64,000 bases of DNA, taken from contig OZ244623.1 of the NCBI GenBank assembly GCA_965218465.1, forward strand, positions 2,735,152 to 2,799,151. Reading direction: 5' to 3'. The notes below the pieces were generated by a model that saw only the letters and a program-made list of their open reading frames with translations, was not told the DNA's origin and did not search any database. Positions 1 through 64,000 of this stretch are shown here, piece after piece. This DNA is from Acidobacteriota bacterium. Its GTDB lineage: Bacteria > Acidobacteriota > UBA6911 > RPQK01 > G965218465. How positions within the stretch are numbered: the first letter of the stretch is position 1; each line of letters starts with the position of its first letter. A program made the position numbers and the translations under genes.

Positions 1-426
1 GCGGAAATGGATGAAGACATTCGCAAGTTTGAAGAGATCGGGACTCACCCAGCGGCCAACTTTTTGGCAATCGGCGACGCCTTGACCTTTCATCAGGGGA
101 TTGGTCCCCGTCGCAAAGCCGCTCGACTCCACTATCTCACCCGCTATTGGGCCGATCGTTTGCTGCAGAGCGACCGAGTCCGGCTGCACACTAGTCTCGA
201 TCCACGATTTGCCTGTGGGATCGCCAACTTCGAGGTAGAAGGTATCGACAGTGCAGAGCTGGAATCACATCTTTGGAGACAGCACCGCATCCTGGTCGTA
301 CCCATCAAACATAGCGAGTTTGAGGGGATTCGAGTCAGCCCTTCGGTCTACACCACCCTGTCAGAACTCGACCGTTTCTGTGAGGCGGTCGAAACGGTGA
401 TTAAGAAGGGGCTCCCCAAGGTCTGA
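1..426 (+). CDS. C-terminal fragment of a class V (cysteine desulfurase / isopenicillin-N-epimerase-like) PLP aminotransferase. The 5' end lies upstream of the window.
   Basis: The ORF 7..426 is open to the window edge. The C-terminal domain sequence (..HQGIGPRRKAARLHYLTRYW..IRVSPSVYTT..) is typical of the class V aminotransferase fold. Confidence 0.55.
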   Translation, partial: AEMDEDIRKFEEIGTHPAANFLAIGDALTFHQGIGPRRKAARLHYLTRYWADRLLQSDRVRLHTSLDPRFACGIANFEVEGIDSAELESHLWRQHRILVVPIKHSEFEGIRVSPSVYTTLSELDRFCEAVETVIKKGLPKV

Positions 427-476
427 TAGCGGAGACTCCCAGCGGGGACTCGGCCCAATCGCCCTTACAAAACGGC

Positions 477-956
477 TCACAACGTGAGGGTCAGGATGAG
501 GGCGTCTTCAGGTTGGGAGGATCCAGGGTAGTAAGCCGGCACGCGTCCGGCGCCGGTAAAGCCAAAGGACCGGTAAAGCCTGAGGGCAGCCTCATTCGAA
601 GCGCGAGTTTCGAGAGATACTTGATCCACGCGGTCGCTTGCCAGCTCCAGCAAATGGGCCAACAGATAAGTCCCCAGGCCTTTTTTGCGCACCGTCTTGA
701 GCACACAAAGGTTGAGCAGGTGTCCCTGGCGGCCGACCAAACTGAGAACGCCGTAGGCCACAATTCGGCCGGCTTCAAACCAGGGGCGACCGATCCGATC
801 CTGTAGAACGCGGCACTCGTAACCGATGTTGAGACAATGGTGAAAGTCGCGAGGAGACCAGGGGGTTTGAAACGAGTCCGTTTCGATCGCGCACACTTCG
901 GCGACGTCGGCCTGACGCATCGAGCGGAGTCGCGGCCGGCGGTCCATGCCATTCAT
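477..956 (-). CDS. rimI: Ribosomal-protein-alanine N-acetyltransferase (GNAT family, RimI-like).
   Basis: GNAT motifs are present (..ECRVLQDRIGR..VAYGVL..LLNLCVLKTVRKKGLGTYLL..NEAALRLYRSFGF). The ATG at 956..954 overlaps the TGA stop of the upstream hydrolase (ATGA). The long ORF-track extension to 1379 overlaps the hydrolase gene and is rejected. Confidence 0.75.
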   Translation of the reverse strand: MNGMDRRPRLRSMRQADVAEVCAIETDSFQTPWSPRDFHHCLNIGYECRVLQDRIGRPWFEAGRIVAYGVLSLVGRQGHLLNLCVLKTVRKKGLGTYLLAHLLELASDRVDQVSLETRASNEAALRLYRSFGFTGAGRVPAYYPGSSQPEDALILTLTL

Positions 957-1642
957 GTGCTCAGACACTGTATTGCCAACCAGTTCAGGAGCGTCGCCAA
1001 TACCTCTTGCCTGGCTTCTGCTCGAGTTCGTCCGCTCCTCTTGAGGACATTGAAGGAATGGTCCCCGCCTTCTATGACCTGTAAACGGACCGGATTGGTG
1101 AGCCGAGACAGAATCGGCCCTAGCAGATCGAGTCGGCAAAGTGCGTCGCGAGTCCCCTGGATAAAGAGTGCCGGGCAGCCGATCGCAGCCAGATGTTCGC
1201 TTCTCAGCCGCTGGGGACGGTGGGGTGGATGCAACGGGTAGCCCAACAAGAAGAGTCCGGTCATTTCCTCGCCCTGGGCGGCCAGTTGGGAAGCGATTCG
1301 ACCTCCCATCGACTTCCCACCCACGAAGAGGTGCTTCGGCCCGGGAGAATAGGCTCTGACTGCTTCCAGCAGCTTGCAAAAGGCCGCTTCCAAACGCTGA
1401 GCTCTATCGGGGGCCTTGCGGCCGGCGTGTTTGTAGGGGAAATTGAACTTGACGGTCAGGTAGCCCTCATGGGCCAGCTTGAGGTGGAAGTGACTGATAA
1501 ACTCGTGATCCATCCCGGCACCCGCTCCATGGGCCAGAACTACAGCCGCTCGGGGTCCCCGTTGCCACCCTTCAGGTCGGGCCCACACCGAACCGATCTC
1601 CGTTTTGGAGTCTACGGCTAGCGTCCGCTCAACAATTTGCAT
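953..1642 (-). CDS. Alpha/beta hydrolase (dienelactone-hydrolase / KANL3-Tex30-like fold).
   Basis: The 229-aa ORF has a GxSxG-type nucleophile elbow (GKSMGGRIAS) and a C-terminal GGDHSF motif. It is translationally coupled to rimI. Confidence 0.75.
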   Translation of the reverse strand: MQIVERTLAVDSKTEIGSVWARPEGWQRGPRAAVVLAHGAGAGMDHEFISHFHLKLAHEGYLTVKFNFPYKHAGRKAPDRAQRLEAAFCKLLEAVRAYSPGPKHLFVGGKSMGGRIASQLAAQGEEMTGLFLLGYPLHPPHRPQRLRSEHLAAIGCPALFIQGTRDALCRLDLLGPILSRLTNPVRLQVIEGGDHSFNVLKRSGRTRAEARQEVLATLLNWLAIQCLST

Positions 1643-2172
1643 GGTCTCGCTATTCTAGCCCGCATTTCTCAGCCGGGGGCGCGATGATCGGGCAGGATTT
1701 TCGGTTTCAGCCGGTGCCCGTGACCGAAAGCGCAGCAGGAACTACGTTTGAGGGAGCACGCGCGCGCTGAAACCAAGAAGAGCAGTGAGGGCGCGCCCAG
1801 CGCAGTCTGGGCCCGGGAGACTTCGAACAAAAACTGTAATTGCCTCAATATAATATCCTTTTGGTCATATACACTCAGCGACTTGGTGAGAAATTCGGGC
1901 TAGTCTAACTCTGCTCTACCCCGGCTGACGGACCGTCTCCCCTTTTCGATTTGCCCTCGTAAATGAGAGAGGTACCGAAAAATTGGGCGCGGCCCCAAGC
2001 CAGGGCAGCCCAAGGCAGGCGGATTTCTTGGAACCGGCAGCAGGTTGGCCTCGAATCCGCGTCAGGTCAAGTAAGAGCAGGCTCGACTCCGGGGTTGCTC
2101 GGAGTCAACCGTGTGACTCGCAGCCGGCCGAAACCAAGTTGGATTTCCGAATTGAAGCGGTTTGGAGGGACT

Positions 2173-2634
2173 TCAGACAAGCTCCAGGATCATTTCGACC
2201 TCGGTGCTGGACCCCAAAGGAAGTTGAGCCACCCCCAAAGCGCTGCGGGCACACAGGCCCGCGTCCCCCAAAACGTCGAGTAGGAGCTGCGAGGCTCCGT
2301 TGATCACCAGATGTTGATCGGTAAAGTCCGGGTCACTGTTGACGTAACCGGTAACCCGAAGCACTCGCTGTACCTGGTCCAGCGAACCCACCTCCCGATT
2401 GACAAGTCGCAAACAGTTGGCAGCACAAAGCGCTGCTGCCTGCTGACCTTCCTCCAACGAGACTTCGGAAACGACTTTACCGGAACTGGTGAGACGATCT
2501 CCCTCAATGGGCACACATCCTGAGACGTAGACGGTGCGACCGTAAACCACCAGCGGCCTGTAGATGGCGGCGGGTGACGGTGCCTGGTCCAGAGGGTAAC
2601 CTAGATCGGATAGGCGTTGGTTGCGAGAACTCAT
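2173..2634 (-). CDS. RidA/YjgF-family (Rid) reactive-intermediate deaminase-like protein.
   Basis: The Rid family signature (..AIYRPLVVYGRTVYVSGCVPI..) is present. The preferred start is the ATG at 2634, which has GGAGG 11 nt upstream. The ORF track starts at a GTG at 2646. Confidence 0.7.
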   Translation of the reverse strand: MSSRNQRLSDLGYPLDQAPSPAAIYRPLVVYGRTVYVSGCVPIEGDRLTSSGKVVSEVSLEEGQQAAALCAANCLRLVNREVGSLDQVQRVLRVTGYVNSDPDFTDQHLVINGASQLLLDVLGDAGLCARSALGVAQLPLGSSTEVEMILELV

Positions 2635-2667
2635 GGGATTTTCCACCTCCTGCAGGTTTGCCCTCGG

Positions 2668-3030
2668 CTATTGCACTCGTTTGGTTGAGGGGTCTTCTTC
2701 CTCGTAGCCGTGCGCCAGAACAAAGAAGGCTACGGGTTGGCTCCCGTCCGATTCCGACACCAGTTCGAACAGGTACTCTTCCGCTTGTTCCCCGGGCAGT
2801 CCTTGGACGTACGCCACTCGTTCCACCTCGATGAATAGCTCACCCAGGGCTCGCTTGCCCTTGACAGCCTGGACAAAGCAGGCGCCATTTTCCTCTATGG
2901 CTGAATGCCAGTGCAAATCGTCATCATCGTAGAGCGTGGCTTGTGGCGTTCCGGCCCGCAAGATGCAGTTGGAGTGGGCGGTCAGCCAAGTCCAAAAATC
3001 ATCAAAGGAGAGGGTAAAAGGTGTGTCCAT
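2668..3030 (-). CDS. Hypothetical small acidic protein.
   Basis: This is a co-directional ORF between the DUF1501 gene and the RidA gene, probably starting at MDTPFTLSFDDFW. Its composition is coding-like, but no family is recognised. Confidence 0.4.
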   Translation of the reverse strand: MDTPFTLSFDDFWTWLTAHSNCILRAGTPQATLYDDDDLHWHSAIEENGACFVQAVKGKRALGELFIEVERVAYVQGLPGEQAEEYLFELVSESDGSQPVAFFVLAHGYEEEDPSTKRVQ

Positions 3031-3150
3031 GTTTGCTTGTGTGGTCGTAAAACCGGGTCCGAATGCTGGGCAGCATACTCCCTTGCAAAGCGCAATACAA
3101 TCGGGGCCCATTTACTTCGTCGCCTGCCCGCAGGAGGCAGGCAGGTGCTC

Positions 3151-4623
3151 TCAGGCCAGCAAGTCGTGGATGATCTCCCCGTGGACGTCGGTGAGCCGCA
3201 TGTCGCGACCGCTGTAACGATAGGTAAGGCGCTTGTGGTCCAATCCCAAAAGGTGAAGCATGGTGGCGTGGAGATCGTGGACATGGACTTTGTTTTCCAC
3301 GGCGAAGTAACCATATTCATCGGTAGCGCCGTAAACCAAGCCCGATTTGAACCCTCCTCCAGCGACCCACATGGTAAAGCCAAAGGGGTTGTGATCTCGA
3401 CCGATTTCCTCTGTAGTGTGGGAAATTTGAGCCGTGGGTGTCCGGCCGAATTCTCCACCCCAGATGACGATCGTCTCGTCCAGCAGCCCTCGGCTCTTGA
3501 GGTCTTTAATGAGTGCTGCGATAGGCTTGTCGGTGGCACGAGCGTTGGTGCGGTGGTCTTTGATAATACGTTGGTGCTGATCCCATCGGTCTACGCCTTC
3601 GCGCCGGGGCGAAAGCAGCTCGACGAAGCGCACTCCCCGCTCAATCATCCGTCGGGCCAACAAACACTGGCGTCCGAACTCTTCCGTTTCAGGGTCGTCC
3701 AAGCCATACATTTTCTTGGTGCTCGGGCTCTCGCTTTTAAGGTCCAGTAGTTCCGGGACTTCCACCTGCATTCGGAACGCCAGCTCGTAGTTGCTGATGG
3801 TCGCTTCCAGCTGGCTCACGTGGCCCATCCGCTCGAGATTTCCCCGATTCAGCCGCTTGATCAGGTCGAGTTTGTTGCGTTGCAACTGGGCGGTGCTCTC
3901 ACGCGGCTGGAGATCGGCAATCGGCTGTTTGCCTCGACGAAACAGCATTCCCTGATAGGAGGCCGGCAAGAACCCGTTTCCGAAGACATCCACTCCACCG
4001 GGAGGAATCAACCCGCTATCCAGTACGATGAAGCCGGGAAGATTCTGACATTCGCTCCCCAATCCGTAGGTGACCCATGAGCCCATACTGGGACGACCCT
4101 GGAAACCTGAGCCGGTATGCATGAAAAAGTTGGCGGCCGTGTGTTCGGAATGGTTGGCCCACATGGAGCGAATGATGGTGAGGTCGTCTACGCAGGTGGC
4201 GACATGAGGGAAGAGCTCGCTGACGGCCGCTCCCGATTCTCCGTAGCGCTTGAAGCTGAAGGGGGATGCCAACACCTTGTTGCTGATATTGAAAACGGTG
4301 TTGGGAGTCTTAATACCGATCGGCTGCAGATTCTCTTTGGTCAGTCGAGGTTTGGGGTCGAAAGTGTCAACCTGGGAGGGTCCACCGTCCATAAACAAGA
4401 AAATGACCGACTTGGCTTTGGGGGCAAAGTGGGGTGGCTGGACAGCTAGTGGGTCGCGAATGCGATCGGCCCTTGCGGCCGCCAACGCCAGATCCTCGGC
4501 CAACATGGCTGAAAGAGCCAGTCCGCCAAAGCCATTGGCACAGCGGCAAAGCATCTCGCGGCGGCTGATGCCAGGGCGCGACAGGTCGACACGATGGGGT
4601 CGAGTGGCATAGGTCGATGTCAT
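3151..4623 (-). CDS. DUF1501 domain protein (sulfatase-like fold) with a twin-arginine signal.
   Basis: It has an N-terminal Tat motif (SRREML), a hydrophobic stretch, and the characteristic DUF1501 core (..VIFLFMDGGPSQVDTFDPKP.. WDQH.. GGEFGRTP..). It lies 22 nt downstream of the PSD1 gene. Confidence 0.9.
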   Translation of the reverse strand: MTSTYATRPHRVDLSRPGISRREMLCRCANGFGGLALSAMLAEDLALAAARADRIRDPLAVQPPHFAPKAKSVIFLFMDGGPSQVDTFDPKPRLTKENLQPIGIKTPNTVFNISNKVLASPFSFKRYGESGAAVSELFPHVATCVDDLTIIRSMWANHSEHTAANFFMHTGSGFQGRPSMGSWVTYGLGSECQNLPGFIVLDSGLIPPGGVDVFGNGFLPASYQGMLFRRGKQPIADLQPRESTAQLQRNKLDLIKRLNRGNLERMGHVSQLEATISNYELAFRMQVEVPELLDLKSESPSTKKMYGLDDPETEEFGRQCLLARRMIERGVRFVELLSPRREGVDRWDQHQRIIKDHRTNARATDKPIAALIKDLKSRGLLDETIVIWGGEFGRTPTAQISHTTEEIGRDHNPFGFTMWVAGGGFKSGLVYGATDEYGYFAVENKVHVHDLHATMLHLLGLDHKRLTYRYSGRDMRLTDVHGEIIHDLLA

Positions 4624-4645
4624 GAGTCAGATTCTCACTTGATGA

Positions 4646-7600
4646 TCATTGGATGAAGATGAACTCACTGGAGTTAAACAAAACATGACCCAGGTCGGCC
4701 CAGGGACGAAAATCGTTGGAGGCGGGATCGATCCCGTGATGGTGCTGTTGTTGCTCCAGGAAAGCCATAACCTGATCGATCTCCTTCGGCTGGGGGAGTC
4801 TGGAAAAGGCAGTGAGATACATCTGCTCGATTCTTTGCCGAGGCTGCAGCTTACCGGCAGCGACACCTTTGCCCCAGTGGGACGCTTGTTGGGTGACTAA
4901 CTCGTTGTTCATCAGCATCAGGGCCTGCGAAGGTACGGTAGAAACGCTCCGTCGTCCCAGTGTTGACGTGGGCGTGGGATAGTCGAAGGCCAGGAAGAAT
5001 AAGGGCAGAAAATTGCGCCGGATCTCAATATAGATACTGCGTCGATTGTCCCCATCGAGGGGGCCCGACTCGGGTTTGCCTCGGCCATCGTGATAAGGAG
5101 TGATGAAGGGCACGATGCTGGGTCCGAACAGTCGGCGGTCGAGCTGACCTGAAACGGCCAGGATCGTGTCGCGGATCGCTTCCGCCTCCAGCCGTTTCAC
5201 GGGCATCCGATGCAGCCAAATATTGTCGGGGTCGACAGCAGAAGCCTCAGGGCGAGGCCGGCTTGACATCCGGTAGGTGCTGGTGTTGAGGATCAGTCTG
5301 TGGAGTGCCTTGATCGACCAATCGGCCCCCAAGAACCGAGTAGTGAGATAGTCCAGAAGCTGCGGATGGGAGGGCCGTTTGCCCATCAGGCCGAAATTGT
5401 CAGGTGTCGTTACCAGACCCTGCCCGAAGTAGTGCTTCCAAACCCGATTGACCAGCACTCGGGCAGTCAAAGGGTTCTGGGGACTGGTCAACCATTCCGC
5501 CAGCGCCCGGCGGCCACTGCCCCACTGGATAGGCGCCCGGTTGTCGTTGGCGAGAACCCGCAGGAAGCCACGCGGAACGACTTCACCCAGATTTTGGTGA
5601 CTTCCACTGACATGGATCCGGCTGTCCCGCGGATTCCAATCCACTCCCACCAGGGCAAAGGCGGATTCGGGAATCTGGTCGGCCAGTTTGCGACGTTCCG
5701 TCTGCAAGAGCCGGACCCGGTTGCGACTCTTGTTGTCGAGCAGCATCGCCATCTTTTCGGGGGAGGGAAAAGGCGAGACAGCTTCTTGCAGCCAACGGGT
5801 TTCGCGATCGAAAGCCTCCTTGCCGATGTGACCCAGAAAGAGTTCTTGCAAAGACGCCGATAGCGCCGGCAGTGACTCGACCGGCTGTTGGAGCAGGTCG
5901 ACGACGTGGCGGTTGGGGCCGGCGGCCATTGGGGGTGGGGAGGGAGAATCGGAGAAAATGATGCTGTCGACGACAATATGACCCTGACGGCTTCGATCGA
6001 CAATCTCGATATAAGCCTCTCGCCTGACGCCGAATTCCTCGACCAGTTCGCTTTGCCAGTGCAGACCCTCGCCGGTTGGTAGAAAGTGAAAAGCCTTGTA
6101 GTCGCTGACAACTATGCTGACTCTGAGTTCGGCCTCTTCATCCGCGCCGGTCTCCTTGCTGCCGCCGACTCGGACGTGCACCCACGGTTTGGCCATCTTG
6201 AACCGTTTGGAGGTCAGACTACCGACCCACTCATCGGCGCCTGCGCCAAAGGAGTTGGCGACTCCACTGCCCTGATGGCCCCGTGCCGGCTGGTTAGGGG
6301 GCAGCCGTCGTTGAGGTCCGCCGGCGAACGCCTCCCCGTCGACCGCCCAGCCGGAAAAGTCGATTCGCTCAAAGTCCTCGAAGATCTGATCGCCACGCTG
6401 ACTTTGCAGGGCTGCAGAGGATTCTCCCCGGAGTGACGTTAACTGCGCTGCCAGTTCGTCCCTGACTTCTTCCAGCGGGCGGACCGGCCACTCATTGCCC
6501 CGGTCGGCCAGCCGCGCCACCGGGTGAAAGACATGCTCGGGATCGTCACAGGCTTCCTCCAGGTAGCGCGTCCACACCCACGGCAAATGAGACAGGTCTT
6601 TTCCCTCTCGATGCGACTCCTGCGGGGGATGGCTTTGCCAGATCTGACTGGCCGCTTTGCTCAAATCATCCGTCAGTCGTTCGACCAACTGTTGCCGGGC
6701 TGGGACAAGCTGATCCGCGATCTCGAGGTTAATCTCGAAAATGCGGCTGGCCAGGGAACGCAAGCGGGCGCTACGTTGGGGAGAGTCGATCACTTTCTCT
6801 CGGACGTTGGTGCTGTGGAGAATCCCGGCCATGGCGTAATAGTCGGCGGTGGGAATCGGATCGAACTTGTGATCGTGGCAACGGGCACAGGCGACAGTCA
6901 ACCCCAGAAACGCCTTGCTCAGCACGTCCAACTGGTTGTCCACTTGATCGGCCCGCGACAGGTCGGAGTCGACCGGACTGTTGAGGACTTCGCCAAACCA
7001 GAGAAAACCGGTGCCGATGGGTGATTCCCAGTGGGTCCCGTCCAGGCTGATGCGCTGCTCCGGCAAAAGATCCCCAGCGATATGCTCCCGAACGAATTGA
7101 TCGTAGGGAACATCCTGGTTGAAAGCACGAATGACATAGTCGCGATAACGCCAGGCATCCAGCTTGTCGTTGTCAAACTCGTGGCCGTTGGTTTCGGCAA
7201 AACGCACCAGGTCGAGCCAATGCCGGCCCCAACGCTCGCCATAATGGGGAGAGGCCAGCAAGCGGTCGACGACTTTTTCAAAGGCATCGGGAGAGTCATC
7301 CGCCAGAAAATCTTTCAGTTCGGCGGGCGAAGGAGGAAGGCCGATCAGATCAAAAGTCACCCGGCGCAGGAGACTGGCCCGGTCAACCGGCGGTCCCGGC
7401 TCTAGTCCTTGCTTTTCCAGCCCCGCCAACACAAAGCGATCGATGGGATGGCGCGCCCAACCGGTTTTCCGGACGGGTGGCGGCTCTTCCTCGCTCAGAG
7501 GTTGAAAGGCCCAGAATTCCCGTCCTGCTTCAAGGTCGATCCCGGCGGAATGACCCGCCTCGTCTTCGGCCATCGGCACAGCCTCGGGCAAGGGAGCTTC

Positions 7601-8050
7601 CATTTCAACCCATTCGATCAGACGCTGGATCTTTCGATCCTCGAGTTTGCCGCTGGGAGGCATCCGCAAGTCAACGGCCCCGTAGGAGACGGCCTCGATC
7701 AGCAAGCTCAAATCGGGATAGCCCGGCTCGATCACCGGTCCTTGATTGCCGCCTTTTCGAATCCACTCCGGCCCATCCAGGCGGAGATTTCCCTTGGGTG
7801 GGAGTTCCTGATCGCTGTGGCATTGGTAGCAGTGCTCGGCAAAAATGGGTCGAATATTCTTCTCGAAGAACTCGACTCCCGCCGCGTCCTCTTGCGGCGT
7901 CGAGCGGCCGGCGCCCGCCCAGGTGTCCGGGGCAATTAGAGCGATCGACAATGCCCCGGTTACCAGCGTGTTCACGAGCAAAAAATAAGTTTGGGAGAGG
8001 TCGCGTATTTCTTTTTTGTGATTCTGCTTTGAGATGGTCACGACTTGCAA
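4646..8050 (-). CDS. PSD1-type protein: Planctomycete cytochrome c (PSCyt) + DUF1549 + DUF1553 domains.
   Basis: The 1134-aa ORF has an N-terminal membrane anchor and a CxxCH heme motif in FFEKNIRPIFAEHCYQCHSDQ. The long DUF1549/DUF1553 body is present. This is the classic partner of DUF1501. Confidence 0.9.
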   Translation of the reverse strand: MQVVTISKQNHKKEIRDLSQTYFLLVNTLVTGALSIALIAPDTWAGAGRSTPQEDAAGVEFFEKNIRPIFAEHCYQCHSDQELPPKGNLRLDGPEWIRKGGNQGPVIEPGYPDLSLLIEAVSYGAVDLRMPPSGKLEDRKIQRLIEWVEMEAPLPEAVPMAEDEAGHSAGIDLEAGREFWAFQPLSEEEPPPVRKTGWARHPIDRFVLAGLEKQGLEPGPPVDRASLLRRVTFDLIGLPPSPAELKDFLADDSPDAFEKVVDRLLASPHYGERWGRHWLDLVRFAETNGHEFDNDKLDAWRYRDYVIRAFNQDVPYDQFVREHIAGDLLPEQRISLDGTHWESPIGTGFLWFGEVLNSPVDSDLSRADQVDNQLDVLSKAFLGLTVACARCHDHKFDPIPTADYYAMAGILHSTNVREKVIDSPQRSARLRSLASRIFEINLEIADQLVPARQQLVERLTDDLSKAASQIWQSHPPQESHREGKDLSHLPWVWTRYLEEACDDPEHVFHPVARLADRGNEWPVRPLEEVRDELAAQLTSLRGESSAALQSQRGDQIFEDFERIDFSGWAVDGEAFAGGPQRRLPPNQPARGHQGSGVANSFGAGADEWVGSLTSKRFKMAKPWVHVRVGGSKETGADEEAELRVSIVVSDYKAFHFLPTGEGLHWQSELVEEFGVRREAYIEIVDRSRQGHIVVDSIIFSDSPSPPPMAAGPNRHVVDLLQQPVESLPALSASLQELFLGHIGKEAFDRETRWLQEAVSPFPSPEKMAMLLDNKSRNRVRLLQTERRKLADQIPESAFALVGVDWNPRDSRIHVSGSHQNLGEVVPRGFLRVLANDNRAPIQWGSGRRALAEWLTSPQNPLTARVLVNRVWKHYFGQGLVTTPDNFGLMGKRPSHPQLLDYLTTRFLGADWSIKALHRLILNTSTYRMSSRPRPEASAVDPDNIWLHRMPVKRLEAEAIRDTILAVSGQLDRRLFGPSIVPFITPYHDGRGKPESGPLDGDNRRSIYIEIRRNFLPLFFLAFDYPTPTSTLGRRSVSTVPSQALMLMNNELVTQQASHWGKGVAAGKLQPRQRIEQMYLTAFSRLPQPKEIDQVMAFLEQQQHHHGIDPASNDFRPWADLGHVLFNSSEFIFIQ

Positions 8051-8503
8051 AAAGTGTAGGTGTGGGCGGCGTGAGTGTCAAGGAAACAGGGGGCCTGGAA
8101 GCACCGAACGCGAAGGTCGGCTGAGCGCTGTTCCGGGAAGGTTCTGTCTCCAGGGAGGTGGCCCGGAAATCGAATTGGACTCGACTCGTGGCGGCCGGTC
8201 GTGGCGCTCAGGCGCGCTTTGGATTGAGATGAAGACGTGCTACCCCGTCTCAAGCGGCAACTTGCTCGGTTGTGGGTATGAAATGGCCGGAAACTTAGCC
8301 TGCTCCGCGTCTCTATCCAGCCACCCTCGTCTATTGACCTCACCCGGGAAAAAGCGAAATCAGCCTGAACCGAGACTGGAAATGTTTGTCGCTCGGCCAT
8401 TGCAGATTCTTGGCGGGCTTGGCATCCTGGGATGGAATAATCAACATGTGGTTCCGACGCCTGAGCCGCCAGGGGGAATCGACTTAAAGAAAGGTGATGG
8501 ACG

Positions 8504-9643
8504 ATGCCGGAATTCCAGCCCTTTGCGATGGAACGAATGATGTCGAAGTACGAGAAGGAAGTCGAGTTCAATCTCTCGGAAAGCGGAGTGCATCCTGTAG
8601 TGTTGCGGGAACTGCTGCAACGAAGGAGCGGCTCACTGGAAAAACTGCTCGAAGTGGATTTGAACTACCCCCATGCCAATGGGACCCCGGCGCTGAGGGA
8701 AAGAATCGCACGTCTCTACGCTGGAGCCGGTCCCGAAAACGTCCTGGTCACGATCGGGGCTATTGAGGCCAACTACAACGCCATCCGCACGTTGCTGGAG
8801 CCGGGTGAGGAAATCGTCGTTCAGCTCCCCAATTACATGCAGATTTGGGGCCTGTCCCACAACCACCGACTGAGACTCAAGAGTTTCAATCTGCGCGAGG
8901 AACAGGGCTGGCAGCCCGACCTGGATGAATTGGCTTCAGTGGTCAGCGATCAAACTCGTCTGATTGCCGTTTGCAACCCCAACAACCCCACCGGCTCCAT
9001 CTTTTCGGAGCAAGAGATGGAAGCCATTGTCAACGTCGCCGACCGGGTGGGCAGTTGGATCTTGGCCGACGAGGTCTACGCCGGCGCTGAGCGACTGGGA
9101 GAAGGAGAAACCCCTTCGTTCTTTGGGCGTTATGACAAGGTTGTCGCCACCGGCAGTATGAGCAAATCCTATGGGACACCGGGATTGCGCCTGGGTTGGG
9201 CGGTAGGGCCAGCGGCCACCATCGACCAAATCTGGGCCCGGCATGAGTACACGACCATCAGCGCTTCAATGGTCTCGAATCATCTAGCCACGCTGGCGTT
9301 ATCGTCTCAAGTCCGGCCCTGGCTGCTCGAACGCACGCGAGCCTATATTCGCAAGGGCTACGCCACGCTGGAGCAATGGTTGGATAGACATTCGGCCAAT
9401 TTCAGAGTGGTCCCGCCTCAGGCTGCCGCCATCGCCTTCGTCCACTATTACCTGGATGTCAATTCCACCGAACTGGTGGAGCGTTTGGTCCACGAAAAGA
9501 GTGTATTGATTGTTCCTGGAGACCATTTCGGGATGGATCATTTCCTGCGGATCAGCTTTGGACTCCCTCCCGAGTACTTGAATAGGGCGCTTGATCGAGT
9601 GCACGACCTGGTCGAAGAGTTGTCGGTCCAGCCCTCCTTTTAA
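8504..9643 (+). CDS. Class I/II PLP-dependent aminotransferase.
   Basis: The 379-aa ORF has an ..NPNNPTGS.. motif, a PLP lysine region (SMSKSYGTPGLRLGW) and aminotransferase fold features. Confidence 0.85.
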   Translation: MPEFQPFAMERMMSKYEKEVEFNLSESGVHPVVLRELLQRRSGSLEKLLEVDLNYPHANGTPALRERIARLYAGAGPENVLVTIGAIEANYNAIRTLLEPGEEIVVQLPNYMQIWGLSHNHRLRLKSFNLREEQGWQPDLDELASVVSDQTRLIAVCNPNNPTGSIFSEQEMEAIVNVADRVGSWILADEVYAGAERLGEGETPSFFGRYDKVVATGSMSKSYGTPGLRLGWAVGPAATIDQIWARHEYTTISASMVSNHLATLALSSQVRPWLLERTRAYIRKGYATLEQWLDRHSANFRVVPPQAAAIAFVHYYLDVNSTELVERLVHEKSVLIVPGDHFGMDHFLRISFGLPPEYLNRALDRVHDLVEELSVQPSF

Positions 9644-9824
9644 ACAGGGGCGACCAGTGGCGAGCAGCAAGACTGGGGCGAAAAAGTTGAGAACGCTTGC
9701 CAATCGAACGGGCTGAACCGACAGAGCTAGTCGGTCAACCAGCTACGGAGTCCGGTTCCCAGTCGGGCCCAACTGAAGAGCGGCGCATTGGGGACGATGA
9801 AGCCACCGTTGCCGGATGGATGGA

Positions 9825-10796
9825 TCACAACAGCGACTCAATGCCTTTGGAAACTGGAATACGTGGTTCCCAGCCGATGATCGATTTTGCCCTTGAGTAG
9901 TCGGCTGACTTGCGCAACTCTTCAAACTCACCCCTGGGGTTGGGGATGATGTGCTCAACCTCACCGCCGATCATGGCTGCGATGTCGTTGACCGAGGTCT
10001 CCCGGCTGGGACCGATGTTGAGGACGAGGTGTTCTCCAGCAGGAAAGTTAGCATTAGCGACTCGCAAATTAGCCTCCACGACGTCCGACACATGAACATA
10101 ACCGCGCGTTTGGTTTCCGTCCCCGTAGACGCTCAGCGGCCGGCTTGCGTCTCGCAGCCGCAAAAAGTGGGGAATGACCAGCGCATAAGCTCCCTCGGCC
10201 GGCTGTCTGGGGCCGTAAACGTTGAAGTACCTCAGTGAGATGATCCGCAGGTTGAAGAGGCGCGCGAACACGTCGGCATACTGCTCGCCAATGAGCTTCT
10301 GAAGTGCGTAAGGGGACTTCGGTTTCGGGATCATGTCCTCCTGCATAATGTGGGTGGGCTGATCGCCGTAGACGCTTGAAGATGAGGAATTGATGACGCC
10401 GCTGACGCGGTTGGCTCGCGCGGCTTGGAGCACGTTGAGCGTCCCGTTGACGTTGACGTTGTGGGTGCCGATGGGATCGTCGACTGAACGCGGAACGCGG
10501 GCCCAGGCTGCGTTGTGGAATATCCAGTCAGCGGACTTGGTAGCCGAGGTGACCAGATCGGTATCCGCAACCGAGCCTTCGACCAAGGTAGCTGCCGAAT
10601 TGATGTGGTCACCGTTGCTGGTGGAAAAGTCGTCCAATACGGTGACTTCGTGGCCCAGGTCGACCAGGCTGTCAACCAGGTGAGAGCCGATAAAGCCGCA
10701 GCCTCCTGTGACCACACACCTCAGAGGAACCTCCATCTCGTTACTCCCAAATTCTCGCCGGCCAACAGGGGATGCCCTTGGCGAACGCTCACTCAA
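9825..10796 (-). CDS. NAD-dependent epimerase/dehydratase (SDR family, UDP-sugar 4-epimerase-like).
   Basis: It carries the GGCGFIGSHL Rossmann motif and a YxxxK catalytic pair (SPYALQK). The start may be the internal MEVPLRC at 10736. Confidence 0.85.
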   Translation of the reverse strand: MSERSPRASPVGRREFGSNEMEVPLRCVVTGGCGFIGSHLVDSLVDLGHEVTVLDDFSTSNGDHINSAATLVEGSVADTDLVTSATKSADWIFHNAAWARVPRSVDDPIGTHNVNVNGTLNVLQAARANRVSGVINSSSSSVYGDQPTHIMQEDMIPKPKSPYALQKLIGEQYADVFARLFNLRIISLRYFNVYGPRQPAEGAYALVIPHFLRLRDASRPLSVYGDGNQTRGYVHVSDVVEANLRVANANFPAGEHLVLNIGPSRETSVNDIAAMIGGEVEHIIPNPRGEFEELRKSADYSRAKSIIGWEPRIPVSKGIESLL

Positions 10797-11128
10797 TACT
10801 CTCGTAGTATCGATCCGGACCTTTTGGTTTTGTCTCCTGTACGGTATCGGACGATCGGCTCAACGTAAGCAAGCCCGCTGCTATTGCCAACTCGATTTGA
10901 GGGGCCTTCGGTTTCAAGATTACAGGATGCTCAAGCTTAAAGCCGCATTTCTCCTGCCGGTTGTCCGGGCCGAGTTTTCGAGAATCCTGGTCGCATGCGA
11001 CGCTGTTGCGGTAGCCGTGGCGGCGAAATTACTGGGAACTGCGCCATCGACAAATACGAGATACTCCAGCCTTTCGTCGGTCGTGGGCAGGGGGCGTACA
11101 CAGGCGGCCTTGGTCAACGTAGCCCCAG

Positions 11129-12079
11129 TCACACGATCACATTGCGAGCTTCGCCCCGGAAGAAGGCCTCGATGTTACGGCCCGTCTCATCAACCAGCCG
11201 CTGCCGAGCTTCGCGGGTCGACCAGGCGCAGTGAGGCGTGATGATGACATTGCGGGCGTCCAGGAGCGGGTTGTCTTCGGCTGGGGGTTCCATTGAAAGG
11301 ACATCTATCCCAGCCCCACCGATGCGGCCGGCATTCAAGGCATCGGCCAAAGCCCGCTCGTCGACAATGCCACCGCGAGCCGTATTGATGATCAAAGCCG
11401 TGGGCTTCATCTTTTCTATCGCCGCGGCGTCGATCAGATCATGGGTGTCTTCGGTGAGAGGGCAGTGGATGGTAATGACATCGGACTGGCGTAGAAGCGA
11501 GTCCAGATCGGTATTGGGATAGACGTTGCCGGCGATGCCGAAGGCGTCGTGCGCCAAGACCCGCATTCCAAACCCTTCAGCAATCTTGGCCGAACCTTGG
11601 CCGATGGCGCCAAAGCCGATGACTCCCAGGGTCAGACCGTGAAGTTCGAAAGCCGGGTAACTGAGCAGGTTGAAGGAAGTGGCCTTGGCCCATTGGCCTG
11701 CCATCACGTCGGCGTGGTAGCGGTGCGCTTGGGTAGCCAGATTGAGGATCAGTGCAAAAGCGTGTTGGGGGACGGTTGTTGCAGCGTAGCCGGCCACGTT
11801 GCAAACCCGCACGCCCCCGTCTTGGGCGGCTTGCAGGTCGATATTGTCGTAACCGGTTGCAATTTCCGCGATCAACCGGAGTGACCCCAGCTCCTCGATA
11901 ATTCGTCGCGTCATGCGAACTTTGTTGGGGACCACGACCTCGGCGCCGGCTGCCCGCGAGATGACTTCTTCTTCACTGCTGTGAGGATATCCGACGTACT
12001 CTCCCAGGGAGGTGAAAGCCGAAAAGTCAATGTCGTTGTTGAGTGCGATGGTGGACTCGTCCACGAAAACGATTTTCAT
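11129..12079 (-). CDS. D-isomer-specific 2-hydroxyacid dehydrogenase (glycerate dehydrogenase / hydroxypyruvate reductase-like).
   Basis: It has the NAD-binding motif GVIGFGAIGQ and the catalytic R/E/H context. The ATG at 12079 is preceded by GAGGA 9-13 nt upstream. The ORF-track GTG extension to 12094 is rejected. Confidence 0.85.
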   Translation of the reverse strand: MKIVFVDESTIALNNDIDFSAFTSLGEYVGYPHSSEEEVISRAAGAEVVVPNKVRMTRRIIEELGSLRLIAEIATGYDNIDLQAAQDGGVRVCNVAGYAATTVPQHAFALILNLATQAHRYHADVMAGQWAKATSFNLLSYPAFELHGLTLGVIGFGAIGQGSAKIAEGFGMRVLAHDAFGIAGNVYPNTDLDSLLRQSDVITIHCPLTEDTHDLIDAAAIEKMKPTALIINTARGGIVDERALADALNAGRIGGAGIDVLSMEPPAEDNPLLDARNVIITPHCAWSTREARQRLVDETGRNIEAFFRGEARNVIV

Positions 12080-12436
12080 TACCCGGATCCTCACTAGTTG
12101 GCCGCGTTGTTAAAATACAAGAGTCGATTGATCCAATCCACGACAAAATATCTCGTGGGGTCAACAAAATCGGTGGGTCCTCTTCGGCGGCGCCCGTGGG
12201 AGAAGGCTGGGGAGCGATCCAACAAGTGGTGAATTAGGACAAACAGACCACAGAGATGAGACAGTCCCGGAAGTGAAGATTCTTCCCTCCGGTTCGGGAA
12301 GATGAGCAATTCGATCGCCATGGAAAAACATTTTTGGGTCCCTCGCGCGCGATTCAAGATGGGTATCATGACGAATCCTGGAGGATAAGGATATCCGGCA
12401 GGCTGGAGAAAAAAGTGTTAGCTTGGGGATTGAACT

Positions 12437-12787
12437 ATGACAAGGGTTCGAGTTCTTTACTGGAAAGAGATCCCGGTACAGATTGAAGCCGAAGATGAAA
12501 ACGATCGGGTCTCCCGCCCGCTTGAGGATCGTTTTCAAGAGGCCATTGACAGGATCGCCATGTTCGACGGGAGCGCGGGAAGCGACGATTATTTGGAATC
12601 TTGGTCGTGGAGCGAGTATCGGAACGTAGCCGGAGATGCGCAGCAAGCAGCGGAGACTCTGGCGGAGCGCTACAATCGAGCCTTTCCCCAGAATTTCGAA
12701 TCGAAAATCAAAAGGCTGCACAGGTCCGGGCGCCGCCGACCGTTCCCGGGAGCCCTGGACCAATGGCTCACCCAAGCCGGCGAATGA
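12437..12787 (+). CDS. Small acidic hypothetical protein immediately upstream of the ferredoxin-ASKHA gene.
   Basis: The 116-aa ORF starts MTRVRVLYWKEIPVQIEAEDEND and is co-directional with the next gene 39 nt downstream. The competing minus-strand ORF 12161..12817 is Pro/Arg/Ser-rich, as expected for antisense of GC-rich coding DNA. Confidence 0.5.
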   Translation: MTRVRVLYWKEIPVQIEAEDENDRVSRPLEDRFQEAIDRIAMFDGSAGSDDYLESWSWSEYRNVAGDAQQAAETLAERYNRAFPQNFESKIKRLHRSGRRRPFPGALDQWLTQAGE

Positions 12788-12825
12788 ATCGTTGCTGCGT
12801 GTGACTTTCCCCTTCAAGCCCAGTT

Positions 12826-14445
12826 ATGTCTCCTGTCTGTTTCGACGATCGAACGGTTGATCTGAAGGCGGGTCAAACTATTTTTGACTCCGCTGACAAG
12901 CTCCAGGTTCGAGTACCTACCTCTTGCAAGCGGAGTGGCGAGTGTCATGAGTGCGTCGTCGAGATCCGGCGCGGGATGGAGGCGCTGAGCGAGCCTGGCC
13001 CGCCGGAAGGCTTCTTGCGAGGCAACTATCGGTTGGCTTGCCAGTCCGAAGTGATCGACCCTGCTGCCCGCATCGAGTTCTCCTTGCTCAAGAGGCAGCC
13101 CAAGATTCTCACCTCGTCGCCGCAACGCCCCATCACTCACGTCCCCCTGACTCGGCGGCAGGGCGATTCGGTTTATTTCGGAGACCGGAGGGTGGGCCGT
13201 TACCGGGGCCGGATACTGGGGCTTGCCATCGACTTGGGGACAACTACCGTTGTCTTCAACCTGGTGGATTTGGAGAACGGCCAGGTATTGGCCACCAGCT
13301 CCTTTGAGAATCCGCAGCGTTTCGGCGGCAGCGATATCATGCACCGGATCTCCTACGATGGCGGCAAGTTTCAGGGGGAGTTGCATCGGTCGATCGTTAC
13401 TGCTTTGAATTTTGAGATTGGCGACCTGTGCCGGCGCATGGATCTGCCCCGCAGGATGATCTATGAGGTGGTGTTGGTCGGCAATTCAGCCATGCGAGAC
13501 ATCTTTTTCAACCTCGATGTCCAATCAATCGGACAGAAGCCGTACATATCGCTGACCGAAGAGGAGATGCGTCAGGGGAAACGCGCGACCACGACCTTGA
13601 ACGTGCCGGCCCGAGAGCTGGGACTGCGAGTCTTTCCCAGGGCCAATGTTTACGGAGGGCCCTTGATCGGATGTCATGTGGGCGCCGACATCGCTGCCGA
13701 TTTGCTGACCATCGCGATGGACCGGCAAGAAGAAGTGGTCATGTTGGTCGATGTCGGGACCAATACCGAAGTGGTGGTAGGAAACCGTCACCGAATGATG
13801 GCCGCTTCCTGTCCTGCCGGGCCCGCTTTCGAAGGTGGTCTGATCACCTACGGAATGCCCGGCTACAGTGGCGCCATCGAGTCGGTCCGCTTACGCGACA
13901 ACCGCGTCGAATGGCAAACGATTGAAGATGCCCCACCGCGGGGGATCTGCGGTTCGGGGTTGATCGACTTGGTGGCTGAGCTACGGCGCAGCCGCCGGAT
14001 GACTGAATTGGGTGTGTTTGTAGACGGCAGTCAGGAATTTGAATTCGAGGCTGAAAACGGGATGACGCTTTCGCGCCTGGACATCAGTAATCTGGCTCAG
14101 GCCAAGGCGGCCAACTTTTGCGGGCAAAGAATCGTACTGCACCGCTACGGAATTCGGCCCGAGCAAGTCGACAAGCTGTACCTGGCTGGTGGATTCGCCA
14201 ACTACATCAACATCGAGAGCGCGATTGAGATCGGTTTCATTCCCGATCTTCCGCTCGAGAAGATCATCAAGGTGGGCAACGCCTCACTGCAGGGCGCTAC
14301 CATCATGTTGCTCTCCCAAAGCTTACGCAGTTGGATGGAGAAGACCTCGCGACAAATCGAGCACGTGGAACTGGAAACCACGCCTGATTTCTTCGATCTC
14401 TTCGTTGAGGGTTGCATGTTCCGGTCGATGGACCACTCCACCTGA
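12826..14445 (+). CDS. 2Fe-2S ferredoxin domain fused to an ASKHA (DUF4445, RACo C-terminal-like) domain protein.
   Basis: The N-terminus has plant-type ferredoxin cysteines (..SCKRSGECHECVVEI.. LACQ..). An actin-like ATPase region follows (GLAIDLGTTTVVFNLVDL.. VDVGTNTEVVVG..). Confidence 0.85.
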   Translation: MSPVCFDDRTVDLKAGQTIFDSADKLQVRVPTSCKRSGECHECVVEIRRGMEALSEPGPPEGFLRGNYRLACQSEVIDPAARIEFSLLKRQPKILTSSPQRPITHVPLTRRQGDSVYFGDRRVGRYRGRILGLAIDLGTTTVVFNLVDLENGQVLATSSFENPQRFGGSDIMHRISYDGGKFQGELHRSIVTALNFEIGDLCRRMDLPRRMIYEVVLVGNSAMRDIFFNLDVQSIGQKPYISLTEEEMRQGKRATTTLNVPARELGLRVFPRANVYGGPLIGCHVGADIAADLLTIAMDRQEEVVMLVDVGTNTEVVVGNRHRMMAASCPAGPAFEGGLITYGMPGYSGAIESVRLRDNRVEWQTIEDAPPRGICGSGLIDLVAELRRSRRMTELGVFVDGSQEFEFEAENGMTLSRLDISNLAQAKAANFCGQRIVLHRYGIRPEQVDKLYLAGGFANYINIESAIEIGFIPDLPLEKIIKVGNASLQGATIMLLSQSLRSWMEKTSRQIEHVELETTPDFFDLFVEGCMFRSMDHST

Positions 14446-14818
14446 CTAGAGCCAAGCGACCGGAACCAAGAAACCGGGCCACCAGCCCGTGACAGTCGAG
14501 TAGGCAGCCGCGAAATTCCACCCCACGGCTGCTGCGGCCCGCTTGCCGGCTTGGCGGCAGGAGGGTGGCCATGGGCCGTGGAATCCGGCAAGCATCAGTC
14601 TGCGCTTGCCGCGAGGCTCTTCGGCGTGATCCACGGCGCCACCATTGTGCCGGCATGAACTGATCGATGTCCGAAAAAGCTTGCCGAGTTGAGGGAGGAC
14701 TTGGAGACATCTGCCGCTGTTGGTCAGCAACAGTGTTGATGATGCAATCCGGACCCGGGCCGATGAAGCACTGTCCGGATTCGTCCTTCCCTGGGGTTCG
14801 TGAGCAGGCGTCACGCCG

Positions 14819-15700
14819 CTATGGCTTTCTCAGGTCTTTCGCCGCCAAACCCCCACCGGAACGTACCCCGGCGCCGCGCTGCGTCCAGCCGTGCGCGGCG
14901 AGAATCTCCGCAAACTCCGGGATTGCTGCAGCATCTTCATGACTGACGCGCGAGACTTTGAGGCTATGTTCAATGAAATAATGGAGTTCGGAATGAATGC
15001 AGCCGGAGGGGCAATCGCCCCAGGCCTTACGAAACACGAGGTACCACTTGTCATCCGACCAGAGCGCGTGGATGCCGGAGCCGTCCCCGACTGGAGCGTC
15101 CGGTCGAGCATTCTTTACTCCCTCTATCGCCTCATACTTGAGTGCCGTGCGCACGAGATCATTGCGCGGGTCAAAGCTGATCAGAATCGTGTTGATGCGG
15201 GGGTAGGCCATCACACCGCGCAGGCTGAGCGTCTGATTGAGGGCGTCGAAGGCTGCCTGGCCAGTGCACAAGGGAGCTGAGGCTCCCTCGTCCGCGAGAC
15301 TGTTGACCACAGCTTGCAGCAGGGATGGCTCCAGATCCAGGACCAGCGTTCCGGGGTTCCAATGGCCGCCTGCTCTCACCTCCGTCATCTCTGGCCAACC
15401 GGTCCTTATGTTGGCCAAGAGCCGTTCCAACTCCTGGGTCAAATCGATTTCGTCAAAGCGACGATGGAACTCGTCCCATCTCGTCTCGTCATCGAACAGG
15501 CGCAAGAGGCCGACAACGTTCTGGGTCAGGACGATGCCGTCGTCCTCTTGGGTCGGTTCGAGATAGCCGTGCTTGACCACGGGCGCTTTACCATCACACG
15601 GATCACCTGCGCCTGCGGAAGACCCAGCCAACGTCGACACCATCAGAAAGGAGGCCAACAGCAACATCTGTAGCGCCAAGGTGATCTGATGTCGTGACAT
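14819..15700 (-). CDS. Secreted hypothetical protein.
   Basis: The start is trimmed to the ATG at 15700 (MSRHQITLALQMLLLASFLMVSTLAGSSAGA is a signal-peptide-like N-terminus with GGAG upstream). The longer ORF-track version would overlap the tRNA-Ala. Confidence 0.6.
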   Translation of the reverse strand: MSRHQITLALQMLLLASFLMVSTLAGSSAGAGDPCDGKAPVVKHGYLEPTQEDDGIVLTQNVVGLLRLFDDETRWDEFHRRFDEIDLTQELERLLANIRTGWPEMTEVRAGGHWNPGTLVLDLEPSLLQAVVNSLADEGASAPLCTGQAAFDALNQTLSLRGVMAYPRINTILISFDPRNDLVRTALKYEAIEGVKNARPDAPVGDGSGIHALWSDDKWYLVFRKAWGDCPSGCIHSELHYFIEHSLKVSRVSHEDAAAIPEFAEILAAHGWTQRGAGVRSGGGLAAKDLRKP

Positions 15701-15833
15701 CGCCGTACTCCGGTTTCTGCCCGACACGCACGACGTGAGCGAGGTGCTTCTCATGGCGGATCGGATTCTGGCGATGCACGAAGGCAAAGTTTTTGCCAAA
15801 TGGACTTGCATGGATGGCTCCGAAAAGGGGAGT

Positions 15834-15908
15834 TGGTGGAGGTAATCGGACTCGAACCGACGACCCCCTGCTTGCAAAGCAGGTGCTCTTCCACTGAGCT
15901 ATACCCCC
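15834..15908 (-). tRNA. tRNA-Ala (anticodon UGC) with encoded CCA.
   Basis: The reverse complement folds as a 75-nt cloverleaf: GGGGGTA/TA/GCTC-AGTGGAA-GAGC/A/CCTGC-TTTGCAA-GCAGG/GGGTC/GTCGG-TTCGAGT-CCGAT/TACCTCC/A/CCA. It has the G3:U70 alanine identity pair and a T-loop TTCGAGT. Confidence 0.9.
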
Positions 15909-15991
15909 ACCCTTAAAGATAGTCTAACACGGTCTTTTCCCACGCCCTTTGAACTTCAAAAACTGGCATACTGGTCGCTGACGGAGACAAG

Positions 15992-17065
15992 GTGAAAACT
16001 AAGCCTTCAAGAAGTCCCCGCAAGCGATTTTCCGGACGGGGAACGCCGGCTCAACCGCCGGGACGATTTCTCAAGCTCCAGTACCAATCGGACGAGCCGA
16101 CCGGGCAAGGTCGCGTTGCGACGGAATTTTTTCGCGATTCCAGTCGAACCGTGCTGAGCCGCAACCGGAGCCCGGACGTGGCATTCGAGTATAGCCTCAA
16201 TCCCTACCGGGGTTGCGAGCATGGTTGCGCTTACTGTTACGCCCGACCCACCCACGAGTATTTCGATCTCTCGGCTGGAATCGACTTCGAGACCAAGATC
16301 ATGGTCAAGGAAGATGCACCCCTCTTGCTCAGGCAGCAACTCTTGGCCAAGTCGTGGAGGCCACAGCCGATTGCGCTGAGCGGGGTGACCGACCCCTATC
16401 AGCCTGTAGAACGGCGCTTGCGGCTCACCCGTGCCTGCCTGGAAGTGCTGCGTAAGTTCCGCAACCCGGTGCTGATCGTGACCAAGAACTGGCTGGTGAC
16501 GCGCGACGTCGATCTGCTGGCGCCTCTGGCCGAGAAAGGAGCGGCCCTGGTTTGCCTTTCGATAGCGACACTGGATGCCGGCTTGCAACGGTCGCTCGAG
16601 CCCAGGGCTTCATCTCCCCAGCGCCGACTGGCGGCGGTCAAGGAACTGGTCAGCCAGGGGATTCCGGTGCGGGTTCTGGTGGCTCCGGTCATCCCCGGAC
16701 TCACCGATCATGAGGTTCCGGCCATCTTGCAGTCGGCCGCTGAGGCGGGCGCGACCGGCGCCGGCTATGTATTGCTGCGGCTGCCTTACGGCGTCAAGGA
16801 CCTCTTCATCGACTGGCTGGAGCGCTGTGTACCAACCCGAAAGGAACGAGTGCTGAGCCGGATTCGTGAGGTTCGCTCGGGACGTCTGTCCGATTCCGGT
16901 TTTTCCAGCCGGATGCGAGGCAAGGGGACTTATGCTGTGCAACTGGAAAATCTGTTTCGGCTTGTTTGCCGCCGTTCGGGACTCAATCAGGCGTCCGTCG
17001 AACTCTCGGTTGAGCACTTTCGCCGACCCGGTCAAGACCGGCAGTTGGGGTTATTCCAGCAGTAG
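15992..17065 (+). CDS. PA0069-family radical SAM protein (SPL/DNA-photolyase-like radical SAM).
   Basis: It carries the CxxxCxxC motif in NPYRGCEHGCAYCYARPTHEY. The GTG start has GGAGA upstream. Confidence 0.85.
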   Translation: MKTKPSRSPRKRFSGRGTPAQPPGRFLKLQYQSDEPTGQGRVATEFFRDSSRTVLSRNRSPDVAFEYSLNPYRGCEHGCAYCYARPTHEYFDLSAGIDFETKIMVKEDAPLLLRQQLLAKSWRPQPIALSGVTDPYQPVERRLRLTRACLEVLRKFRNPVLIVTKNWLVTRDVDLLAPLAEKGAALVCLSIATLDAGLQRSLEPRASSPQRRLAAVKELVSQGIPVRVLVAPVIPGLTDHEVPAILQSAAEAGATGAGYVLLRLPYGVKDLFIDWLERCVPTRKERVLSRIREVRSGRLSDSGFSSRMRGKGTYAVQLENLFRLVCRRSGLNQASVELSVEHFRRPGQDRQLGLFQQ

Positions 17066-17244
17066 CTCCCTGCTTTCGGTTTTCCGAGGCTCTCAGCTGA
17101 CGCGAGATTACTCTGCTGGTCTGGTCTTCTCCAGCCTCAAAGACCCGCAAAAGAGTTCGGTTGCAAGCGGTCGCGGTGAATTGCGAGGTGACCACGGCCA
17201 AGAAGCTGAGCTGAGGAGGATACCTGGCGCGCGCCACGATACAG

Positions 17245-18573
17245 CTAGAAGACGGACGGGAGGTTTTTAGAGATGTCGTTGACGATGACCACCCCCATCA
17301 ACAACACCAGAAAGATGAGGCCCACCCGGAAGATTCTCTCTTTGGCTCGCAGGCTCAAATCGCGGCCGATCAGACCCTCGACAATCAGTAACAGAATGAC
17401 TCCGCCGTCGAGGATGGGGATGGGCATCAGATTCAAGATGCCCAGTTGCAAAGACACCAATCCCATGAAGCCGAGCAAAGCCAGCCAACCCAGCGAAGCT
17501 GCCATCCCGGAAAAACGGGCAATTTCGATCGGTCCGGACATTTGCGCAATGGATGCCTGCCCCGTAATCAGCCTTCCGACGACAACGAATACAAGCCTGC
17601 TCATGCGGTAATTCTCCCACAGTGAACGCCCCAGGGCTCCTATCAATCCCAGTTGCTGGGTTTCGACGGGAAACTCCACGAACGCGCCCAGCCGGGGGCG
17701 ACCATCGATTAGGCGGGGAGTGATGTCTTGATCGAGCAACTGACCGTCCCGCCGGATCTGAAACCTCAGCGGTTCCCCTTGGGAATTTCTGACCACTTCG
17801 GCGACCATGTAAAAACCGGTCAGGAGTTGATTCCGGTGGAGGACGCCCGCGATTTCATCACCCCGACCCAAGCCGGCGTCGGCTGCTGCCGAGTCCGGCT
17901 CGACCATCTCTATGTGGTAGGGGACGAAAGGACCCACCCCGATGGCTCCAGGTCCTCCGGGCTGGGTGGACTCGGAAAAGACTTCTCGTTGAATTCGCTC
18001 TCCCTGGCGGCTGAGTCCGATCGTCAGGGTTAGATTGGGGCTGGTTCCGATCACGAACTCGGCATCCTTCCAGGTGGGGGTCTCCGTTCCATTGATCGAA
18101 AGAATCCGGTCGCCAATCAAGAGTCCGGCCTTCTCGGCCTGCGAGTCGAACCGGACAGAGCCGATGATTGGTGACTCGGCGAGATGAGACCTGACGTCGA
18201 AACCGACCATGAAGGTGATCGTCAGCAGCAGTATCGCCAATCCGATGTTCATCAGCGGACCAGCGATGGCTACCGCGAACCGGTGGAGCTTGGGACGTGA
18301 CAGAAACTCTTCGGCGGACCCGGTCAACTCCTCTTCAGGGTTTTCGCCGGTCATCTTCACATAGCCGCCCAGTGGAATCAGGCTGATGCGATAGTCGGTG
18401 GCCCCACGTTTGAACCCCAACAAACGCCGGCCGAAACCGAGCGAGAAGACTTCCACCCGGATCCCCAGGCGCTTGGCCACCAGGTAGTGCCCCAATTCGT
18501 GGATGAAAATGAGCACTCCCAGCACGAAGATAAAGGCCGCGATGTTCAGGCCCAGACTATTCAGGAAGTCCAA
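17245..18573 (-). CDS. rseP: RIP zinc metalloprotease RseP (site-2 protease).
   Basis: It has the HELGH zinc motif in the first TM, a PDZ region, and a conserved C-terminal LDGG motif (NLMPIPILDGG). Confidence 0.9.
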   Translation of the reverse strand: MDFLNSLGLNIAAFIFVLGVLIFIHELGHYLVAKRLGIRVEVFSLGFGRRLLGFKRGATDYRISLIPLGGYVKMTGENPEEELTGSAEEFLSRPKLHRFAVAIAGPLMNIGLAILLLTITFMVGFDVRSHLAESPIIGSVRFDSQAEKAGLLIGDRILSINGTETPTWKDAEFVIGTSPNLTLTIGLSRQGERIQREVFSESTQPGGPGAIGVGPFVPYHIEMVEPDSAAADAGLGRGDEIAGVLHRNQLLTGFYMVAEVVRNSQGEPLRFQIRRDGQLLDQDITPRLIDGRPRLGAFVEFPVETQQLGLIGALGRSLWENYRMSRLVFVVVGRLITGQASIAQMSGPIEIARFSGMAASLGWLALLGFMGLVSLQLGILNLMPIPILDGGVILLLIVEGLIGRDLSLRAKERIFRVGLIFLVLLMGVVIVNDISKNLPSVF

Positions 18574-18691
18574 CTTGATTGCTCACTTTCTCGGCTTGGG
18601 GCGCCTGATGGGCGACCCTTCACCTGGATCCGAATTCTAGCTTAACAGATCAACCGCATCTCTAAACCGGGCGCCTTATCTAGTGAACAGG

Positions 18692-19831
18692 TTATTGGAT
18701 GCGCTGTTCGGTTTGGCGACGAGCTCGACGATCGACTGCCAGGATCTGGTCCAGCTCCGAGACTTCAACCGCCTGGTGATCGCTGAGAGCCTCTTCAACC
18801 AGTCGAGAAATCGCCAGGAACGGTATCCGGCCCTGAAGAAAGGCCTTTACCGCGACTTCGTTGGACGCGTTAAGAACGGTGGGGAAGGACTTTCCGCCGG
18901 CCAGGGCCTCATAAGCCAGCTTCAAGCAAGGGAAACGGTCGAGATCAGGGGGCAGAAATTCCAGGGGGGACAAGTTGAAAAGGTCCAAGGATGGGAGGTC
19001 GGAAGGGCAACGATCGGGAAAACAGAGGGCGTAGAGGATGGCGGAACGCATGTCTGTGATGCCGAGCTGGGCCAGCACATTGCCATCTACAAACTCGACC
19101 ATGGAGTGGACAATCGACTGGGGGTGCACAACCACTTGAATCGCTTCGGCACTCACTCCGAACAGATAGTGGGCTTCGATGACTTCCAGGCCTTTGTTCA
19201 TCAGCGTGGCCGAATCGATACTGATCTTGGAACCCATGTCCCAAGTGGGATGGTTGAGAGCCTGCTCGACACTGACCGTCCGCAGTTGCTCAGCGGAGAA
19301 GTGGAGAAAGGGACCTCCCGAGGCCGTCAGAAGCAGACGCTGCACCCCCTCGAGTTCGACCCCCCGTAGACATTGATGAATGGCGCTGTGTTCACTGTCG
19401 ATAGGAAGCAACCCCGGCCCGCCGGCTGCGGTTGCGGTCATCAGTCGGCCCGCCATGACCAGAGCTTCCTTGTTGGCCAAAGCCACTTGCTTGCCCTCCA
19501 CCAGGGCTTGATAAGTCGAACGCAAGCCGGCCGCACCGGTAATGCCGGCTACCACCACGTCCACCCGGGAATCGACTGCCATATCGATGACACCCACGTC
19601 GCCGCTCAAGACCCGCAGGTTGGGGAATTGCAGGCTCAGCTGCCTGGCGGCAGTCCGGCTGTGGAGGGCCACCGCGCGAGGACTGTACCGTTGGACCTGG
19701 GTTGCCAATTTGGACCAATTGCTGCCGGCGGCCAGAGTAGCCACTTGGAAGCGGTCGGGGTAGAGATCCACCAAGCTCAAAACGCTCTCACCGATGGATC
19801 CGGTGCAGCCCAGAACTGCCAGTCTTTTCAT
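18692..19831 (-). CDS. dxr: 1-deoxy-D-xylulose 5-phosphate reductoisomerase.
   Basis: It starts MKRLAVLGCTGSIGESVL.. and carries the conserved Dxr core. It sits in the uppS-cdsA-dxr-rseP context. Confidence 0.92.
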   Translation of the reverse strand: MKRLAVLGCTGSIGESVLSLVDLYPDRFQVATLAAGSNWSKLATQVQRYSPRAVALHSRTAARQLSLQFPNLRVLSGDVGVIDMAVDSRVDVVVAGITGAAGLRSTYQALVEGKQVALANKEALVMAGRLMTATAAGGPGLLPIDSEHSAIHQCLRGVELEGVQRLLLTASGGPFLHFSAEQLRTVSVEQALNHPTWDMGSKISIDSATLMNKGLEVIEAHYLFGVSAEAIQVVVHPQSIVHSMVEFVDGNVLAQLGITDMRSAILYALCFPDRCPSDLPSLDLFNLSPLEFLPPDLDRFPCLKLAYEALAGGKSFPTVLNASNEVAVKAFLQGRIPFLAISRLVEEALSDHQAVEVSELDQILAVDRRARRQTEQRIQ

Positions 19832-19884
19832 GCTGCCTCTCCAGCTAGCGGTCCAGTTTTCTCAACCCAACAGCGCGGTTCATC

Positions 19885-20697
19885 TCACTTGGTGAGCCAC
19901 CAGATGAGATGATAGGTTGGTATCCCCCAAAGCATGCTGTCAACCCGGTCCAGTACGCCGCCGTGGCCTGGAATCAAACGTGAGGTGTCTTTGACGCCGG
20001 CTCCTCGCTTGAGAAATGACTCGAAGAGATCGCCCGCCACTGCGGCGGCCCCCAGCGTCAATCCGATCATTAGAGCAGGGAGTGCCGGCCACTGTTGCAG
20101 AAGTAGAGTAGCCAACACCCAGCAAGCGAGGGGGGCTGCCAGCAAGCCGGCCACGTACCCCTCCAGTGTCTTGCTGGGGGAGAGGACGGGAGTAATACGA
20201 TGGCGTCCCATCCACCTGCCCACAAAATAGGCAGCGCTGTCGGCAACCCAGATGACCGTCAGCGCGATAAGCAGGCCGAGCCCCCTGGCGCGATCGTAGC
20301 TTCCCGGTTCGAATTGAGGATGGTGTAAAGCCAGCAGTGAGTAGGGGACTCCCAAATAGAGCAGCGCGGTCAGATTGAAGGCCGCTGTCGGGAAACCTGC
20401 GCGAAGGTCGCTGCTCAGGATGAGGGCGACCAGCAGAACCAGCAGCGCACTAAGCAGCAAGTAGGGAAATACCCAGTCCTGCTGGTAGTACCAGATCCAG
20501 GGAAGGACTCCCGTCAGCAGATAGAGCAGCACCAAGGGTCGGGCCTGATAGGCTGGAAAGAGACGAAAGAATTCCCACAATGTGATCAGTAAGAAAAGAT
20601 CCAGTACCAGCAAAAAGAGCCACACGGGAGCCCATAAGACCAAACCCACGACGAAAGGGATCAACACCAGCGCGGTGGCCACACGTCGAAGGATCAT
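19885..20697 (-). CDS. cdsA: Phosphatidate cytidylyltransferase.
   Basis: It is a polytopic membrane protein with the CdsA C-terminal signature (..GHGGVLDRVDS..). Its position between uppS and dxr supports the call. Confidence 0.85.
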   Translation of the reverse strand: MILRRVATALVLIPFVVGLVLWAPVWLFLLVLDLFLLITLWEFFRLFPAYQARPLVLLYLLTGVLPWIWYYQQDWVFPYLLLSALLVLLVALILSSDLRAGFPTAAFNLTALLYLGVPYSLLALHHPQFEPGSYDRARGLGLLIALTVIWVADSAAYFVGRWMGRHRITPVLSPSKTLEGYVAGLLAAPLACWVLATLLLQQWPALPALMIGLTLGAAAVAGDLFESFLKRGAGVKDTSRLIPGHGGVLDRVDSMLWGIPTYHLIWWLTK

Positions 20698-21491
20698 CAG
20701 AACCCCCGAAGGGCGGCCGATAAGATCCCGCCATAGCGACGTTCCCGTTGTTGGAAAGCTTCCACCGCCTGCAGGAGGTGCCGGCCCCGAAAATCAGGCC
20801 ACAGGATTTCCGTCACGTAGATTTCCGAATAGGCGATCTGCCACAAGAGGAAATTGGACACCCGCATCTCGCCACTAGTGCGGACGAGAAGATCCGGGTC
20901 TGGCAGCCCCCGTGTATAGAGGTGGCGCTCGATGGCGTTGCTGTCGATTTTGCTCGGAGCTTCCTGGCTCAACAGGCGGTTGACGGCATCCACCAGTTCC
21001 AACCGTCCGCTGTAGTTGAGAGCCAAGACCAGCCGCATGCCCGTGTTGTCTTGAGTCTCGGCTCGCACCAACCCGATCTGTTGCTGAACTCTGCTCGGGA
21101 GTTGGCTGGTGCGTCCGATGGTATCAAAAGCAATGTTGTTTTCCTGCAGCGTGTGGAGTTCCTTCTCAAGATATTCCTTGAGCAGGTTCCAGAGCGTGTT
21201 GACTTCCCTTGCCGGCCGCTTCCAATTTTCGGAGGAAAAGGCATAAAGCGTGAGGACCGGAATCCGCAAGCGAGCGGCAAACTCCACCGTGGATTTGACG
21301 GAGCGGATACCAGCGCGGTGGCCTTCGACTCGGGCCAGGTTGCGTTGTCGCGCCCAACGGCCGTTGCCATCCATGATCACCGCAATGTGGCGAGGGATGG
21401 CATGGGGCGAAAGGCGGTCGATCAGCCGCGCTTCCGGGCTGTCGGGTTCCAGGACCCCTTCAAAGCCCTCGAAGAGAGAGTTCATAGCCAA
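20697..21491 (-). CDS. uppS: Isoprenyl transferase / undecaprenyl-diphosphate synthase.
   Basis: It has IPRHIAVIMDGNGRWA plus the conserved UppS C-terminal region. Confidence 0.9.
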   Translation of the reverse strand: MAMNSLFEGFEGVLEPDSPEARLIDRLSPHAIPRHIAVIMDGNGRWARQRNLARVEGHRAGIRSVKSTVEFAARLRIPVLTLYAFSSENWKRPAREVNTLWNLLKEYLEKELHTLQENNIAFDTIGRTSQLPSRVQQQIGLVRAETQDNTGMRLVLALNYSGRLELVDAVNRLLSQEAPSKIDSNAIERHLYTRGLPDPDLLVRTSGEMRVSNFLLWQIAYSEIYVTEILWPDFRGRHLLQAVEAFQQRERRYGGILSAALRGF

Positions 21492-21654
21492 CGGCTAAAT
21501 CTACCACAATCAACAAAGTGGCGAAAAGGTGACGATGGGTGTCGCCAGGACGGTTTTCGGAAACGGAAATCGAGAGGCAAAAGATAGAAGACCTGGCTGG
21601 GTTGCCCCCAAGCAAATGGGAAAATTGGAACCTTTTCACTCGGGATGCCTGGCC

Positions 21655-22491
21655 TCAACTCGTCGCCGGCGACCGGCCGGAGTAATGGACCTTCATCAGA
21701 CAAAGCCCCTGCGGTTGGGCAGTTGGTCCCGCTTTCCGGCGGTCACGCGAAGCCAAGACCTGGGCTATGCAATCGGGCCTTCGCTCCCCCCGACCCACTT
21801 GGAGCAAGGTCCCTACAATGTTGCGCACCATGTGGTGCAGAAAACCGTCACCTTCGACCCAATAGACAAGATGATGGCCGCGACGGGTCAGCTCCGACCT
21901 GAACAGTGTCCGGCGACGATCTTTTACGGAAGTCGTGGAAGCGGCAAAACCACTAAAGTCATGGCGGCCCAACAGTTGAGTCGCTGCCAAATTCATGGCC
22001 GGTTGTTGGAGCCGCCTGGGGTGATGATAAGCCCGTCCAGCCAGAAAGGGGGAAAGCACGGGACCGTCGTAGATATGGTAACGGTAGAGTTTGCTCCGAA
22101 CTTGGCGCTGGGCATGGAAATCGCTCCGGCAGGGGCGCAAACGCATGATCCGGATGTCGCTTGGCAGGCAGGAGTTGAGGGCTAGCCGGAGTCGCCGCGG
22201 TTCCAAGCACTTGTCCAATCTGAAGTGGGCGACCTGAGCTCGTGCGTGGACGCCGCTGTCGGTGCGACCCGAGCCGACTACCGACCTTTCTTCGCGACTG
22301 ATCCGAAAGAGAGCTTCCTGCAGTTTGCCCTGCACCGTGTCCCTGCCCGGCTGTAGCTGCCAGCCGGCATAGCGAGTGCCCAGATACTGGACGACGATGC
22401 GATATTTGGCGGTCCCCGGAGTAGGTTGAGGTGGCCGGTTTGAGGGTATTGGGTAGTTGCGGCGAGGCTCGGGGGGAGAGGAGGATTCCAT
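21655..22491 (-). CDS. truA: tRNA pseudouridine(38-40) synthase TruA.
   Basis: It has ..YRIVVQYLGTRYAGWQ.. GSGRTDSGVHA (catalytic Asp). The start is trimmed to the ATG at 22491. The ORF-track extension to 23265 overlaps yebC on the opposite strand and is rejected. Confidence 0.8.
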   Translation of the reverse strand: MESSSPPEPRRNYPIPSNRPPQPTPGTAKYRIVVQYLGTRYAGWQLQPGRDTVQGKLQEALFRISREERSVVGSGRTDSGVHARAQVAHFRLDKCLEPRRLRLALNSCLPSDIRIMRLRPCRSDFHAQRQVRSKLYRYHIYDGPVLSPFLAGRAYHHPRRLQQPAMNLAATQLLGRHDFSGFAASTTSVKDRRRTLFRSELTRRGHHLVYWVEGDGFLHHMVRNIVGTLLQVGRGERRPDCIAQVLASRDRRKAGPTAQPQGLCLMKVHYSGRSPATS

Positions 22492-22536
22492 GCTAAGATG
22501 AAGGGAATTCTTGCTGTTTCTTGAAGGAGTCAATCT

Positions 22537-23292
22537 ATGTCTGGTCATTCGAAATGGCATTCTATCAAGCATAAGAAAGCGACAGTCGACGCCAAGCGGG
22601 GCAAGATGTTTACCAAGATCATCAGGGAGATTATGGTAGCAGCCCGCCTCGGCGGGGGTGATCCGGAAGCCAACCCTCGCTTGCGCACCGCGGTGCAGGC
22701 TGCCAAGGGCGTCAACATGCCCCAGCAGAATATTCAACGAGCGATCAAGAAAGGGACGGGAGAGCTGCCCGGACAGGCGTATGAGGCAGTCACTTATGAA
22801 GGTTATGGGCCCAGTGGAGTGGCTGTGTTCATCGAGGCTCTGACCGACAACAAGAACCGCACCGTAGCCGAGATCCGTCATCTGTTGTCCAAACACAGCG
22901 GCAATTTGGGTGAGACGGGAAGCGTCAACTGGATGTTCGAACGTAAAGGCTTTATAGCCGTCTCCCGCAGCGCAGTCGAAGAGGACCGCTTGCTGGAAAT
23001 CGCGTTGGAGGCCGGCGCCGAAGATCTCAAGAGCTCGCCCGACCTTTTTGAGGTCTACACTTCCTTCGAGGACCTGGAGAAGGTTCGTCAGGCCTTGGAG
23101 GAGGCCGGAATTGCGATGGAGACGATTGAGCCCACAATGATTCCCACCAGCGAGGTGAAGCTGGAGGGCAAGGCGGCCGCGCGTATGCTCCACCTGATGG
23201 AAGTATTGGACGGGCACGAAGACGTGCGAAACATTTTCGCCAATTTCGCGATTGCAGACTCGCAACTCGAAGCGCTGGCTGATCGGGCGTGA
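22537..23292 (+). CDS. yebC: YebC/PmpR-family DNA-binding transcriptional regulator.
   Basis: It starts MSGHSKWHSIKHKKA..., the hallmark of YebC. It is followed by ruvC, a conserved synteny. Confidence 0.9.
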   Translation: MSGHSKWHSIKHKKATVDAKRGKMFTKIIREIMVAARLGGGDPEANPRLRTAVQAAKGVNMPQQNIQRAIKKGTGELPGQAYEAVTYEGYGPSGVAVFIEALTDNKNRTVAEIRHLLSKHSGNLGETGSVNWMFERKGFIAVSRSAVEEDRLLEIALEAGAEDLKSSPDLFEVYTSFEDLEKVRQALEEAGIAMETIEPTMIPTSEVKLEGKAAARMLHLMEVLDGHEDVRNIFANFAIADSQLEALADRA

Positions 23293-23398
23293 GTTGCACT
23301 CGTGAGGTGACCTCCGTCAGCCCAACCTGCTAGTTTTTGCTTGGCGCCAGCCACTTCATCGCTTCGGTTTGCGCCAGAAAGCTTGTGCAGGTCCAGGC

Positions 23399-23902
23399 AT
23401 GATCGTGGCAGGCATCGATCCCGGCAGCCGACGAACCGGCTTTGGCATTATCGCCGTGGAAGGAAATCGGGTGAGCTGTCTCGAGTACGGAGCCATCAAT
23501 GCGATCCGGAAGCGATCCGATACTTTTCCGCGTCGCCTGCAGCGCATCTACAACCAGCTGAAGACCTGTCTGAACTGCTATTCACCTCAGGCGGTGGCCG
23601 TCGAAGGAGTGTTTCACGCGGTCAACGCCCGAACGGCTTTACAGCTGGGACAGGCTCGCGGTGTTGCCCTGTTGGCGGCTGTCGAATGTGGCGCCGAGCT
23701 TTTCGAGTATTCGCCTTTGCAGGTCAAGAAGGCCGTAGTCGGTTACGGGCGTGCCGAGAAGAGCCAGGTTCAGCTGATGGTGCGCCGGATCCTCAATCTG
23801 AAGAAGGTGCCTGAGCCCCACGACGCTGCTGACGCACTGGCCATCGCGCTTTGTCACGCCTTCAATCGAACACCGACCCCGGCAACAATCCCAAGCCGGT
23901 GA
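23399..23902 (+). CDS. ruvC: Crossover junction endodeoxyribonuclease RuvC.
   Basis: It has MIVAGIDPGSRRTGFGII.. and the conserved RuvC acidic residues. The ORF-track start at 23369 adds 10 non-conserved residues. Confidence 0.85.
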   Translation: MIVAGIDPGSRRTGFGIIAVEGNRVSCLEYGAINAIRKRSDTFPRRLQRIYNQLKTCLNCYSPQAVAVEGVFHAVNARTALQLGQARGVALLAAVECGAELFEYSPLQVKKAVVGYGRAEKSQVQLMVRRILNLKKVPEPHDAADALAIALCHAFNRTPTPATIPSR

Positions 23903-24200
23903 AAATCGTCGGGGGCCGTCAGGGATCGGATTGTCCTGGCTCTCTGTGAGGCGCCGAGGCGCGGTTGCCGTGGCTAGACAATCCCCACGACCCCAACTCG
24001 GCCAGCAGCCAGTTCTTCATTTGTCTCAAGAGGATGAGCGGTTGGGATCGGCCGGCCCGTAAGTTTGCCCTGCGAAAGGTCAGGATCGAACACCGGCCAA
24101 ACGGGGACTCCAACTCCAAATGATGCAAAGCGACCGACCTTTTATGGTTTCTTGAACCGGTCGCCGGAGCCGGCAGCCCTTCGGTGGAGGCTGCCGAAGT

Positions 24201-24779
24201 TCAAGAGGGGTTGAAGCGGCCCACCCGCACGCGAGCGGGGCGCACCAACTCGCCATCCCAGCGGTAACCTCGCTGGATCGTCTCCACGACGACTTGGTCA
24301 GAGCTGGGATCGTCCACTTCGACCATGCCCACTGCTTCAGCTTGATGAGGATCGAAAGGTTTACCCTCAAGATCAAGAGGTTCGATTCCTCGGTGTTGCA
24401 ATTTGCTCAGGAAGAGCTCGAGGTTGAGCCGAACTCCCTCAGCCAAGGCCTTGGAGTTGTTTTGGTCATCTGCCTGTAGCGCCCGCTCCAGATTGTCCAC
24501 CACTTCCAGCAGATCTCTCACCATCTCGAGTTGCTGTTGGCGGTTGCGCCGCTCAATCTCCTTGCGCTGGCGCCGGCGGAAAGCTTCGTTTTCCTTTTCC
24601 AGATCGGCAATCTTCTGCCGCAATCGGCTCTCAGCAAGCTCCGTCCTCGACTTGAGTTCCTCGACAAAGGACGGATAGCGTTGGCCGGGCGCCTGAGCCT
24701 TGTCGACAGCATCCTCATCTTCGACCCAAAACCGCCGGTCGCTTATCTGGAAACTCGGCTTCTGTTTTTGATCTGCCAT
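24201..24779 (-). CDS. grpE: Nucleotide exchange factor GrpE.
   Basis: It has a coiled-coil N-terminal half and a GrpE C-terminal beta-domain (..VGMVEVDDPSSDQVVVETIQRGYRWDGELVRPARV..). Confidence 0.85.
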   Translation of the reverse strand: MADQKQKPSFQISDRRFWVEDEDAVDKAQAPGQRYPSFVEELKSRTELAESRLRQKIADLEKENEAFRRRQRKEIERRNRQQQLEMVRDLLEVVDNLERALQADDQNNSKALAEGVRLNLELFLSKLQHRGIEPLDLEGKPFDPHQAEAVGMVEVDDPSSDQVVVETIQRGYRWDGELVRPARVRVGRFNPS

Positions 24780-24912
24780 GAGTCCCTGTTATTTCTACCC
24801 GCTGCCTTCGGATGGAATGTTCTCGTAAGGAGCCGGCGCTTAACGCAGTCAGTCCGCTTGGACTCCCCTCGCTCCCACGGCGGGCTCTTGGGGATCCAAA
24901 GGGAAATTAAGA

Positions 24913-24933
24913 CTTGAGTCCTAGCCTGTCAAG
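24913..24933 (+). promoter_or_regulatory. HAIR-like inverted repeat (CTTGAGT-N7-TGTCAAG) in the grpE/clpB divergent intergenic region.
   Basis: It resembles the HspR-associated inverted repeat consensus CTTGAGT-N7-ACTCAAG with 5/7 matches in the right arm. It lies about 118 nt upstream of the clpB ATG. Confidence 0.3.
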
Positions 24934-25050
24934 TTTCACGAACCCGAGGGTGGTTTCCGCTTGCAGAGAGTCAGTGTTGATCCTATAGAAAAGACGTGAA
25001 AGCAACGCCTTCGGCCCTGTTACCGAAGGTCGCTGTAGGAGGGTATTACG

Positions 25051-27714
25051 ATGGATATGAACCGGTTGACCGAGAAGAGCCGGGACGCTCTGGCTGGGGC
25101 ACAGCGTCAGGCTATGGGCCTGGAACATCAACTCGTGGATACCGAACATCTTCTGCTGAGTCTGCTGGAACAGAGTGGAGGACTCGCCACTTCGATCCTG
25201 AACAAGGCCGATGTTCCGGTGGGTGAACTGAGATCGGCTCTGGAAAGAGAACTCGAGAGCCGGCCCAAAGTCAGCTCACCCAAGGGCGCCGACTCGGTTT
25301 ATGCCAGTGGACGGTTGAACAGACTGTTGAGTCAGGCCGAGACGGAGGCCCGCCGGCTGAAGGACCAATATCTATCTGTCGAGCATCTATTGCTGGCTAC
25401 CGTGGCGGATGCCGGCAAGGCAGGCGAACTACTGCGTGAGGTTGGTGCAACTCGGGTTGCCATCATGCAAGCTCTCAAGGAGGTCCGAGGAAACCAGACT
25501 GTTACCTCGGCTAATCCTGAGACCACCTATGAGGCCCTGGAACGCTACGGAAGGAATCTGACTGAGCTGGCCCGCCGGGGCAAGTTGGATCCGGTTATCG
25601 GCCGTGACGAGGAGATTCGACGCTTGATGCAGGTGCTTTCCCGTCGCACCAAGAATAATCCGGTTCTCATCGGCCAACCTGGTGTGGGTAAGACCGCAAT
25701 CGTGGAGGGTTTGGGGCAAAGGATCGTGCGGGGGGATGTGCCCGAGGGTTTGCGGGACCGGCGAATCGTCTCTCTCGACATGGGCGCCTTGATTGCAGGA
25801 GCCAAATATCGAGGCGAGTTCGAGGAACGTCTCAAGGCTGTCCTCAAGGAGGTCCAGAGTTCCGAGGGAAGGGTGATTCTCTTCATCGATGAGCTTCACA
25901 CGGTGGTGGGAGCGGGGAGAGTCGAAGGCGCCATGGACGCGGGCAATCTGCTCAAGCCCATGCTGGCCCGGGGGGAGCTTTATTGCATCGGGGCCACCAC
26001 TTTGGACGAGTACCGCAAGCAGATCGAGAAGGATGCCGCTCTAGAACGGCGTTTTCAGCCGGTAGTCGTTGATCAGCCTTCGGTCGCCGACACTATTTCC
26101 ATCCTGCGCGGGTTGAAGGAGCGTTACGAGGTTCACCATGGAGTCAAGATCAAGGACACAGCCCTGGTGTCGGCAGCAGTACTTTCCAACCGTTACATTT
26201 CAGACCGCTTCTTACCCGACAAGGCGATCGACTTGGTCGACGAGGCTGCTGCCAAGCTGCGTACGGAAATGGACTCGATGCCCTCCCAACTGGATGAGAT
26301 TCTACGCCGGGTGATGCAACTGGAAATCGAGAGAGAGGCGCTTCGCAAGGAAAAAGACGAGCGCTCCCGCGCGCGGCTCCAAAAGCTGGAGCAAGATCTG
26401 GTCGACCTGAAAGGCCGGGGAGATGCGCTCAAGGCCCAATGGCAAGCCGAAAAGGATACGGTGCAACGACTTCGAACGCTGCGGAAGCAGATTGAAAGCA
26501 CCAAGATACAGATCGAGCGCGCAGAACGTGACTACGATCTCAATCGGGCCGCCGAACTCAAATATGGCCAACTGACAGAGCTGGAAACTGCCATCAAGAA
26601 AGAGGAGGAGGCACTCAGCCGGAAACAGGATCAGACACAGCTTCTCAAGGAAGAGGTCAGCGAAGAAGATATCGCTGATGTCGTCAGCCGGTGGACCGGA
26701 GTTCCAGTCTCCCGCTTGTTGGAGGGTGAGATGGAAAAGCTGGCTCATTTGGGCGAGTACCTTCACCAGCGAGTAGTGGGTCAAAATCAGGCGGTTGAGG
26801 CAGTCTGTAACGCGGTTGTGCGGGCGCGGGCTGGGCTCAAGGACCCGGAGCATCCCATCGGCAGTTTTATCTTTTTGGGCCCTACGGGAGTAGGCAAGAC
26901 CGAATTGGGACGGGCTTTGGCCGAGACACTGTTTGATGATGCGCGGGCCTTGGTTCGGATCGATATGTCTGAATATCAAGAACGGCACACGGTGGCCCGG
27001 CTGGTGGGAGCACCTCCCGGTTACGTCGGTTATGACGAAGGCGGGCAGCTGACCGAAGCTGTTCGCCGCCGCCCTTACTCGGTGATTCTGTTTGACGAGA
27101 TTGAAAAGGCGCACTTCGACGTCTTCAACACCCTGCTCCAAGTGCTCGACGATGGACGTTTAACCGACGGTCAGGGGCGAACGGTTGACTTCAAGAACAC
27201 CATCATCATTATGACTTCCAATATCGGGAGCCTACAGATTCTGGAACATGGTGGGGCTTTTGAAGGAGACACGTATGAGCAGATGAAGAAGGCCGTTCTG
27301 GAGGGATTACACCGCCATTTCCGACCGGAGTTTCTCAATCGAATCGATGAGACGATCGTCTTCCATGCGCTTTCCGAAAAACACTTGGAGCAAATCGTTG
27401 AGATTCAACTGGAGGGCTTGAGGCAGCGTCTGTCGGAGCAGGGAATGAGTATTGACCTGACCGGGGGGGCGCGACGTCACGTCGTTGAGATTGGCTACGA
27501 TCCGAGTTACGGAGCCCGGCCCCTGAAGAGAGCCCTGCAAAAGGAAATCGAGAATCGATTAGGTCGGCTAATTGTGACCGGGGAGTTGCGTGAAGGCCAG
27601 CATGTGATGGTGGATTGGAATGCCACCAAGGGGCGGTTGAATTTCAAGGTGGCCCCAGTGGCAGTCCACGCCGCCTCGATGCCTGGGAGTCCGTTGCGGT
27701 TGGTGAAAGAGTAA
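25051..27714 (+). CDS. clpB: ATP-dependent chaperone ClpB.
   Basis: The 887-aa ORF has two AAA+ modules (GQPGVGKT.., GPTGVGKTE..), a middle coiled-coil and the ClpB N-domain. Confidence 0.95.
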
Positions 27715-27746
27715 CCTGAGCTAGCTCTACCACACCAGAGGACGAC

Positions 27747-29438
27747 CTACTCTCCACCAGGAATCAACAAGATCTGCCCCGGGAAAATGCGGTTGGCGTT
27801 GCGGAGCCGGTTCAGTCGCTGGATTTTGGCGATCGAGGTGTTGAAGCGGCGGGCGATCCATTGCAATGTGTCACCTATACGGACTCGGTAGCGGGTGGGA
27901 AGGGATCCGTTGCTGGGGACCTTCAGCTCGCGCCCCACAACAATGTGGTCGGTGTTGGAAATGGAGTTGTGTTCACGTAGCCGCTTGACTGACGTCTTAT
28001 AGCGTGAGGCGATCGACGACAAGGTTTCTCCGGGTTGAATCCGATGAGTGATCAGTTGTTCTGCCTGGCGAGCTGAGGCGATTTCCAGAATTTGACCGGC
28101 ATAGATCAAGTCCGGTCGCGGCAATTGATTGACCAATTGGATCCGCCGCGCGGAGGTGCCGAAGCGACTCGCGATTTCACTCAAGGTGTCTCCCCGACGC
28201 ACTCTGTAGGTCCCGGGACCCGGCGCGACTTTGCGAGGCACGACGGCCTTGAGCAGCGGCAAACCCGCCACCAGTTGGTTGGCTGCTTGGGCTGGCAGCC
28301 GCAGCTCGATCCTCGGCGGCAGAACGCCGTAGCGCCAAACACCCGTCCTCAGGAAGGGATTGTGGGTCTTGACCCAGGCGAGACCTGCATTGGCCGTTGC
28401 CAGCAGATCCTTGACCCGGTAGGACTTATGTAGTTCGACGGTGGAAAACCGCCAGGGTGGGTCGGTTTGCAGGTTTGGGAAATAGCGGTGGCTGTTGCGG
28501 GCCACCAAGACTGCCGCCAGGAATTCAGGGTAAAAGTTTCGGCCGCTGAACCCGAAGGTCCTGGAGCGGTGGTTGGAGACGATGCGGTGGAGTTCGGGTC
28601 CCCACCGCTTTCGAGCCCGCAGCATTGCATTGAGACCCTGATTGTAGGCAGTGATTGCCAGCGGCCAGTTTCCCAGTTTCTCATAATTGTATCGCAGTAA
28701 CTTGGCAGCGGCGCGAGACGCATAGAGTGGGTCAAGCCGTTGATCTTGAGTGCGATTGATTGTCAGGTAGATCCTGCCCGTTCCGCGGATAAATTGCCAC
28801 AGACCCACTGCACCCGCTTTGGAGCGGGCCTTTGAATTAAATGATGATTCGACGTGAGGTAGCATTGTCAGTTCCATCGGTAGACCGAACTCCCGAAACA
28901 TGGGCTCGATGTGCTCGAGGAACTGGCCCGAGCGGACTATACCCGCCTCGAATTTCTCCCTGACCCCTCGTTGCATCCGGATGTCTCTTTGGAGACGAGC
29001 GTAGAACCGGCGTGAAGGCTTGTATCCCAGCGATCGCAACAGTTTGGCCAGACGTCGTGAATCCTGGGTCAGGTCTTTCTCTGAACGGGCGGTTGCCATG
29101 GTTCTTAGCTGGCGGACCAGCTTTAGCCGGTAGCGTTTGAGTTGGCGCCTCTGACGGGCCGCCTCGCGAGCATTCTTGTGTGGGTCCCGTTCGAAACTGA
29201 CGACCTTGTAAATTATCCTCAAATCTCGGCTATCGTGAAATATGACTTGGCGTCGACTGTAGCGGGCAAATACTTCCTTCCAGAACTCGATTTCCGATTC
29301 AAACTCCTGGAAGGGGAAGTGGTGAGCCACACTCTTCAACTCGAAGTCTCGGGCCCACGAGGCAGTCATCGCCAAACTAGTCGAAAGCAGTACCAGGAGG
29401 GTCCGACCAAGGACCCGCCTGAGGGGATTTGGTGTCAA
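27747..29438 (-). CDS. Membrane-bound lytic murein transglycosylase (MltD-like) with three C-terminal LysM repeats.
   Basis: It has a signal peptide, an SLT catalytic domain (..AKSKAGAVGLWQF..) and three LysM units (YRVRRGDTLSEIASRFG, HRIQPGETLSSIASRYK, YRVRIGDTLQWIARRFN). The start codon overlaps the stop of the upstream CMD gene. Confidence 0.8.
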   Translation of the reverse strand: MTPNPLRRVLGRTLLVLLSTSLAMTASWARDFELKSVAHHFPFQEFESEIEFWKEVFARYSRRQVIFHDSRDLRIIYKVVSFERDPHKNAREAARQRRQLKRYRLKLVRQLRTMATARSEKDLTQDSRRLAKLLRSLGYKPSRRFYARLQRDIRMQRGVREKFEAGIVRSGQFLEHIEPMFREFGLPMELTMLPHVESSFNSKARSKAGAVGLWQFIRGTGRIYLTINRTQDQRLDPLYASRAAAKLLRYNYEKLGNWPLAITAYNQGLNAMLRARKRWGPELHRIVSNHRSRTFGFSGRNFYPEFLAAVLVARNSHRYFPNLQTDPPWRFSTVELHKSYRVKDLLATANAGLAWVKTHNPFLRTGVWRYGVLPPRIELRLPAQAANQLVAGLPLLKAVVPRKVAPGPGTYRVRRGDTLSEIASRFGTSARRIQLVNQLPRPDLIYAGQILEIASARQAEQLITHRIQPGETLSSIASRYKTSVKRLREHNSISNTDHIVVGRELKVPSNGSLPTRYRVRIGDTLQWIARRFNTSIAKIQRLNRLRNANRIFPGQILLIPGGE

Positions 29439-30010
29439 CTTTGAACTCCCAAAGCCGAGGACTCCGAATCAACCGACTCGGGTTCGGGGTCGATTCCCAG
29501 AGCGTCAGCCACCCGGTTGATGTAATTGAAAAATCCGATGATATGAACGATCTCCAGAATAGCCTTCTCGTTGAAACCAAACGAACGCAGGCGCTCCAAC
29601 TGATCGCGACTCACTCGATCAGGCTTAACGGTGAGATCGTAAGCATAGTCAAGCAACGCTCGTTCGGCGGGGGCAAGTGAGGCGGTCCGATAGTCATTCT
29701 TAAGTGCCTCCACCAATTCCCGGTCTTGAGTTTCAGCATGGAGATCCTCTCCATGAGCTATCGTTCAATAAAAGCAGCTATTGGCCCTTGACACCACCAC
29801 CGCCAGCATCTCCCGTTGTGCCCGGGTGAGTGATCCAGGCCCATGCATCAAGGTGGTATAGAACGCCATCGAGTCACGAATGTATTCGGGCCGCTGGCTT
29901 GAGATGCTGACAATGTTGAAAATCTTCCCCGCCCGCTGAAGGGCGGCATCGTATTGTTCCCGCAGCAGTCCCCGGGCTCGCTGCAAGCAAATGGTGCGGA
30001 TCCAAGCCAT
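29435..30010 (-). CDS. Carboxymuconolactone-decarboxylase (CMD)/AhpD-family peroxidase-related enzyme with an in-frame UGA. It is a candidate selenoprotein, with Sec in an N-x-C-x-Y-U-x-x-x-H motif.
   Basis: ORFs 29765..30316 and 29435..29716 are in the same frame and separated only by TGA at 29767..29765. The read-through product ..REMLAVVVSRANSCFY-U-TIAHGEDLHAE..LLDYAYDLT.. matches the CMD family motif with the second Cys replaced. The start is the ATG at 30010 (GGAAGG 8 nt upstream). A hairpin lies 9 nt after the UGA. Confidence 0.6.
29737..29755 (-). promoter_or_regulatory. SECIS-like stem-loop immediately downstream of the in-frame UGA.
   Basis: The mRNA has CAUGGAG-AGGAU-CUCCAUG: a 7-bp perfect stem (8 bp with the inner A:U pair) and a 5-nt apical loop containing GG. 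The loop starts about 20 nt from the U of UGA, within the range of bacterial SECIS elements. Confidence 0.5.
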
Positions 30011-30011
30011 C

Positions 30012-30629
30012 TTAACCTTCCGGACCTCTTTCCGGGTGTTTGTTACCATTGAAGTTGGCGAACAGGCAGAAGAGAATTTCTTGCGTGATCTGTTGGGGCG
30101 TCTTGTTGTCCACGTCGACCACCCACTCGGCACACTGATACTGTGACTGCCGTTGATGGTAGAGGGTCTCAAAGCGGAGCAGATCTTGGGCCAAAGGCCG
30201 TTTTCGATCTCCCAAGCAACGGGAGCGGCACAGCTCAAGACTGATCCTGAGCCAGATCGTGCGACCGTTGGACCGCACCTGAGCACGATTGGTTTCGCCG
30301 GTGAGGGTGCCTCCACCCAATGCGATGACTGCGGGCGGAAGCCTCAGGCAGCGCGCCAGCATCTCCCGCTCGAGTTGCCGGAAACCGGCTTCCCCCGCGT
30401 CGGAAAAAATCCTGGGAATCGATTTGGCCGCTGCAGCTTCGATCAGGGCGTCCAAGTCGATAAAATGCCGCTCGAGCCGCTGTGCCAACAGCGGTCCGAC
30501 AGTGGATTTTCCGCAGCCCATGAATCCTGTCAAGAACAAATGGGTTCCAACCGCGGTTTGGGTTGGATGATCAGCGGTCACAGAGCGACTCCAAAGTCTC
30601 GAAAAAGCCTGGAAAGGAGACAGTTGCAC
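30012..30629 (-). CDS. aroK: Shikimate kinase.
   Basis: It has a P-loop GFMGCGKSTVG and a shikimate-kinase lid. The true start is probably downstream of 30629 (for example the GTG at 30581), because the listed start overlaps aroA by 59 nt. Confidence 0.8.
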   Translation of the reverse strand: MQLSPFQAFSRLWSRSVTADHPTQTAVGTHLFLTGFMGCGKSTVGPLLAQRLERHFIDLDALIEAAAAKSIPRIFSDAGEAGFRQLEREMLARCLRLPPAVIALGGGTLTGETNRAQVRSNGRTIWLRISLELCRSRCLGDRKRPLAQDLLRFETLYHQRQSQYQCAEWVVDVDNKTPQQITQEILFCLFANFNGNKHPERGPEG

Positions 30630-31860
30630 AAGCCCCGTCGTCGAGCTCGACTCCGTCTTTGGAAACCAGTCCAGCTATCGCAAAAGCCATAGCAATTCGG
30701 TGATCTCCAAAGGTGCTGACCCGACCACCTTGAATCCTCTGGCCCGGCGAAATCCGGAAACCATCTTCAAACTCTTTGACCTGGACTCCCAAGTTCTTGA
30801 GATTATAAACGATTGAGTGGATGCGGTCAGATTCCTTATGACGCAGTTCTTTGGCTTGGCGCACGCAAAACCCCTTGGAGCGCCCGCAAGCCAGCACGGC
30901 TAATATAGGAATCTCGTCAATCAGGTTGGGAATCCAGTCGCCCTGTATGGTGGGGGGCAGGTTTTCCGAAAGCCGGTTTTGACAAGAGATTTCCAGATCG
31001 GCAACTGGTTCTCCGCCCGAATTCAGCCCGCCTTGGCGCGGCAGGATCAATCCAGCCTGTTGCAGCAGCTGCAGCAGACCGATTCGGGTGGGATTGACAC
31101 CCAACTGAGGGATGGAAAGCTTCGATCCAGGGAGGAGGAGAGAGGCCACAATGAAAAAGGCAGCAGCCGAGAAATCTCCCGGAACTGCCAAGTTGGCCGA
31201 ATGCAAGTTCTGTCCCCCTGCCACGCTGACCGCTAGACCCCGACGCTGCACTCGGGCCCCGAAATGGGGAAAGGCTCGTTCGCTGTGGTCGCGCGTCTGG
31301 CGAATCTCCTCCACACGGGTGCTCCCGGTGGCGGTCAAGCCCGCCAGCAGAACACACGACTTCACTTGGGCACTGGCAACACGCGGTCGGTAGCTTAGCC
31401 CTCGGAGCCGGCAACCGTTGATCTCCAGTGGAGGATAACGGTCCCGCCGTGCTCGGATTTCGGCGCCCATCTGCACCAGCGGTTCGATGATCCGTTTCAT
31501 TGGCCTGCGGTTGAGCGAGCGATCGCCGGCAATGGCGGATTCAAAGCCGGACCCCGCCAGCGGCCCCGCCAGCAATCGGAGCGTGGTGCCGCTGTTACCG
31601 GCGTAGAGTGTCTCCGAGGCTGGTTTCCAGCCGGCAAAGCCTCCGCTTTCGATGGTCACCTGGTTGGCCTCCTGGTGGCAAGACACTCCCAACTGGTACA
31701 AACAATCCAGTGTCGAACAACAGTCCCGACTCCGGGAGTAGTTCCGAATGCAACTGCGGCCTCGCGCCATGGCAGCCAGCAACGCATAGCGATGCGAAAT
31801 CGATTTGTCGCCGGGAGGATTCAGAGTGCCGGTCAGGCGCTGAGCAGGTTCAATCCGCAT
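30571..31860 (-). CDS. aroA: 3-phosphoshikimate 1-carboxyvinyltransferase (EPSP synthase).
   Basis: The 429-aa ORF has the conserved EPSPS motifs (..GNSGTTLRLLAG.., ..DHRIAMAFAIAGL..). Confidence 0.9.
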   Translation of the reverse strand: MRIEPAQRLTGTLNPPGDKSISHRYALLAAMARGRSCIRNYSRSRDCCSTLDCLYQLGVSCHQEANQVTIESGGFAGWKPASETLYAGNSGTTLRLLAGPLAGSGFESAIAGDRSLNRRPMKRIIEPLVQMGAEIRARRDRYPPLEINGCRLRGLSYRPRVASAQVKSCVLLAGLTATGSTRVEEIRQTRDHSERAFPHFGARVQRRGLAVSVAGGQNLHSANLAVPGDFSAAAFFIVASLLLPGSKLSIPQLGVNPTRIGLLQLLQQAGLILPRQGGLNSGGEPVADLEISCQNRLSENLPPTIQGDWIPNLIDEIPILAVLACGRSKGFCVRQAKELRHKESDRIHSIVYNLKNLGVQVKEFEDGFRISPGQRIQGGRVSTFGDHRIAMAFAIAGLVSKDGVELDDGACATVSFPGFFETLESLCDR

Positions 31861-31874
31861 GGATGGTCGAGGGA

Positions 31875-34094
31875 TTAGCTGGCCGGCGGATCACCGGTTC
31901 CAAACGTAAGTTGCAGTTCCTTGAGGTGTTTGATCTTATCGCGGCACCCGGCAGCCTTTTCGAACTCAAAGGCCTCGGCTGCCTCTTTCATCTGCTTTTC
32001 CAGCTTTTGCACGGCTTCAGTGATAGCCTGGACCGAGGTGTAATCTTCCACTGACTCGGCGACCATCGATACTTCATAGTAATCCAGTTGGGACATTTCC
32101 AGCAGCGCCGTGTTGATAGGTTTCAGGATCGATTGGGGCTCAATGTCATTATCCCGGTTGTATTTCTGCTGGACGCGCCTTCGCCGGGAGGTTTCATCGA
32201 TGGCTCGCTGCATGGAGCGGGTGATGCGATCGGCGTAGAGGATAGCTTGGCCATTAAGATGGCGCGCCGCGCGACCGATCGTCTGGATCAACGAGGTTTC
32301 ACTTCGCAGGAAGCCCTCCTTGTCGGCGTCGAGAATGGCAACCAGAGAGACTTCCGGTAGATCCAGGCCTTCTCGCAGCAGATTGACTCCCACCAGTACA
32401 TCGAACCGACCCTTTCGAAGATCATGCAAAACCTTGACTCGGTCCAGGGTGTCGACTTCCGAATGCAGATAGCGGACTGCAACACCCAATTCGGTGTAGT
32501 ATTCGGTCAATTCCTCTGCCATCCGTTTCGTTAGAGTTGTCACCAACACTCGCTCACCGCGTTGCACAGCTTGGCGAATTTCTTCCAGCAGATCGTCGAT
32601 CTGATTCTTGACAGGGCGAACTTGAAGGGAGGGGTCCATCAAACCGGTCGGGCGAATAATCTGTTCGACTATCTCGCCGCCGCTGAGACTCAACTCGTAA
32701 GCTGCGGGAGTGGCCGACACGTAGATGGTCGGGGGGACTCGAGTCTGGAATTCGGCAAAGCTCAGGGGCCGATTGTCGAGAGCGGAAGGGAGTCGAAAAC
32801 CATGTTGGACCAGATTTTTCTTGCGGGAGCGATCGCCTTGGTACATGCCTCGTACTTGCGGGATTGTGACGTGACTTTCGTCCACAAAGAAGAGTGCGTC
32901 CTGGGGAAGATAATCGAGCAATGTGGGAGGCGGTTCTCCGGGAGCTCGCCCGGTGAGGTGGCGAGAATAGTTTTCGACCCCGCGACAGTAGCCCACCGTT
33001 TTGATCATCTCCAAATCGAAGAGCGTCCTTTGCTGTACGCGTTGAGCCTCAACCAAGCGGCCTTCTTCTTCCAATTGCGCTCGCCATTGTTCCAACTCTT
33101 CCCGGATGCTGGTGTGGGCCCGGCGCCAGACCTCCCGCGGCACCACGTAATGTGATTTGGGATAGATCGGGAGTCGCTCGTGCTCTTGGAGCACCTCGCC
33201 GGTGACCGGGTCAAAACGGTAGATGGCTTCAATTTCATCGCCGAAAAGATCGATGCGAATTCCGTAATCTTCATAGGAGGGTGCTACGTCAACGATGTCA
33301 CCGCGGACCCGGAAAGTACCCCGAACCAAGTCGAAATCGTTCCGTTCGTATTGGATCTCCACCAGTTTAGCCAGAATCTCATCTCGAGAAATCTTTTGGG
33401 CTTTGTGGAGCATGAGCAACATCCCATAGTAAGCCTCGGGAGAGCCGAGCCCGTAAATGCAACTGACGCTGGCAACAATGATGCAGTCGTGCCGTTCGAA
33501 CAGCGAGCGGGTTGCCGAGTGGCGAAGTCGATCGATTTCATCGTTGATAAGGACTTCTTTCTCAATGTAGGTGTCGGTGGAAGCAATATAAGCTTCGGGC
33601 TGGTAGTAGTCGTAGTAGCTGACAAAGTATTCGACAGCGTTGCCGGGAAAGAAGTTGCGGAATTCCTGATATAGCTGCGCGGCCAGTGTCTTGTTATGAC
33701 TCAAGATCAAAGTGGGACGGTTGAGCGCCTCGATGATCTTGGCCATGGTGAAGGTCTTACCCGACCCGGTCACTCCCAGTAGCACCTGATCCTGGCGGTC
33801 GTCTTCGATACCGCTGGTCAAGGCGGAAATCGCCTTTTCTTGATCGCCGCTGGGATGGAAAGGACTCTCAAGCAGAAAGCGTCCCGAGGAGCTGGCAGCA
33901 GCGCCGTAGTTGATTCCCGAATAGGCCAATTTCTGCGTCTCGGACACTTCTCTTATTATAGTCGGCTTATTGCCATGTCCAGTTGCCTGGCGGGGCGGGT
34001 GGGGATCATGGTCAGCTGGTCTTGTTACTCTCCTCGGCGTGAGTTTGCCTATCTGTCCTAATTGTGGGCAAAAGATGATCGAGCGGCGTTGCAA
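31875..34094 (-). CDS. uvrB: Excinuclease ABC subunit B.
   Basis: It has the helicase motifs GVTGSGKT.., DESHVT.., a beta-hairpin and a C-terminal UvrC-interaction coiled-coil. The N-terminal about 50 codons of the ORF are probably not translated; the conserved N-terminus begins near [17 protein letters not shown]. Confidence 0.9.
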
Positions 34095-34131
34095 GCAACT
34101 TTGCCTGCATTGTCGCTACACAGAAAGCTGA
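34039..34131 (+). CDS. Possible 30-aa zinc-ribbon micro-protein (CPNC...CLHC).
   Basis: The GTG-initiated ORF encodes [30 protein letters not shown] with two CxxC pairs. It is too short for the ORF track. It overlaps the doubtful 5' extension of uvrB on the opposite strand. Confidence 0.2.
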
Positions 34132-34534
34132 AGTGATTTGAGCCTACCCGTGTTGGTGGGTAAGCAGGCCACCCGGACCTCGCCGCAAGAAACCGAGTCG
34201 GTGCTTTTCCCGTTGCCTTCCGGTTAAATGATTCCGATTTGGAATTTCCGCCGCCAGCTTGGTTGAAGGTCGGTCAAATATCCCCGCCCTATTCGTCGGA
34301 TGTTGCGACGGAATTGATTCTTGCCCATCAGTTTCGACTTGCAAGTAGACGGTTTTGACCAAAGTTATTGCTTGCAACAGCTCCCAAAGGCTGGGGATAC
34401 CCGGGATCGAGTTTCCCCAATTCGTCCGGGCAATTTTTTTGTTGGCCCGACACAACTGCTTTCCTTCTACAATGAGGGAGTCATGGGGATGGGTGCGCTA
34501 GGTCAGCCTGAGCAGTCTTAGGAGGAGGTGATCG

Positions 34535-35584
34535 ATGAACCGAAGAGAGTTCCTCAAAACGTCTGGGGCCGGATTGACACTAAGCAACGTCAAGACCACG
34601 GCTAACGAGACTGTTGGCGGACGCAGACCGGCGGTGATTGCCAGCGCCAATGGACTTAGAGCGACCGCCAAGGCAATGAGAATGATTCGTCGAGGACACG
34701 ATACTCTGGACGCCGTGGTGGCGGGGGTCAATATCGTGGAGGCCGATCCTGCCGACACCTCAGTGGGTTACGGAGGCCTCCCCAACGAGAACGGCGTCAT
34801 CCAGCTCGATTCGTCGGTGATGCATGGCCCCACCAATGGCGCTGGGGCGGTAGCGGCAATTTCCAACATTAAGCATCCTTCCAAGGTAGCCCAGCAGGTG
34901 ATGGAGTCAACCGACCACGTCTTACTGGTGGGAGAAGGGGCCCTTAAGTTCGCAGTGATGATGGGTTTCAAGCAGCAGAATCTGCTTACCGACGAGACTC
35001 GCGAAATCTGGTTGCGTTGGAAACGTGAGCTTAGTCAGCGGGACGATTGGATTGACCCCCAGGACCGTTTGCCGGACTCCGCCAACCCAGGTGATAAGCA
35101 ACAGATCAGCCGCCTGTTGGAGCACCATGGAACGATCAATTGCAACGCGGTCAATGAAAAGGGTGAGATCTCCGGTGTGACGACCACTAGCGGTCTCGCT
35201 TTCAAGATCCCGGGTCGAGTTGGGGATTCGCCGATCCTTGGCGCCGGTCTTTACGTCGACAACTCCGTGGGAGCCTGTGGCAGCACCGGACGCGGTGAAG
35301 CCAACCTCAAGACTTGTGCCAGCTTCATGGTGGTCGAGTTCATGCGGCAGGGAGTATCGCCCGAACAAGCCGGCCTGAAAGTTCTGCAGCGTATTGTGGA
35401 GAATACGACCGAGCCTTACCTTCGCGACGATCGAGGAAGGCCAAAGTTCAACGTCAACTTCTACGCCATCAACAAGCAAGGTGAATTCGCGGGGACAGCT
35501 ATTTGGAGCGGGAGCCAGTACGTCGCCCATGATGGAAGAAAGAACCGAACCTATGATTCAGCCTATCTCTTCAAGCGAGAGTAG
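34535..35584 (+). CDS. Ntn-hydrolase family isoaspartyl peptidase / glycosylasparaginase (L-asparaginase type III-like), Tat-secreted.
   Basis: It has the Tat-like N-terminus MNRREFLKTSGAGLTLS and an autoproteolytic-site context (..NCNAVNEKGEISGVTTTSGLAFKIPGRVGDSPILGAG..). Confidence 0.85.
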   Translation: MNRREFLKTSGAGLTLSNVKTTANETVGGRRPAVIASANGLRATAKAMRMIRRGHDTLDAVVAGVNIVEADPADTSVGYGGLPNENGVIQLDSSVMHGPTNGAGAVAAISNIKHPSKVAQQVMESTDHVLLVGEGALKFAVMMGFKQQNLLTDETREIWLRWKRELSQRDDWIDPQDRLPDSANPGDKQQISRLLEHHGTINCNAVNEKGEISGVTTTSGLAFKIPGRVGDSPILGAGLYVDNSVGACGSTGRGEANLKTCASFMVVEFMRQGVSPEQAGLKVLQRIVENTTEPYLRDDRGRPKFNVNFYAINKQGEFAGTAIWSGSQYVAHDGRKNRTYDSAYLFKRE

Positions 35585-35685
35585 ATTCTGACCGGTTAGC
35601 GCCGAGCCGGCGAAATCCGGAGTCACGGCCCCAAGCAACCGGACTCCGGAGGCCATAGATAGGTGTTGTGGTCCGCAATCGTCGC

Positions 35686-35703
35686 AATTTTCTGACTTGA
35701 GCC
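35686..35703 (+). promoter_or_regulatory. Copy 1 of a recurrent 18-nt motif AATTTTYTGACTTGAGCC (upstream of the sulfatase-like gene).
   Basis: aattttCtgacttgagcc matches 17/18 to the copy at 50346..50363. It lies about 200 nt upstream of the + strand CDS. Confidence 0.35.
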
Positions 35704-35900
35704 CGGGCCGGCTGCAATTCGTTGAAGTAGACCTGCGTGGCTGGTTTCTAGTGGACGCACGCTTCCAGGGGTAAATTCCCTGGTCTTCAGCGGGGGCACC
35801 AAACAAATTGCGTTACACTGGCGTGGTGGCGGGGAGTATCGACGCTACAACTCGGTACCGACTTCGTTAGGACTCGGCTAGATGACGCTGCTGACAAACC

Positions 35901-37304
35901 TTGAAACTTGAGGCTCGACAGGCAAGAATCTTGCTAGGAATGAGAAGTCTGGAAAGGCTACTGGTTAGCTTGGTCTTGAGCCTGTTGTTGGGGTGCCTCA
36001 TGGCGGCCCAGCCTAAGCCCACCGAAAACGCCGAAAGGCCCAATCTTCTTTTGGTTACCTTCGACACGACGCGAGTCGATCGGCTGGGCTGTTACGGTTA
36101 CCGGGAGGCTCAGACTCCAGCTATCGACCGCCTGGCTGCTGAGGGAGTGCTTTTCGAAAAGGCCTACGCCCAAGCTCCCCAAACACTCCCCAGCCACTGC
36201 AGTCTGTTCACCGGTCTTTATCCGATTACGCACAATGTTCTCAGTAACGGCCAGCGACTAAGTGACGAAGCCTGGACCTTGGCAGAGATTCTAAGGAGTC
36301 AGGGTTACCGTACGGGAGCGGTAGTGGCGGCTGCCCCGCTAATGGAGGTGTTCAACCTTGATCAGGGCTTTGGATACTATAACGATACTTTCAAAGAATC
36401 TACCTTGGTTAGCGGCTTCAAGGCTTTCTTGCGAATGTTTACTTTTCAAAAGGTCAATCTGCCGACTTCCAAACACGCGCTGGATGTGACCCGGACAGCA
36501 AGACAATGGCTGGCGCGCAGGGCTCGGGACAAAAAACCGTTTTTTCTCTGGGTCCACTATTTCGACCCTCACCACCCTTACGAATTCCATCCGGACTTCG
36601 AAAAGGCTGCGGTGTTAAGCGAAGGGAAAGGGAACGAGTATGGCGAGAAGGAGGCAAACTACATCAACGAGATTGAGTTTGCCGACTACCAGTTGGGCAA
36701 GCTGCTGGATTTTATGGATCGGCGGGATCTGACCCAGAATACGCTCACAGTCTTTACCACCGATCACGGCGAGAGTCTGGGCGAGCATTCTTACCGTGGA
36801 CACCGCCAGGAAATCTACGAGAGCATTATTCGTGTTCCACTAATTTTGCGAATGCCGAATCGCCTTGCGGCAGGTCGGCGGCTGGCGACTCCTGCCATGT
36901 CGATCGACGTCTTGCCCACCGTGCTTCGACTGCTGCAGATCCCCTATATACCCAGCTCGTTTCAAGGCAAGGACCTACTGGCCCTTTCGGTCGACAAGCC
37001 TCGCAAGATTTACTCGTTAGCTGTCAAGTTGTTTACCAAGTCCCCGACCAGGCGCTCTCTCATCTACGACGACCTCAAGTTCATTGAATACGACAATTCT
37101 CAGAAAAATGCGCTTTTCGATCTTCGAGAAGATCCCGGGGAAACGGTCAACCTGCTTCATCTTGATCATGCCGCGGCGGGCAGGCTCGACTGGCTAGAGG
37201 AAATTCGCGAGTGGTTCCGTCGCGACGGCAGATTGGAGTTCAGTGACTTTCGCATGACGAAGGAGCAAATCGAGCGTCTCAAGAGCCTCGGCTACATTCA
37301 TTAG
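35901..37304 (+). CDS. Sulfatase-like hydrolase/transferase (alkaline-phosphatase superfamily) lipoprotein. Thr sits at the formylglycine position.
   Basis: It has a lipobox LLLGC and sulfatase-fold N-terminal motifs. Against the canonical ..PVCTPSRAALLTGRYP.., this protein has ..PQTLPSHCSLFTGLYP.. (C to T, R to H). It may start at MRSLERLL (35940). Confidence 0.8.
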   Translation: MKLEARQARILLGMRSLERLLVSLVLSLLLGCLMAAQPKPTENAERPNLLLVTFDTTRVDRLGCYGYREAQTPAIDRLAAEGVLFEKAYAQAPQTLPSHCSLFTGLYPITHNVLSNGQRLSDEAWTLAEILRSQGYRTGAVVAAAPLMEVFNLDQGFGYYNDTFKESTLVSGFKAFLRMFTFQKVNLPTSKHALDVTRTARQWLARRARDKKPFFLWVHYFDPHHPYEFHPDFEKAAVLSEGKGNEYGEKEANYINEIEFADYQLGKLLDFMDRRDLTQNTLTVFTTDHGESLGEHSYRGHRQEIYESIIRVPLILRMPNRLAAGRRLATPAMSIDVLPTVLRLLQIPYIPSSFQGKDLLALSVDKPRKIYSLAVKLFTKSPTRRSLIYDDLKFIEYDNSQKNALFDLREDPGETVNLLHLDHAAAGRLDWLEEIREWFRRDGRLEFSDFRMTKEQIERLKSLGYIH

Positions 37305-37394
37305 CGGACTTTAGGATTCCTGTCCCCAACCGGGGGGCGTTCATTTCACCCCAAACTCAGATTTCTTCTGTTCTCATCCTGGGAGTAAACCAAT

Positions 37395-38402
37395 ATGAGA
37401 ATCCTGGTCACAGGCGGCGCCGGTTTTATTGGAAGCCATTTCTGCCAACGGCTCTTGGAAGGGGGAAATGAAGTGCTCTGTCTGGACAATCTGTTTTCCG
37501 GCACCAAGAGGAATCTGGAGGGTCTGCTGGATTTCCCTCTGTTCGAGTTCATCCGGCACGACATCACACGCCCCATTTTGGTGGAGGTCGATCAAATCTA
37601 CAATCTGGCTTGCCCAGCCTCTCCCATCCACTACCAGTACAATCCTGTCAAGACGGTCAAGACCAGCATATTGGGGACGCTCAACTGTTTGGGGATTGCC
37701 AAGCGGGTTCAAGCTCGAATCCTCCATGCCAGCACATCGGAAGTCTATGGAGATCCGCTCGAACACCCCCAGAAAGAGACCTACTGGGGGCACGTCAATC
37801 CTATCGGACCGCGCGGTTGCTACGCCGAAGGGAAACGGTGTGCCGAGACTCTGATGATGGACTATCATCGTCAAAACCGGGTGTCGATTCGTATTGCCCG
37901 TATTTTCAATACTTATGGCCCCAAAATGAGAGTTGGCGACGGTCGGGTTGTGAGCAATTTTGTGGTGAATGCTTTGCGGGGCCGACCCCTGCCTGTTTAT
38001 GGTGATGGTTCGCAAACGCGTTCGTTTTGCTATGTCGACGACTTGATCGAGGGCTTGTACAAATTGATGAACCAGGAGGAATTTAACGGTCCCGTCAACC
38101 TGGGGAGCTCACAAGAAATTTCCATTCTGGAGTTAGCCGAGACCATCCTGGATTTAGTGGGCTCGTCGGCCGGGTTGCGGTATGCGGCTCTGCCGGAGGA
38201 TGATTCCGCGCGTCGTCAACCCGATATCGAATTAGCTCGGAAGCGGTTGGGCTGGGCGCCGATGACCGATCTCAAGACTGGCCTTGGCCGCACCATCGAC
38301 TACTTTGACAAGCGTTTGGCTGCTGGGTCCAAGCAAGACAACGAGGACATTGAGGGGGCTCTAGAGCTGCCTGTGAGCGGACGAAGCCAGCCGGCAAAAT
38401 AA
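37395..38402 (+). CDS. UDP-glucuronate decarboxylase (UDP-xylose synthase).
   Basis: It has GGAGFIGSH.., a YxxxK in YAEGKRCAE, and the typical UXS sequence throughout (..[30 protein letters not shown]..). Confidence 0.85.
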
Positions 38403-38457
38403 ACAGTGAAGCTCGTTTTTCGGTTTGCTAGAATGGTCCGGAACCAAAGGAGAGAGG

Positions 38458-38814
38458 ATGCTGGCTGCTTATTTGCCCGTGCTGATTTTCGCTCTGATAG
38501 CGGTTTCGTTGCCGGTGGTCGGTCTGGGAGTTGGTAGGCTGCTGCGGCCCTCTCGGCCTTCGGCCTCCAAACTCTCGCCTTATGAGTGCGGCGTAGAACC
38601 GGAAACCGATGCCAGAGACCGCATCTCGAACCGCTTTTACATCATCGCAATCCTGTTCGTGATATTCGACGTTGAGACGATTTTCTTGTTCCCTTGGGCT
38701 GTGATTTATGGCCGGCTTGCCATTTTCGGGTTTTTCGAGATGTTGATTTTTCTGGGAATTCTGATCGTGGGATATTTTTACGTTTGGAAGAAGGGGGCCC
38801 TGGAGTGGACTTGA
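38458..38814 (+). CDS. nuoA: NADH-quinone oxidoreductase subunit A.
   Basis: It has ..SPYECGVEP.. and three TM helices. The ATG at 38458 is preferred over the ORF-track start at 38425. Confidence 0.85.
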
Positions 38815-39311
38815 GTCAAGGTAACTTCGACAAGAACATTGTCACCACGACGCTTGATTCCGTTTTCAACTGGGCCCGCAAGTCCTCGCTTTGGCCCATG
38901 ACTTTTGGGTTGGCTTGTTGCGCCATCGAGATGATGGCTACGGGAGCCTCCCGCTTTGACATGGACCGCTTCGGCGCCGGAATTTTTCGGCCCTCGCCGC
39001 GGCAAGCAGACGTCATTATCATCGCCGGCACGGTTACCTTGAAAATGGCCGAGGTGATCCAACTGCTTTACGAACAGATGCCCGACCCCAAATGGGTAAT
39101 CTCGATGGGCGCTTGTTCGAGTGTTGGTGGCCCGTTTGACACCTATTCCACACTGCAGGGAGTCGACAAGGTTATTCCGGTTGATGTTTACATCCCCGGT
39201 TGTCCTCCCAGGCCGGAAGCGCTGCTCTACGGTTTGATGCGGCTGCAAGACAAGATCGACCAGATGAGTATCACCGATGCGCCGTATGCCGAGTTGGAGA
39301 TGAGCTCCTAA
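38805..39311 (+). CDS. nuoB: NADH-quinone oxidoreductase subunit B (N2 Fe-S cluster subunit).
   Basis: It has ..[11 protein letters not shown].. [11 protein letters not shown].. [10 protein letters not shown]... The GTG at 38805 overlaps the nuoA stop. The ORF-track start at 38694 lies inside nuoA. Confidence 0.85.
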
Positions 39312-40118
39312 ATGGCGGGGAAAAAGAAGTCTCGGGACGAAGGTCAAGGCGCCGGGTCCCCGGAAAGATCAAGAGCCGGCGGCGGCGGCCAGCAGCCTCC
39401 CGAGGGAAAGAAGTCGGCGGACCCAAAGGAGAGGCGGTCTTCCGCTCCTCAGCCCAACGCCGCAACTACCAAGGGGACCTCGGCCAAACGGGTAGCTCGT
39501 CCCGGCAAGATCCCCGTAAAGTCCAAGATCGCGAGAACTGGGAAATTCGGCGCTAAGCGTCGCCTGCGCCGTCCCATACGTCGCAAACCCAAAGGCCCGA
39601 CCTATGAGGACCTTCCCGACGAAGATGCCTTGAGTCAGGCCCTTCGCGAGTCTTTGCCCAACTCATTGGAGTCGGCTCAATCGTTTCTCAAGCAGCGGAT
39701 CTATGCCATCAAGCTGGATGCGCTCTACGACGCGTGTCTTTTTCTGCGTGACAGCCAAGAGTGGGACTTCGACTATCTGATCGATATAACCGCCGTGGAT
39801 TTTCTGGGAGAGCAACCCCGTTTTTGTCTGGTTTACCAGCTTTATTCCTACCGTCACCAACAGCTGGTTCGGCTCAAGTCGCGCCTCCCCATGGATGCAG
39901 TGGCCCCTTCGGTCACTGGTATTTGGGAGGCTGCCAATTGGTTGGAACGCGAGGTCTACGACATGTTCGGCATTGAGTTTTCAGGTCATCCCGATTTGAG
40001 ACGGATCCTGCTCCCCGATGACTGGTATGGATACCCTTTGCGCAAAGACTATGACATCAAGCTGCAGGATCAATCCTGGATCAGCAAACACTTGCGGATT
40101 CGAAAGGTTCCAAGCTAG
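39312..40118 (+). CDS. nuoC: NADH-quinone oxidoreductase subunit C (30 kDa) with an ~110-aa basic low-complexity N-terminal extension.
   Basis: The C-terminal about 150 aa is canonical NuoC (..[11 protein letters not shown].. [25 protein letters not shown]..). The first about 110 aa are K/R/G/P/S-rich ([49 protein letters not shown]). The ATG directly follows the nuoB stop. Confidence 0.85.
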
Positions 40119-40121
40119 CCG

Positions 40122-41234
40122 ATGATCGAAGAGACGGCTCTAGATACCCAAGAGCTGGAAATCAACATGGGTCCCCAGCACCCGTCCACTCATGGCGTGT
40201 TGAGGGTCAAGCTCTATCTGGATGGAGAACGCGTAAGCGACGCCGAATGCATTATCGGTTATCTGCATCGCGGGGTGGAGAAGATTGGTGAGAACCGGTC
40301 TTACATCAAGTGTGTCCCTTACTTCGACCGCACCGACTATATCGCCGCCGTTTCCAATGTGTACGGCTATGTCTTGGGTGTGGAGGCGATGGCGAGAATC
40401 AAGGTTCCCGAAAGGGCACGCTTGATTCGGATCATGATGACCGAGTTCAATCGGGTGGCCAGCCATCTTCTCTGGCTGGCCACCCACGCGCTCGATATCG
40501 GTGCTATGACCGTTTTTCTCTACTGCTTTCGAGAGCGCGAGGAGATTCTGAAACTCTTCGAAGCGCTTTTCGGCGCCCGCCTGACCACGCACGCCTTTAG
40601 GTTGGGAGGGTTATGGAAGGATCTGCCGGACGGGTTTGAGGCAGCAGCGCGGAAGTTCATCGGCAACTTTCCCGATCGAGTTGACGAATATGAACAGCTG
40701 TTGACCAAGAACCGCATTTGGATCGACCGAACCAAGGGCCTGGGCGTCATTTCGGCTGAAGAGGCGATCAATTTCGGATTGTCGGGTCCGCCCTTGCGGG
40801 GATCGGGCGTGGATTACGATCTCCGTAAGATCCGTCCCTATGGCGGCTATCAGGACTTCGATTTCGAAGTGCCGGTCGGGCAGGCCGGAGACACCTATGA
40901 TCGCTACCTGATCCGACTCGAGGAAATGCGCCAAAGCTGCCGCATCATCGATCAAGTTCTGGATCGATTACCAGAGGGGCCCATTCGGGGCAGAGTGGCC
41001 AAAATCGTCAAACCGCCCGTAGGTGAGTTTTACTCCGGTATCGAGGGGCCTCGTGGAGAACTCGGTTACTACTTGGTCAGCGACGGCTCCGCCCAGCCCT
41101 TTCGATTACGAATTCGACCCCCCACTTTCATTAGTTTGCAGGCTTTGCGACGTTTAGTGCGGGGTCATCTGGTAGCGGACGTGGTGGCGATCATTGGAAC
41201 TCTGGATATTGTGCTGGGAGAAATCGACCGCTAA
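40122..41234 (+). CDS. nuoD: NADH-quinone oxidoreductase subunit D (49 kDa).
   Basis: It has ..NMGPQHPSTHGVLR.. and a conserved C-terminal domain. Its stop overlaps the nuoH start. Confidence 0.9.
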   Translation: MIEETALDTQELEINMGPQHPSTHGVLRVKLYLDGERVSDAECIIGYLHRGVEKIGENRSYIKCVPYFDRTDYIAAVSNVYGYVLGVEAMARIKVPERARLIRIMMTEFNRVASHLLWLATHALDIGAMTVFLYCFREREEILKLFEALFGARLTTHAFRLGGLWKDLPDGFEAAARKFIGNFPDRVDEYEQLLTKNRIWIDRTKGLGVISAEEAINFGLSGPPLRGSGVDYDLRKIRPYGGYQDFDFEVPVGQAGDTYDRYLIRLEEMRQSCRIIDQVLDRLPEGPIRGRVAKIVKPPVGEFYSGIEGPRGELGYYLVSDGSAQPFRLRIRPPTFISLQALRRLVRGHLVADVVAIIGTLDIVLGEIDR

Positions 41235-42328
41235 TGGAAGCCCTGCTCACCTATGGTTTGATTCCGGCCATAAAGATCACCGTGGTGGTGCTGCTTCTTT
41301 CGGGAGCGGTGGCTTATCTCACGCTGCTGGAGCGAAAGCTGGTGGCACACATCCAAGTTCGTTTGGGACCGATGCGCGTCGGCTGGCACGGACTCCTCCA
41401 GCCCATCGCCGATGGACTCAAATTCTTGCTCAAAGAGGACATCATCCCCTCCCGAGCCGATAGGCTTCTTTTTACGATCGCTCCCGCCATCTCCCTCGTT
41501 CCCGCCTTCGTCGTGTTTTCGGTCGTGCCTTTCGGGCCGCCGGACATGTTCAAAGGTCTGCTGCAAACGGTTTTGGGTTGGTTCGTCGACCCGGCGACGG
41601 CCGAAGCGGTTGCCTCCAATAGCGTGGCTTCAGGAGGCTTTATTACCGATCTCAACATCGGGTTGCTGTTTCTGCTCTCGGTTTCCTCACTAGGGATCCT
41701 GGGGATCATCCTGGGCGGCTGGGCTTCCAACAGTAAATACCCAATGTTGGGGGCGCTTCGCTCAGCGGCGCAGATGGTCAGCTATGAAGTGGCGCTGGGC
41801 TTCTCGATTATTGGAGTCCTGCTGGTTGCCGGTTCGCTGAGCATGGTTGAGATAGTGCAGCAGCAACAGAGCATGGGTGTCTGGTATTTTGCCGTTCAGC
41901 CGGTCGCTTTCGTGCTCTTCTTCATCTGTGGCTTGGCCGAAACGAACAGAATCCCTTTCGATTTACCTGAAGCCGAGACTGAACTCGTGGGAGGTTTTCA
42001 TACTGAGTACAGTGGTTTTCGTTTCTCGCTCTTCTTTATCGCTGAGTATGCCAACATGGTGACGATCTCGGCGCTGGGCGTGACGCTTTTTTTCGGAGGC
42101 TGGCTTCGTCCCTTTCCCAATGTAGCTTGGCTGGGTTTTTTGGATCTGGTGCCCCCGGTGGCTTGGTTTGTCTTTAAGGTCTTCCTTTTCCTCTACGTTT
42201 TTATCTGGATCCGAGGCACGCTGCCTCGTTTTCGCTTTGACCAGCTGATGCGCTATGGGTGGAAGGTGTTTCTACCGGTGGCTCTGGCTAACGTTATTCT
42301 GTCGGCAGGGGTGATACTGTTGTTATGA
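41234..42328 (+). CDS. nuoH: NADH-quinone oxidoreductase subunit H.
   Basis: It has ..VVAYLTLLERKLVAHIQVRLGPMRVGWHGLLQPIADGLKFLLKED.. and is polytopic. Confidence 0.9.
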   Translation: MEALLTYGLIPAIKITVVVLLLSGAVAYLTLLERKLVAHIQVRLGPMRVGWHGLLQPIADGLKFLLKEDIIPSRADRLLFTIAPAISLVPAFVVFSVVPFGPPDMFKGLLQTVLGWFVDPATAEAVASNSVASGGFITDLNIGLLFLLSVSSLGILGIILGGWASNSKYPMLGALRSAAQMVSYEVALGFSIIGVLLVAGSLSMVEIVQQQQSMGVWYFAVQPVAFVLFFICGLAETNRIPFDLPEAETELVGGFHTEYSGFRFSLFFIAEYANMVTISALGVTLFFGGWLRPFPNVAWLGFLDLVPPVAWFVFKVFLFLYVFIWIRGTLPRFRFDQLMRYGWKVFLPVALANVILSAGVILLL

Positions 42329-42372
42329 ACCGCTCCAGCCAGGCCAATCTTGACCGCTAGATGGATTAAACC

Positions 42373-42831
42373 ATGGAACTACTGCGCAGAATCTTTTTTG
42401 TAGACATCCTGAAGGGACTACTTTTGACCTTCAAGTACACCTACAGCAAGGTGTATACGGAGCAATACCCTACCGAAAGACCCCGGTTGGCCGCTCGCTA
42501 CAAGGGGGCTCCTCGACTTAACAATGATCCCGAGACCGGGGAGACTCTGTGTATCGCCTGTGACCTTTGCGCCCAGATTTGTCCTGAGGACCTGATTGTG
42601 GTGGGTATCGACCGAGATCCTGAGAGTCGCAAGAAAGTGCTGACAACTTATACCTTCGACACCTCACGTTGTCTTTTCTGCGGCTTGTGCCAGGAAGTCT
42701 GTCCGACCAATGCCATTGAGTTGACTCAAGACTTTGAATTGGCAACCTATGATCGAAAGACGATGATGTGGGATCGAGAGAGACTCGAAAAGGGTTGGGA
42801 CCGGATCGAATTCGGCAAGAACTATCGCTAA
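42373..42831 (+). CDS. nuoI: NADH-quinone oxidoreductase subunit I (two 4Fe-4S clusters).
   Basis: It has two CxxCxxCxxxCP motifs (CIACDLCAQICP, CLFCGLCQEVCP). Confidence 0.9.
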   Translation: MELLRRIFFVDILKGLLLTFKYTYSKVYTEQYPTERPRLAARYKGAPRLNNDPETGETLCIACDLCAQICPEDLIVVGIDRDPESRKKVLTTYTFDTSRCLFCGLCQEVCPTNAIELTQDFELATYDRKTMMWDRERLEKGWDRIEFGKNYR

Positions 42832-42840
42832 GCGGAAGCA

Positions 42841-43347
42841 ATGGAAGCCATTCTTTTTTACACTCTGGCCGCCATTCTGGTGACCTTCTCTGTTTTCACG
42901 ATCACGGCCCGTAACCCGGTTCGTAGCGCCGTTTATTTGATTTCGGCGTTGCTGGCAATTGCCGGGCTCTTCTTGCTGCTGCAGGCTGAATTCGTGGCCG
43001 CGGTACAAATACTGGTTTACGTGGGGGGCATCATGGTGTTGGTGCTCTTCGTCATTTTGCTGGTGAGTGTCAGTCGCATACAGGCCGAGAGGCGGGCCAG
43101 TCGGCAGTGGAAGACTGCTGTGGTTCTGGCGGTGACCTTGGCGGTGGAGCTGGTTTTTCTGCTGGTACGGGGGGCGGGATGGTTCGAGCCGGCATCAGCG
43201 GCGCCATTGATCGAAGAGCGAACCGCCAACACCGAATCGGTCGCGGAATTGCTGTATACCTCCTATTTGCTGCCCTTTGAAATCGCCTCGGTATTGTTGC
43301 TGGTCGCTATGGTTGGAGCGGTGGTTTTGGCCAAGAAGCGACTTTAG
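42841..43347 (+). CDS. nuoJ: NADH-quinone oxidoreductase subunit J.
   Basis: The 168-aa membrane protein has NuoJ-like topology, and its operon position supports the call. Confidence 0.8.
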   Translation: MEAILFYTLAAILVTFSVFTITARNPVRSAVYLISALLAIAGLFLLLQAEFVAAVQILVYVGGIMVLVLFVILLVSVSRIQAERRASRQWKTAVVLAVTLAVELVFLLVRGAGWFEPASAAPLIEERTANTESVAELLYTSYLLPFEIASVLLLVAMVGAVVLAKKRL

Positions 43348-43376
43348 CTTCTGTGCCGGAGTAAGAGAAAACAAAG

Positions 43377-43682
43377 ATGCCAATAGATACAAGTCACTAC
43401 CTGGTCTTGAGCAGCATTGTTTTCTCCATCGGCGTGGTGGGAGTGCTGACGCGACGCAACGTCATTGTGATCTTTATGTCAATCGAACTGATGCTCAACG
43501 CCGTTAATCTCAACCTGGTCGCTTTTGCCGCCCGCCTGCAAGATCTCAACGGGCAGGTTTTCGCGATATTCGTGATTACGGTGGCAGCGGCTGAGGCGGC
43601 GGTCGGTTTAGGACTGGTCATTGCCCTCTTTAGAAACAAGGAAACTATCAACGTCGACGAAGTGGACCTGATGAAGTGGTAG
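43377..43682 (+). CDS. nuoK: NADH-quinone oxidoreductase subunit K.
   Basis: The 101-aa protein has three TM helices and the conserved Glu-containing helices (..[19 protein letters not shown]..). Confidence 0.85.
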
Positions 43683-43730
43683 GCTGAATCCTGCCCTCCA
43701 GGTCTCCTTGCGAAGCCTAACGGAAAACCG

Positions 43731-45794
43731 ATGCTTTCCTATTTGTGGCTGATACCCCTCTTGCCCTTACTCGGCTTTGTGATCAACGGGACTGTGGGGC
43801 TCTGGCTGTCCTACCGCGAGGATCGCCAACCGCCGCGGCGCTTTGTTTACGGAGTGGCCTGTACCGCGGTTGGACTCTCTTTCCTGCTCTCAGTAGGTTG
43901 TTTTCTGGCTCTTTTGGAACTGCCCGGGCAAGAACGGTTGGTGCGGCAAGAGCTCTTTGACTGGGTCCCGGGCAGTGTCTTCCTGAGCGCGGAGGGTGTC
44001 ACCCAACTCAATGTGGCCTGGAGTCTGCTGCTCGATCCCTTGTCGGCCGTCATGATCTTGTTCGTGTCCGGAGTCGGGTTTCTGATCCACGTTTATTCAG
44101 TGGGTTACATGTGGGAAGAGGAGGAGGGCTTTTACCGCTTTTTTGCCTACCTCAATCTTTTCATGTTCATGATGCTGACGCTGGTTTTGGGAGGCAATTA
44201 CCTGGTCCTGTTTGTGGGTTGGGAAGGGGTGGGACTTTGCTCCTATCTCCTGATCGGCTATTACATCGACAAGAGGAGTGCCGGTGATGCGGCCAAGAAG
44301 GCCTTTGTAGTCAATCGGATTGGCGACTTGGGCTTTATTCTGGGCATTTTTCTGATTCTATCTACCTTTGGCACCCTCGACTTCTCCCAGCTTTTCGGGA
44401 AGATTGCCGCCACTTATCCCCACGCTGAAACCGGCTGGGGAGTACTTAGCTGGATCGGTCTTCTTCTCTTTGTGGGTGCCGTCGGCAAGAGCGCCCAGGT
44501 GCCGCTCCATGTCTGGCTGCCCGACGCCATGGAAGGCCCCACTCCCGTGAGCGCCTTGATTCATGCGGCCACCATGGTAACGGCCGGTGTGTACATGGTA
44601 GCCCGGTCGACCGCGATTTATAGTCGAGCGCCCGAGGTGTCGCTGCTGGTGGCCGCGGTAGGAATCTTCACTGCCCTGCTGGCGGCGACAATCGGAATGT
44701 TCCAGCGTGACATCAAGAAAGTGTTGGCCTACTCCACCGTGAGTCAACTTGGCTACATGTTTACAGCTTTGGGTGTGGGTGCGGTCGTGGCTGGGATTTT
44801 CCACGTTTTCACCCATGCCTTCTTCAAAGCACTGCTCTTTCTTGGCGCGGGGAGTGTGATTCATGCCCTGCATCACGAACAGGACATGATGAAGATGGGC
44901 GGGCTCCGAAAATCGCTTCCCATCACCTGGGCAACGATGGGGATCGGAACCCTGGCTATCTCCGGATTTCCTCCCCTGGCCGGCTTTTTTTCCAAGGACG
45001 AAATTCTCTGGAAGATCTTCGCCGGCGGGCATCAAGTGATCTGGGGAATAGGCGCAGTGGTGGCCCTTCTGACTGCCTTCTACATGTTTCGGTTGATGTT
45101 CCTGACTTTTCACGGCAGCTCCCGCCTCTCGGAGAAGACGGCTCACCACGTTCACGAATCTCCGTCCAGTATGACCGTGCCCTTGGTCATTTTAGCCATC
45201 GGCTCCGTGGTGGTTGGTTTCCTGGGCATGCCCCCCTGGTCTGGATTTTCCAACGTCTTCGAGCAATTTCTGGAACCGTCGCTGGCTACTGCCTACCGCG
45301 GTGACGGCCATGAGGTGCATCACTCTCTGAGCCTGGAGGCGGGCTTGGCAGCCCTGTCCGTCGTGCTGGCGTTGCTGGGGGCGTTGCTGGCTTACCGCGT
45401 CTTTTTCAGAAACAAGGACTTGGGAGCGGCGTTGGCAAGGCGCCTGGGATCGCTCTACCGTCTGGTTTACAACAAATACTACGTTGATGAGACCTACGAT
45501 CTGCTGGTGGTCAACCGAACCAAGGGACTGGCCAACGGACTCTCTTGGTTCGATGACAAAATCGTGGATGGTTTCGTCAACGGTAGTGCGCTGATGACGA
45601 GGATCACTGCCTGGGTCTCCGGACAAGTCGACATCCACGTGGTGGATCGGCTGGTGAATCTGGCGGCCGAGACCGTGGAGTTCTTCAGCGCGGCCTTGCG
45701 CAAGCTGCAAACCGGGCTGGTTCAACGCTATATACTCTTCTTTCTGCTGGGAATTCTCCTGGTGGTCACCTATTACCTCTACACAGGAGCCTGA
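43731..45794 (+). CDS. nuoL: NADH-quinone oxidoreductase subunit L (antiporter-like, with long horizontal helix).
   Basis: The 687-aa protein has Mrp-antiporter-like core motifs (..WLPDAMEGPTPVSALIHAATMVTAGVY..). Confidence 0.9.
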   Translation: MLSYLWLIPLLPLLGFVINGTVGLWLSYREDRQPPRRFVYGVACTAVGLSFLLSVGCFLALLELPGQERLVRQELFDWVPGSVFLSAEGVTQLNVAWSLLLDPLSAVMILFVSGVGFLIHVYSVGYMWEEEEGFYRFFAYLNLFMFMMLTLVLGGNYLVLFVGWEGVGLCSYLLIGYYIDKRSAGDAAKKAFVVNRIGDLGFILGIFLILSTFGTLDFSQLFGKIAATYPHAETGWGVLSWIGLLLFVGAVGKSAQVPLHVWLPDAMEGPTPVSALIHAATMVTAGVYMVARSTAIYSRAPEVSLLVAAVGIFTALLAATIGMFQRDIKKVLAYSTVSQLGYMFTALGVGAVVAGIFHVFTHAFFKALLFLGAGSVIHALHHEQDMMKMGGLRKSLPITWATMGIGTLAISGFPPLAGFFSKDEILWKIFAGGHQVIWGIGAVVALLTAFYMFRLMFLTFHGSSRLSEKTAHHVHESPSSMTVPLVILAIGSVVVGFLGMPPWSGFSNVFEQFLEPSLATAYRGDGHEVHHSLSLEAGLAALSVVLALLGALLAYRVFFRNKDLGAALARRLGSLYRLVYNKYYVDETYDLLVVNRTKGLANGLSWFDDKIVDGFVNGSALMTRITAWVSGQVDIHVVDRLVNLAAETVEFFSAALRKLQTGLVQRYILFFLLGILLVVTYYLYTGA

Positions 45795-45797
45795 TCG

Positions 45798-47354
45798 ATG
45801 GAATTCTTCATGAGGAATATCCTCATCATTGTTTGTTTCTTTCCGTTGCTAGGGGTCTTCCTGCTGCTGTTGATCCCCAAAGGCGAAGGCCAGGACAGCA
45901 AGGTGAAATGGACGGCCAACATTGTGGCCTTCCTCGGTTTTCTGGTGTCGCTCCCGCTGCTCACTGAATTCAACGACCCCGGCTACATCGCCGATACCGG
46001 TATGCGTTTCGTGATCAAAGCGCCCTGGATTGAGGCAATCGGGGCCCAGTTCTACCTGGGCATCGACGGCATCAGCCTGCTGCTGATCCTATTGACTACT
46101 TTACTTGGCTTCATCTCGATTCTGGCTTCCTGGTCGGCGATCACCGAAAGAGTGCGTGAGTACTACTGCTACTTCCTTTTGTTGCAGGTGGGAATGCTGG
46201 GGGTTTTTATGGCCCTGGATTTCGTCCTCTTCTATGTGTTCTGGGAAGTGATGCTGGTACCGATGTACTTCATCATTGGGGTTTGGGGAGGAGCCAGGAA
46301 GCTATACGCCGCAATCAAGTTCTTTCTCTACACCCTGGCGGGTTCGGTACTACTGCTTCTCGGCATTCTGGCTCTCTATTTCTATCAGTACAGCCAGACC
46401 GGAATCTGGTCGTTCGATGTCCTCGCAATGCGAGAACTCGACATCCCAGGGGATTTGCAGTGGTGGATCTTCATGGCCTTCTTTGTGGGATTCGCCATCA
46501 AGGTCCCGATGATTCCGTTTCACACCTGGTTGCCCGACGCCCACGTCGAGGCGCCTACTGCCGGTTCGGTCATTCTGGCAGGGGTTCTGCTCAAGATGGG
46601 GACTTATGGTTTTGTCCGGTTTAGTCTGCCGATTCTACCCCAGGCCAGCATGGACTGCCTGCCCTGGCTGCTGCTGCTTTCGGCCATCGGCATCATCTAT
46701 GGAGCCCTGGTGGCGATGATGCAAAAGGATATGAAGAAGTTGGTGGCTTATTCTTCGGTCAGCCACCTGGGTTTCTGCATGTTGGGGGTTTTCGTGGTCA
46801 CCCCGATCGCGTTGCAAGGTGGCCTTCTTCAAATGATCAACCATGGCATCTCCACGGGTGCGCTCTTTTTGATCGTAGGTGTGCTTTACGAACGTCGGCA
46901 TACCCGCCTGATTGCCGACTACGGCGGCATCTCCAAAGTGATGCCGCTCTATGCCACCGTCTTTCTCATCATGACCATGTCTTCGATCGGCTTGCCGACG
47001 CTCAACGGGTTCATAGGCGAATTTCTGATCCTTCAAGGAGTGTTCGCCGACCCGCCCAACCGCATTTGGGCGGTGGTCGCGGTTCTGGGTATCGTTCTGG
47101 GAGCTGCCTATATGCTGTGGCTTTATCAACGGGTCATGTTGGGCAAGAACGACAACCCAGCCAACCACAATCTTACCGATCTGAACTTGCGAGAGTTGGC
47201 CACGTTCGTACCGTTGATTCTATTGGCGTTTTGGATTGGCCTTTACCCACGCCCCTTTCTCAGCTATCTGAATGAGCCGGTCAATGAGATCGTTGAGATC
47301 GTTCGGCCTGGAGAATTCCCTCAGCTCCCGATGCAAACCGGATCCAAGGAGTGA
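45798..47354 (+). CDS. nuoM: NADH-quinone oxidoreductase subunit M.
   Basis: The 518-aa antiporter-like subunit has ..HTWLPDAHVEAPTAGSVILAGVLLKMG... Confidence 0.9.
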   Translation: MEFFMRNILIIVCFFPLLGVFLLLLIPKGEGQDSKVKWTANIVAFLGFLVSLPLLTEFNDPGYIADTGMRFVIKAPWIEAIGAQFYLGIDGISLLLILLTTLLGFISILASWSAITERVREYYCYFLLLQVGMLGVFMALDFVLFYVFWEVMLVPMYFIIGVWGGARKLYAAIKFFLYTLAGSVLLLLGILALYFYQYSQTGIWSFDVLAMRELDIPGDLQWWIFMAFFVGFAIKVPMIPFHTWLPDAHVEAPTAGSVILAGVLLKMGTYGFVRFSLPILPQASMDCLPWLLLLSAIGIIYGALVAMMQKDMKKLVAYSSVSHLGFCMLGVFVVTPIALQGGLLQMINHGISTGALFLIVGVLYERRHTRLIADYGGISKVMPLYATVFLIMTMSSIGLPTLNGFIGEFLILQGVFADPPNRIWAVVAVLGIVLGAAYMLWLYQRVMLGKNDNPANHNLTDLNLRELATFVPLILLAFWIGLYPRPFLSYLNEPVNEIVEIVRPGEFPQLPMQTGSKE

Positions 47355-48854
47355 TTGATGTCCGATCTTGTCCCCAGCGACTTGCTTGAGTTTTTGCGGA
47401 CCAATTCGGTCGCTATTGCTCCTCAGTTGCACTTGATAGCCTGGGGATTAGGAATCCTTTGCGTAGACTCGTTCGTTCCCGCGACTCAAAAGCGTCCCTG
47501 GGGAGTCGGATTTGCTCTGGCAGGGATCGTGCTGGCCAGTCTACATCTGTTCTATGGCTGGGGTAGAGGAGGGCCGGGATTCGACGATCGGATCACTTTG
47601 GATTCCTTTGCCCAGTTCTTTGACATCATCTTTCTGGTAGCAGCGCTGCTGGCAGTTCTCCTCTCTTATCGCTATCTCGATATCGAGCGTGCTCAACACC
47701 TTGAGTACTACGCGCTGATCCTTTTTGCAGTTTCGGGAATGATGTTCATGGCAGGAGCTCTTGACTTGGTGACGCTCTTCATCGGGTTGGAGCTGATGTC
47801 GATTTCGACTTATGTCCTGGTGGGCTTTCTCCGGTCACAGCGGCGCTCCAATGAAGCCGCATTGAAATATTTCTTAGTGGGAGCTTTCTCGACTGGAGTC
47901 TTGCTTTACGGTATGTCGCTGCTCTACGGAATAACGGGATCGACCAGGTTGGAGACCATTGGCCGGGCCGTTGGAGAGATGAGTGACAACGGGTTGCTGG
48001 TGGTATCAGTGCTGATGCTGGCATCCGGCTTTTCTTTCAAGATAGCCGCAGCACCCTTTCACATGTGGGCTCCAGACGCCTACGAGGGCGCCCCTACAGC
48101 GATCACCGCTTTCATGTCGGTGGCCGTCAAGGCGGCCGCTTTCGCCGTGTTTTTGAGGGTTTTTCTGGTGGCTTTCGCCGATTTACGGGAGCTTTATTTG
48201 GTGGTTCTGGCCGTGATCGCAATGGCCACCATGACGTGGGGCAACTTGGCGGCAGTGACCCAGAGCAACGTCAAACGGCTGCTGGCTTATTCCAGCATTT
48301 CTCATGCCGGCTACATCATGATGGGATTGCTGGCGGGGAGCGAATTCGGCGTAACGGCTTCGGCCGTCTACCTGTTCGCTTACACCTTCATGAACCTGGG
48401 CATTTGGGCAGTTGTCATTTTGCTGCGTCGTCACGACATCAGTGGCGAGCAACTGGAAGACTTCGATGGACTCTTTCACAAGGCGCCGAGTATCGCTGTG
48501 CTCATGTTGATTTTTCTCTTGTCATTGGCGGGGATACCTCCGCTGGGTGGTTTCATCGCCAAATATTTCGTCTTCGCTGCGGTCATCCAGTCGGCTCTGA
48601 ACGGTGATACTTTCTCGTTATTGCTGACAACAGTGGCCGTGGTGGGAGCCCTCAACGTTGTCATTTCACTCTATTATTACCTGCGGATAGTCGTACGGAT
48701 GTTCTTCAAGACCGATTATGTTCCCGCTCGGCTGAGTTATTCTTTCGGACTGGTATTCACCTTGGTGGTGACCGTGCTTTTGACGATTTGGGTGGGCGTC
48801 TATCCGCAGCCGTTTATCGAATTGGCTCGAAGCGCCAGCCTCCCGTTGATTTAA
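47355..48854 (+). CDS. nuoN: NADH-quinone oxidoreductase subunit N.
   Basis: The 499-aa antiporter-like subunit has ..APFHMWAPDAYEGAPTAITAFMS... Confidence 0.9.
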   Translation: MMSDLVPSDLLEFLRTNSVAIAPQLHLIAWGLGILCVDSFVPATQKRPWGVGFALAGIVLASLHLFYGWGRGGPGFDDRITLDSFAQFFDIIFLVAALLAVLLSYRYLDIERAQHLEYYALILFAVSGMMFMAGALDLVTLFIGLELMSISTYVLVGFLRSQRRSNEAALKYFLVGAFSTGVLLYGMSLLYGITGSTRLETIGRAVGEMSDNGLLVVSVLMLASGFSFKIAAAPFHMWAPDAYEGAPTAITAFMSVAVKAAAFAVFLRVFLVAFADLRELYLVVLAVIAMATMTWGNLAAVTQSNVKRLLAYSSISHAGYIMMGLLAGSEFGVTASAVYLFAYTFMNLGIWAVVILLRRHDISGEQLEDFDGLFHKAPSIAVLMLIFLLSLAGIPPLGGFIAKYFVFAAVIQSALNGDTFSLLLTTVAVVGALNVVISLYYYLRIVVRMFFKTDYVPARLSYSFGLVFTLVVTVLLTIWVGVYPQPFIELARSASLPLI

Positions 48855-49008
48855 GGCCAAGCCCGGTGCTCAGCTCGGCCCCAGGAAATCAAACGATTTC
48901 GAGACCAAAATCGTCACCATTGACTGATCATGCCTGAAGGGGCCAGAGGGTGTGGTGATGTTTGCCTGCCTCTCGCGTCAGAAAGAGCAAAAGCGGCAGG
49001 CGGTTTAA

Positions 49009-49215
49009 GTGAAAATGCCCAAACGCAATCCCTGGGGGGAGGCGGCGCGCTATAGTGCCATCATCCTGATCTTACCAGTCTGCCTGCTGCTAGGGTTGCT
49101 GGTAGGGCGCTGGTTAGACGACCGGTGGAGTACCGGTCCGACCTTTTCGATTGTCGGTTTTTTGTTGGGAATTGCCGTGGCAGCCGTTGAAGTGCATCGC
49201 CTGTTGAAGCCATGA
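49009..49215 (+). CDS. AtpZ/AtpI-family small membrane protein (putative ATP synthase accessory protein).
   Basis: The 68-aa protein has two TM helices with the characteristic GRWLDDRW..TGPTFSIVGFLLG motif. It lies at the head of the atp genes. Confidence 0.7.
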   Translation: MKMPKRNPWGEAARYSAIILILPVCLLLGLLVGRWLDDRWSTGPTFSIVGFLLGIAVAAVEVHRLLKP

Positions 49216-49577
49216 AGCGAATTGTCCGCAATGCCTATCTGTTGTGGGCTGGGTTGACGTCGGCTGGGCTGCTGGGGTGGGGTTGGGAAGTAGCATTGTC
49301 GGTCGCGATTGGGGGCGGTATGGCGACCCTCAATTTTCACTGGTTGGCCAAGGGAGTGGACGGCGTTCTGGGCACCCTTGGCTCGACTCGCCAAGCTAGA
49401 CTGGCCATTCTGAAATACGTGGGTCGCCTACTGTTGATATTGGTGGGGGTGTTTGCTATGATCCGTCTTTCTTTTTTTAGCCTTTGGGGGCTGCTGACGG
49501 GTTTGGCAATCTTCGTAGTCGCGGGGATGTTGGAGGCAGTCCTACTACTTTTTGAGGAACTTTCCCGCAATCGATAG
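49212..49577 (+). CDS. atpI: ATP synthase protein I (AtpI).
   Basis: The 121-aa hydrophobic protein sits between atpZ and atpB, and its start overlaps the atpZ stop. Confidence 0.65.
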   Translation: MKRIVRNAYLLWAGLTSAGLLGWGWEVALSVAIGGGMATLNFHWLAKGVDGVLGTLGSTRQARLAILKYVGRLLLILVGVFAMIRLSFFSLWGLLTGLAIFVVAGMLEAVLLLFEELSRNR

Positions 49578-49580
49578 TTA

Positions 49581-50315
49581 ATGGAACATCACGAGTTCTT
49601 TGTCTCAACCATTTTCAACCGCTACCTCGTCAACCCGGTTGCCGAACTGCTTGGTGTCCACACTGACCATGATCTGCTGCCCGCCCATGTCGTGATGATC
49701 ATTCTGGTGAGCCTGGGGCTGGCGTTGTTTTCGCTTTTCTTGCGCCGCCGGCTGAGTGCCGACCGTCCTGGGATAGCCCAGCAAGTGGTGGAGCTGGCCG
49801 TGGCGGGAATTACTGATTTCATGGGGGATATTATTGGCCCGGGAGCGCGGCGTTTTTTCCCGCTGATCGGCACGCTTTTCTTCTACATCCTGGCCTGTAA
49901 CCTGCTGGGGCTGATTCCCGGTTTCATGTCACCGACCAGCAACATCAACATCACGGCGGGTTGCGGTATCATCGTTTTCATCTACTACAACTACCAGGGC
50001 TTCAAGGCTCAGGGCTTCTGGAAATACCTGGCCCATTTTGCCGGGCCATCGCTGGTCATAGCTCCGCTGTTATTCGTGATCGAGATCATCAGCCATTTGG
50101 CGAGGCCGTTCTCGCTGTCGGTCCGGCTTTTTGGCAATATCTTTGCGGAAGAACTGATCATCACCAGTCTCAACCAGATTTTCCCATTCCTGGTGACGAT
50201 ACCGGTGATGGCACTGGCGATTTTTGCCAGCACGATTCAGGCTTTTATTTTTATCGTATTGACGATGGTTTACATTGGGGGGGCGGTCGAGCACTCCCAC
50301 AATGGTGATCGCTAG
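49581..50315 (+). CDS. atpB: F0F1 ATP synthase subunit a.
   Basis: It has the conserved Arg-containing helix (..LSVRLFGNIFAEELI..) and subunit-a topology. Confidence 0.9.
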   Translation: MEHHEFFVSTIFNRYLVNPVAELLGVHTDHDLLPAHVVMIILVSLGLALFSLFLRRRLSADRPGIAQQVVELAVAGITDFMGDIIGPGARRFFPLIGTLFFYILACNLLGLIPGFMSPTSNINITAGCGIIVFIYYNYQGFKAQGFWKYLAHFAGPSLVIAPLLFVIEIISHLARPFSLSVRLFGNIFAEELIITSLNQIFPFLVTIPVMALAIFASTIQAFIFIVLTMVYIGGAVEHSHNGDR

Positions 50316-50345
50316 ACACAGTCCGGGGCTGCTGAACTCACGTGG

Positions 50346-50363
50346 AATTTTTTGACTTGAGCC
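50346..50363 (+). promoter_or_regulatory. Copy 2 of the recurrent 18-nt motif AATTTTYTGACTTGAGCC (38 nt upstream of atpE).
   Basis: aattttTtgacttgagcc; the core GACTTGAG(Y)CC also occurs at 24911..24922 upstream of clpB. Confidence 0.35.
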
Positions 50364-50400
50364 TTTGCCAAGAGATGCAGAGTTCTGAAACGAAGGGAGT

Positions 50401-50709
50401 TTGTTCCAGATGAGGAAGTTTTTTTTCTATACGGTTTCGATCCTATTCTTACTCAGCCTTTTTGTGGCTCCCGTCTATGCGCAGAGCGAGGGTGCGGGAG
50501 TAGTTGAGGCCCTGAGCACCAAGGCGATCGCCTTGGCCATCGCAGCCGCCGGCTGTGGCTACGCTCAGTCTCAAGCGCTCAGTGGGGGATGTCAGGGCGT
50601 CTCCAGAAACCCCGGGGCAGCCGGTACCATTCGATTCTTTATTATTCTGGGTTTGGCCTTTATTGAATTCTTGGCTTTATTGGTTTTTATCTACGTCGGT
50701 TTCTTCTAA
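50401..50709 (+). CDS. atpE: F0F1 ATP synthase subunit c with an N-terminal signal-peptide-like extension.
   Basis: The C-terminal hairpin has ..GVSRNPGAAG.. and the ion-binding Glu in LAFIEFLALLVF (no S/T after the Glu, so an H+-type site). About 30 extra N-terminal residues (MFQMRKFFFYTVSILFLLSLFVAPVYAQSEG) are present. Confidence 0.85.
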   Translation: MFQMRKFFFYTVSILFLLSLFVAPVYAQSEGAGVVEALSTKAIALAIAAAGCGYAQSQALSGGCQGVSRNPGAAGTIRFFIILGLAFIEFLALLVFIYVGFF

Positions 50710-51150
50710 TGTGGATTCCAGCCCTTGCCGACTAGCTGAGAGATCGGGGCAGGGCGTGCCCTTCCGGCCTGTCCCCAACTCCTGACCACACGGCTAAAGA
50801 AGAACAACTTCCGCTCCCCTGCTGCCGGACCTCTGCGCGACTTTTGGAGCCGGCAGCCGGCACTGTTGGGTCTGTCCGGCAACGGACAGGCCACAAGTTC
50901 TCAGCCGTGCTCGGGAGGCCCCGAAGAAATCCTGCCGTGGTTTCCTGACCCTTGCCGAAAAATGGCCTTGAGAGGCATCGAGCATTCAAGCCACTACCAT
51001 TTCCGACTCTCCATTCTCTTTTGAGTGCCCGGCCCTATCCGATTCTTCTCCTGAGCTTCTTGAACTGTTACAATCATTGGTCAGCGGCCGATCTCGTCCC
51101 CACCGGAAGTTCCGGAATGCGGTTGCCGGGCCGCCGAGGAGTTAAGGGAG

Positions 51151-51588
51151 ATGCCCCGGACGAAATTCCTGATTGCCGGTGGTTTGATCGTCGCCGCCAT
51201 TACCTTGCTGATGTGGAGTGGTGTCAACAGCTCCATGGTTTATTACTACTCCGTCTCGGAACTTCACTCCCAGAGCGACCGACTTTACGACAAAGGAATT
51301 CGGGTCAGCGGCCAAGTAGCGGTGAACAGCATCCGCCTGGAAAGTAGCCGGTCGGAGGTCGAGTTTCGGATCCTGGAACGAGCCACCGGTCAAACCCTTC
51401 CTGTGGAATACATGGGGATCATTCCTGATACCTTCAAGGACCGTGCAGAGGTTGTCGTCGAGGGCAAGTACGACTCCACGGACGGAATTTTTCACGCTAC
51501 CACGCTGCTTGCCAAGTGTCCCTCCAAGTACGAGGCCTTATACGAAGAGTCGGCAGCCGAGGGCAAGCCTGCTGCGGAAACTCTCTGA
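51151..51588 (+). CDS. ccmE: Cytochrome c maturation heme chaperone CcmE, Cys-type (CxxxY) variant.
   Basis: It has an N-terminal anchor and an OB-fold (..RVSGQVAVNSI.. VEYMGIIPDTFKDRAEVVVEGKY..). The motif LLAKCPSKYEA aligns to E. coli LAKHDENY, with the heme-binding His replaced by Cys. Confidence 0.85.
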   Translation: MPRTKFLIAGGLIVAAITLLMWSGVNSSMVYYYSVSELHSQSDRLYDKGIRVSGQVAVNSIRLESSRSEVEFRILERATGQTLPVEYMGIIPDTFKDRAEVVVEGKYDSTDGIFHATTLLAKCPSKYEALYEESAAEGKPAAETL

Positions 51589-51618
51589 CCGCGAGTTCCG
51601 TGGCAGAGAATTCGACAA

Positions 51619-53607
51619 ATGATTGAACTGGGCCGATATTGCCTGTTGGGTGCTCTGCTGCTCTGCGGTTACGGCTTGGTTGCCTCCAGCTGGGGCGCCA
51701 GACGCCGCAGCTTGGTCTGGATTCGCAGCGGAGAGAATGCGGCCCTGGCAAATTTTGGCTTCCTGCTGGCGGCCTCGATTTGTCTTTGGATCTTGCTTCT
51801 GACCGATCAGTTTCAGGTCGAGTATGTCTTTGGCTACAGCGCCCTCAATCAGCCCGTGGGTTACAAGTTCACCGCCTTCTGGGGTGGCCAAAGCGGTAGC
51901 CTCTTGTTTTGGGCGTTACTGCTTTCGCTTTTCGCGGCCATAGCGGTATTGCAGAATCGGCGTCGCAACCGCGACCTGATGCCGGCCACGACTGCCGTGC
52001 TGATGGGAACCAGCTTCTTCTTCACTTTACTGCTTAATTTAGCCACCAATCCATTTGACGTGTTGCCTAATGTTCCCCCCGACGGGCAGGGGCTCAACCC
52101 CCTGTTGCAGAACTGGTATATGACCATTCACCCGCCCATGCTCTATCTTGGCTACATTGGGCTGACCGTCCCTTTTGCTTTCGCGATGGGGGCTCTGATC
52201 AGCGGACGGTTGGACACGAGTTGGATCGCCGTGACCCGTCGCTGGGCTCTAGTCAGCTGGTGCTTCCTGACTTTCGGCATCACGCTGGGAGGCATGTGGG
52301 CTTACGAAGAACTTGGTTGGGGTGGCTATTGGGCCTGGGACCCGGTAGAGAACGCGTCTTTCATGCCTTGGCTGGTGGCTACGGCCTTTATCCACTCGCT
52401 GATGATCACCGAGAAAAAGGGCATGCTCAAAATGTGGAACTTCGCCCTGATTCTGCTGGCATTTGAGCTCGCCATTTTTGGCACGTTCATTACCCGCAGT
52501 GGCGTAATATCATCGGTGCACTCTTTTGCCCTTTCCAACCTGGGACCCTTTTTCGTTGTCTTTATCGTCCTCAGCTCGGCGATTGGTCTCTTTTGGATCT
52601 TCTATCGATCGGCCCACTTGAGGAGCCAGCTCAAGATGCAGTCGTTTCTCTCGCGAGAGGCCACCTTCCTGCTTAACAATTGGCTCTTTGTATCGATCTG
52701 TTTCGCGGTTTTCTGGGGGACTGTATTCCCCATCCTCTCAGAATGGGTCACCGGCGATAAGATTACGGTATCAGCACCTTTTTTCAACCGCGTTACGACG
52801 CCTCTTTGGCTGGGCTTGCTGGTCTTAACGGGAATCTGCCCGTTGATTGCCTGGCGCAAGGCTTCTTTCAAGAATTTTCGCCGTAATTTTGTCTATCCGC
52901 TATTGGGAGGGCTGACCAGCGGGCTATTGGTTGTGACGTTGGGAGTCCGTGGCTGGTGGCCTCTCTTGTTTTTTTCCGCCGCCGGTTTTGTAGCGCTTAC
53001 CGTCTTTTTCGAGTTCTACAAGGGCGCCCGTGCCCGCCAGGCGATTCGGCCGACAGGTTTTCTTCCTGCCCTGATCGATCTGGTCACCATGAATAAGCGT
53101 CGCTACGGCGGCTTTACCATCCACTTCGGTGTCATTCTGGTTTTTGTTGGGATCACGGCCAGTTCGTTTTTTGGGGTCGAGCGCTTCTTCACCGTAAAGG
53201 AGGGAGAGAGCTTCACTCTTGCGGGGTACACCATGAAATTCAGCGGTCTTAGGGAACGACGCGATCCCGAGAAGACTGTGATTCTGGCTCCACTGGAGGT
53301 TTACCGGGCCGGTGAGTTTTTGACACAGCTCACCCCTGAGAAGCATTTCCACAACAAGAGTGATCAGCCGCAGACGGAAGTCGAGATTCGGTCAACGGTG
53401 AAAGAAGACCTTTACATCGTGCTATCCGGCTGGGACGAAAACGGCGCCACCTTTCACGTTTATGTCAATCCTCTGGTTATGGTAATCTGGCTGGGCGTAG
53501 CTGTTATGGTAGCGGGAGGACTCTTCGTGTTGCTCCCTAATCGAAAACGAGTTACTCCCATTGCTGTCCGAGCCTCTCCGGCAAAGGTGCGGGATGAAGC
53601 GGCTTAG
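51619..53607 (+). CDS. ccmF: Cytochrome c-type biogenesis protein CcmF (heme lyase component).
   Basis: The 662-aa protein has the WWD domain (..WGGYWAWDPVENASFMPWL..) and conserved His residues. Confidence 0.9.
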   Translation: MIELGRYCLLGALLLCGYGLVASSWGARRRSLVWIRSGENAALANFGFLLAASICLWILLLTDQFQVEYVFGYSALNQPVGYKFTAFWGGQSGSLLFWALLLSLFAAIAVLQNRRRNRDLMPATTAVLMGTSFFFTLLLNLATNPFDVLPNVPPDGQGLNPLLQNWYMTIHPPMLYLGYIGLTVPFAFAMGALISGRLDTSWIAVTRRWALVSWCFLTFGITLGGMWAYEELGWGGYWAWDPVENASFMPWLVATAFIHSLMITEKKGMLKMWNFALILLAFELAIFGTFITRSGVISSVHSFALSNLGPFFVVFIVLSSAIGLFWIFYRSAHLRSQLKMQSFLSREATFLLNNWLFVSICFAVFWGTVFPILSEWVTGDKITVSAPFFNRVTTPLWLGLLVLTGICPLIAWRKASFKNFRRNFVYPLLGGLTSGLLVVTLGVRGWWPLLFFSAAGFVALTVFFEFYKGARARQAIRPTGFLPALIDLVTMNKRRYGGFTIHFGVILVFVGITASSFFGVERFFTVKEGESFTLAGYTMKFSGLRERRDPEKTVILAPLEVYRAGEFLTQLTPEKHFHNKSDQPQTEVEIRSTVKEDLYIVLSGWDENGATFHVYVNPLVMVIWLGVAVMVAGGLFVLLPNRKRVTPIAVRASPAKVRDEAA

Positions 53608-54061
53608 CCTTTCGATTTTGTTCGTCAGTCTGTTGGCCCCCTCGGTTTCAGCGGCGGTGGAGGTCGACCGGGAAGATCTGATCAGGATCACCGGCAACAT
53701 CGTCTGTACTTGTGGTTCCTCGGGGTGTCCACCGACCCACCTGGTCCGCCATTGCTCCTGTGCCAATGCCCAAAAGATGTCGCAGGAGGTGGCAAGTCTA
53801 CTGGCCGAGGGCAAGAACGACGAGGAGATTTACGGTTACTACATTGAGAGGTTTGGAGCCACGGTCATGGCCTCTCCCAATGCCGAAGGTTTCAACTTGT
53901 TGGGTTGGAGCTTGCCTTTTGTGGCGCTCGTATTGGGCGGAGGAGTCGTAGTGGGGGTGTACCGACGGCTCAGAACGACCCAAGCGGCTTCCCCACCGGC
54001 GGTGAGGTCCGATTTGGACCCCAAATACCGGGAAATGTTGGATCGAGAGTTGGCGGAATAG
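53594..54061 (+). CDS. ccmH: CcmH/NrfF-like cytochrome c biogenesis protein.
   Basis: It has a signal peptide (MKRLSLSILFVSLLAPSVSAAV), a Cys-rich segment (VCTCGSSGCPP) and a C-terminal TM. Its position after ccmF supports the call. The start is trimmed from 53561. Confidence 0.6.
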   Translation: MKRLSLSILFVSLLAPSVSAAVEVDREDLIRITGNIVCTCGSSGCPPTHLVRHCSCANAQKMSQEVASLLAEGKNDEEIYGYYIERFGATVMASPNAEGFNLLGWSLPFVALVLGGGVVVGVYRRLRTTQAASPPAVRSDLDPKYREMLDRELAE

Positions 54062-54087
54062 TCAGCCGGCTTTGCCCAAAGCGATTC

Positions 54088-54393
54088 ATGATTTTGATGA
54101 TTGCGCCGCTACTCTTCATCGCGGCCATTATTTTCGTCGCCTACCCGTTTCTCACCGATACCAGAGAGGCTGAGGTTCGCGAGCGGGAAATGACCAAGGA
54201 AGAAATCGCCGTCCAGCGCAAAGAAGACCTCATAACGGTGCTCAAGGACATCGAGATGGACTACCGCATGGGCAAGTTGTCCGATCAGGATTACCGGAAT
54301 CTCAAGAACGAGCATGAGTTCGAGGCGGTAGAGATCCTGCGATCGCTGGAGAAAATACGCCGAGAGCAAGCGAACCGGAAAAAGAACGGCTGA
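54088..54393 (+). CDS. Hypothetical single-TM coiled-coil protein embedded in the ccm cluster.
   Basis: It starts MILMIAPLLFIAAIIFVAYPFL and then has a charged helical segment (..REAEVREREMTKEEIAVQRKEDL..). It sits between ccmH and ccmA on the same strand. Confidence 0.5.
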   Translation: MILMIAPLLFIAAIIFVAYPFLTDTREAEVREREMTKEEIAVQRKEDLITVLKDIEMDYRMGKLSDQDYRNLKNEHEFEAVEILRSLEKIRREQANRKKNG

Positions 54394-54395
54394 AG

Positions 54396-55139
54396 ATGGC
54401 CTTGCCGGCGTCCGCTGTTCCGCTGCTTTCCCTTTCAGGAGTCACCAAACGCTACGGCCTCGTTGCCGCCTTGCAAGACATCTCTCTCCAGGTCTTCAGG
54501 GGTGAGTTCGTCGCCATCTTCGGACCCAACGGAGCCGGTAAGAGTACGTTGTTAAGGGTCGTTTCCCAACTCGTCCAGCCTACCCGGGGAAGCGTGGAGA
54601 TAGCGGACGTTGCGGCTGACCGAGCCCAGCTCGGCTATGTTTCCCACCAATCAATGCTTTACAACGAAATGACGGGTTTGGAAAACTTGGTTTTCTTTGC
54701 CCGGCTCCACGGTCTGGAAAAACCCCAACAGGCGGCTAGCCGATTGCTCGACAGGATGGGCCTCACTACGGCTGGAGGGCAACTTGTGCAGGGCTATTCT
54801 CGGGGGATGAAACAGCGATTGACTCTGGCGAGAGCACTACTCCACCGGCCTGGCTTGCTGTTACTTGACGAACCCTATGCGGGTCTGGATCAACAGGGAA
54901 GGGATCTGTTAACGACAATGCTGCGGAGCCTACACCGGAGGCGCACGACTATCCTGCTGGTCACCCATAATCTGGAAGAAGGTTTTCGGCTCTGTAGCCG
55001 GGTTGTGATCCAGCATCGGGGACAACTGGTCTACCAGGGAACTCGGGCTGCCGTGCAAGCCGCCGGTCTGGAGTCACTCTATGGGCGAGCGGTGGACGGC
55101 GGCAAGGTAGCCGACTCTAGCGCGAGGCGTCGAACATGA
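54396..55139 (+). CDS. ccmA: Heme exporter ATP-binding protein CcmA.
   Basis: It has ABC motifs (GPNGAGKST, LSGGMKQRLTLARAL-like YSRGMKQRLTLARAL, LLLDEP) and is followed by ccmB and ccmC. Confidence 0.85.
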   Translation: MALPASAVPLLSLSGVTKRYGLVAALQDISLQVFRGEFVAIFGPNGAGKSTLLRVVSQLVQPTRGSVEIADVAADRAQLGYVSHQSMLYNEMTGLENLVFFARLHGLEKPQQAASRLLDRMGLTTAGGQLVQGYSRGMKQRLTLARALLHRPGLLLLDEPYAGLDQQGRDLLTTMLRSLHRRRTTILLVTHNLEEGFRLCSRVVIQHRGQLVYQGTRAAVQAAGLESLYGRAVDGGKVADSSARRRT

Positions 55140-55822
55140 ACGCAGCCAACCAGCTGCGATTGATCGGCGTGCTGGCAGCCAAGGACTGGAGGATCGAATC
55201 GCGGAGGCCGCAGGCTTTTCTGAACACCCTCTTTTTTGCGGTATTGATTCTGATCATTTTCAACTTTGCCTTTGATCCGGGAAGTCCCGCCACTCGCGAA
55301 GCAGCACCGGGGATTCTCTGGGTGGCCCTGCTCTTTCCCGGCGTCATCCAACTCAACCGCTCCTTCCAGTCCGAAACTGAGGAAGGGACCCTGCAGGGGA
55401 TCGTGCTCTCGCCAATGGACCGCGGGGCTGTTTTTCTGGGCAAGTTCTTGGCCAATTGGATTTTTTTGGTGGTCATCGACCTCTTGATTCTGGTGGCCTT
55501 TGTACTCTTTTACAACTTTTCCTTTACACTCTCATTGCTTTGGATTGTATTGACGTTGGTGCTGGCAGTGGCCGGGTTCACAGCGATAGGAACTTTGCTG
55601 GCGGCTATGCTGGCCACAATCCGAAGGCAAGATGTCTTGTTGCCGATCTTGCTCTTTCCGCTGCTGATTCCTATAATCCTGGCCGCCGTAAGCACCTCCC
55701 AGGAGATTCTGATCCGTCAGGAAGAGGAGTTTCTAGCCCAGTGGCTACAGTTTCTTGTCGGCTTCGATGTGGTCTTCCTGGCCGCCGGATTCATGGTGTT
55801 TGACTATGTTGTGGGAGACTGA
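55136..55822 (+). CDS. ccmB: Heme exporter protein CcmB.
   Basis: It is a six-TM protein with the conserved CcmB motif (..FESETEEGTLQGIVLSP..). Confidence 0.85.
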   Translation: MNAANQLRLIGVLAAKDWRIESRRPQAFLNTLFFAVLILIIFNFAFDPGSPATREAAPGILWVALLFPGVIQLNRSFQSETEEGTLQGIVLSPMDRGAVFLGKFLANWIFLVVIDLLILVAFVLFYNFSFTLSLLWIVLTLVLAVAGFTAIGTLLAAMLATIRRQDVLLPILLFPLLIPIILAAVSTSQEILIRQEEEFLAQWLQFLVGFDVVFLAAGFMVFDYVVGD

Positions 55823-56537
55823 AATTCGCAGCCGGTTGGCTCGGGCTCGAACCTGCTTGCGCTTGAACCAATGGCTAATGGTCTTGCTGCTGCCCGCTGT
55901 GGCGGTGGCGCTCTACGGAGCCTTCCTCTACGCGCCCACCGAAAAGATCATGGGGGAAGTCCAGCGAATCTTCTACTTTCACGTCAGCTCGGCATTTGCG
56001 TCGTTTGCCTCCTTCTTTGTTGTTCTGGTGGCGGGGATAGCCTATTTGACTTCGCGGCGGTCTTTTTGGGACGCTTTGGGGGCTGCTTCCGCTGAAGTCG
56101 GACTTCTCTTCACCTTGGTCGTGATGACCACCGGTCCCATCTGGTCCAAGCCGGCTTGGAACACTTGGTTTGCGTGGGGAGATCCCCGCATCATGACCGA
56201 GTTGGTGCTGATGTTGATTTTTGTCGCCTATTTCGTGCTCAGGTCAACGATGCCGGAGGGAGAGCAAAAGTACAAATACAGTGCTATCTTCGGAATTCTC
56301 GGCGCCCTCAATGTTCCCCTCGTGTTCATGTCGATTCGGTGGTGGCGAACCATGCACCCCGTGATCATCACCACCACTGAAATCAAGCTTGCTCCCGCTA
56401 TGCGGGATGCCGCACTGATGGCCCTCGTGGCTTGTCTCTTGCTGTTGACGGTTTTGATCTTGCTCCGCACGGCCCAACGGATGCACCAGCAAGTGACCTG
56501 GGAGTTGGTACACCGCCGGCGGGAGTTGACGCAATGA
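55806..56537 (+). CDS. ccmC: Heme exporter protein CcmC.
   Basis: It has the WWD motif (..WNTWFAWGDPRIMTELVL..) and conserved His residues. Its start is ambiguous (55755, 55806 or downstream). Confidence 0.85.
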   Translation: MLWETEIRSRLARARTCLRLNQWLMVLLLPAVAVALYGAFLYAPTEKIMGEVQRIFYFHVSSAFASFASFFVVLVAGIAYLTSRRSFWDALGAASAEVGLLFTLVVMTTGPIWSKPAWNTWFAWGDPRIMTELVLMLIFVAYFVLRSTMPEGEQKYKYSAIFGILGALNVPLVFMSIRWWRTMHPVIITTTEIKLAPAMRDAALMALVACLLLLTVLILLRTAQRMHQQVTWELVHRRRELTQ

Positions 56538-56698
56538 GTGCCAATGGATACCTCTTTTCGGCCTATCTTCTGATCTGGATATTGCTTTTCTGCTATTTGG
56601 TTTTCCTCCATCGGCGCCAGCGAAGAATAGCTGATGAGCTCGCAAACCTTGAAGAGACCGGCAATGCCCCCCGGGCAGGCAACGGCGATCCGTTATAA
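56534..56698 (+). CDS. ccmD: Heme exporter protein CcmD.
   Basis: The 54-aa single-TM protein is MSANGYLFSAYLLIWILLFCYLVFLHRRQRRIADEL... Its ATG overlaps the ccmC stop (ATGA). Confidence 0.7.
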   Translation: MSANGYLFSAYLLIWILLFCYLVFLHRRQRRIADELANLEETGNAPRAGNGDPL

Positions 56699-56705
56699 TG
56701 GGTGA

Positions 56706-57635
56706 GTGAGTCCTCAGATTTTCCGCTTGGCGGTGTTATTTCTCACCCTTACACCAGTTGCGGCGGCTGCGTCACGGCAGGCCCGCTATCTGAACTTTTC
56801 GGCGGTCAACAAGCACGGTATCTTCTTACGGGATCTCGATCCGTCGGAAGTCAAGCTGCTCATCGACCAGCGACTGGTAGAAATCCGTTTCTTGGGTTCT
56901 CAAAATGTTTCGACCGCAACCGTTTTCCTGATCGAAAACAGCCCGCGAACCGCCCAGTACAACGTTAGCATGCCTCATCTCGGTCGTATCAACACGATCG
57001 ATCGGGTTCGTTTCCACCTGATGGACGGATTTATCGAGTCGATGGTCAAGGTAGGGCCGGTGCTCATTGCCGAGTTCTATCGGGAATTAGAGCTCCTGCA
57101 TGACTTTACCGATCGAGATTACAGTTTGGTGGAGGCGCTGCGGAGACTTAAACCCAAGGTAGCGTATTTGGATAAAGAGAACATCCCGGTTGCCAGAAGC
57201 ATCGGGTGGGGCGCCGACCTGTTGCGAAACCGTCCCGAGAAACGCAAGCTGCTGGTCCTGTTCACGACCGTCGTCGATCGCGAGTCCCTTGCCAACCTGG
57301 ACGAATACAGGGAGATGCTCCGTGACTTGGATCTTGATCTCTATGTAGTCTCTTTTGCCTCCAGGGCTTCCGGCGGTATTGGCTATACACACACTGAGCG
57401 GGCCAACCGGTTCTTCTTCAAGGAACTTACCGACGAGACCTCGGGGCGCTTCTATTTGTCAGGCGAATACGCCTACAACTATGAGTTTCTCGAGGACCTG
57501 AGGGCCCGCCTGACCAACCTCTACACTATTGGCTTTTACGTACAACCAAGCCCCAAGCCTGAGACCCATAAAATTCGCCTTGAGATCGATCGACCGGGCT
57601 GTGACATTACTCATCGTAAAGTGTTGATCTACTGA
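56706..57635 (+). CDS. Secreted hypothetical protein (possible degenerate VWA-like fold).
   Basis: It has a GTG start and a signal peptide (MSPQIFRLAVLFLTLTPVAAAAS). A beta-alpha segment (KRKLLVLFTTVVDRESL) hints at a VWA-like fold without a clear MIDAS. Confidence 0.55.
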   Translation: MSPQIFRLAVLFLTLTPVAAAASRQARYLNFSAVNKHGIFLRDLDPSEVKLLIDQRLVEIRFLGSQNVSTATVFLIENSPRTAQYNVSMPHLGRINTIDRVRFHLMDGFIESMVKVGPVLIAEFYRELELLHDFTDRDYSLVEALRRLKPKVAYLDKENIPVARSIGWGADLLRNRPEKRKLLVLFTTVVDRESLANLDEYREMLRDLDLDLYVVSFASRASGGIGYTHTERANRFFFKELTDETSGRFYLSGEYAYNYEFLEDLRARLTNLYTIGFYVQPSPKPETHKIRLEIDRPGCDITHRKVLIY

Positions 57636-57974
57636 TTTGGCTCCGCCAGCGAGGAGTTGCCTCCCGAAGGCATTCAAGGCTGGGTTTGCTTGGACACAAG
57701 AAGGTCCGTCAGCATCGGCATGTCCGCGTCGCTGTCAGCCGCGTTGAAGAACATGATTCCCTTGCGGGCGCCCTCTTTCCCCCGAACTGCCCTAAGACAG
57801 CACAGTTCGTCGGGGTGTCGCCTGGGAAGCACGCTGGGTTGCCCGTGTGGGAACGGTTGGCCGGGGCGGGGAAGGTGATCACAAGGTGCGCCCCCCACGA
57901 GATGAAGAACAGGCAAGAAGGCCGGGTGGACGCCTGCCACAGATGGCAAATCTATCCCGTCCATTTCCGGGAAG

Positions 57975-60900
57975 TCACCGTTCCACCGGCACCACCGGCA
58001 GCGTGGTGAAGATGCCGTTGCCGGCATCCAACTCCACTGCCACTCCCGTGAACTCTCCCTCGGCCGTGCAACGCACCAACCCCACGAAGTCCGTCGTGTC
58101 GGTACGGGTGAACACCTCTTCAATGAAGCGGCCATCCTGACCGTTGACCTCCAGAGTGATCTCTTCCTCTTCCAGCACTTCGCCCTCTTTCATCAGTTGG
58201 CAACTGACCACCAGCTCTTCGGCTTCCAGGTTGCGGATGGCTGCTGCGGTACTGATGCCTCCCTCCTGTCGCCGGGCCGGAAAGAGGGCATCCGTTAAAG
58301 GTTGACCGGTTCCCACTCCGGCCACTCCAACCCCCGGCAGGTCGAAGCGCAGCACCCCTCCGATGGGACCTTCGGCAACCACCCTGACCGATCCCGCCAC
58401 CACCTCTCCTTGACCGTGGGTGGAAATCGTCACTGCCTCCAGCGGTTCCAGCTCGTTCTGAATGGTTAAGCCTCCGTCCTCTGCCACTTCCAGCTCTCCC
58501 GTGACCTCCAGCACCGATTGGGCTGCAATCCTTTCGCCTGCCCGATCGTAGAAGTAAAAGCTGGGACGGGTGGGAGGAATGGGCGTCGTAAAGGGACCGG
58601 CAGGACGACTCGGCCGGATGGACACATTGACCAACACCAGATCGGAGGTAATGGAAGCACCATTGGCGAAGTGGGCAAAATCAAGGGTGTACTCCCCGCC
58701 TCTGAAGACCGTCCGGTCCACCGGCAGCACCGGCAAGGTGGTGAAGATCCCGTGGCCGGCATCCAGCTCCACTGCCACTCCGGCAAACAGTTTTCCCGCG
58801 GGTGCGGTGCAGCGCACCATCCCCACAAAGTCTGACGTGTCGGTCGTAGTAAACACCTCTTCGATAAAGCGGCCATCCTGCCCCTTGGCCTGCAGCTCGA
58901 TGTCCACTTCTTCCAGCACCGCGCCCTCTTGCATCAACCGGCAACTGACTACCAGCTCCTCCTCTTCCAGGTTGCGGATGGCTGCCGCCGTGCTGATGCC
59001 TCCCTCCTGCCGCCGGGCCGGAAAGAGGGCATCTCTTAAAGGTTGACCGGCTCCCACTCCGGCCACCCCACCCCCCGGCAGGTCAAAACGCAGCACCCCT
59101 CCGATGGGACCGTTGGAGAGGACCGTCACCGATCCCGCCACCACCTCCCCTTGACCATGGGTGGAAATCGTCAGTGCCTGCAGCGGTTGCATCTCACTTT
59201 GAACAGTCAAGCTTCCGTCCTCGGCAATCTCCAGCTCTTCGGTGAGCTCCACTACCGACTCGGCTGCAATCCTTTGCCCTTCCCGGTTGTAGAAGTAAAG
59301 CCAGGGACGGATGGGATGGGGAGCGACGTTGACCAACACCAGATTGGACGTAATGGAAGAGCCATTGGCGAAATGGGCAAACTCCAGTCTTCCCACTCCC
59401 GGAGTCACCTCGATCTGGTGGGAAGAGCTGCCGGCGCCGGCCCCGCTGACCGCCCGCACCTGCAAGACGTAAAGCCGGCCGTTGACCAGCTCGGTGACCG
59501 TATGAGTGGTCTCGGTCGACCCGGTGGATATCCAGCCCCTGCCCGACCTGCTGATCAGATACTGGTAATCGGCAATCGCAAAGCCGCCGTCGTCCTCCGG
59601 CGCCTCCCAGGAGAGTGTCACCTGCTCGTCTCCACCCACCGCTTCCAGATTCCTGGGCGCTGACGGCACCGGGTTGGGAACGGGAGGGGGACCGCCGCCG
59701 CCGGGAGGTGGAGATGGCGTCGTCTGCACCGTCTCCACACCACCATAGCCCAGGGCGTTCACCCCCCGCACTTCGAACACGTATTCCCTGCCGTTCGTCA
59801 GGTTGGGCACCGTCGCGGCCCTCTCCACCGGGGCAACCCTTATCCAGTCGCCGGACATCCCGCCGGGCTCCGTCCAGCGGTATTCGTAGCGGACGATCGG
59901 AGCGCCGCCGATGTTCTGCGGGGCATTCCATCTCAGCGTCACCCGGCCGTTGCCAGTGCTGGCCGTCAGACCGATCGACGAGATCGGCACCGTCACCCCC
60001 GGCGGCGCCACTCGGACCGCAATAGTCGCCGCCTCGTTCGGCCTGTTGTCTACGACCGATGTCACTCTGTTCGCACGCACTGAGATTGTGAGGGTGTAAT
60101 TGTGTGCCACACTTGCGGTCCTCGGGGCCACGGTGGTGGTGAATATCCGGTCATCCGTGGTCTGCAATGCCGTAATGGTTGGATCGCAGGAAACCGGGTT
60201 GTTTGCGCTATCCGTACAGGGAGGTTCCTGCTGCGTAGCAATATCGTCGCTGGTGAAGCCCCTCACCGCCTCCGAAAAGCTGAACCGGAACGTGAACGGA
60301 CCCTCCACCGGCGTCGGCGGGTCCGTTGTCATCTGAACCCTCAGCGGGACGATGGTCCTCCCCTCGCCCGGCTCCGACCAATTACTCCTCCCTTCCTCGT
60401 TGCTCGCCCGCACCTGCACCTGGTAGACCGTGCCCTCTTTCAGTCCCGTGAGCATCGCCGTCAGGGCCGGGCTCTCGTGCTGCGCATCGGTGAAGACGCC
60501 GCTGTCGCCGTCCCGGTACTGCACGTCGTAGTCGGTGATGGGCGGCCCGCTATTGTCCGGTTCTCTCCAGCTCACCCTCAGGCTGTCCTCCGTCTCCCCT
60601 GAAAATGTCGGAGCTTCCGGGACACCCGGCGGTTCCCGCTCGTTGCTCACCCTGACCGTAATCACCTGCTCTGCCGTCAGCTCCCGGTCCCCAGCGCCAC
60701 TGGTCACGCGCGCCGTCACCACGTACTCGTTGTCCTCCGCCCCGCTCGGCGGATCGCTGCTCACGACATCGGTGGGGAACTCATAGTCCGGCGCCTCCTG
60801 GAAACTCAGATCTCCCGTATCGGAAGCGACCGTAAACTGCGACCGGTCAACCCCGCCCACGATCGCCCAGCCCGTCACCTCGTCCCCTGGGTCGACATCC

Positions 60901-63900
60901 CTCGCCGTCAGCCGGGTCACCCGCGCCTGATTCTCAGTGACCTCGAACGGCCCCCGGCTCGTGATCTCCGGAGCCGTGTTGGGCGCCCCTGTGGTGTTGG
61001 TCACCGGTTCGTTGCTCAGTCCCAGAGCGTCGTTGCCCACCGCGTCCCGGATCGGGTTCGTCCCCGGACTGTAGCTCACCCGAATCCCCGTCTCCCCATG
61101 CTCCACCGCCGGGTCGAGGGTCAGTTCCACCGCGCTCCCGCTTACCGCAACGTTGGTGACGCTCCGCTCAGCGCCCTCGACATTCACCGTGAAGTCCCCT
61201 GTCCCCGGCCTCGAACTCCCGTCCAGAGCCTCTCCGTAGGTCAGCGTCAGTTCGGCCTCGTTCACCGCCGCGCTCTGAAACACGGGCTTGACCCCGTCCA
61301 TTCTGTGAGCCGCATCGGCCGCCAATCCGTCATGGTCCAGTACGGCGTCATTGTCCGCGCCGTCCTGGATGGTCCCCCCGTTCAGGTCAATGCGGCCGGC
61401 AGCAATGCTCACCCCGTCGGTGTCTTCGTCCCCCAGGGCCACCTCGTAGCCGAACACCGGCGCCGACGTGCCACTGCCTCTCAGGTAGCCCGCCGGCCGG
61501 TTCCTGCTTCCTACCTCGAGCCTCAACTGCGGTGTCTTGGTCACCGCCACCGTCTCATCGAACGTCACCGTTACTTCGATCACATCGCCCACGCCATAAG
61601 TCTGGTTCGTCCCCGGACTCGAGGTGATCTCGATTCCATCGATCATTGGCGCCGCCGTGTCCGGCGTATCGTTCCTTACCGTCTCGTTGCTCAGTCCCAG
61701 AGCGTCGTTGCCCACCGCGTCCCGGATGGGGTTCGTCCCCGGCGTGTAGCTCACCGTGATCCCCGCCTCTTCGTGATCGGCTCCCGAATCCAGGGTCAGC
61801 TCCACCGTCGCGCCTCGAACCGCGACCCGGGTGACTGTCCGCACATGATCGGCCCCCGCAACCGTGAAGTCATCCGTCTCCGGCGTCGAGCCCCCGTCCA
61901 GCGTTTCGTTCCAGGTCAGCGTCAGCGTTGCCCCGTCCACCACCGCGCCGCCGGTGACGGCCAACTCCGGCTTGACCCCGTCCACCTTGTGGCTCGAATC
62001 AGCCGCCAACGCCTCATGGTCCAGTACGGCATCATGGTTCACGCCGTCCCGGATCGTTCCGCCGTTCCGGTCGATGCTGCCGGTAGCAATACTCACCCCG
62101 TCGATGGCCAGGTCGCCGCTCGCTACCGGGTAGGCGAACACCAGCGTTTCGCTGTTCGAACCGCGGTCGTAGGTCGCTGGCTTTGTCTGCGCCCCCACCG
62201 TCAGGGACAACCCCGGCCGCCCCGTCACCACCACGGCTTCATCGAATGTCACCGTCACCTCGATCACATCGCCGGGAGCGTAGATCGCATCCGGCCCCGG
62301 ATTCGAGGTGATCGCCACCGTGCTCACCACCGGTGCCTTGGTATCCACCGGGAACACCTCGCTCGCCGCCAGGTTGCCGTTGCTCAAAGCGTCCACCACC
62401 GCCCCCGCCGTCACCGTCACCCTCACGTCATCCTCAATGCCGGCGTTCGGCGTGATCTCGAGGGTGTAGACCGCACCCGCGCCCGTGAAGTTCGACCCCC
62501 TACCGTTGGTCACCGCGATCTCGCTCGCTTCAAGACCCATTACCAGCTCCGAAAAGGTGATCGTCACCGTGAACCCGTCCTTGGTCGGATGGGTCGCACT
62601 GCTCGTGATCGACGCCACGACCGGGCCTGTGGACCGGGCAGGGATGATATGCGAGTCGGGAACTTCCGTCAGCACGGTTCCGTCAGCGGTGCAGATGCCG
62701 TCCGAGGCGCAGGGCTGGCCGGCAACCAGGGCGAAGCTAATCGGGCCAACGCCCGTGGGAGTCAGGGTGAAGAGATAGGCATTGGCCGGGTCTCCAGGCG
62801 CGACATGGGGGCTGATGCCGGCGATCGTCGCGCCGGTGACGCTGACCGACGTCGTATCTGCAGCAAAGTCCACCACGGGCCGGCTGAAGGCAACCGCCAC
62901 CTTCGGTGCATCGGTCGGGCCGAGATGGAATAGGGAACTGGCAGGACTCTCGACGATCTCCGCCGTCAGCGGGCCGGGCGTGTCCGCCAGCGCCACGAAC
63001 TCCACCGGGTAGGCCCGGGTGGTCCCGGCCTCATTGGGGCCAGCGTAGTGGTCGGGATGCGTGATCTTAAAGGCAAGCAGTTCTTCGTTGGTGAGTGGAT
63101 CGACCTCGGTCACTGACGCGTCCGAGACACGAGACGACGTGCCGCGGCCCCAACTGATCAGCCAATGGCCGCTGTCCATGCGATGGATGTGGCCCTGGGA
63201 TCTCGAAACCCGATCACAGGTGTTGCCCGAGCAATGCTGGCGCACAAAGACCGCCTCACCGTTGTCGGGGTCGAGCGCATACTCCACGCCGCGGCTGAAC
63301 TCCGAATTCGGTCGTTGGGTGTCGCCCGTCTCCGGGTCTTCAAGGCAGTGGTTGCCGTTGTCGAAGAGCAGGAGATGCCCGTTGGGTATCAGCCGGGCGG
63401 AATGCTGCCCGCAGAACTCTCCGTGGGGATCGCCGACGATCTTGAGCGTCCGAATGCCGTGCGCCTCCCACTCCGCGTCGCTCCGGTTGCTCCGTCCCAA
63501 CAGCCATTCCCCGGCTCCCGTTTCGCGGTCGATCCGCCACACCTGCGAGCAGCCGCGGAAAGAGGCGATGATGTCCGCCTCGTCCACGACCTGCACCGAG
63601 TTGATGTGGGCGTAATCGATGGGAAACCGGTGCTGGAGACAATCGTTCAGGTACATGTCATCCCACGAGTTCCAGAAGAAGACGCGGCTTCCCGCCGGGT
63701 TCACTTCTTCGATGACCGAGTCCGACGTATTTTCGCTAGTGCCGTATGGATCGCCGTTCTCATCGGTATAGGCGCTGAAGTCACGGATGGCGGGCTCGTA
63801 GGCCTCGAAGACGTAGTTGCCGTTCTCTCTGATCACAAAGTCGTGGGTGCCGGTGTGTTGGAGATCGTCGGTGGTCGTGACCCTCTCCACCACGTCAAGG

Positions 63901-64000
63901 TTCTCGTCGAGGATGACTATTTCAGGGGCCTCCCCGTAGGAGTATGGATATTTTCCGTCGGGGTGGACCTTGAAATGGACCGTACGACTGTTGGGGAGCC
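57975..64000 (-). CDS. Giant repeat-rich secreted/surface protein (>2000 aa; N-terminus beyond the window). Domains: beta-propeller (arylsulfotransferase/ASST-like), Ig-like tandem repeats, cadherin-like domain, three FN3 domains, and two C-terminal ~230-aa tandem repeats of unknown family.
   Basis: The reading frame stays open from the GTG at 63893 to the window edge (..VHPDGKYPYSYGEAPEIVILDENLDVVERVTT..). Recognisable elements are ..NGHLLLFDNGNHC.., the repeats (APVVSTVAITSNPG..GDVIEVTVTFDEAV.. x2; ..SYTPGTNPIRDAVGNDALGLSNE.. x2), a cadherin-like segment (..LTARDVDPGDEVTGWAIVGG..FTVASDTGDLSF..), FN3 units (..LRVSWREPDNSGPPITDYDVQYR..) and two repeats beginning (L[ED]FAHFANG.SITS.LVLVNV..). 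Confidence 0.85.
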   Translation of the reverse strand, partial: LPNSRTVHFKVHPDGKYPYSYGEAPEIVILDENLDVVERVTTTDDLQHTGTHDFVIRENGNYVFEAYEPAIRDFSAYTDENGDPYGTSENTSDSVIEEVNPAGSRVFFWNSWDDMYLNDCLQHRFPIDYAHINSVQVVDEADIIASFRGCSQVWRIDRETGAGEWLLGRSNRSDAEWEAHGIRTLKIVGDPHGEFCGQHSARLIPNGHLLLFDNGNHCLEDPETGDTQRPNSEFSRGVEYALDPDNGEAVFVRQHCSGNTCDRVSRSQGHIHRMDSGHWLISWGRGTSSRVSDASVTEVDPLTNEELLAFKITHPDHYAGPNEAGTTRAYPVEFVALADTPGPLTAEIVESPASSLFHLGPTDAPKVAVAFSRPVVDFAADTTSVSVTGATIAGISPHVAPGDPANAYLFTLTPTGVGPISFALVAGQPCASDGICTADGTVLTEVPDSHIIPARSTGPVVASITSSATHPTKDGFTVTITFSELVMGLEASEIAVTNGRGSNFTGAGAVYTLEITPNAGIEDDVRVTVTAGAVVDALSNGNLAASEVFPVDTKAPVVSTVAITSNPGPDAIYAPGDVIEVTVTFDEAVVVTGRPGLSLTVGAQTKPATYDRGSNSETLVFAYPVASGDLAIDGVSIATGSIDRNGGTIRDGVNHDAVLDHEALAADSSHKVDGVKPELAVTGGAVVDGATLTLTWNETLDGGSTPETDDFTVAGADHVRTVTRVAVRGATVELTLDSGADHEEAGITVSYTPGTNPIRDAVGNDALGLSNETVRNDTPDTAAPMIDGIEITSSPGTNQTYGVGDVIEVTVTFDETVAVTKTPQLRLEVGSRNRPAGYLRGSGTSAPVFGYEVALGDEDTDGVSIAAGRIDLNGGTIQDGADNDAVLDHDGLAADAAHRMDGVKPVFQSAAVNEAELTLTYGEALDGSSRPGTGDFTVNVEGAERSVTNVAVSGSAVELTLDPAVEHGETGIRVSYSPGTNPIRDAVGNDALGLSNEPVTNTTGAPNTAPEITSRGPFEVTENQARVTRLTARDVDPGDEVTGWAIVGGVDRSQFTVASDTGDLSFQEAPDYEFPTDVVSSDPPSGAEDNEYVVTARVTSGAGDRELTAEQVITVRVSNEREPPGVPEAPTFSGETEDSLRVSWREPDNSGPPITDYDVQYRDGDSGVFTDAQHESPALTAMLTGLKEGTVYQVQVRASNEEGRSNWSEPGEGRTIVPLRVQMTTDPPTPVEGPFTFRFSFSEAVRGFTSDDIATQQEPPCTDSANNPVSCDPTITALQTTDDRIFTTTVAPRTASVAHNYTLTISVRANRVTSVVDNRPNEAATIAVRVAPPGVTVPISSIGLTASTGNGRVTLRWNAPQNIGGAPIVRYEYRWTEPGGMSGDWIRVAPVERAATVPNLTNGREYVFEVRGVNALGYGGVETVQTTPSPPPGGGGPPPVPNPVPSAPRNLEAVGGDEQVTLSWEAPEDDGGFAIADYQYLISRSGRGWISTGSTETTHTVTELVNGRLYVLQVRAVSGAGAGSSSHQIEVTPGVGRLEFAHFANGSSITSNLVLVNVAPHPIRPWLYFYNREGQRIAAESVVELTEELEIAEDGSLTVQSEMQPLQALTISTHGQGEVVAGSVTVLSNGPIGGVLRFDLPGGGVAGVGAGQPLRDALFPARRQEGGISTAAAIRNLEEEELVVSCRLMQEGAVLEEVDIELQAKGQDGRFIEEVFTTTDTSDFVGMVRCTAPAGKLFAGVAVELDAGHGIFTTLPVLPVDRTVFRGGEYTLDFAHFANGASITSDLVLVNVSIRPSRPAGPFTTPIPPTRPSFYFYDRAGERIAAQSVLEVTGELEVAEDGGLTIQNELEPLEAVTISTHGQGEVVAGSVRVVAEGPIGGVLRFDLPGVGVAGVGTGQPLTDALFPARRQEGGISTAAAIRNLEAEELVVSCQLMKEGEVLEEEEITLEVNGQDGRFIEEVFTRTDTTDFVGLVRCTAEGEFTGVAVELDAGNGIFTTLPVVPVER
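57978..59400. repeat. Near-identical ~710-740 bp direct tandem repeat (x2) inside the giant gene, encoding the duplicated C-terminal domain.
   Basis: The protein repeats are >80% identical over about 225 aa. Parallel spurious ORFs recur at about 735-nt offset on both strands (for example 57674..58135 vs 58466..58876, and 58518..58835 vs 58570..59046). Confidence 0.8.

Follow-up and report, generated by a model that had tools for sequence, protein, structure and literature searches.

A predicted AhpD-like selenoprotein gene with an in-frame UGA codon between aroK and an mltD-like gene in an Acidobacteriota genome

The locus and its interrupted reading frame

The window is the whole 64 kb stretch of acidobacterial DNA that was analyzed. 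On its minus strand, the coding sequence of a predicted AhpD-like selenoprotein lies between a shikimate kinase gene and a gene for a lytic transglycosylase; the two neighbors are listed for context only.

30012..30581, minus strand: aroK, shikimate kinase, upstream neighbor (189-aa gene call, Pfam SKI)
30016..30021, minus strand: GGAAGG, a Shine-Dalgarno-like and presumably functional site within the end of aroK, 5 nt upstream of the ATG
29435..30010, minus strand: AhpD-like (TIGR01926) predicted selenoprotein CDS, 191 codons including one UGA (putative Sec), followed by a terminal TGA
29765..29767, minus strand: UGA, predicted Sec codon, residue 82, the second position of C79-F-Y-U82
27747..29438, minus strand: MltD-like lytic transglycosylase with LysM repeats, downstream neighbor (Pfam SLT, LysM)

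As read from the sequence, the coding region begins with ATG at 30010-30008 and ends with the terminal TGA at 29437-29435. The frame from 30010 to 29435 has a single interruption, the TGA at 29767-29765, and the read-through product of 191 residues includes the segment VVVSRANSCFY-U-TIAHGEDLH. A first-pass annotation had described two minus-strand open reading frames in the same frame, parted only by this codon and yielding 191 residues when joined, and the sequence agrees. Its expectation that automated annotators would split the gene is borne out by public gene calls (94 + 92 aa in L001, a near-identical copy, and 94 + 108 aa in L002, an 80%-identical orthologue).

TGA terminates 16 of the 33 window genes and is the commonest stop, which rules out a global reassignment of the codon; the TGA of the selenoprotein gene is the only one in frame across these 33 genes. 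A scan of the window for TGA-split frames gave about 100 hits, which were gene junctions or non-coding frames, and no second selenoprotein candidate.

The gene is tightly packed, though less so than the overlapping stop and start codons originally claimed would imply. On the aroK side, the stop codon (TAA, 30014-30012) is followed by one spacer base and then by the ATG, so there is no overlap. The start of the MltD-like gene varies by call, from a 562-aa product in L002 (equivalent to a TTG at 29438) to a 540-aa product in L001 that begins 23 codons later, and a TTGA overlap exists only with the TTG 29438 start. No ahpC partner adjoins the selenoprotein gene. The gene order uvrB-aroA-aroK-[TGA gene]-mltD is found in public Acidobacteriota MAGs, with synteny in L002, L007, L008, and L010, and this weakens the suggestion that the organism and locus are new.

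Family membership and active site

The initial assignment to the CMD/AhpD-family peroxidase-related enzymes holds. The protein matches the entire TIGR01926 "peroxidase-related enzyme" profile (162.2 bits against a cutoff of 81.8), with residues 5-178 corresponding to profile positions 4-178 of 178. Pfam CMD (PF02627) matches residues 41-122 above its gathering score (42.5 bits against 23), a match that places the fold and says nothing about decarboxylase activity. The solved structure PDB 2pfx aligns at E = 1e-28 over residues 19-178, so that both halves of the frame are covered. Three other families were considered and rejected: canonical AhpD (TIGR00777; 16.3 bits against a cutoff of 191.95), the GroundWater_YciW (seleno)protein family NF053654 (39.9 bits against 310), and NF041238 (65.2 bits against 175), of which the 191-aa protein matches only profile positions 199-341.

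The residues flanking the UGA that correspond to the catalytic relay of the family are encoded as follows.

29810..29812, minus strand: Glu67 codon, counterpart of the relay Glu, 12 residues before the first Cys; invariant in alignment A1
29774..29776, minus strand: Cys79 codon TGC, the Cys that opens the CxxU redox pair; conservation in A1 is 90% or more
29753..29755, minus strand: His86 codon CAT, relay His four residues after the predicted Sec; invariant in A1; the codon also supplies bases 1-3 of the hairpin described below

Tyr81 is likewise invariant in A1. The spacing of E67, C79, Y81, U82, and H86 matches the relay whose spacing and roles were described for Mycobacterium tuberculosis AhpD (Glu118/His137) and PA0269 (Glu36/His55) (PMC3141380). 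In the Cys-containing homologues 2PFX, 2OYO, and 6K40, the alignment crosses the UGA and Cys occupies the UGA column, as it does in the Cys forms P0004, P0006, and L046. The proposal that the UGA stands at the second Cys of an N-x-C-x-Y-C-x-x-x-H motif is upheld by this column, and the alignment with TIGR01926 homologues that had been suggested as a check places the Cys and Sec/TGA forms at the same position.

The hairpin downstream of the UGA

29756..29764, minus strand: spacer of 9 nt from the UGA to the base of the hairpin, of the same length in 16 of 16 type-A genes
29737..29755, minus strand: SECIS-like hairpin, spanning codons H86-G-E-D-L-H91 and the first base of A92
29755-29748, minus strand: 5' arm, CAUGGAGA
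29747-29745, minus strand: loop, GGA
29744-29737, minus strand: 3' arm, UCUCCAUG

A stem of 7-8 bp beginning 9 nt after the UGA had been noted from the sequence; it is present as described, appears in both the MFE and centroid folds, and is kept in all 16 acidobacterial-type genes. The loop begins at nucleotide 18 after the UGA. In single-sequence folding of 61 nt, the region is no more stable than its shuffles (z = -0.95). In itself the hairpin is unexceptional; its significance comes from comparison across genomes.

RNAalifold, applied to the 16 acidobacterial-type genes, recovers the same helix independently, and 93% of the cells in this comparison are paired, against 25-58% in slid controls. 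There is one compensatory pair: pair 15-29 is CG in 12 genes and UA in four. Here the third base of the His86 codon and the second base of codon 91 vary in concert (CAU..CAU in four genes, CAC..CGU/CGC in 12, no mismatches). The synonymous choices GAG, GAT, CTC, and GGR are fixed in the stem in 16 of 16 genes, although their background usage is 28-47%, and CGT encodes 10 of the 12 Arg residues in the stem against a background of 12%. Over the hairpin region, all 30 of 30 nucleotides are identical to those of L002. Other phyla have a different hairpin that is equally constrained. Judged from these codon choices and covariations, the hairpin is under RNA-level selection at synonymous sites. Part of its conservation is nevertheless due to the protein, since the hairpin lies within the conserved codons HGEDLH.

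Few Cys forms occur in this clade. Among the non-Sec forms, stem pairs number seven of eight in P0004 (TGC), seven of eight in L005 (TGG), and one of eight in P0006. The retention of seven pairs in the close Cys form P0004 and the Trp form L005 means that the Cys/Sec contrast is not clean; these two genes may be recent conversions that keep a fossil SECIS. Rfam gave no match over 29600-29900 in permissive mode, although the database appears to contain no general bacterial SECIS family.

Selenocysteine machinery and the decoding of the UGA

No selA, selB, selD, or tRNA-Sec gene was found within the 64 kb window by ARAGORN, Rfam (gathering thresholds), Pfam, or tblastn. The Pfam search covered the called genes over roughly 8.7-57 kb and open reading frames at both window ends, and the tblastn queries were Escherichia coli SelA, SelB, and SelD. 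Elsewhere, selB-selA lies directly downstream of the homologue in nine actinobacterial genomes, and tRNA-Sec lies close upstream in seven of these nine loci (within about 150 bp in two). The homologues adjoining selB-selA belong to Gaiellaceae/Thermoleophilia-like Actinomycetota.

The UGA might be read without Sec, either by a near-cognate or suppressor tRNA that inserts Trp, Cys, or Gly, or by leaky, hairpin-stimulated read-through in a lineage that has lost Sec. The absence of Sec genes from the 64 kb searched is compatible with such a reading, as is a genuine TGG (Trp) variant found in a Terriglobia MAG, which implies that a non-redox residue may be tolerated there, at least transiently. 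Against it, Trp or Gly in place of the catalytic second Cys of CxxC would destroy the redox pair, TGA is the main ordinary stop in the window, the family is a recognized selenoprotein family, and homologues sit in selC or selB-selA clusters. Read-through without Sec is accordingly improbable, and Sec remains the preferred reading of the codon.

Conservation and selection across genomes

Homologous loci were compared in GTDB species genomes from Acidobacteriota, Latescibacterota, Planctomycetota, Chloroflexota, Actinomycetota, and other phyla. Of the 80 best, 79 have TGA at the aligned codon, and all align on both flanks of that codon without disruption of the frame. The codon is also present in the near-identical copies of the window gene and in L002. 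Compared with L002, dN/dS is 0.19 upstream of the TGA and 0.22 downstream, and the downstream half has neither a frameshift nor an extra stop; by this measure, both halves are under purifying selection. Even in MAGs with a UvrB identity of only about 73%, locus and TGA are kept.

A decaying pseudogene, in which the TGA is a nonsense mutation of a former Cys-type CMD gene that now yields an 81-residue product or nothing, would account for the two fragments reported by gene callers and is compatible with the absence of Sec genes from the 64 kb window. Such decay is very unlikely given the shared TGA of related species, the intact and constrained downstream half, the persistence of TGA and synteny over deep acidobacterial divergence, and the synonymous-site selection on the hairpin. 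The first-pass annotation had named sense codons in orthologues, together with signs of decay, as grounds for abandoning the Sec reading; 79 of 80 loci with TGA and a dN/dS of about 0.2 were found instead.

Two small proteins are also suggested by the ORF lists and gene calls, namely an 81-residue N-terminal peptide and a C-terminal protein of about 93-108 residues started internally at a TTG or another codon. This arrangement would sever the active-site helix between Tyr81 and His86. In the solved homologues, the CMD/AhpD fold runs as one chain across residues 19-178. The internal start is unconserved, and the fragment calls open at differing, non-homologous codons right after the TGA; two separate products are thus highly improbable.

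An assembly or sequencing error, of which the annotation had named the former, would need only one base change (from TGC, TGT, or TGG) in a metagenome assembly and can be set aside as a negligible prospect, because two more independent assemblies (L001 and L003, 99% identical) have an identical TGA context, the assembly of the related species L002 also has the TGA, and the name of the contig points to coverage of about 50x.

Proposed reading and mechanism

Taken together, the comparisons of sequence make it very probable that the locus is a single working gene whose product is a 191-residue AhpD-like thiol/selenol oxidoreductase (TIGR01926, COG2128, CMD fold) and whose in-frame UGA encodes Sec. 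It is almost certainly a real selenoprotein gene that belongs to a known family, and we infer that Sec is actually inserted in this organism. In the proposed mechanism, the conserved hairpin 9 nt 3' of the UGA would act as a bacterial SECIS, recruiting SelB-GTP-Sec-tRNA(Sec) to a ribosome paused at the UGA, and recoding would yield the whole protein rather than an 81-residue stub. By homology, Sec82 would replace the second Cys of CxxC within the relay Glu67/Cys79/Tyr81/Sec82/His86 and serve as the reactive nucleophile, with Cys79 resolving it in a selenenylsulfide cycle. The enzyme may reduce a peroxiredoxin partner or act on peroxide directly.

Since the family has been catalogued since 2005, the window gene is an ordinary further member. 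Knowledge of selenoproteins is unchanged, as the family, the CxxU motif, and the SECIS-type hairpin have been described since that year, and the practical value lies in annotation. In public MAGs, hundreds of orthologues are filed, like the window gene itself, either as two fragments or, worse, at full length but with an erroneous Trp in the active site. Corrected annotation would give these genomes back a redox enzyme and mark them as selenium users.

A wider, joint reading is that one orthologous family carries two non-homologous SECIS hairpins at the same UGA and that the enzyme possibly serves selenium metabolism itself; this is doubtful, if conceivable. The shared CUCC tract would form the 3' arm in the acidobacterial type and the 5' arm in most other phyla, and the pattern, if true, would clearly exemplify arm switching as a route of SECIS turnover within a coding sequence. 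Instead of general peroxide defense, the enzyme might have a role in selenium metabolism (e.g., handling intermediates such as selenide or selenenylsulfide), a possibility raised by the position of the gene beside selB-selA, mostly with tRNA-Sec, in the Actinomycetota described above.

Comparison with known systems

AhpD-like proteins with CxxU (COG2128/TIGR01926) are an established selenoprotein family (PMC1088965, PMC2398784, PMC13188914), as the first reading of the locus had also held; the family was described in 2005 and is listed in 2026 selenoprotein catalogues. Acidobacteria are known to possess selenoproteins. The closest known system is "AhpD-like 1," reported from the Sargasso Sea (Zhang, Fomenko and Gladyshev 2005) and the GOS data (Zhang and Gladyshev 2008), a family that is widespread in uncultured bacteria. 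It shares with the window gene the HMM family, the CxxU position of Sec, a bacterial-type hairpin just 3' of the UGA, and a G in the small apical loop. Nothing essential differs: the window copy comes from an uncultured Acidobacteriota-like genome, and its hairpin is the variant typical of its clade, with a stem drawn from the HGEDL(H/R) codons.

The Cys-form proteins of solved structure (2PFX, 2OYO, 2PRR, 3C1L, and DR1765, 6K40) can be aligned across some 160 residues (E = 1e-24 to 1e-28) and have an identical N-x-C-x-Y-[C/U]-x-x-x-H-G motif. In contrast to the window gene, they have Cys in place of the UGA and need no recoding signal. Loss of DR1765 in Deinococcus radiodurans causes sensitivity to H2O2, and complementation requires the CxxC cysteines (PMC8945050). 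M. tuberculosis AhpD (TIGR00777) and Pseudomonas aeruginosa PA0269 share the same relay, in which a Glu is followed after 12 residues by Cys-x-(His/Tyr)-Cys and, three residues later, by His (PMC3141380), but they lie outside the subfamily of the window protein and differ in chain topology and oligomer. The "AhpD_rel_CFYUT" alkylhydroperoxidase-related (seleno)proteins of NF041238 share the literal C-F-Y-U-T and the CMD core; that family is a two-part one of 357 positions, and the window protein matches its C-terminal domain only.

In bacterial SECIS elements, such as that of E. coli fdhF, a SelB-binding hairpin lies immediately 3' of the UGA. The window hairpin likewise follows the UGA by a few nucleotides, inside the coding sequence, and has a small, G-containing apical loop. 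Its loop is GGA rather than GGUC, there is no evident bulged U, and its SelB binding is a prediction. The bacterial SECIS consensus that Zhang and Gladyshev reportedly gave in Bioinformatics in 2005 is said to place the first loop base 16-37 nt after the UGA, a range that includes the position of that base in the window hairpin, nucleotide 18.

Reading frame and genomic setting

The AhpD-like gene occupies a single minus-strand frame whose sole interruption on translation is a TGA; read through, it gives the 191-residue product proposed in the first-pass annotation, with the motif ..VVVSRANSCFY-U-TIAHGEDLH... That annotation also placed overlapping stop and start codons at both neighbors, which at the MltD-like gene depends on use of a TTG start and fails at aroK, where one base intervenes.

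30014-30012, minus strand: aroK stop codon (TAA), followed by 1 spacer base
30010-29435, minus strand: the gene, from its ATG (with a GGAAGG site 5 nt 5' of it) to its stop TGA at 29437-29435; a TTG start for the MltD-like gene, if used, would overlap this stop (TTGA)
29767-29765, minus strand: in-frame TGA
29755-29737, minus strand: hairpin beginning 9 nt past the UGA

As anticipated, automated callers split the gene: public calls on the same DNA cut it into 94 + 92 aa or 94 + 108 aa. By exact-protein look-up, the window lies on a 3.19-Mb contig (ctg836578_50x_c) in the ENA metagenome assembly ERZ25067264; ERZ25072670 holds a near-identical genome, and ERZ25069347 holds an orthologous locus of 80% identity (L002). 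Acidobacteriota MAGs are the closest named genomes among the best 80 of at least 558 GTDB relatives. The organism and locus were described as new, a weak claim, since the locus is already present in public Acidobacteriota MAGs, unannotated or split.

Three further regions of the window have features of their own.

3151-8050, minus strand: a DUF1501 protein (490 aa) adjoining a 1134-aa protein of the "planctomycete cytochrome C" type with PSCyt1, DUF1549, and DUF1553
38.6-57 kb, plus strand: one long run of genes on the same strand, made up of the nuo (NADH dehydrogenase) operon, the F0 genes of ATP synthase (atpI, a, c), and ccmE, F, H, A, B, and C for cytochrome c maturation; AT skew is strongly negative here (-0.15 to -0.23)
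57975-63893, minus strand: an ORF of great length (1972 aa) whose arylsulfotransferase-like N-terminus precedes Big_12, SWM repeat, cadherin, and fibronectin-III domains; G+C climbs to 64% along this stretch

Pairs of DUF1501 with PSCyt1/DUF1549/DUF1553 proteins are frequent in Planctomycetota, Verrucomicrobiota, and Acidobacteriota. A product identical to the 1972-aa ORF is absent from the gene-call collection.

Conservation of the frame and of the UGA

Between the gene and L002, dN/dS is 0.19 before the TGA and 0.22 after it, at a dS of 0.4-0.6. The gene order uvrB-aroA-aroK-[TGA gene]-mltD-(clpB) is retained in L002 and in three other homologous loci (L007, L008, and L010) whose UvrB proteins are just ~73% identical. 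Genome-wide reassignment of TGA is ruled out: TGA is the commonest stop among the 33 confident genes of the window (16, against 9 TAA and 8 TAG), and this gene is the only one of them with an in-frame TGA.

One genome per GTDB species was scanned, giving at least 558 relatives. In parsed tblastn alignments of the best 80, the aligned codon is TGA in 79 and TGC in one, and the in-frame alignment extends to both sides of the TGA. The genomes examined come from Acidobacteriota, Latescibacterota, Planctomycetota, Chloroflexota, Actinomycetota, Myxococcota, Marinimicrobia, and other phyla.

Many matches in the protein database are fragments of 105-118 aa that begin directly after the motif (MEAHGEDLR...), and further matches run the full length but show "W" in the Sec position (P0001, P0002, P0003, P0005, P0009, P0011, P0012, P0018, P0019, P0021, and P0024). 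L006 (JGI 3300082281; codon at 681-683) groups with these Trp-showing homologues. For P0001, the stored protein disagrees with the table-11 translation, and the "W" is a DNA TGA turned into Trp by the gene caller, which seems to have applied a TGA=Trp code to short contigs. These Trp-bearing entries are mistranslated selenoproteins, with TGA in the DNA noted for P0001. A true TGG codon occurs in P0013 (L005:570-572; GCA_049685715.1, a Terriglobia MAG), a homologue that is otherwise intact. The protein sequence of P0016 has Arg at the Sec site; CGA, like TGG, is one step from TGA. Either sequencing errors or a recent loss of Sec may account for both. In a Cys-form subgroup (L046:10244-10246, P0008, and P0010) the pair has lost its first Cys (..NSTRYCTIAHWHDYR..), and a lone Cys remains at the Sec position.

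Two hairpins downstream of the UGA

The perfect hairpin of 7-8 bp described in the first-pass annotation is present as CAUGGAGA-GGA-UCUCCAUG and appears in both MFE and centroid folds, either as an 8-bp stem with a 3-nt loop or as 7 bp with a 5-nt loop. By itself the fold is statistically unremarkable (z = -0.95 vs shuffles). Across the hairpin, 30 nt are identical between the window and L002, compared with a gene average of ~83%.

This hairpin, type A, was compared across 16 mostly acidobacterial genes with HGEDL(H/R), in which RNAalifold finds it unguided. Pairing holds in 93% of cells, versus 25-58% for controls with a shifted 3' arm. Base 3 of the His codon pairs with base 2 of codon 91 in every gene, as C-G in 12 and as U-A in 4. 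Synonymous choice in the stem is fixed in 16/16 for Glu GAG (background 45%), Asp GAT (35%), Leu CTC (28%), and Gly GGA/GGG (47%), and Arg is CGT in 10/12 (12%); the background for the fixed codons, 28-47%, is usage elsewhere in the same genes. The other 65 genes, from other phyla, have type B, GACCUC-CGKGNN-GAGGUC, 18 nt past the UGA. Its pairing holds in 94.9% of cells, and two of the pairs show compensatory change from C-G to U-A. The Leu site uses CTC for 59/61 Leu codons, and the loop Arg codon is CGG or CGU in 66/66 and never CGC, though CGC is the background favorite (42%). This constraint on pairing and codon choice indicates that the RNA is under selection in both groups.

In 48-nt alignments from the TGA (L007-L086; A2, A3), the type A consensus is CAYGGRGA-GGA-UCUCCRUG, mostly in Acidobacteriota, 9 nt after the UGA. 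Both types share a CUCC tract, which serves as 3' arm in type A and as 5' arm in type B, and some Actinomycetota seem to have a third, longer pairing (GAGGGCGC). Two alternative hairpins serving the same UGA within one family are mildly novel. The Cys/Sec contrast is not clean, as the Cys-form relative P0004 and the Trp-form locus L005 retain 7/8 type A pairs (in L005 with one G-G mismatch); both may have converted recently and still carry a fossil SECIS.

Selenocysteine machinery

The only tRNA in the 64-kb window is for Ala, and a search of the window found no tRNA-Sec or sel gene. At the family level, the link to the Sec machinery is direct. Nine loci in Gaiellaceae, Thermoleophilia, and Actinomycetes MAGs (L022, L041, L043, L054, L062, L063, L067, L073, and L075) carry selB and selA directly downstream of the homologue, 1-4 kb away on the opposite strand (E = 1e-54 to 1e-88 with E. 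coli protein queries). Seven of them, all except L063 and L073, also have tRNA-Sec (anticodon UCA) close upstream, within 10 kb; in two it lies within ~150 bp of the gene start, the nearest at ~40 nt. selD was not seen in the flanks of the nine loci. This placement of the gene beside sel genes in some Actinomycetota is also mildly novel.

Family membership and a proposed mechanism

The Sargasso Sea study introduced the "AhpD-like protein" (COG2128, CxxU) as a selenoprotein family, with 27 sequences and predicted bacterial SECIS elements (PMC1088965), and it ranked fourth in abundance in GOS, with 299 sequences (PMC2398784). A 2026 review lists "AhpD-like protein, TIGR01926, CxxU" (PMC13188914), BSepDB offers it as a browsable family (PMC13326102), and selenoproteins in Acidobacteria were already known (PMC1794560). 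The earlier description of the family as an established one is thus correct (PMC1088965, PMC2398784, PMC13188914), and the gene is a further member of a known selenoprotein family.

When U is replaced by C, NCBIfam TIGR01926 "peroxidase-related enzyme" matches the protein from end to end at 162.2 bits, against a cutoff of 81.8, and Pfam CMD matches as well. It falls below the cutoffs of canonical AhpD (TIGR00777), NF041238 (AhpD_rel_CFYUT), and NF053654. About 160 residues align to the solved Cys-form structures 2PFX (E = 1e-28), 2OYO, 6K40 (D. radiodurans DR1765), 2PRR, and 3C1L. All five have Cys in the UGA column (..NKCFYCLVAHG..), confirming its assignment to the second Cys of the redox motif.

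The frame is conserved, the UGA lies at the catalytic second Cys, a selected hairpin stands at SECIS distance, and the family is linked to selC, selA, and selB. The gene very probably encodes selenocysteine, and the selenoprotein reading of the first-pass annotation draws support from the near-uniform TGA (79/80), the selected hairpin, and the known CxxU family. SelB carrying Sec-tRNA(Sec) would bind the hairpin and place Sec at UGA82. Sec82, activated via a Glu67/His86/water relay, could then attack an oxidized partner, which may be a peroxide or the sulfenate or disulfide form of a peroxiredoxin. Cys79 would resolve the adduct to a selenenylsulfide, to be re-reduced by a thiol system. Neither ahpC nor any other peroxiredoxin gene adjoins the gene.

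An alignment with 24 homologues (A1) shows no variation at E67, Y81, or H86 and conservation of 90% or more at C79. The relay is spaced as Glu, 12 residues, Cys-x-Tyr-[Cys/Sec], 3 residues, His, the same spacing as in the relays of M. tuberculosis AhpD (Glu118/Cys130/His132/Cys133/His137) and PA0269 (Glu36/Cys48/Tyr50/Cys51/His55) (PMC3141380).

Follow-up and report, generated by a model that had tools for sequence, protein, structure and literature searches.

An 11-subunit complex I operon without the NADH module in an uncultured Acidobacteriota bacterium, with a shortened NuoD, an extended NuoC and a candidate ferredoxin-type donor

Introduction

What supplies electrons to the 11-subunit complex I is a fifteen-year-old question, for which the locus described here provides context. 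Complex I operons that lack the NADH module have been documented and occur widely; as a class, this one is ordinary. The bacterial form, NUO11, has been known as a described class since 2011, with its donor a recognized general question (PMC3144371, PMC11238625, PMC4758237); absence of nuoEFG from the whole genome is part of Degli Esposti's definition (PMC4758237). The window (the whole stretch of DNA that was analyzed, 64 kb) comes from an uncultured Acidobacteriota bacterium and holds an intact 11-gene nuo operon.

Results

Gene content and the D/H junction

Eleven tightly packed, co-directional genes in the order nuoABCDHIJKLMN were identified (Table 1), and the 11-subunit operon reported in the first-pass annotation was recovered in full, with all genes assigned by Pfam and NCBIfam. 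The junctions are overlaps or gaps of ≤48 nt throughout, which leaves no room for an extra gene. The nuoA ATG is preceded by the ribosome-binding sequence aaggagagagg, nuoB has a GTG start and overlaps nuoA by 10 nt, and the nuoC start codon abuts the nuoB stop. In nuoH, the loop that follows "PFG" has a 22-residue family-specific insertion, which only the window and two other loci show, while nuoL carries a C-terminal extension and an insertion of ∼25 residues that duplicates the "FDxxIVDGxVNG" element and is common to the Aquificota EFG-less clade. Directly downstream lie atpZIBE, a linkage also observed in five other loci and in Geothrix; these atp genes are a conserved neighbor of this nuo operon type and not a donor module. 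Because several subunits passed their NCBIfam cut-offs, automatic pipelines would label the genes NADH-quinone oxidoreductase.

Table 1. Positions of the nuo genes, the downstream atp genes and individual sequence features in the window
Feature	Position	Strand	Length	Assignment or evidence
nuoABCDHIJKLMN operon	38458-48854	+		ORF listing, Pfam, NCBIfam
nuoA, membrane subunit	38458..38814	+	118 aa	Pfam Oxidored_q4, E=9.6e-39
nuoB, cluster N2 carrier	38805..39311	+	168 aa	NCBIfam NuoB subfamily, 252 bits vs cut-off 116
nuoC	39312..40118	+	268 aa	Complex1_30kDa; TIGR01961, 141 bits vs cut-off 122
NuoC N-terminal extension, low complexity, cysteine-free, polybasic	39312..39611	+	∼100 residues	
nuoD, quinone-site subunit, short type	40122..41234	+	370 aa	TIGR01962, 492.6 bits vs cut-off 459
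Site of the missing NuoD segment, between residues 296 and 297	41007..41012	+		
nuoD stop/nuoH start overlap, TAATG	41232..41236	+		Direct sequence reading; TAA 41232-41234, ATG 41234-41236
nuoH	41234..42328	+	364 aa	Pfam NADHdh, E=3.8e-123
nuoI, two [4Fe-4S] clusters	42373..42831	+	152 aa	TIGR01971, 129.8 bits vs cut-off 113
nuoJ	42841..43347	+	168 aa	Pfam Oxidored_q3, E=1.9e-41
nuoK	43377..43682	+	101 aa	Pfam Oxidored_q2, E=4.9e-32; NF004322, 130.6 bits vs cut-off 128
nuoL, antiporter-like subunit	43731..45794	+	687 aa	TIGR01974, 752 bits; Pfam Proton_antipo_N, _M, _C
nuoM	45798..47354	+	518 aa	TIGR01972, 616 bits vs cut-off 264
nuoN	47358..48854	+	498 aa	Pfam Proton_antipo_M, E=5.7e-74
atpZ, atpI, atpB (subunit a), atpE (subunit c)	49015..50709	+		Pfam ATPase_gene1, ATP-synt_I, ATP-synt_A, ATP-synt_C

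The overlap between the nuoD stop and the nuoH start was exactly where it had been claimed: the junction reads ...CGC TAATG GAA..., with the two codons sharing one base. The junction is no product of misassembly, as the same gene order and an identical junction were found in three independent assemblies, namely, a 50x contig (ERZ25067264:ctg836578_50x_c, 3,193,430 bp), a separate 12x contig, and an independent Logan assembly from the reads. When the whole window was searched by tblastn with NuoE, NuoF, and NuoG seeds from four 14-gene operons, nothing but the Fe-S motifs of NuoI was returned, and the larger ORFs on either side had no N-module domain by Pfam. The claim that no donor-module gene is encoded nearby was therefore borne out within the window, which covers 38 kb upstream and 15 kb downstream of the operon. 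On the 3.19-Mb contig, the analysis covered the window and up to 10 kb around its own genes.

Cofactor and quinone-site residues

NuoB contains the N2 cysteines, with the tandem Cys in "GLACCAIEM" together with "GACS" and "PGCPP," and NuoI has two CxxCxxCxxxCP motifs, at 42550 and 42670, the sole such motifs in the window. The quinone-site motifs GPQHPSTHG, FDRTDY, LATHALDIG, and C-terminal DIVLGEIDR were all found in NuoD, along with the equivalents of Thermus His38, Tyr87, Thr135, and Asp139, and neither terminal motif of NuoD has NiFe-binding cysteines. The tandem cysteines, the NuoI motifs, and the quinone-site residues are markers of quinone reactivity in PMC4758237, where the roles of the four Thermus residues are also given. 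With these residues intact and NiFe cysteines absent, the operon product is predicted to be a functional quinone-reducing, proton-pumping NUO11 enzyme, with NuoI presumed to be where electrons enter. The inter-cluster loop of NuoI differs only slightly in charge from that of EFG-containing operons, being less negative.

Recent losses of nuoEFG do exist, for example, in the EFG-less operons of Desulfuromonadales, which are nested inside the 14-gene clade and retain a D-H spacer of 90 to 125 nt, and the operon in the window might likewise be what is left of a 14-gene operon, in decay or without function. However, none of its eleven ORFs is disrupted and the cofactor ligands are conserved, its D/H junction is a translationally coupled overlap with no scar, and the EFG-less state has been kept across Acidobacteriota classes at 56 to 83% NuoD identity. 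A remnant is thereby effectively refuted.

A shortened NuoD in a separate clade

The NuoD of the window is without a segment of ∼25 residues present in canonical NuoD. In an alignment of 81 NuoD sequences, the stretch concerned measured 51 to 54 residues in two EFG-less clades, the acidobacterial one and that of Aquificota, versus 76 to 81 in all others, and the segment was present in every EFG-containing operon examined. End-to-end matches were obtained only with two short models, FpoD and PRK12322, the latter (366 residues) being what we take to be the Bacillus-type NuoD. By approximate coordinate mapping, the missing segment appears to correspond to NdhH 297-321, the stretch with Lys315 and Lys321, two residues in contact with ferredoxin in the structure of Fd-NDH-1L (PMC7021789). 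The deletion would thus sit at the donor-docking apex, which appears to be remodeled, and the input surface would be unlike that of the 14-subunit enzymes.

The acidobacterial NuoD clade to which the window belongs was recovered with 98% bootstrap, separate from the acidobacterial 14-gene operons, and the D/H junction was conserved in 16/16 assessable operons. This conserved overlap and the clade-specific NuoD deletion uphold the view that nuoEFG is absent by design. On the general literature, such an enzyme would not be able to use NADH. An alternative is that the eleven subunits assemble with NuoE, NuoF, and NuoG encoded elsewhere, as an ordinary NADH:quinone oxidoreductase. Multiple nuo operons are common in Acidobacteria, and of the seven peatland MAGs in one study, six have one operon that includes nuoEFG (10.1101/197269); in one deltaproteobacterium, moreover, two operons are predicted to draw on the same set of nuoEFG (PMC4453560). 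Such a split arrangement is nevertheless considered unlikely here, since every operon of the clade is EFG-less, the clade has just ∼50% identity with the acidobacterial 14-gene type, its NuoD is without the apex segment found in all EFG-containing operons examined, and the tethered ferredoxin domains that enzymes of a sister lineage have acquired (see below) would serve no purpose on a complex with an N-module docked at that site.

Comparison with known complexes

With bacterial NUO11 (PMC11238625), the window shares the gene order, the absence of nuoEFG, the quinone-site residues, the N2 tandem cysteines, a NuoD of the short type that aligns end to end with PRK12322, and a low-complexity N-terminal extension of NuoC, so far reported only for Bacillaceae NUO11. 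It differs from the known examples in its phylum, in a NuoD that forms its own clade, in a polybasic tail that has no sequence relationship to other tails and has a clade-specific junction, in the atpZIBE genes directly downstream, and in having a sister lineage with ferredoxin domains on NuoC.

A placement in the NDH-1 or Fpo lineage did not hold, as NdhH and all Fpo models fell below their NCBIfam cut-offs. The complex resembles cyanobacterial and plastid NDH-1 in its eleven core subunits, the lack of an N-module, and, presumably, electron entry at NdhI/NuoI. In NDH-1, a positively charged apex recruits acidic ferredoxin, which is contacted by basic N-terminal residues of NdhO, itself bound to the NuoC homologue NdhJ (PMC7021789). 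NDH-1 identity was rejected on the scores for NdhH (395.8 versus 583), NdhI (87 versus 302), NdhJ (89 versus 175), and the NdhF type (574 versus 963). By ORF listing and Pfam, no genes for the extra subunits NdhL-V, which include NdhL, M, N, O, S, and V specific to oxygenic photosynthesis, were assigned in or beside the operon, which has no unassigned ORF and unrelated flanks. The genes also form a single operon, whereas those of NDH-1 are in scattered groups, and NuoD is without the segment that by coordinate mapping bears the ferredoxin-contacting lysines of NdhH.

Archaeal Fpo and the FpoF-less Fpo-like complex likewise have eleven homologous core subunits, and their short FpoD and long FpoL architectures match NuoD and NuoL end to end; for the archaeal enzymes without FpoF, a ferredoxin donor is documented (as cited in PMC4453560). 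Here, all the Fpo "exception" models scored far below cut-off (FpoD, 377 versus 600; FpoH, 290 versus 475; FpoL, 450 versus 1050), and FpoF and FpoO were absent, there being no additional gene in the operon. The host, moreover, is a bacterium, where menaquinone rather than methanophenazine is presumably the acceptor. By these profile comparisons, the enzyme of the window classifies as a bacterial NUO11 and as neither cyanobacterial NDH-1 nor Fpo.

Canonical 14-subunit complex I (Thermus thermophilus, Escherichia coli, and mitochondria) has homologous Q- and P-modules and the same ligands at N2, at N6a/b, and at the quinone site, and the best PDB sequence matches of NuoD were mitochondrial 49-kDa subunits (E∼1e-115). 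The canonical enzyme differs in having NuoE, NuoF, and NuoG, missing here from both operon and window, as well as the 25-residue NuoD segment, and in having neither the long NuoC tail nor the extra NuoL element. Complex I of Campylobacterota, in which NuoG is retained and NuoE/F are replaced, would be similar in using a donor other than NADH, the small acidic carrier flavodoxin. In five loci of that type, a NuoG-like gene of ∼2.4 kb occupies the nuoD-nuoH interval, with gaps of 2.3 to 2.4 kb. Two small replacement genes in this interval also belong to the type, and the D/H overlap in the window leaves no space for any of them. Membrane-bound [NiFe] hydrogenases (Ech, Mbh, Hyf, and FHL) were rejected on the absence of the NuoD cysteine pairs and on PDB matches to Mbh and FHL that were far weaker than those to complex I.

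NuoC appendages in the acidobacterial lineage

In NuoC, the Complex1_30kDa domain is confined to aa 133-250, and the first 127 aa have a net charge of +18 and a pI of 11.0; the corresponding pre-core stretch in 14-gene operons is mostly about 25 to 55 aa. The tail is predicted to be disordered and terminates in a conserved junction motif, "GPxYEDL." It is kept without frameshift in an 82%-identical homologue, and across the clade the extensions vary in length while the junction motif is kept. The polybasic character is not conserved, with the tails of the closest GTDB relatives having net charges of -7 to +1, and only a P/K-rich patch and the junction are common to the clade. No Fe-S domain was found in the NuoC of the window, whose tail is cysteine-free, the only 4Fe-4S motifs of the window being those of NuoI. 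Some N-terminal appendage on NuoC is always present in the acidobacterial NUO11 lineage.

In the sister Holophagae, this appendage takes another form. One N-terminal domain was present in 69/120 NuoC matches and two in 25/120, with invariant CxxCxxC...CP cysteines and Ala/Pro-rich linkers. The domain model had a pLDDT of 91.7, and its top 11 PDB fold matches were all single-cluster ferredoxins. A fused NuoC gene occurs in the EFG-less nuo11-atpZIB operon of the cultured Geothrix sp. 21YS21S-2. No description of ferredoxin domains on NuoC was found in the literature searched. This fusion evidence comes from the sister lineage only.

Discussion

The best-supported reading, which is modestly favored on balance, is that the window encodes a NUO11 in which a ferredoxin-type donor feeds NuoI, with quinone as the acceptor and proton pumping. 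Ferredoxin-driven NDH-1 is a precedent (PMC7021789). Others are archaea and Campylobacter, where alternative donors are used (PMC4453560), and D. hafniense, which requires its NUO11 to grow on pyruvate or lactate but can do without it on H2 (PMC11238625). A quinone module comprising NuoB, NuoC, NuoD, and NuoI would be mounted on a proton-pumping membrane arm of NuoA, NuoH, NuoJ, NuoK, NuoL, NuoM, and NuoN. The donor would reduce the distal 4Fe-4S cluster of NuoI, and electrons would pass through the second NuoI cluster to N2 in NuoB and on to quinone, probably menaquinone, in a pocket of NuoD, NuoB, and NuoH, driving proton translocation via NuoL, NuoM, and NuoN. The long, disordered, polybasic NuoC tail may help to recruit an acidic donor. 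Against this reading weigh the lack of an Fe-S domain on NuoC in the window itself, the variable charge of the tail among relatives, the small charge difference in the NuoI loop, and the finding that no relative has a ferredoxin or flavodoxin gene linked to the operon.

A more specific proposal is put forward tentatively, that the NuoC N-terminus marks the electron-input site of acidobacterial NUO11, as a tethered ferredoxin in Holophagae or a ferredoxin-capturing tail in the window. In Geothrix and Holophaga, the ferredoxin domains on their long Ala/Pro linkers would act as a "swinging-arm" shuttle, carrying electrons from cytoplasmic oxidoreductases to NuoI; lipoyl domains have Ala/Pro-rich linkers of this kind. 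In the lineage of the window, the cysteine-free tail would instead capture free acidic ferredoxin, the job of NdhV/NdhO in NDH-1.

It may also be that there is no dedicated donor, either because the complex is a platform on which flavodoxin, dehydrogenase subunits, and hydrogenase diaphorase modules dock, or because it mainly runs in reverse, with proton-motive force reducing a low-potential carrier from menaquinol. This was the general proposal for NUO11 after a search for a common partner failed (PMC3144371), and in 16 related loci no conserved donor gene was linked to the operon. With its length and flexibility, the NuoC tail could accommodate several partners, and the conserved atpZIBE linkage fits a core bioenergetic role while giving no direction. 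Yet what is fused to NuoC in Holophagae is specifically a single-cluster ferredoxin, and this speaks for an interface of the ferredoxin type over a generic one; no sequence feature indicates the direction of operation. The absence of a dedicated donor is therefore regarded as rather doubtful, and the ferredoxin-type donor is retained as the preferred reading.

When the metabolism of uncultured bacteria is reconstructed, operons of this class are routinely mislabeled as NADH dehydrogenase, which matters for models of energy metabolism in Acidobacteriota. The locus belongs to an old acidobacterial lineage with a remodeled NuoD apex, a constant NuoC appendage, and, in cultured Geothrix, a tethered ferredoxin; together these provide a concrete donor hypothesis that is testable in a cultivable organism. 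If the NuoC N-terminus does mark the electron-input site as proposed above, the NuoC tails, including those of Bacillaceae NUO11, would be the means, long sought, by which complex I without an N-module recruits its donor.

Operon organization and assembly support

The first-pass annotation had described an 11-gene nuoABCDHIJKLMN operon, and Pfam and NCBIfam assigned all 11 co-directional ORFs unambiguously to NuoA, B, C, D, H, I, J, K, L, M, and N, with identical boundaries returned by a separate gene call on the same DNA. Direct reading of the nuoD/nuoH junction gave CGC-TAATG-GAA, a 1-nt overlap of stop and start codons located exactly where it had been claimed. The other junctions were a 10-nt overlap (A/B), directly abutting genes (B/C), and spacings of 3 nt (C/D, L/M, and M/N), 9 nt (I/J), 29 nt (J/K), 44 nt (H/I), and 48 nt (K/L). 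The exact NuoD protein of the window was present on three assemblies, namely, a 3,193,430-bp contig of ENA assembly ERZ25067264 (ctg836578_50x_c), a second contig (12x) of the same ENA assembly, and an independently made Logan assembly of run ERR13605531, with gene order and D/H junction alike in each. The D/H junction is therefore no assembly artefact, a possibility that had been raised beforehand.

Directly 3' of nuoN were atpZ, atpI, atpB, and atpE, followed by ccmE, ccmF, ccmA, ccmB, and ccmC. The ATP synthase genes encode the membrane sector only, with subunits b, delta, alpha, gamma, beta, and epsilon not in the window. A promoter and terminator scan found no convincing promoter or terminator between nuo and atp; promoter-like sites were at the random level (7 versus 7.3 expected), and terminator-like sites were above it (30 versus 18.5 ± 4.1 expected) but mostly inside genes, with none after nuoN. 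Six related loci and Geothrix shared the linkage of the 11-gene operon to atpZIB(E), which thus spans the family of the window, Holophagae, and Polarisedimenticolia; this conservation points to a core housekeeping role for the enzyme, not an accessory role. Elsewhere in the window, a planctomycete-style gene pair was observed in this Acidobacteriota genome, as was a 1972-aa multidomain ORF, and the G+C content jumped from about 0.55 to values of 0.63-0.65 over 58 to 64 kb, with negative GC skew.

Coordinates of features in the window and in related loci
Feature	Location	Strand	Remarks
nuoA to nuoN	window 38458-48854	+	11 ORFs
nuoD stop, TAA	window 41232-41234	+	TAATG at 41232-41236
nuoH start, ATG	window 41234-41236	+	
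NuoH insertion	window 41530-41600		about aa 100-125
NuoL insertion	window 45300-45500		about aa 560-610
atpZ, atpI, atpB, atpE	window 49015-50709		
ccmE, ccmF, ccmA, ccmB, ccmC	window 51151-56537		
Planctomycete-style gene pair	window 3151-8050	-	PSCyt1/PSCyt2/PSD1 protein (1134 aa); DUF1501 protein
RACo-like protein	window 12826-14445	+	N-terminal 2Fe-2S Fer2, RACo middle, ASKHA C-terminal domains
tRNA-Ala(TGC)	window 15834-15908	-	
Radical-SAM protein	window 15992-17065	+	
1972-aa ORF	window 57975-63893	-	arylsulfotransferase, Big_12, SWM-repeat, cadherin, fibronectin-III domains
Methyltransf_28 gene	L007 7940-8983		Terriglobia MAG; between nuoB and nuoC of EFG-less operon
Ferredoxin-fused nuoC	L028 8696-9988		Holophaga sp. 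MAG, DATGXY010000046.1; EFG-less nuo11 operon
Ferredoxin-fused nuoC	L084 10001-11290		Geothrix sp. 21YS21S-2, CP132910.1; EFG-less nuo11 operon

Class of the enzyme

In NuoB, the tandem cysteines of cluster N2 (GLACCAIEM) and two further ligands were intact, as were both 4Fe-4S motifs of NuoI. NuoD contained the equivalents of Thermus His38, Tyr87, Thr135, and Asp139, regarded as markers of quinone reactivity by Degli Esposti (PMC4758237), who also defined the NUO11 class. A reading of the operon as a decaying remnant is effectively excluded. NCBIfam cut-offs were passed by NuoB, NuoC_fam, NuoD (TIGR01962, 492.6 versus 459), NuoH, NuoI, NuoK, NuoL, and NuoM. Membership in NDH-1 or Fpo was rejected because all Ndh and Fpo models scored well below cut-off, and a hydrogenase was rejected because the NiFe cysteines were absent from NuoD and because its top solved-structure matches were complex I 49-kDa subunits (E~1e-115), far above Mbh or FHL. 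These site residues, model scores, and structure matches mark the product as a bacterial NUO11, a complex I-like enzyme that reduces quinone and pumps protons.

In an EFG-less operon of one Terriglobia MAG, nuoB and nuoC were separated by a Methyltransf_28 gene, with an equivalent gap in another MAG (L008). The mitochondrial complex I assembly factor NDUFAF7/MidA, a methyltransferase acting on an arginine of the 49-kDa subunit, belongs to this family. The corresponding arginine was kept in the window NuoD (FDRTDY), and no Methyltransf_28-type methyltransferase was found in the window by tblastn.

Origin of the EFG-less state

The nuo genes were extracted from 80 related loci, and NuoD was placed in a neighbor-joining tree. 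The closest GTDB genomes by NuoD (80 to 83% identity) were Acidobacteriota MAGs, on which ground a Planctomycetota host, suggested by the planctomycete-style gene pair, was rejected. The window NuoD fell within an acidobacterial clade including members of Terriglobia, Polarisedimenticolia, and Holophagae, which was recovered in 98/100 bootstraps with indel columns excluded. The acidobacterial 14-gene operons (e.g., loci L055, L059, L066, and L074 to L079) formed a distant clade with ~50% identity. Within the clade of the window, nuoH directly followed nuoD, with a gap of ≤43 nt, in 16/16 assessable members. This adjacency, with which the indels in NuoD and NuoL concur, bears out the earlier claim that E, F, and G are absent by design.

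A different pattern was observed in Desulfuromonadales MAGs, in which EFG-less operons (L014, L017, L022, L026, L031, L033, and L034) nested within a 14-gene Desulfuromonadales clade, kept the long NuoD, and had nuoD-nuoH spacers of 90 to 125 nt. There, the loss of nuoEFG was apparently recent and independent, as against the ancient state in the clade of the window.

Remodeling of NuoD, NuoL, and NuoH

A segment of ~25 residues (consensus ...PPK..V...ME.LIHHFK..TEGF...) was missing from NuoD in the acidobacterial clade and in an EFG-less clade of Aquificota/Thermodesulfobacteriota, so that the stretch measured 51 to 54 residues in these two clades versus 76 to 81 in all other operons compared. 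Common only to the clade of the window and the Aquificota-type clade was an insertion of ~25 residues in NuoL that duplicates an "FDxxIVDGxVNG" element, while a 22-residue insertion in NuoH, in the loop after "PFG," was found only in the closest relatives of the window. A sister-group relationship of the two short-NuoD clades received 0/100 bootstraps, and the indels common to both may therefore be ancestral or convergent. In agreement with the NuoD deletion and NuoL insertion, the window NuoD and NuoL were matched end to end only by the short-NuoD PRK12322, FpoD, and FpoL models, with canonical and Ndh models matching in two pieces.

In Fd-NDH-1L, NdhI, NdhH (Lys315 and Lys321), NdhV, and NdhO together build the strongly positive apex on which ferredoxin rests; NdhO, whose N-terminal lysines contact ferredoxin, is anchored in part by the NuoC homologue NdhJ (PMC7021789). 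The segment that the window NuoD lacks is probably equivalent to about NdhH 297 to 321, a mapping by coordinates rather than residue-by-residue alignment, drawn from HMM and PDB alignments that were collinear to residue ~295 before 24 residues were lost. Of other features compared, the C-terminal length of NuoC, as a marker of N-module contact, did not consistently separate EFG-less from EFG-containing operons, and the charge of the NuoI inter-cluster loop showed a weak trend (medians of -1 or +1 for EFG-less clades versus -2 for EFG-containing operons).

Absence of N-module and donor genes

When NuoE, NuoF, and NuoG of four 14-gene operons served as tblastn queries against the entire 64-kb window in six frames, no homologues were found, the sole matches being the Fe-S motifs of NuoI. 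Likewise, Pfam detected no N-module domain, flavodoxin, or ferredoxin among the larger ORFs across the window, and the only two CxxCxxCxxxCP motifs were both in NuoI. The lack of a nearby donor-module gene, noted at first pass, thus held. Nor was a donor gene a conserved neighbor in the 16 related loci examined, where conserved neighbors were atpB/atpE, an epimerase, and housekeeping genes (PGK and DUF192), with no redox partner. Only one further Fe-S protein was noticed across the window, a RACo-like protein encoded 24 kb from the nuo operon with no sign of linkage; a radical-SAM gene lies near it, with a tRNA-Ala(TGC) gene between them.

NuoC tails and a ferredoxin fusion in Holophagae

The Complex1_30kDa core of the window NuoC began only at residue 133, preceded by a cysteine-free, G/S/P/A/K/R-rich stretch with a net charge of +18 over residues 1 to 127 and a pI of 11. 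The extension is translated, because the nuoC ATG abuts the nuoB stop and the reading frame is retained in an 82%-identical homologue. The pre-core stretch was mostly about 25 to 55 residues in 14-gene operons versus 45 to 270 in the acidobacterial clade. Among database homologues, tail length and composition varied widely, and long Arg/Pro/Lys repeats occurred in some, but every tail ended in a basic patch plus the conserved "KKGP[ST]YEDLxDDxLL" junction. The strong basicity was not conserved, the net charge in the closest relatives being -7 to +1. An N-terminal NuoC extension was previously seen only in Bacillaceae NUO11, with contact to a partner as a guess (Moparthi and Hagerhall, PMC3144371).

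In Holophagae, a sister lineage in the same NuoD clade, the NuoC tail started with a domain of ~80 residues (MAI.KVWIEEGCIVCNACEAEC...GCPV) with invariant Cys12, 15, 18, 33, and 74, followed by an Ala/Pro-rich linker. The domain was present in 94 of the best 120 homologues (one copy in 69, two in tandem in 25, and none in 26), and many of these matches bear precomputed Pfam Fer4_13 or Fer4_15 assignments. AlphaFold modeled the Geothrix domain with a pLDDT of 43 from the single sequence and 91.7 with an alignment, and the eleven best PDB fold matches of the model were all single-cluster [4Fe-4S] or [3Fe-4S] ferredoxins (probability, 0.96 to 1.0). The layout around the fused gene in the cultured Geothrix sp. 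21YS21S-2 is the same as in the window, with atpZ-atpI-atpB coming after nuoA-B-C-D-H-I-J-K-L-M-N. The fused proteins are annotated merely as "NADH-quinone oxidoreductase subunit C," and no description of the fusion was found in the literature searched.

Electron input

The first-pass interpretation was largely right, including its class assignment and its view of the electron input as an open question, but both describe a situation already known for NUO11, which has been argued to be ancestral and for which no common partner protein was found (Moparthi and Hagerhall, PMC3144371). Alternative donors have been documented for Campylobacter (flavodoxin) and for archaea (F420H2 or ferredoxin) (Spero et al., PMC4453560), and in cyanobacterial NDH-1, ferredoxin gives electrons at NdhI (PMC7021789). 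D. hafniense needs its NUO11 to grow on pyruvate or lactate, whereas growth on H2 does not depend on it (PMC11238625).

In the proposed mechanism, a low-potential one-electron carrier, most probably ferredoxin, would dock at the NuoI/NuoD apex, with electrons passing from N6a via N6b and N2 to menaquinone and protons being pumped by the L/M/N arm. The fusion in the sister lineage serves as "Rosetta-stone" evidence for a ferredoxin-type module working within reach of the NuoC N terminus. The cluster-free tail of the window NuoC may attract a free, acidic ferredoxin by electrostatic means. Weak points of this mechanism are that strong tail basicity is not conserved among the closest relatives and that no ferredoxin gene is linked to the operon, in the window or in related loci. 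A rival explanation is that NuoEFG encoded elsewhere in the genome dock on the 11-subunit enzyme. Multiple nuo operons have been noted in Acidobacteria, with one nuoEFG-containing operon in 6/7 peatland MAGs (10.1101/197269), but the clade-wide remodeling of the apex and the tethered ferredoxins in the sister lineage argue against this. Alternatively, the enzyme might be a multi-partner platform, the Q-module having been proposed as a docking platform for several donors (Moparthi and Hagerhall, PMC3144371), or might run in reverse.

What is new here is a set of lineage-specific features of a known class, namely, the short NuoD, the NuoC tail, and the NuoL insertion. The most interesting by-product is the ferredoxin-NuoC fusion of Holophagae, which opens the donor question to experiment in a cultured organism.

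Follow-up and report, generated by a model that had tools for sequence, protein, structure and literature searches.

A duplicated all-beta domain at the C-terminus of a modular Acidobacteriota protein is a candidate shared anchoring or targeting module

The gene at the end of the window (the whole 64,000-nucleotide stretch of contig OZ244623.1 that was analysed) is best explained as coding for a modular extracytoplasmic protein of ~2,700 aa that an uncultured Acidobacteriota bacterium exports through Sec. The last ~560 aa of the protein make up a cassette of one FN3 domain and two copies of a ~225-aa all-beta domain, constant over a very large paralogous family. The front part (Spondin_N, cadherin-like domains, ASST, Ig/SWM pairs, a further cadherin-like domain and FN3) would be a functional passenger that either mediates adhesion or acts as an enzyme on substrates outside the cell or in the matrix. 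Because the family combines this constant end with very different front parts, the cassette most likely serves them all as an anchoring or targeting module, possibly one that binds glycans, and we put the probability of this reading at about 0.5. A new family is proposed here, the Acidobacteriota cassette of FN3 plus the tandem ~225-aa domain, and the window protein has each of its elements.

Gene extent and passenger domains

Translation of the minus strand from 57975 to 63998 yields a run of 2,007 sense codons closed by a single stop (57975-57977), and no interruption occurs up to the window edge at base 64000. The visible part of the gene (57975..64000, minus strand) is truncated at its 5' end, and a signal peptide had been expected beyond base 64000. 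The missing N-terminus was recovered from strain L077, whose gene is 98.5% identical in nucleotides over the common sequence and starts 695 codons further upstream; among the 695 extra residues are a signal peptide of the Sec type and a Spondin_N (Spond_N) domain. By this comparison the 5' end would lie ~2.1 kb outside the window. The protein is probably located at the cell surface.

The domains that the earlier note read from the sequence (ASST-like sequence, two Ig pairs, a cadherin-like domain and three FN3 domains) agree with Pfam, with the cadherin falling below the cutoff. All lie on the minus strand. The putative ASST-type (arylsulfotransferase family) beta-propeller spans aa 26-313 (63060..63923) and passes the gathering score of its family model: PF05935 (Arylsulfotrans) matches aa 39-313 over profile positions 79-364 of 374 (E 2.3e-19, 70.1 bits against a cutoff of 24.2 bits), and PF14269 also matches the region (E 7e-12, 45.7 bits against a cutoff of 27). 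A bacterial Ig-like domain, Big_12 (PF19078, E 2.6e-14), follows at aa 462-546 (62361..62615). Two tandem units of ~228 aa (aa 552-782 and 780-1009; 60972..62345) each contain an Ig-like domain and an SWM repeat; internal repeat comparison gives ~60% identity between them, Pfam SWM_repeat matches twice (E 1.5e-23) and NCBIfam TIGR02059 also matches. The next domain, at aa 1018-1117 (60648..60947), can be called cadherin-like only, its PF00028 match (E 5.5e-6) scoring 27.1 bits, below the gathering cutoff of 28.8 bits.

Three stretches match fn3 (PF00041) above its cutoff, with 132 bits and E 9e-39. FN3-1, the best stretch, lies at aa 1127-1212 (60363..60620) and is separated from FN3-2 by aa 1213-1340 (59979..60362), an unassigned region where Pfam finds nothing and which is conserved in family member P0134 as a homologous stretch. 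FN3-2 and FN3-3 (aa ~1344-1428 and 1451-1533; 59400..59969) were also detected as an internal repeat and are 38% identical. FN3-3 stands immediately N-terminal to the two repeats; most members of the family share this order, and FN3 directly before the pair is also the family consensus.

The C-terminal repeats and their predicted fold

The two C-terminal repeats of ~230 aa described in the earlier note were found as R1 (aa 1537-1761, 225 aa; 58716..59390, minus strand) and R2 (aa 1771-2007, 237 aa; 57978..58688, minus strand), which are 72% identical (E 9e-109). R2 carries a 13-aa Pro-rich loop insertion that is typical of the R2 class, and R1 and R2 are separate positional classes that are passed on together. 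Both window copies contain the motifs FAHFANG, TISTHGxG and GPIGGVLRFD, a Cys pair and the ending IFTTLPVVPV. The Cys pair is invariant in each repeat (C150, C194) and is consistent with an oxidising extracytoplasmic location. The protein itself ends in ...GIFTTLPVVPVER (or, in shorter form, ...TTLPVVPVER).

That the repeats belong to no recognised family held up in the HMM check: searches of R1 and R2 against Pfam, NCBIfam and PDB sequences returned nothing even at E <= 10, and the family-alignment profile (A1) had a best E of 1.4 against the PDB. Scans with 50 members and consensus sequences gave at best DUF5719 (E 0.016) and DUF7490 (E 0.026). The reported lack of a PEP-CTERM, LPXTG or T9SS signal was likewise borne out, none of the Pfam and NCBIfam models for these or for MYXO-CTERM matching the C-terminal region, and the C-terminal end is without the hydrophobic helix of the PEP-CTERM, LPXTG or MYXO-CTERM kind. 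A match to the MYXO-type model NF045522 was rejected, as it falls on an FN3 domain and reaches 27 bits against a 150-bit cutoff. An autotransporter (T5SS) barrel, PF03797, which would be a C-terminal membrane barrel of 12 strands with an aromatic last residue, was also rejected: there is no Pfam match, fold searches with the repeat model brought up sandwiches and no membrane barrel, two copies of the domain are present, and the last residues are ...PVER.

AlphaFold2 predicts a single repeat as all-beta (pLDDT 89.6) and the tandem pair with pLDDT 93.7 and pTM 0.89. Each repeat was read as two predicted 8-stranded beta-sandwich subdomains, and in the model R1 and R2 appear to pack as one rigid four-sandwich body. 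The sole convincing Foldseek match was 1nc7 (TM1070), with a probability of 1.0, a TMt (target-normalised TM-score) of 0.69-0.73 and an rmsd of 3.2-3.7 A, covering ~118 columns or about half of one predicted repeat; identity is just 11% and the likeness is at fold level only. TM1070 belongs to the ASRAH superfamily, whose members are predicted to bind sugars and include extracellular and duplicated versions (PMC2739507). One subdomain of the predicted model has the structural hallmark of ASRAH/ASRT, an 8-stranded sandwich superposable on TM1070. Their sequence hallmarks are a profile relationship and the conserved TM1070 ligand residues W7, H25, C29 and N32; Pfam ASRT matched none of R1, R2, the 50 members or the consensus sequences at E <= 10. 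An earlier guess at a lectin-like or jelly-roll fold thus stands in part, in that half of each repeat, at least one of its two sandwiches, resembles a TM1070 sandwich of predicted sugar-binding type, and the repeat cassette may bind sugar.

Family, genomic loci and strain comparison

The domain was found in 1,343 clusters (50% identity) at E <= 1e-3 and in 338 at E <= 1e-30. Among the 147 best-scoring representatives of the 1,343 clusters, from which all family-wide position counts are taken, exactly two copies are present in 125 and the last copy ends <=15 aa from the C-terminus in 123. Further domains follow the pair in a few members (P0140, P0135, P0203 and P0253), so the terminal position is not obligatory. 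Pair sequences are very uniform, with 55-87% identity over at least 31 species-level genomes, and the representatives closest to the window protein are 84-87% identical to it. The passengers of 43 representatives comprise 61 different Pfam families, a lower bound for the family as a whole, including fn3, LRR, SWM, Calx-beta, reprolysin, CARDB, NHL, trypsin and cadherin. Signal peptides are present in full-length members, and one, P0138, consists of a signal peptide and the pair alone, with nothing in front as a passenger. The earlier note took the protein for an adhesin or enzyme scaffold with a novel terminal binding module. The module does lack a curated family, but it is not specific to this protein, being present in at least 1,343 clusters, and unrelated passengers on a constant C-terminal cassette are better accounted for by anchoring or targeting common to the whole family than by a binding tip particular to one protein.

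The 75 genomic loci that were recovered all come from MAGs of Acidobacteriota, a single MAG having as many as 9 of them. No secretion, sortase-like or glycan-synthesis neighbour recurs at these loci, where mobile-element genes alone are recurrent, and no secretion genes were found co-localised with the window gene, a point on which the earlier note had asked for a check. Ankyrin-ArdC genes and mobile elements often adjoin family loci. The adjacent ccm cluster, once noted as curious, is coincidental and without functional meaning, since the genes converge, the genes at this site differ between sister strains and paralogues elsewhere adjoin mobile-element genes.

In comparisons of near-identical strains the 3' end persists, and the passenger in front of it is exchanged or lost: four strains whose flanking genes are the same differ in their passengers, or have no more than a remnant of 279 aa, and the 3' end is the same in all. 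The gene is intact over >3,346 codons in L079, is split by a 1-bp insertion into pieces of 2,300 and 426 aa in L077, and is reduced to the 279-aa remnant in L078. The cassette is under purifying selection: measured against L079, R1 has a dN/dS of 0.21 and R2 one of 0.09, whereas the value in the ASST part is 0.77.

Possible roles of the cassette and comparison with known systems

As a shared anchoring or targeting module, the four-sandwich body would be a common foot by which exoproteins that are otherwise unrelated are kept at, or directed to, a single partner, whose existence we infer. This partner would most likely be a glycan in the envelope or matrix of the cell itself, and the anchor would then be non-covalent; alternatively, the foot could be a recognition surface for export or attachment machinery. 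Conservation of the cassette DNA among paralogues suggests that it may double as a recombination handle by which strains exchange passengers. A more far-reaching form of this reading, offered tentatively, is that the cassette is the address label of an undescribed display system, probably of a host-associated Acidobacteriota clade: the foot would be recognised by, or bind, a specific envelope component and so place dozens of eukaryote-like and enzymatic passengers at the cell surface, with the recombination handle operating at hot-spot loci.

It seems unlikely that the pair is instead a strict secretion or sorting domain, recognised, as the T9SS C-terminal domain is, by a dedicated outer-membrane translocation or attachment apparatus and perhaps then removed or covalently linked. 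Such a role would account for a C-terminal module that dozens of paralogues in each genome share although their passengers are unrelated, for the strong purifying selection on the cassette and for a short tail with the ending [STDP][QR]E, which 54 of the 91 members with a terminal TTLPVVPV motif have at the C-terminus, and sponge-MAG surveys call the delivery route of eukaryote-like proteins unexplained (PMC8163846). However, at ~470 aa and four sandwiches the pair is much bigger than known sorting domains, the T9SS, PEP-CTERM and other sorting models are all without a match, no partner machinery recurs beside the genes at the 75 loci, some members continue beyond the pair, and the window protein is without the 7-aa tail. 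The fold evidence could also be turned towards the terminal binding module of the earlier note, the pair then being the business end, a lectin-like binder of a host or environmental ligand and not of the cell's own surface, and each protein an adhesin or enzyme scaffold aimed at that ligand. One subdomain resembles the predicted sugar-binding ASRAH fold, four sandwiches per protein would permit multivalent binding, matrix-type passengers (spondin, cadherin, FN3, NHL and LRR) and degradative enzymes would gain from substrate targeting of the kind that carbohydrate-binding modules (CBMs) provide, and P0138 shows the pair behind a signal peptide only. This too we regard as improbable, as the resemblance to sugar-binding folds is confined to fold level and half a repeat, and the uniformity of the pair across species suits a conserved self-ligand at least equally.

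The Methanosarcina S-layer protein contains tandem two-subdomain DUF1608 repeats, and the likeness of the pair to these, together with its predicted rigid tandem of duplicated two-sandwich domains and its occurrence in many paralogues per genome, would by analogy allow self-association, members co-assembling into an S-layer- or cellulosome-like surface lattice or multi-enzyme array; the fold searches brought up no S-layer, cohesin or dockerin structure, and this is very unlikely. The broken gene in L077 and the remnant in L078 might suggest a decaying pseudogene or assembly chimera with functionless repeats, an explanation made hardly credible by the unbroken frames of the window copy and L079, the low dN/dS of both repeats and the conservation of the domain in >1,300 clusters.

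The domain is present in >1,300 clusters with >60 kinds of passenger and has had no curated family, solved structure or assigned function. Should it prove to be the anchoring or targeting module of the whole family, it would provide a concrete handle on the way in which these Acidobacteriota present modules such as cadherin, FN3, LRR, NHL, spondin and protease, the delivery of such proteins having been left explicitly open in a survey of sponge-associated MAGs (PMC8163846), and a simple sequence marker with which to catalogue the surface or secreted proteome of these uncultured bacteria. Cassette swapping between strains at a fixed chromosomal site is, in addition, a natural experiment in surface-protein diversification.

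Of known systems, the T9SS CTD of Bacteroidota (TIGR04183 / PF18962) is similar in being a C-terminal beta-sandwich on Sec-exported, unrelated passengers with many paralogues per genome. It is a single sandwich of ~80-100 aa, whereas the cassette pair has 470 aa and four, is occasionally internal and belongs to another phylum, with no HMM match and no PorU/PorV-type partner seen. TIGR03437 (Soli_cterm, the Solibacter C-terminal domain) is a ~200-aa domain with which many paralogous secreted proteins of a single acidobacterial lineage end, and is similar as a lineage-specific C-terminal domain; the NCBIfam scan of R1 and R2 with this model was blank at E <= 10, and no literature was found on lineage-specific Acidobacteriota C-terminal domains, Soli_cterm included. 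SLH and CBM (e.g. CBM4) anchors are also repeated small beta or alpha/beta modules at one terminus, and attach enzymes and adhesins of various kinds to a glycan; neither sequence nor significant fold matches link SLH or CBM structures to the repeats. ASRAH, which is related to CBM4-2 in topology through circular permutation (PMC2739507), shares with the repeats an 8-stranded sandwich of ~115 aa. In the ASRAH (Anabaena sensory rhodopsin transducer homologues; T. maritima TM1070, PDB 1nc7) comparison the differences are that here two sandwiches are fused in a 225-aa unit that is itself duplicated, and that FAHFANG, TISTHGxG, GPIGGVLRFD and the Cys pair are specific to the window protein's family. 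In the literature found on proteins of sponge-associated bacteria there is no mention of a shared C-terminal cassette. The family's passenger repertoire matches the eukaryote-like and adhesion proteins of these bacteria (cadherin, FN3, LRR, NHL and ankyrin), such domains are reportedly enriched in sponge-associated MAGs, Acidobacteriota included (PMC8163846), and the MAGs that carry the cassette are probably host-associated.

The giant gene and its missing N-terminus

The giant minus-strand gene ends in a stop codon at 57975-57977 and its frame stays open to the window edge, so that translation gives 2,007 sense codons from 63998; the ORF list starts it at the first in-frame GTG (63893; 1,972 aa), which is the numbering of the earlier note. 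The domain architecture given in that note was confirmed by Pfam and NCBIfam. On the minus strand, an arylsulfotransferase-type propeller (aa 26-313; PF05935, E 2.3e-19) is followed by a Big_12 Ig-like domain (aa 462-546; E 2.6e-14), two copies of the SWM repeat (best stretch aa 902-980; E 1.5e-23; TIGR02059), a cadherin-like domain (aa 1018-1117; 27.1 bits, slightly under the 28.8-bit cutoff) and three FN3 domains (aa 1127-1533; E 9e-39). Windowed self-comparison indicates that the Ig-plus-SWM unit is duplicated (aa 552-782 and 780-1009 are ~60% identical) and that FN3-2 and FN3-3 share 38% identity. These passenger domains, which form the variable front part, are ordinary members of known families. 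The protein closes with two repeat copies on the same strand, R1 (aa 1537-1761, window 58716-59390) and R2 (aa 1771-2007, window 57978-58688), with 72% protein identity (E 9e-109) and 79% DNA identity between them; no further copies were found elsewhere in the window.

The N-terminus and signal peptide had been placed beyond 64000, and extension of the contig through a sister strain (locus L077) bears this out. The neighbouring 309-aa protein (56706-57635, plus strand) has an identical sequence on eight contigs, L077 among them, and across the entire 10-kb overlap L077 and the window share 98.5% identity. In L077 the giant gene extends 695 codons further upstream, and its product opens with a Sec-type signal peptide (…FLALLSVPGFNGFAHA/K), after which come a Spondin_N domain and cadherin-like repeats; the full protein therefore comprises ~2,700 aa and is exported across the inner membrane. 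The L077 upstream region holds none of the co-localised secretion genes that the same note had proposed looking for. Just upstream of the giant gene start in sister strains lies a HigB-like toxin and HTH antitoxin pair (L077 19899-20930, past the window edge). The 309-aa ORF, which separates the ccm cluster from the variable gene and is strictly conserved, has a signal-peptide-like N-terminus and no Pfam match.

A large family defined by the terminal domain

Neither R1 nor R2 matched Pfam-A, NCBIfam or PDB sequences at E <= 10, in line with the original view that the C-terminal repeat belongs to no recognised domain family. Pfam was also scanned at E <= 10 with 50 aligned relatives, the class consensus sequences and the members that diverge most, without any significant match; the best were at chance level (DUF5719, E 0.016; DUF7490, E 0.026), and PDB sequence and profile searches with the terminal domain gave no match. 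By all membership tests against curated families, the domain falls outside them. Literature searches turned up no paper about TIGR03437, nor any that connects spondin, sponge and Acidobacteria. The novelty assigned to the repeat thus holds in that it is unannotated, but it is far from unique: an exhaustive phmmer search against 1.84 billion representative proteins placed it in 1,343 clusters at E <= 1e-3, 921 at E <= 1e-10 and 338 at E <= 1e-30, and a word-indexed search returned 882 clusters, 0 with a Pfam annotation on the terminal domain. All 120 matches listed by the latter search (P0001-P0120) are shorter than 400 aa and many start inside the domain, e.g. at an internal Met; the representative of cluster P0013 is 391 aa long, yet P0268 in the same cluster has 1,274 aa. 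The hit lengths of this search therefore understate true gene lengths.

Exactly two copies of the domain occur in 125 of the 147 best representatives and one copy in 20, with the last copy <=15 residues from the C-terminus in 123. The nearest relative of an R1 is the R1 of another protein in 82/107 cases and that of an R2 another R2 in 87/107, and a Pro-rich loop insertion of ~13 aa is typical of R2. As R1 and R2 form distinct positional classes, the two copies are inherited together. Directly before the pair the family consensus has an FN3 domain, which completes the cassette, and full-length members start with signal peptides. Among 43 representatives, the passengers belong to 61 Pfam families, led by fn3 (30/43), LRR (7), SWM (6) and Calx-beta (5), with reprolysin, CARDB, NHL, trypsin, cadherin and others rarer. 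Subtilase, Spondin_N and sugar-dehydrogenase propeller-like regions were judged by eye in members P0123, P0124 and P0134; Spond_N was confirmed by Pfam in the strain loci. Beyond the last strand (TTLPVVPV), proteins P0121-P0267 and those carrying the domain at loci L001-L075 fall into two extreme C-terminus classes, with a long or a short tail. Among the 91 representatives ending in the terminal TTLPVVPV motif, 54 carry a 7-aa tail ending [STDP][QR]E, e.g. PERMSQE, and 25 a tail of 1-2 residues (ER in the window protein).

When one genome from each of 185,579 species was scanned, 137 relatives were found. The best 80 of these 137 correspond to 75 distinct loci spread over about 31 genomes; a single genome has up to 9 of them, and 18 loci contain more than one cassette gene. 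Every one of the 75 belongs to an Acidobacteriota MAG, under the labels Acidobacteriota, Terriglobia, Bryobacterales or Acidiferrales.

The AlphaFold2 model of R1, built with 49 relatives, is confident and all-beta with ~17 strands (pLDDT 89.6), and that of the R1-R2 tandem reached pLDDT 93.7 and pTM 0.89; the two repeats are therefore predicted to pack in a fixed orientation. Foldseek found no full-length match to the repeat in the PDB (TM ~0.2), only generic sandwich strings for the tandem (alpha2-macroglobulin, C3; TM <= 0.17) and nothing useful among BFVD viral structures. About half of the repeat matches T. maritima TM1070 (1nc7) with probability 1.0, a target-normalised TM-score of 0.69-0.73, rmsd 3.2-3.7 A and 11% identity. 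Together with the strand pattern, this half-length match leads us to read each repeat as two predicted 8-stranded sandwiches, hence four per pair. TM1070 belongs to the ASRAH superfamily, which is predicted to bind sugars, has versions that are extracellular and duplicated, and is related in topology to CBM4-2 (PMC2739507); the likeness to the terminal domain is at fold level only and concerns one subdomain only. Internal duplication within the repeat is not supported, the profile comparison of its N- and C-halves being not significant (hhalign probability 0.3%); the similarity of FAHFANGxxITSxLVLVN to FPARRQEGGISTAAAIRN (FAHFANG...N vs FPARRQ...N) is by eye only. A pair of Cys residues (C150, C194) is invariant in each repeat, consistent with a location that is oxidising and extracytoplasmic.

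Strain variation and genomic neighbourhood

Comparison of window 57636-64000 with four sister-strain loci (L076-L079, locus coordinates 11270 onward) showed that the nuo-atp-ccm-309aa block is common to the four strains and that the gene convergent with it differs among them. L077 has the window's version (~2.7 kaa), split into 2,300 + 426 aa by a single extra C (C to CC; ~window 59629, L077 ~12489-12550) that may reflect either genuine pseudogenisation or an assembly error in a homopolymer; the window copy is intact at this position. In L079 the site encodes a protein of >3,346 aa that includes an additional purple-acid-phosphatase/metallophosphatase module. L076 encodes a protein of 1,553 aa with fn3 and a faint Glug match, preceded by reprolysin/Calx-beta and Spond_N genes, and its homology to the window ends at ~aa 1111, the cadherin/FN3-1 boundary. 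L078, on a circular 3.17-Mb contig, has a 279-aa remnant with only the last ~85 codons in common. The 3' end of the gene, including its coordinate, is the same in 4/4 strains. When the window is compared with L079, dS is 0.002-0.009 in flanking genes (dN about 0) and 0.03-0.26 in the giant gene, 10-50 times the flanking values, with dN/dS falling from 0.77 in the ASST part to 0.21 in R1 and 0.09 in R2. The passenger differences and the contrast in dS and dN/dS mark the gene as a hot spot of recombination and diversification, with the terminal cassette as its conserved, selected part.

The adjacency to the ccm cluster, once thought of possible interest, is coincidental: convergent orientation and the different genes found at the site in sister strains rule out a functional linkage. 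Otherwise the window carries ordinary chromosomal genes, with core functions represented by ClpB, UvrB, an EPSP-synthase-family enzyme, an M50 site-2 protease and the nuo, atp and ccm genes. It also holds a 1,134-aa PSCyt1/PSCyt2/PSD1 (DUF1549/DUF1553) protein with an adjacent DUF1501 protein (3151-8050, minus strand) and a separate sulfatase (35901-37304, plus strand), which with the ASST-type domain hint at metabolism of sulfated compounds. Within ±8 kb of the 75 loci, clustering of ORFs identified mobile-element genes as the recurrent neighbours, namely an ankyrin-ArdC-metallopeptidase fusion (16 loci), RepA_C, IS5/IS256/IS3 transposases, VirB4/TraG-like ATPases and CagX/VirB9; no secretion, sorting, sortase-like or glycan-synthesis gene recurred in the same intervals. 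These neighbours suggest that cassette genes are carried on, or inserted beside, integrative conjugative elements.

Possible roles of the cassette

A conserved, rigid, purifying-selected C-terminal cassette on hundreds of signal-peptide proteins with unrelated passengers argues for a shared anchoring or targeting module, a general reading to which we assign a probability of about 0.5. Such a cassette could form a non-covalent, multivalent glycan-binding foot that would keep passengers at a common ligand, perhaps the cell's own envelope or matrix and possibly a host matrix. Because of the ASRAH-like subdomain glycan binding is the favoured form, yet it is held to be less probable than anchoring or targeting in general.

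A true secretion-recognition domain is an unlikely alternative. Three points weigh against an export signal that is strictly terminal: in a few members the pair is followed by further domains, the 7-aa tail ending [STDP][QR]E is missing from the window protein, and one member consists of a signal peptide and the pair only, with no passenger in front. That the pair is a lectin for a host ligand, in line with the earlier proposal of a novel terminal binding module, is about as unlikely as secretion recognition. Self-assembly through the pair is improbable, and it is very improbable that the gene is a pseudogene.

Multidomain cadherin/FN3/LRR/NHL proteins are well documented in sponge-associated MAGs, Acidobacteriota included (PMC8163846); the passenger kinds are the same as here. 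The terminal domain is abundant, well defined and testable, and may explain how these bacteria display eukaryote-like proteins. The most fitting description is a new, large domain family, restricted to one lineage, that would fill a known kind of role, and the logic of the cassette resembles that of the T9SS C-terminal domain, SLH domains, dockerins and CBMs.
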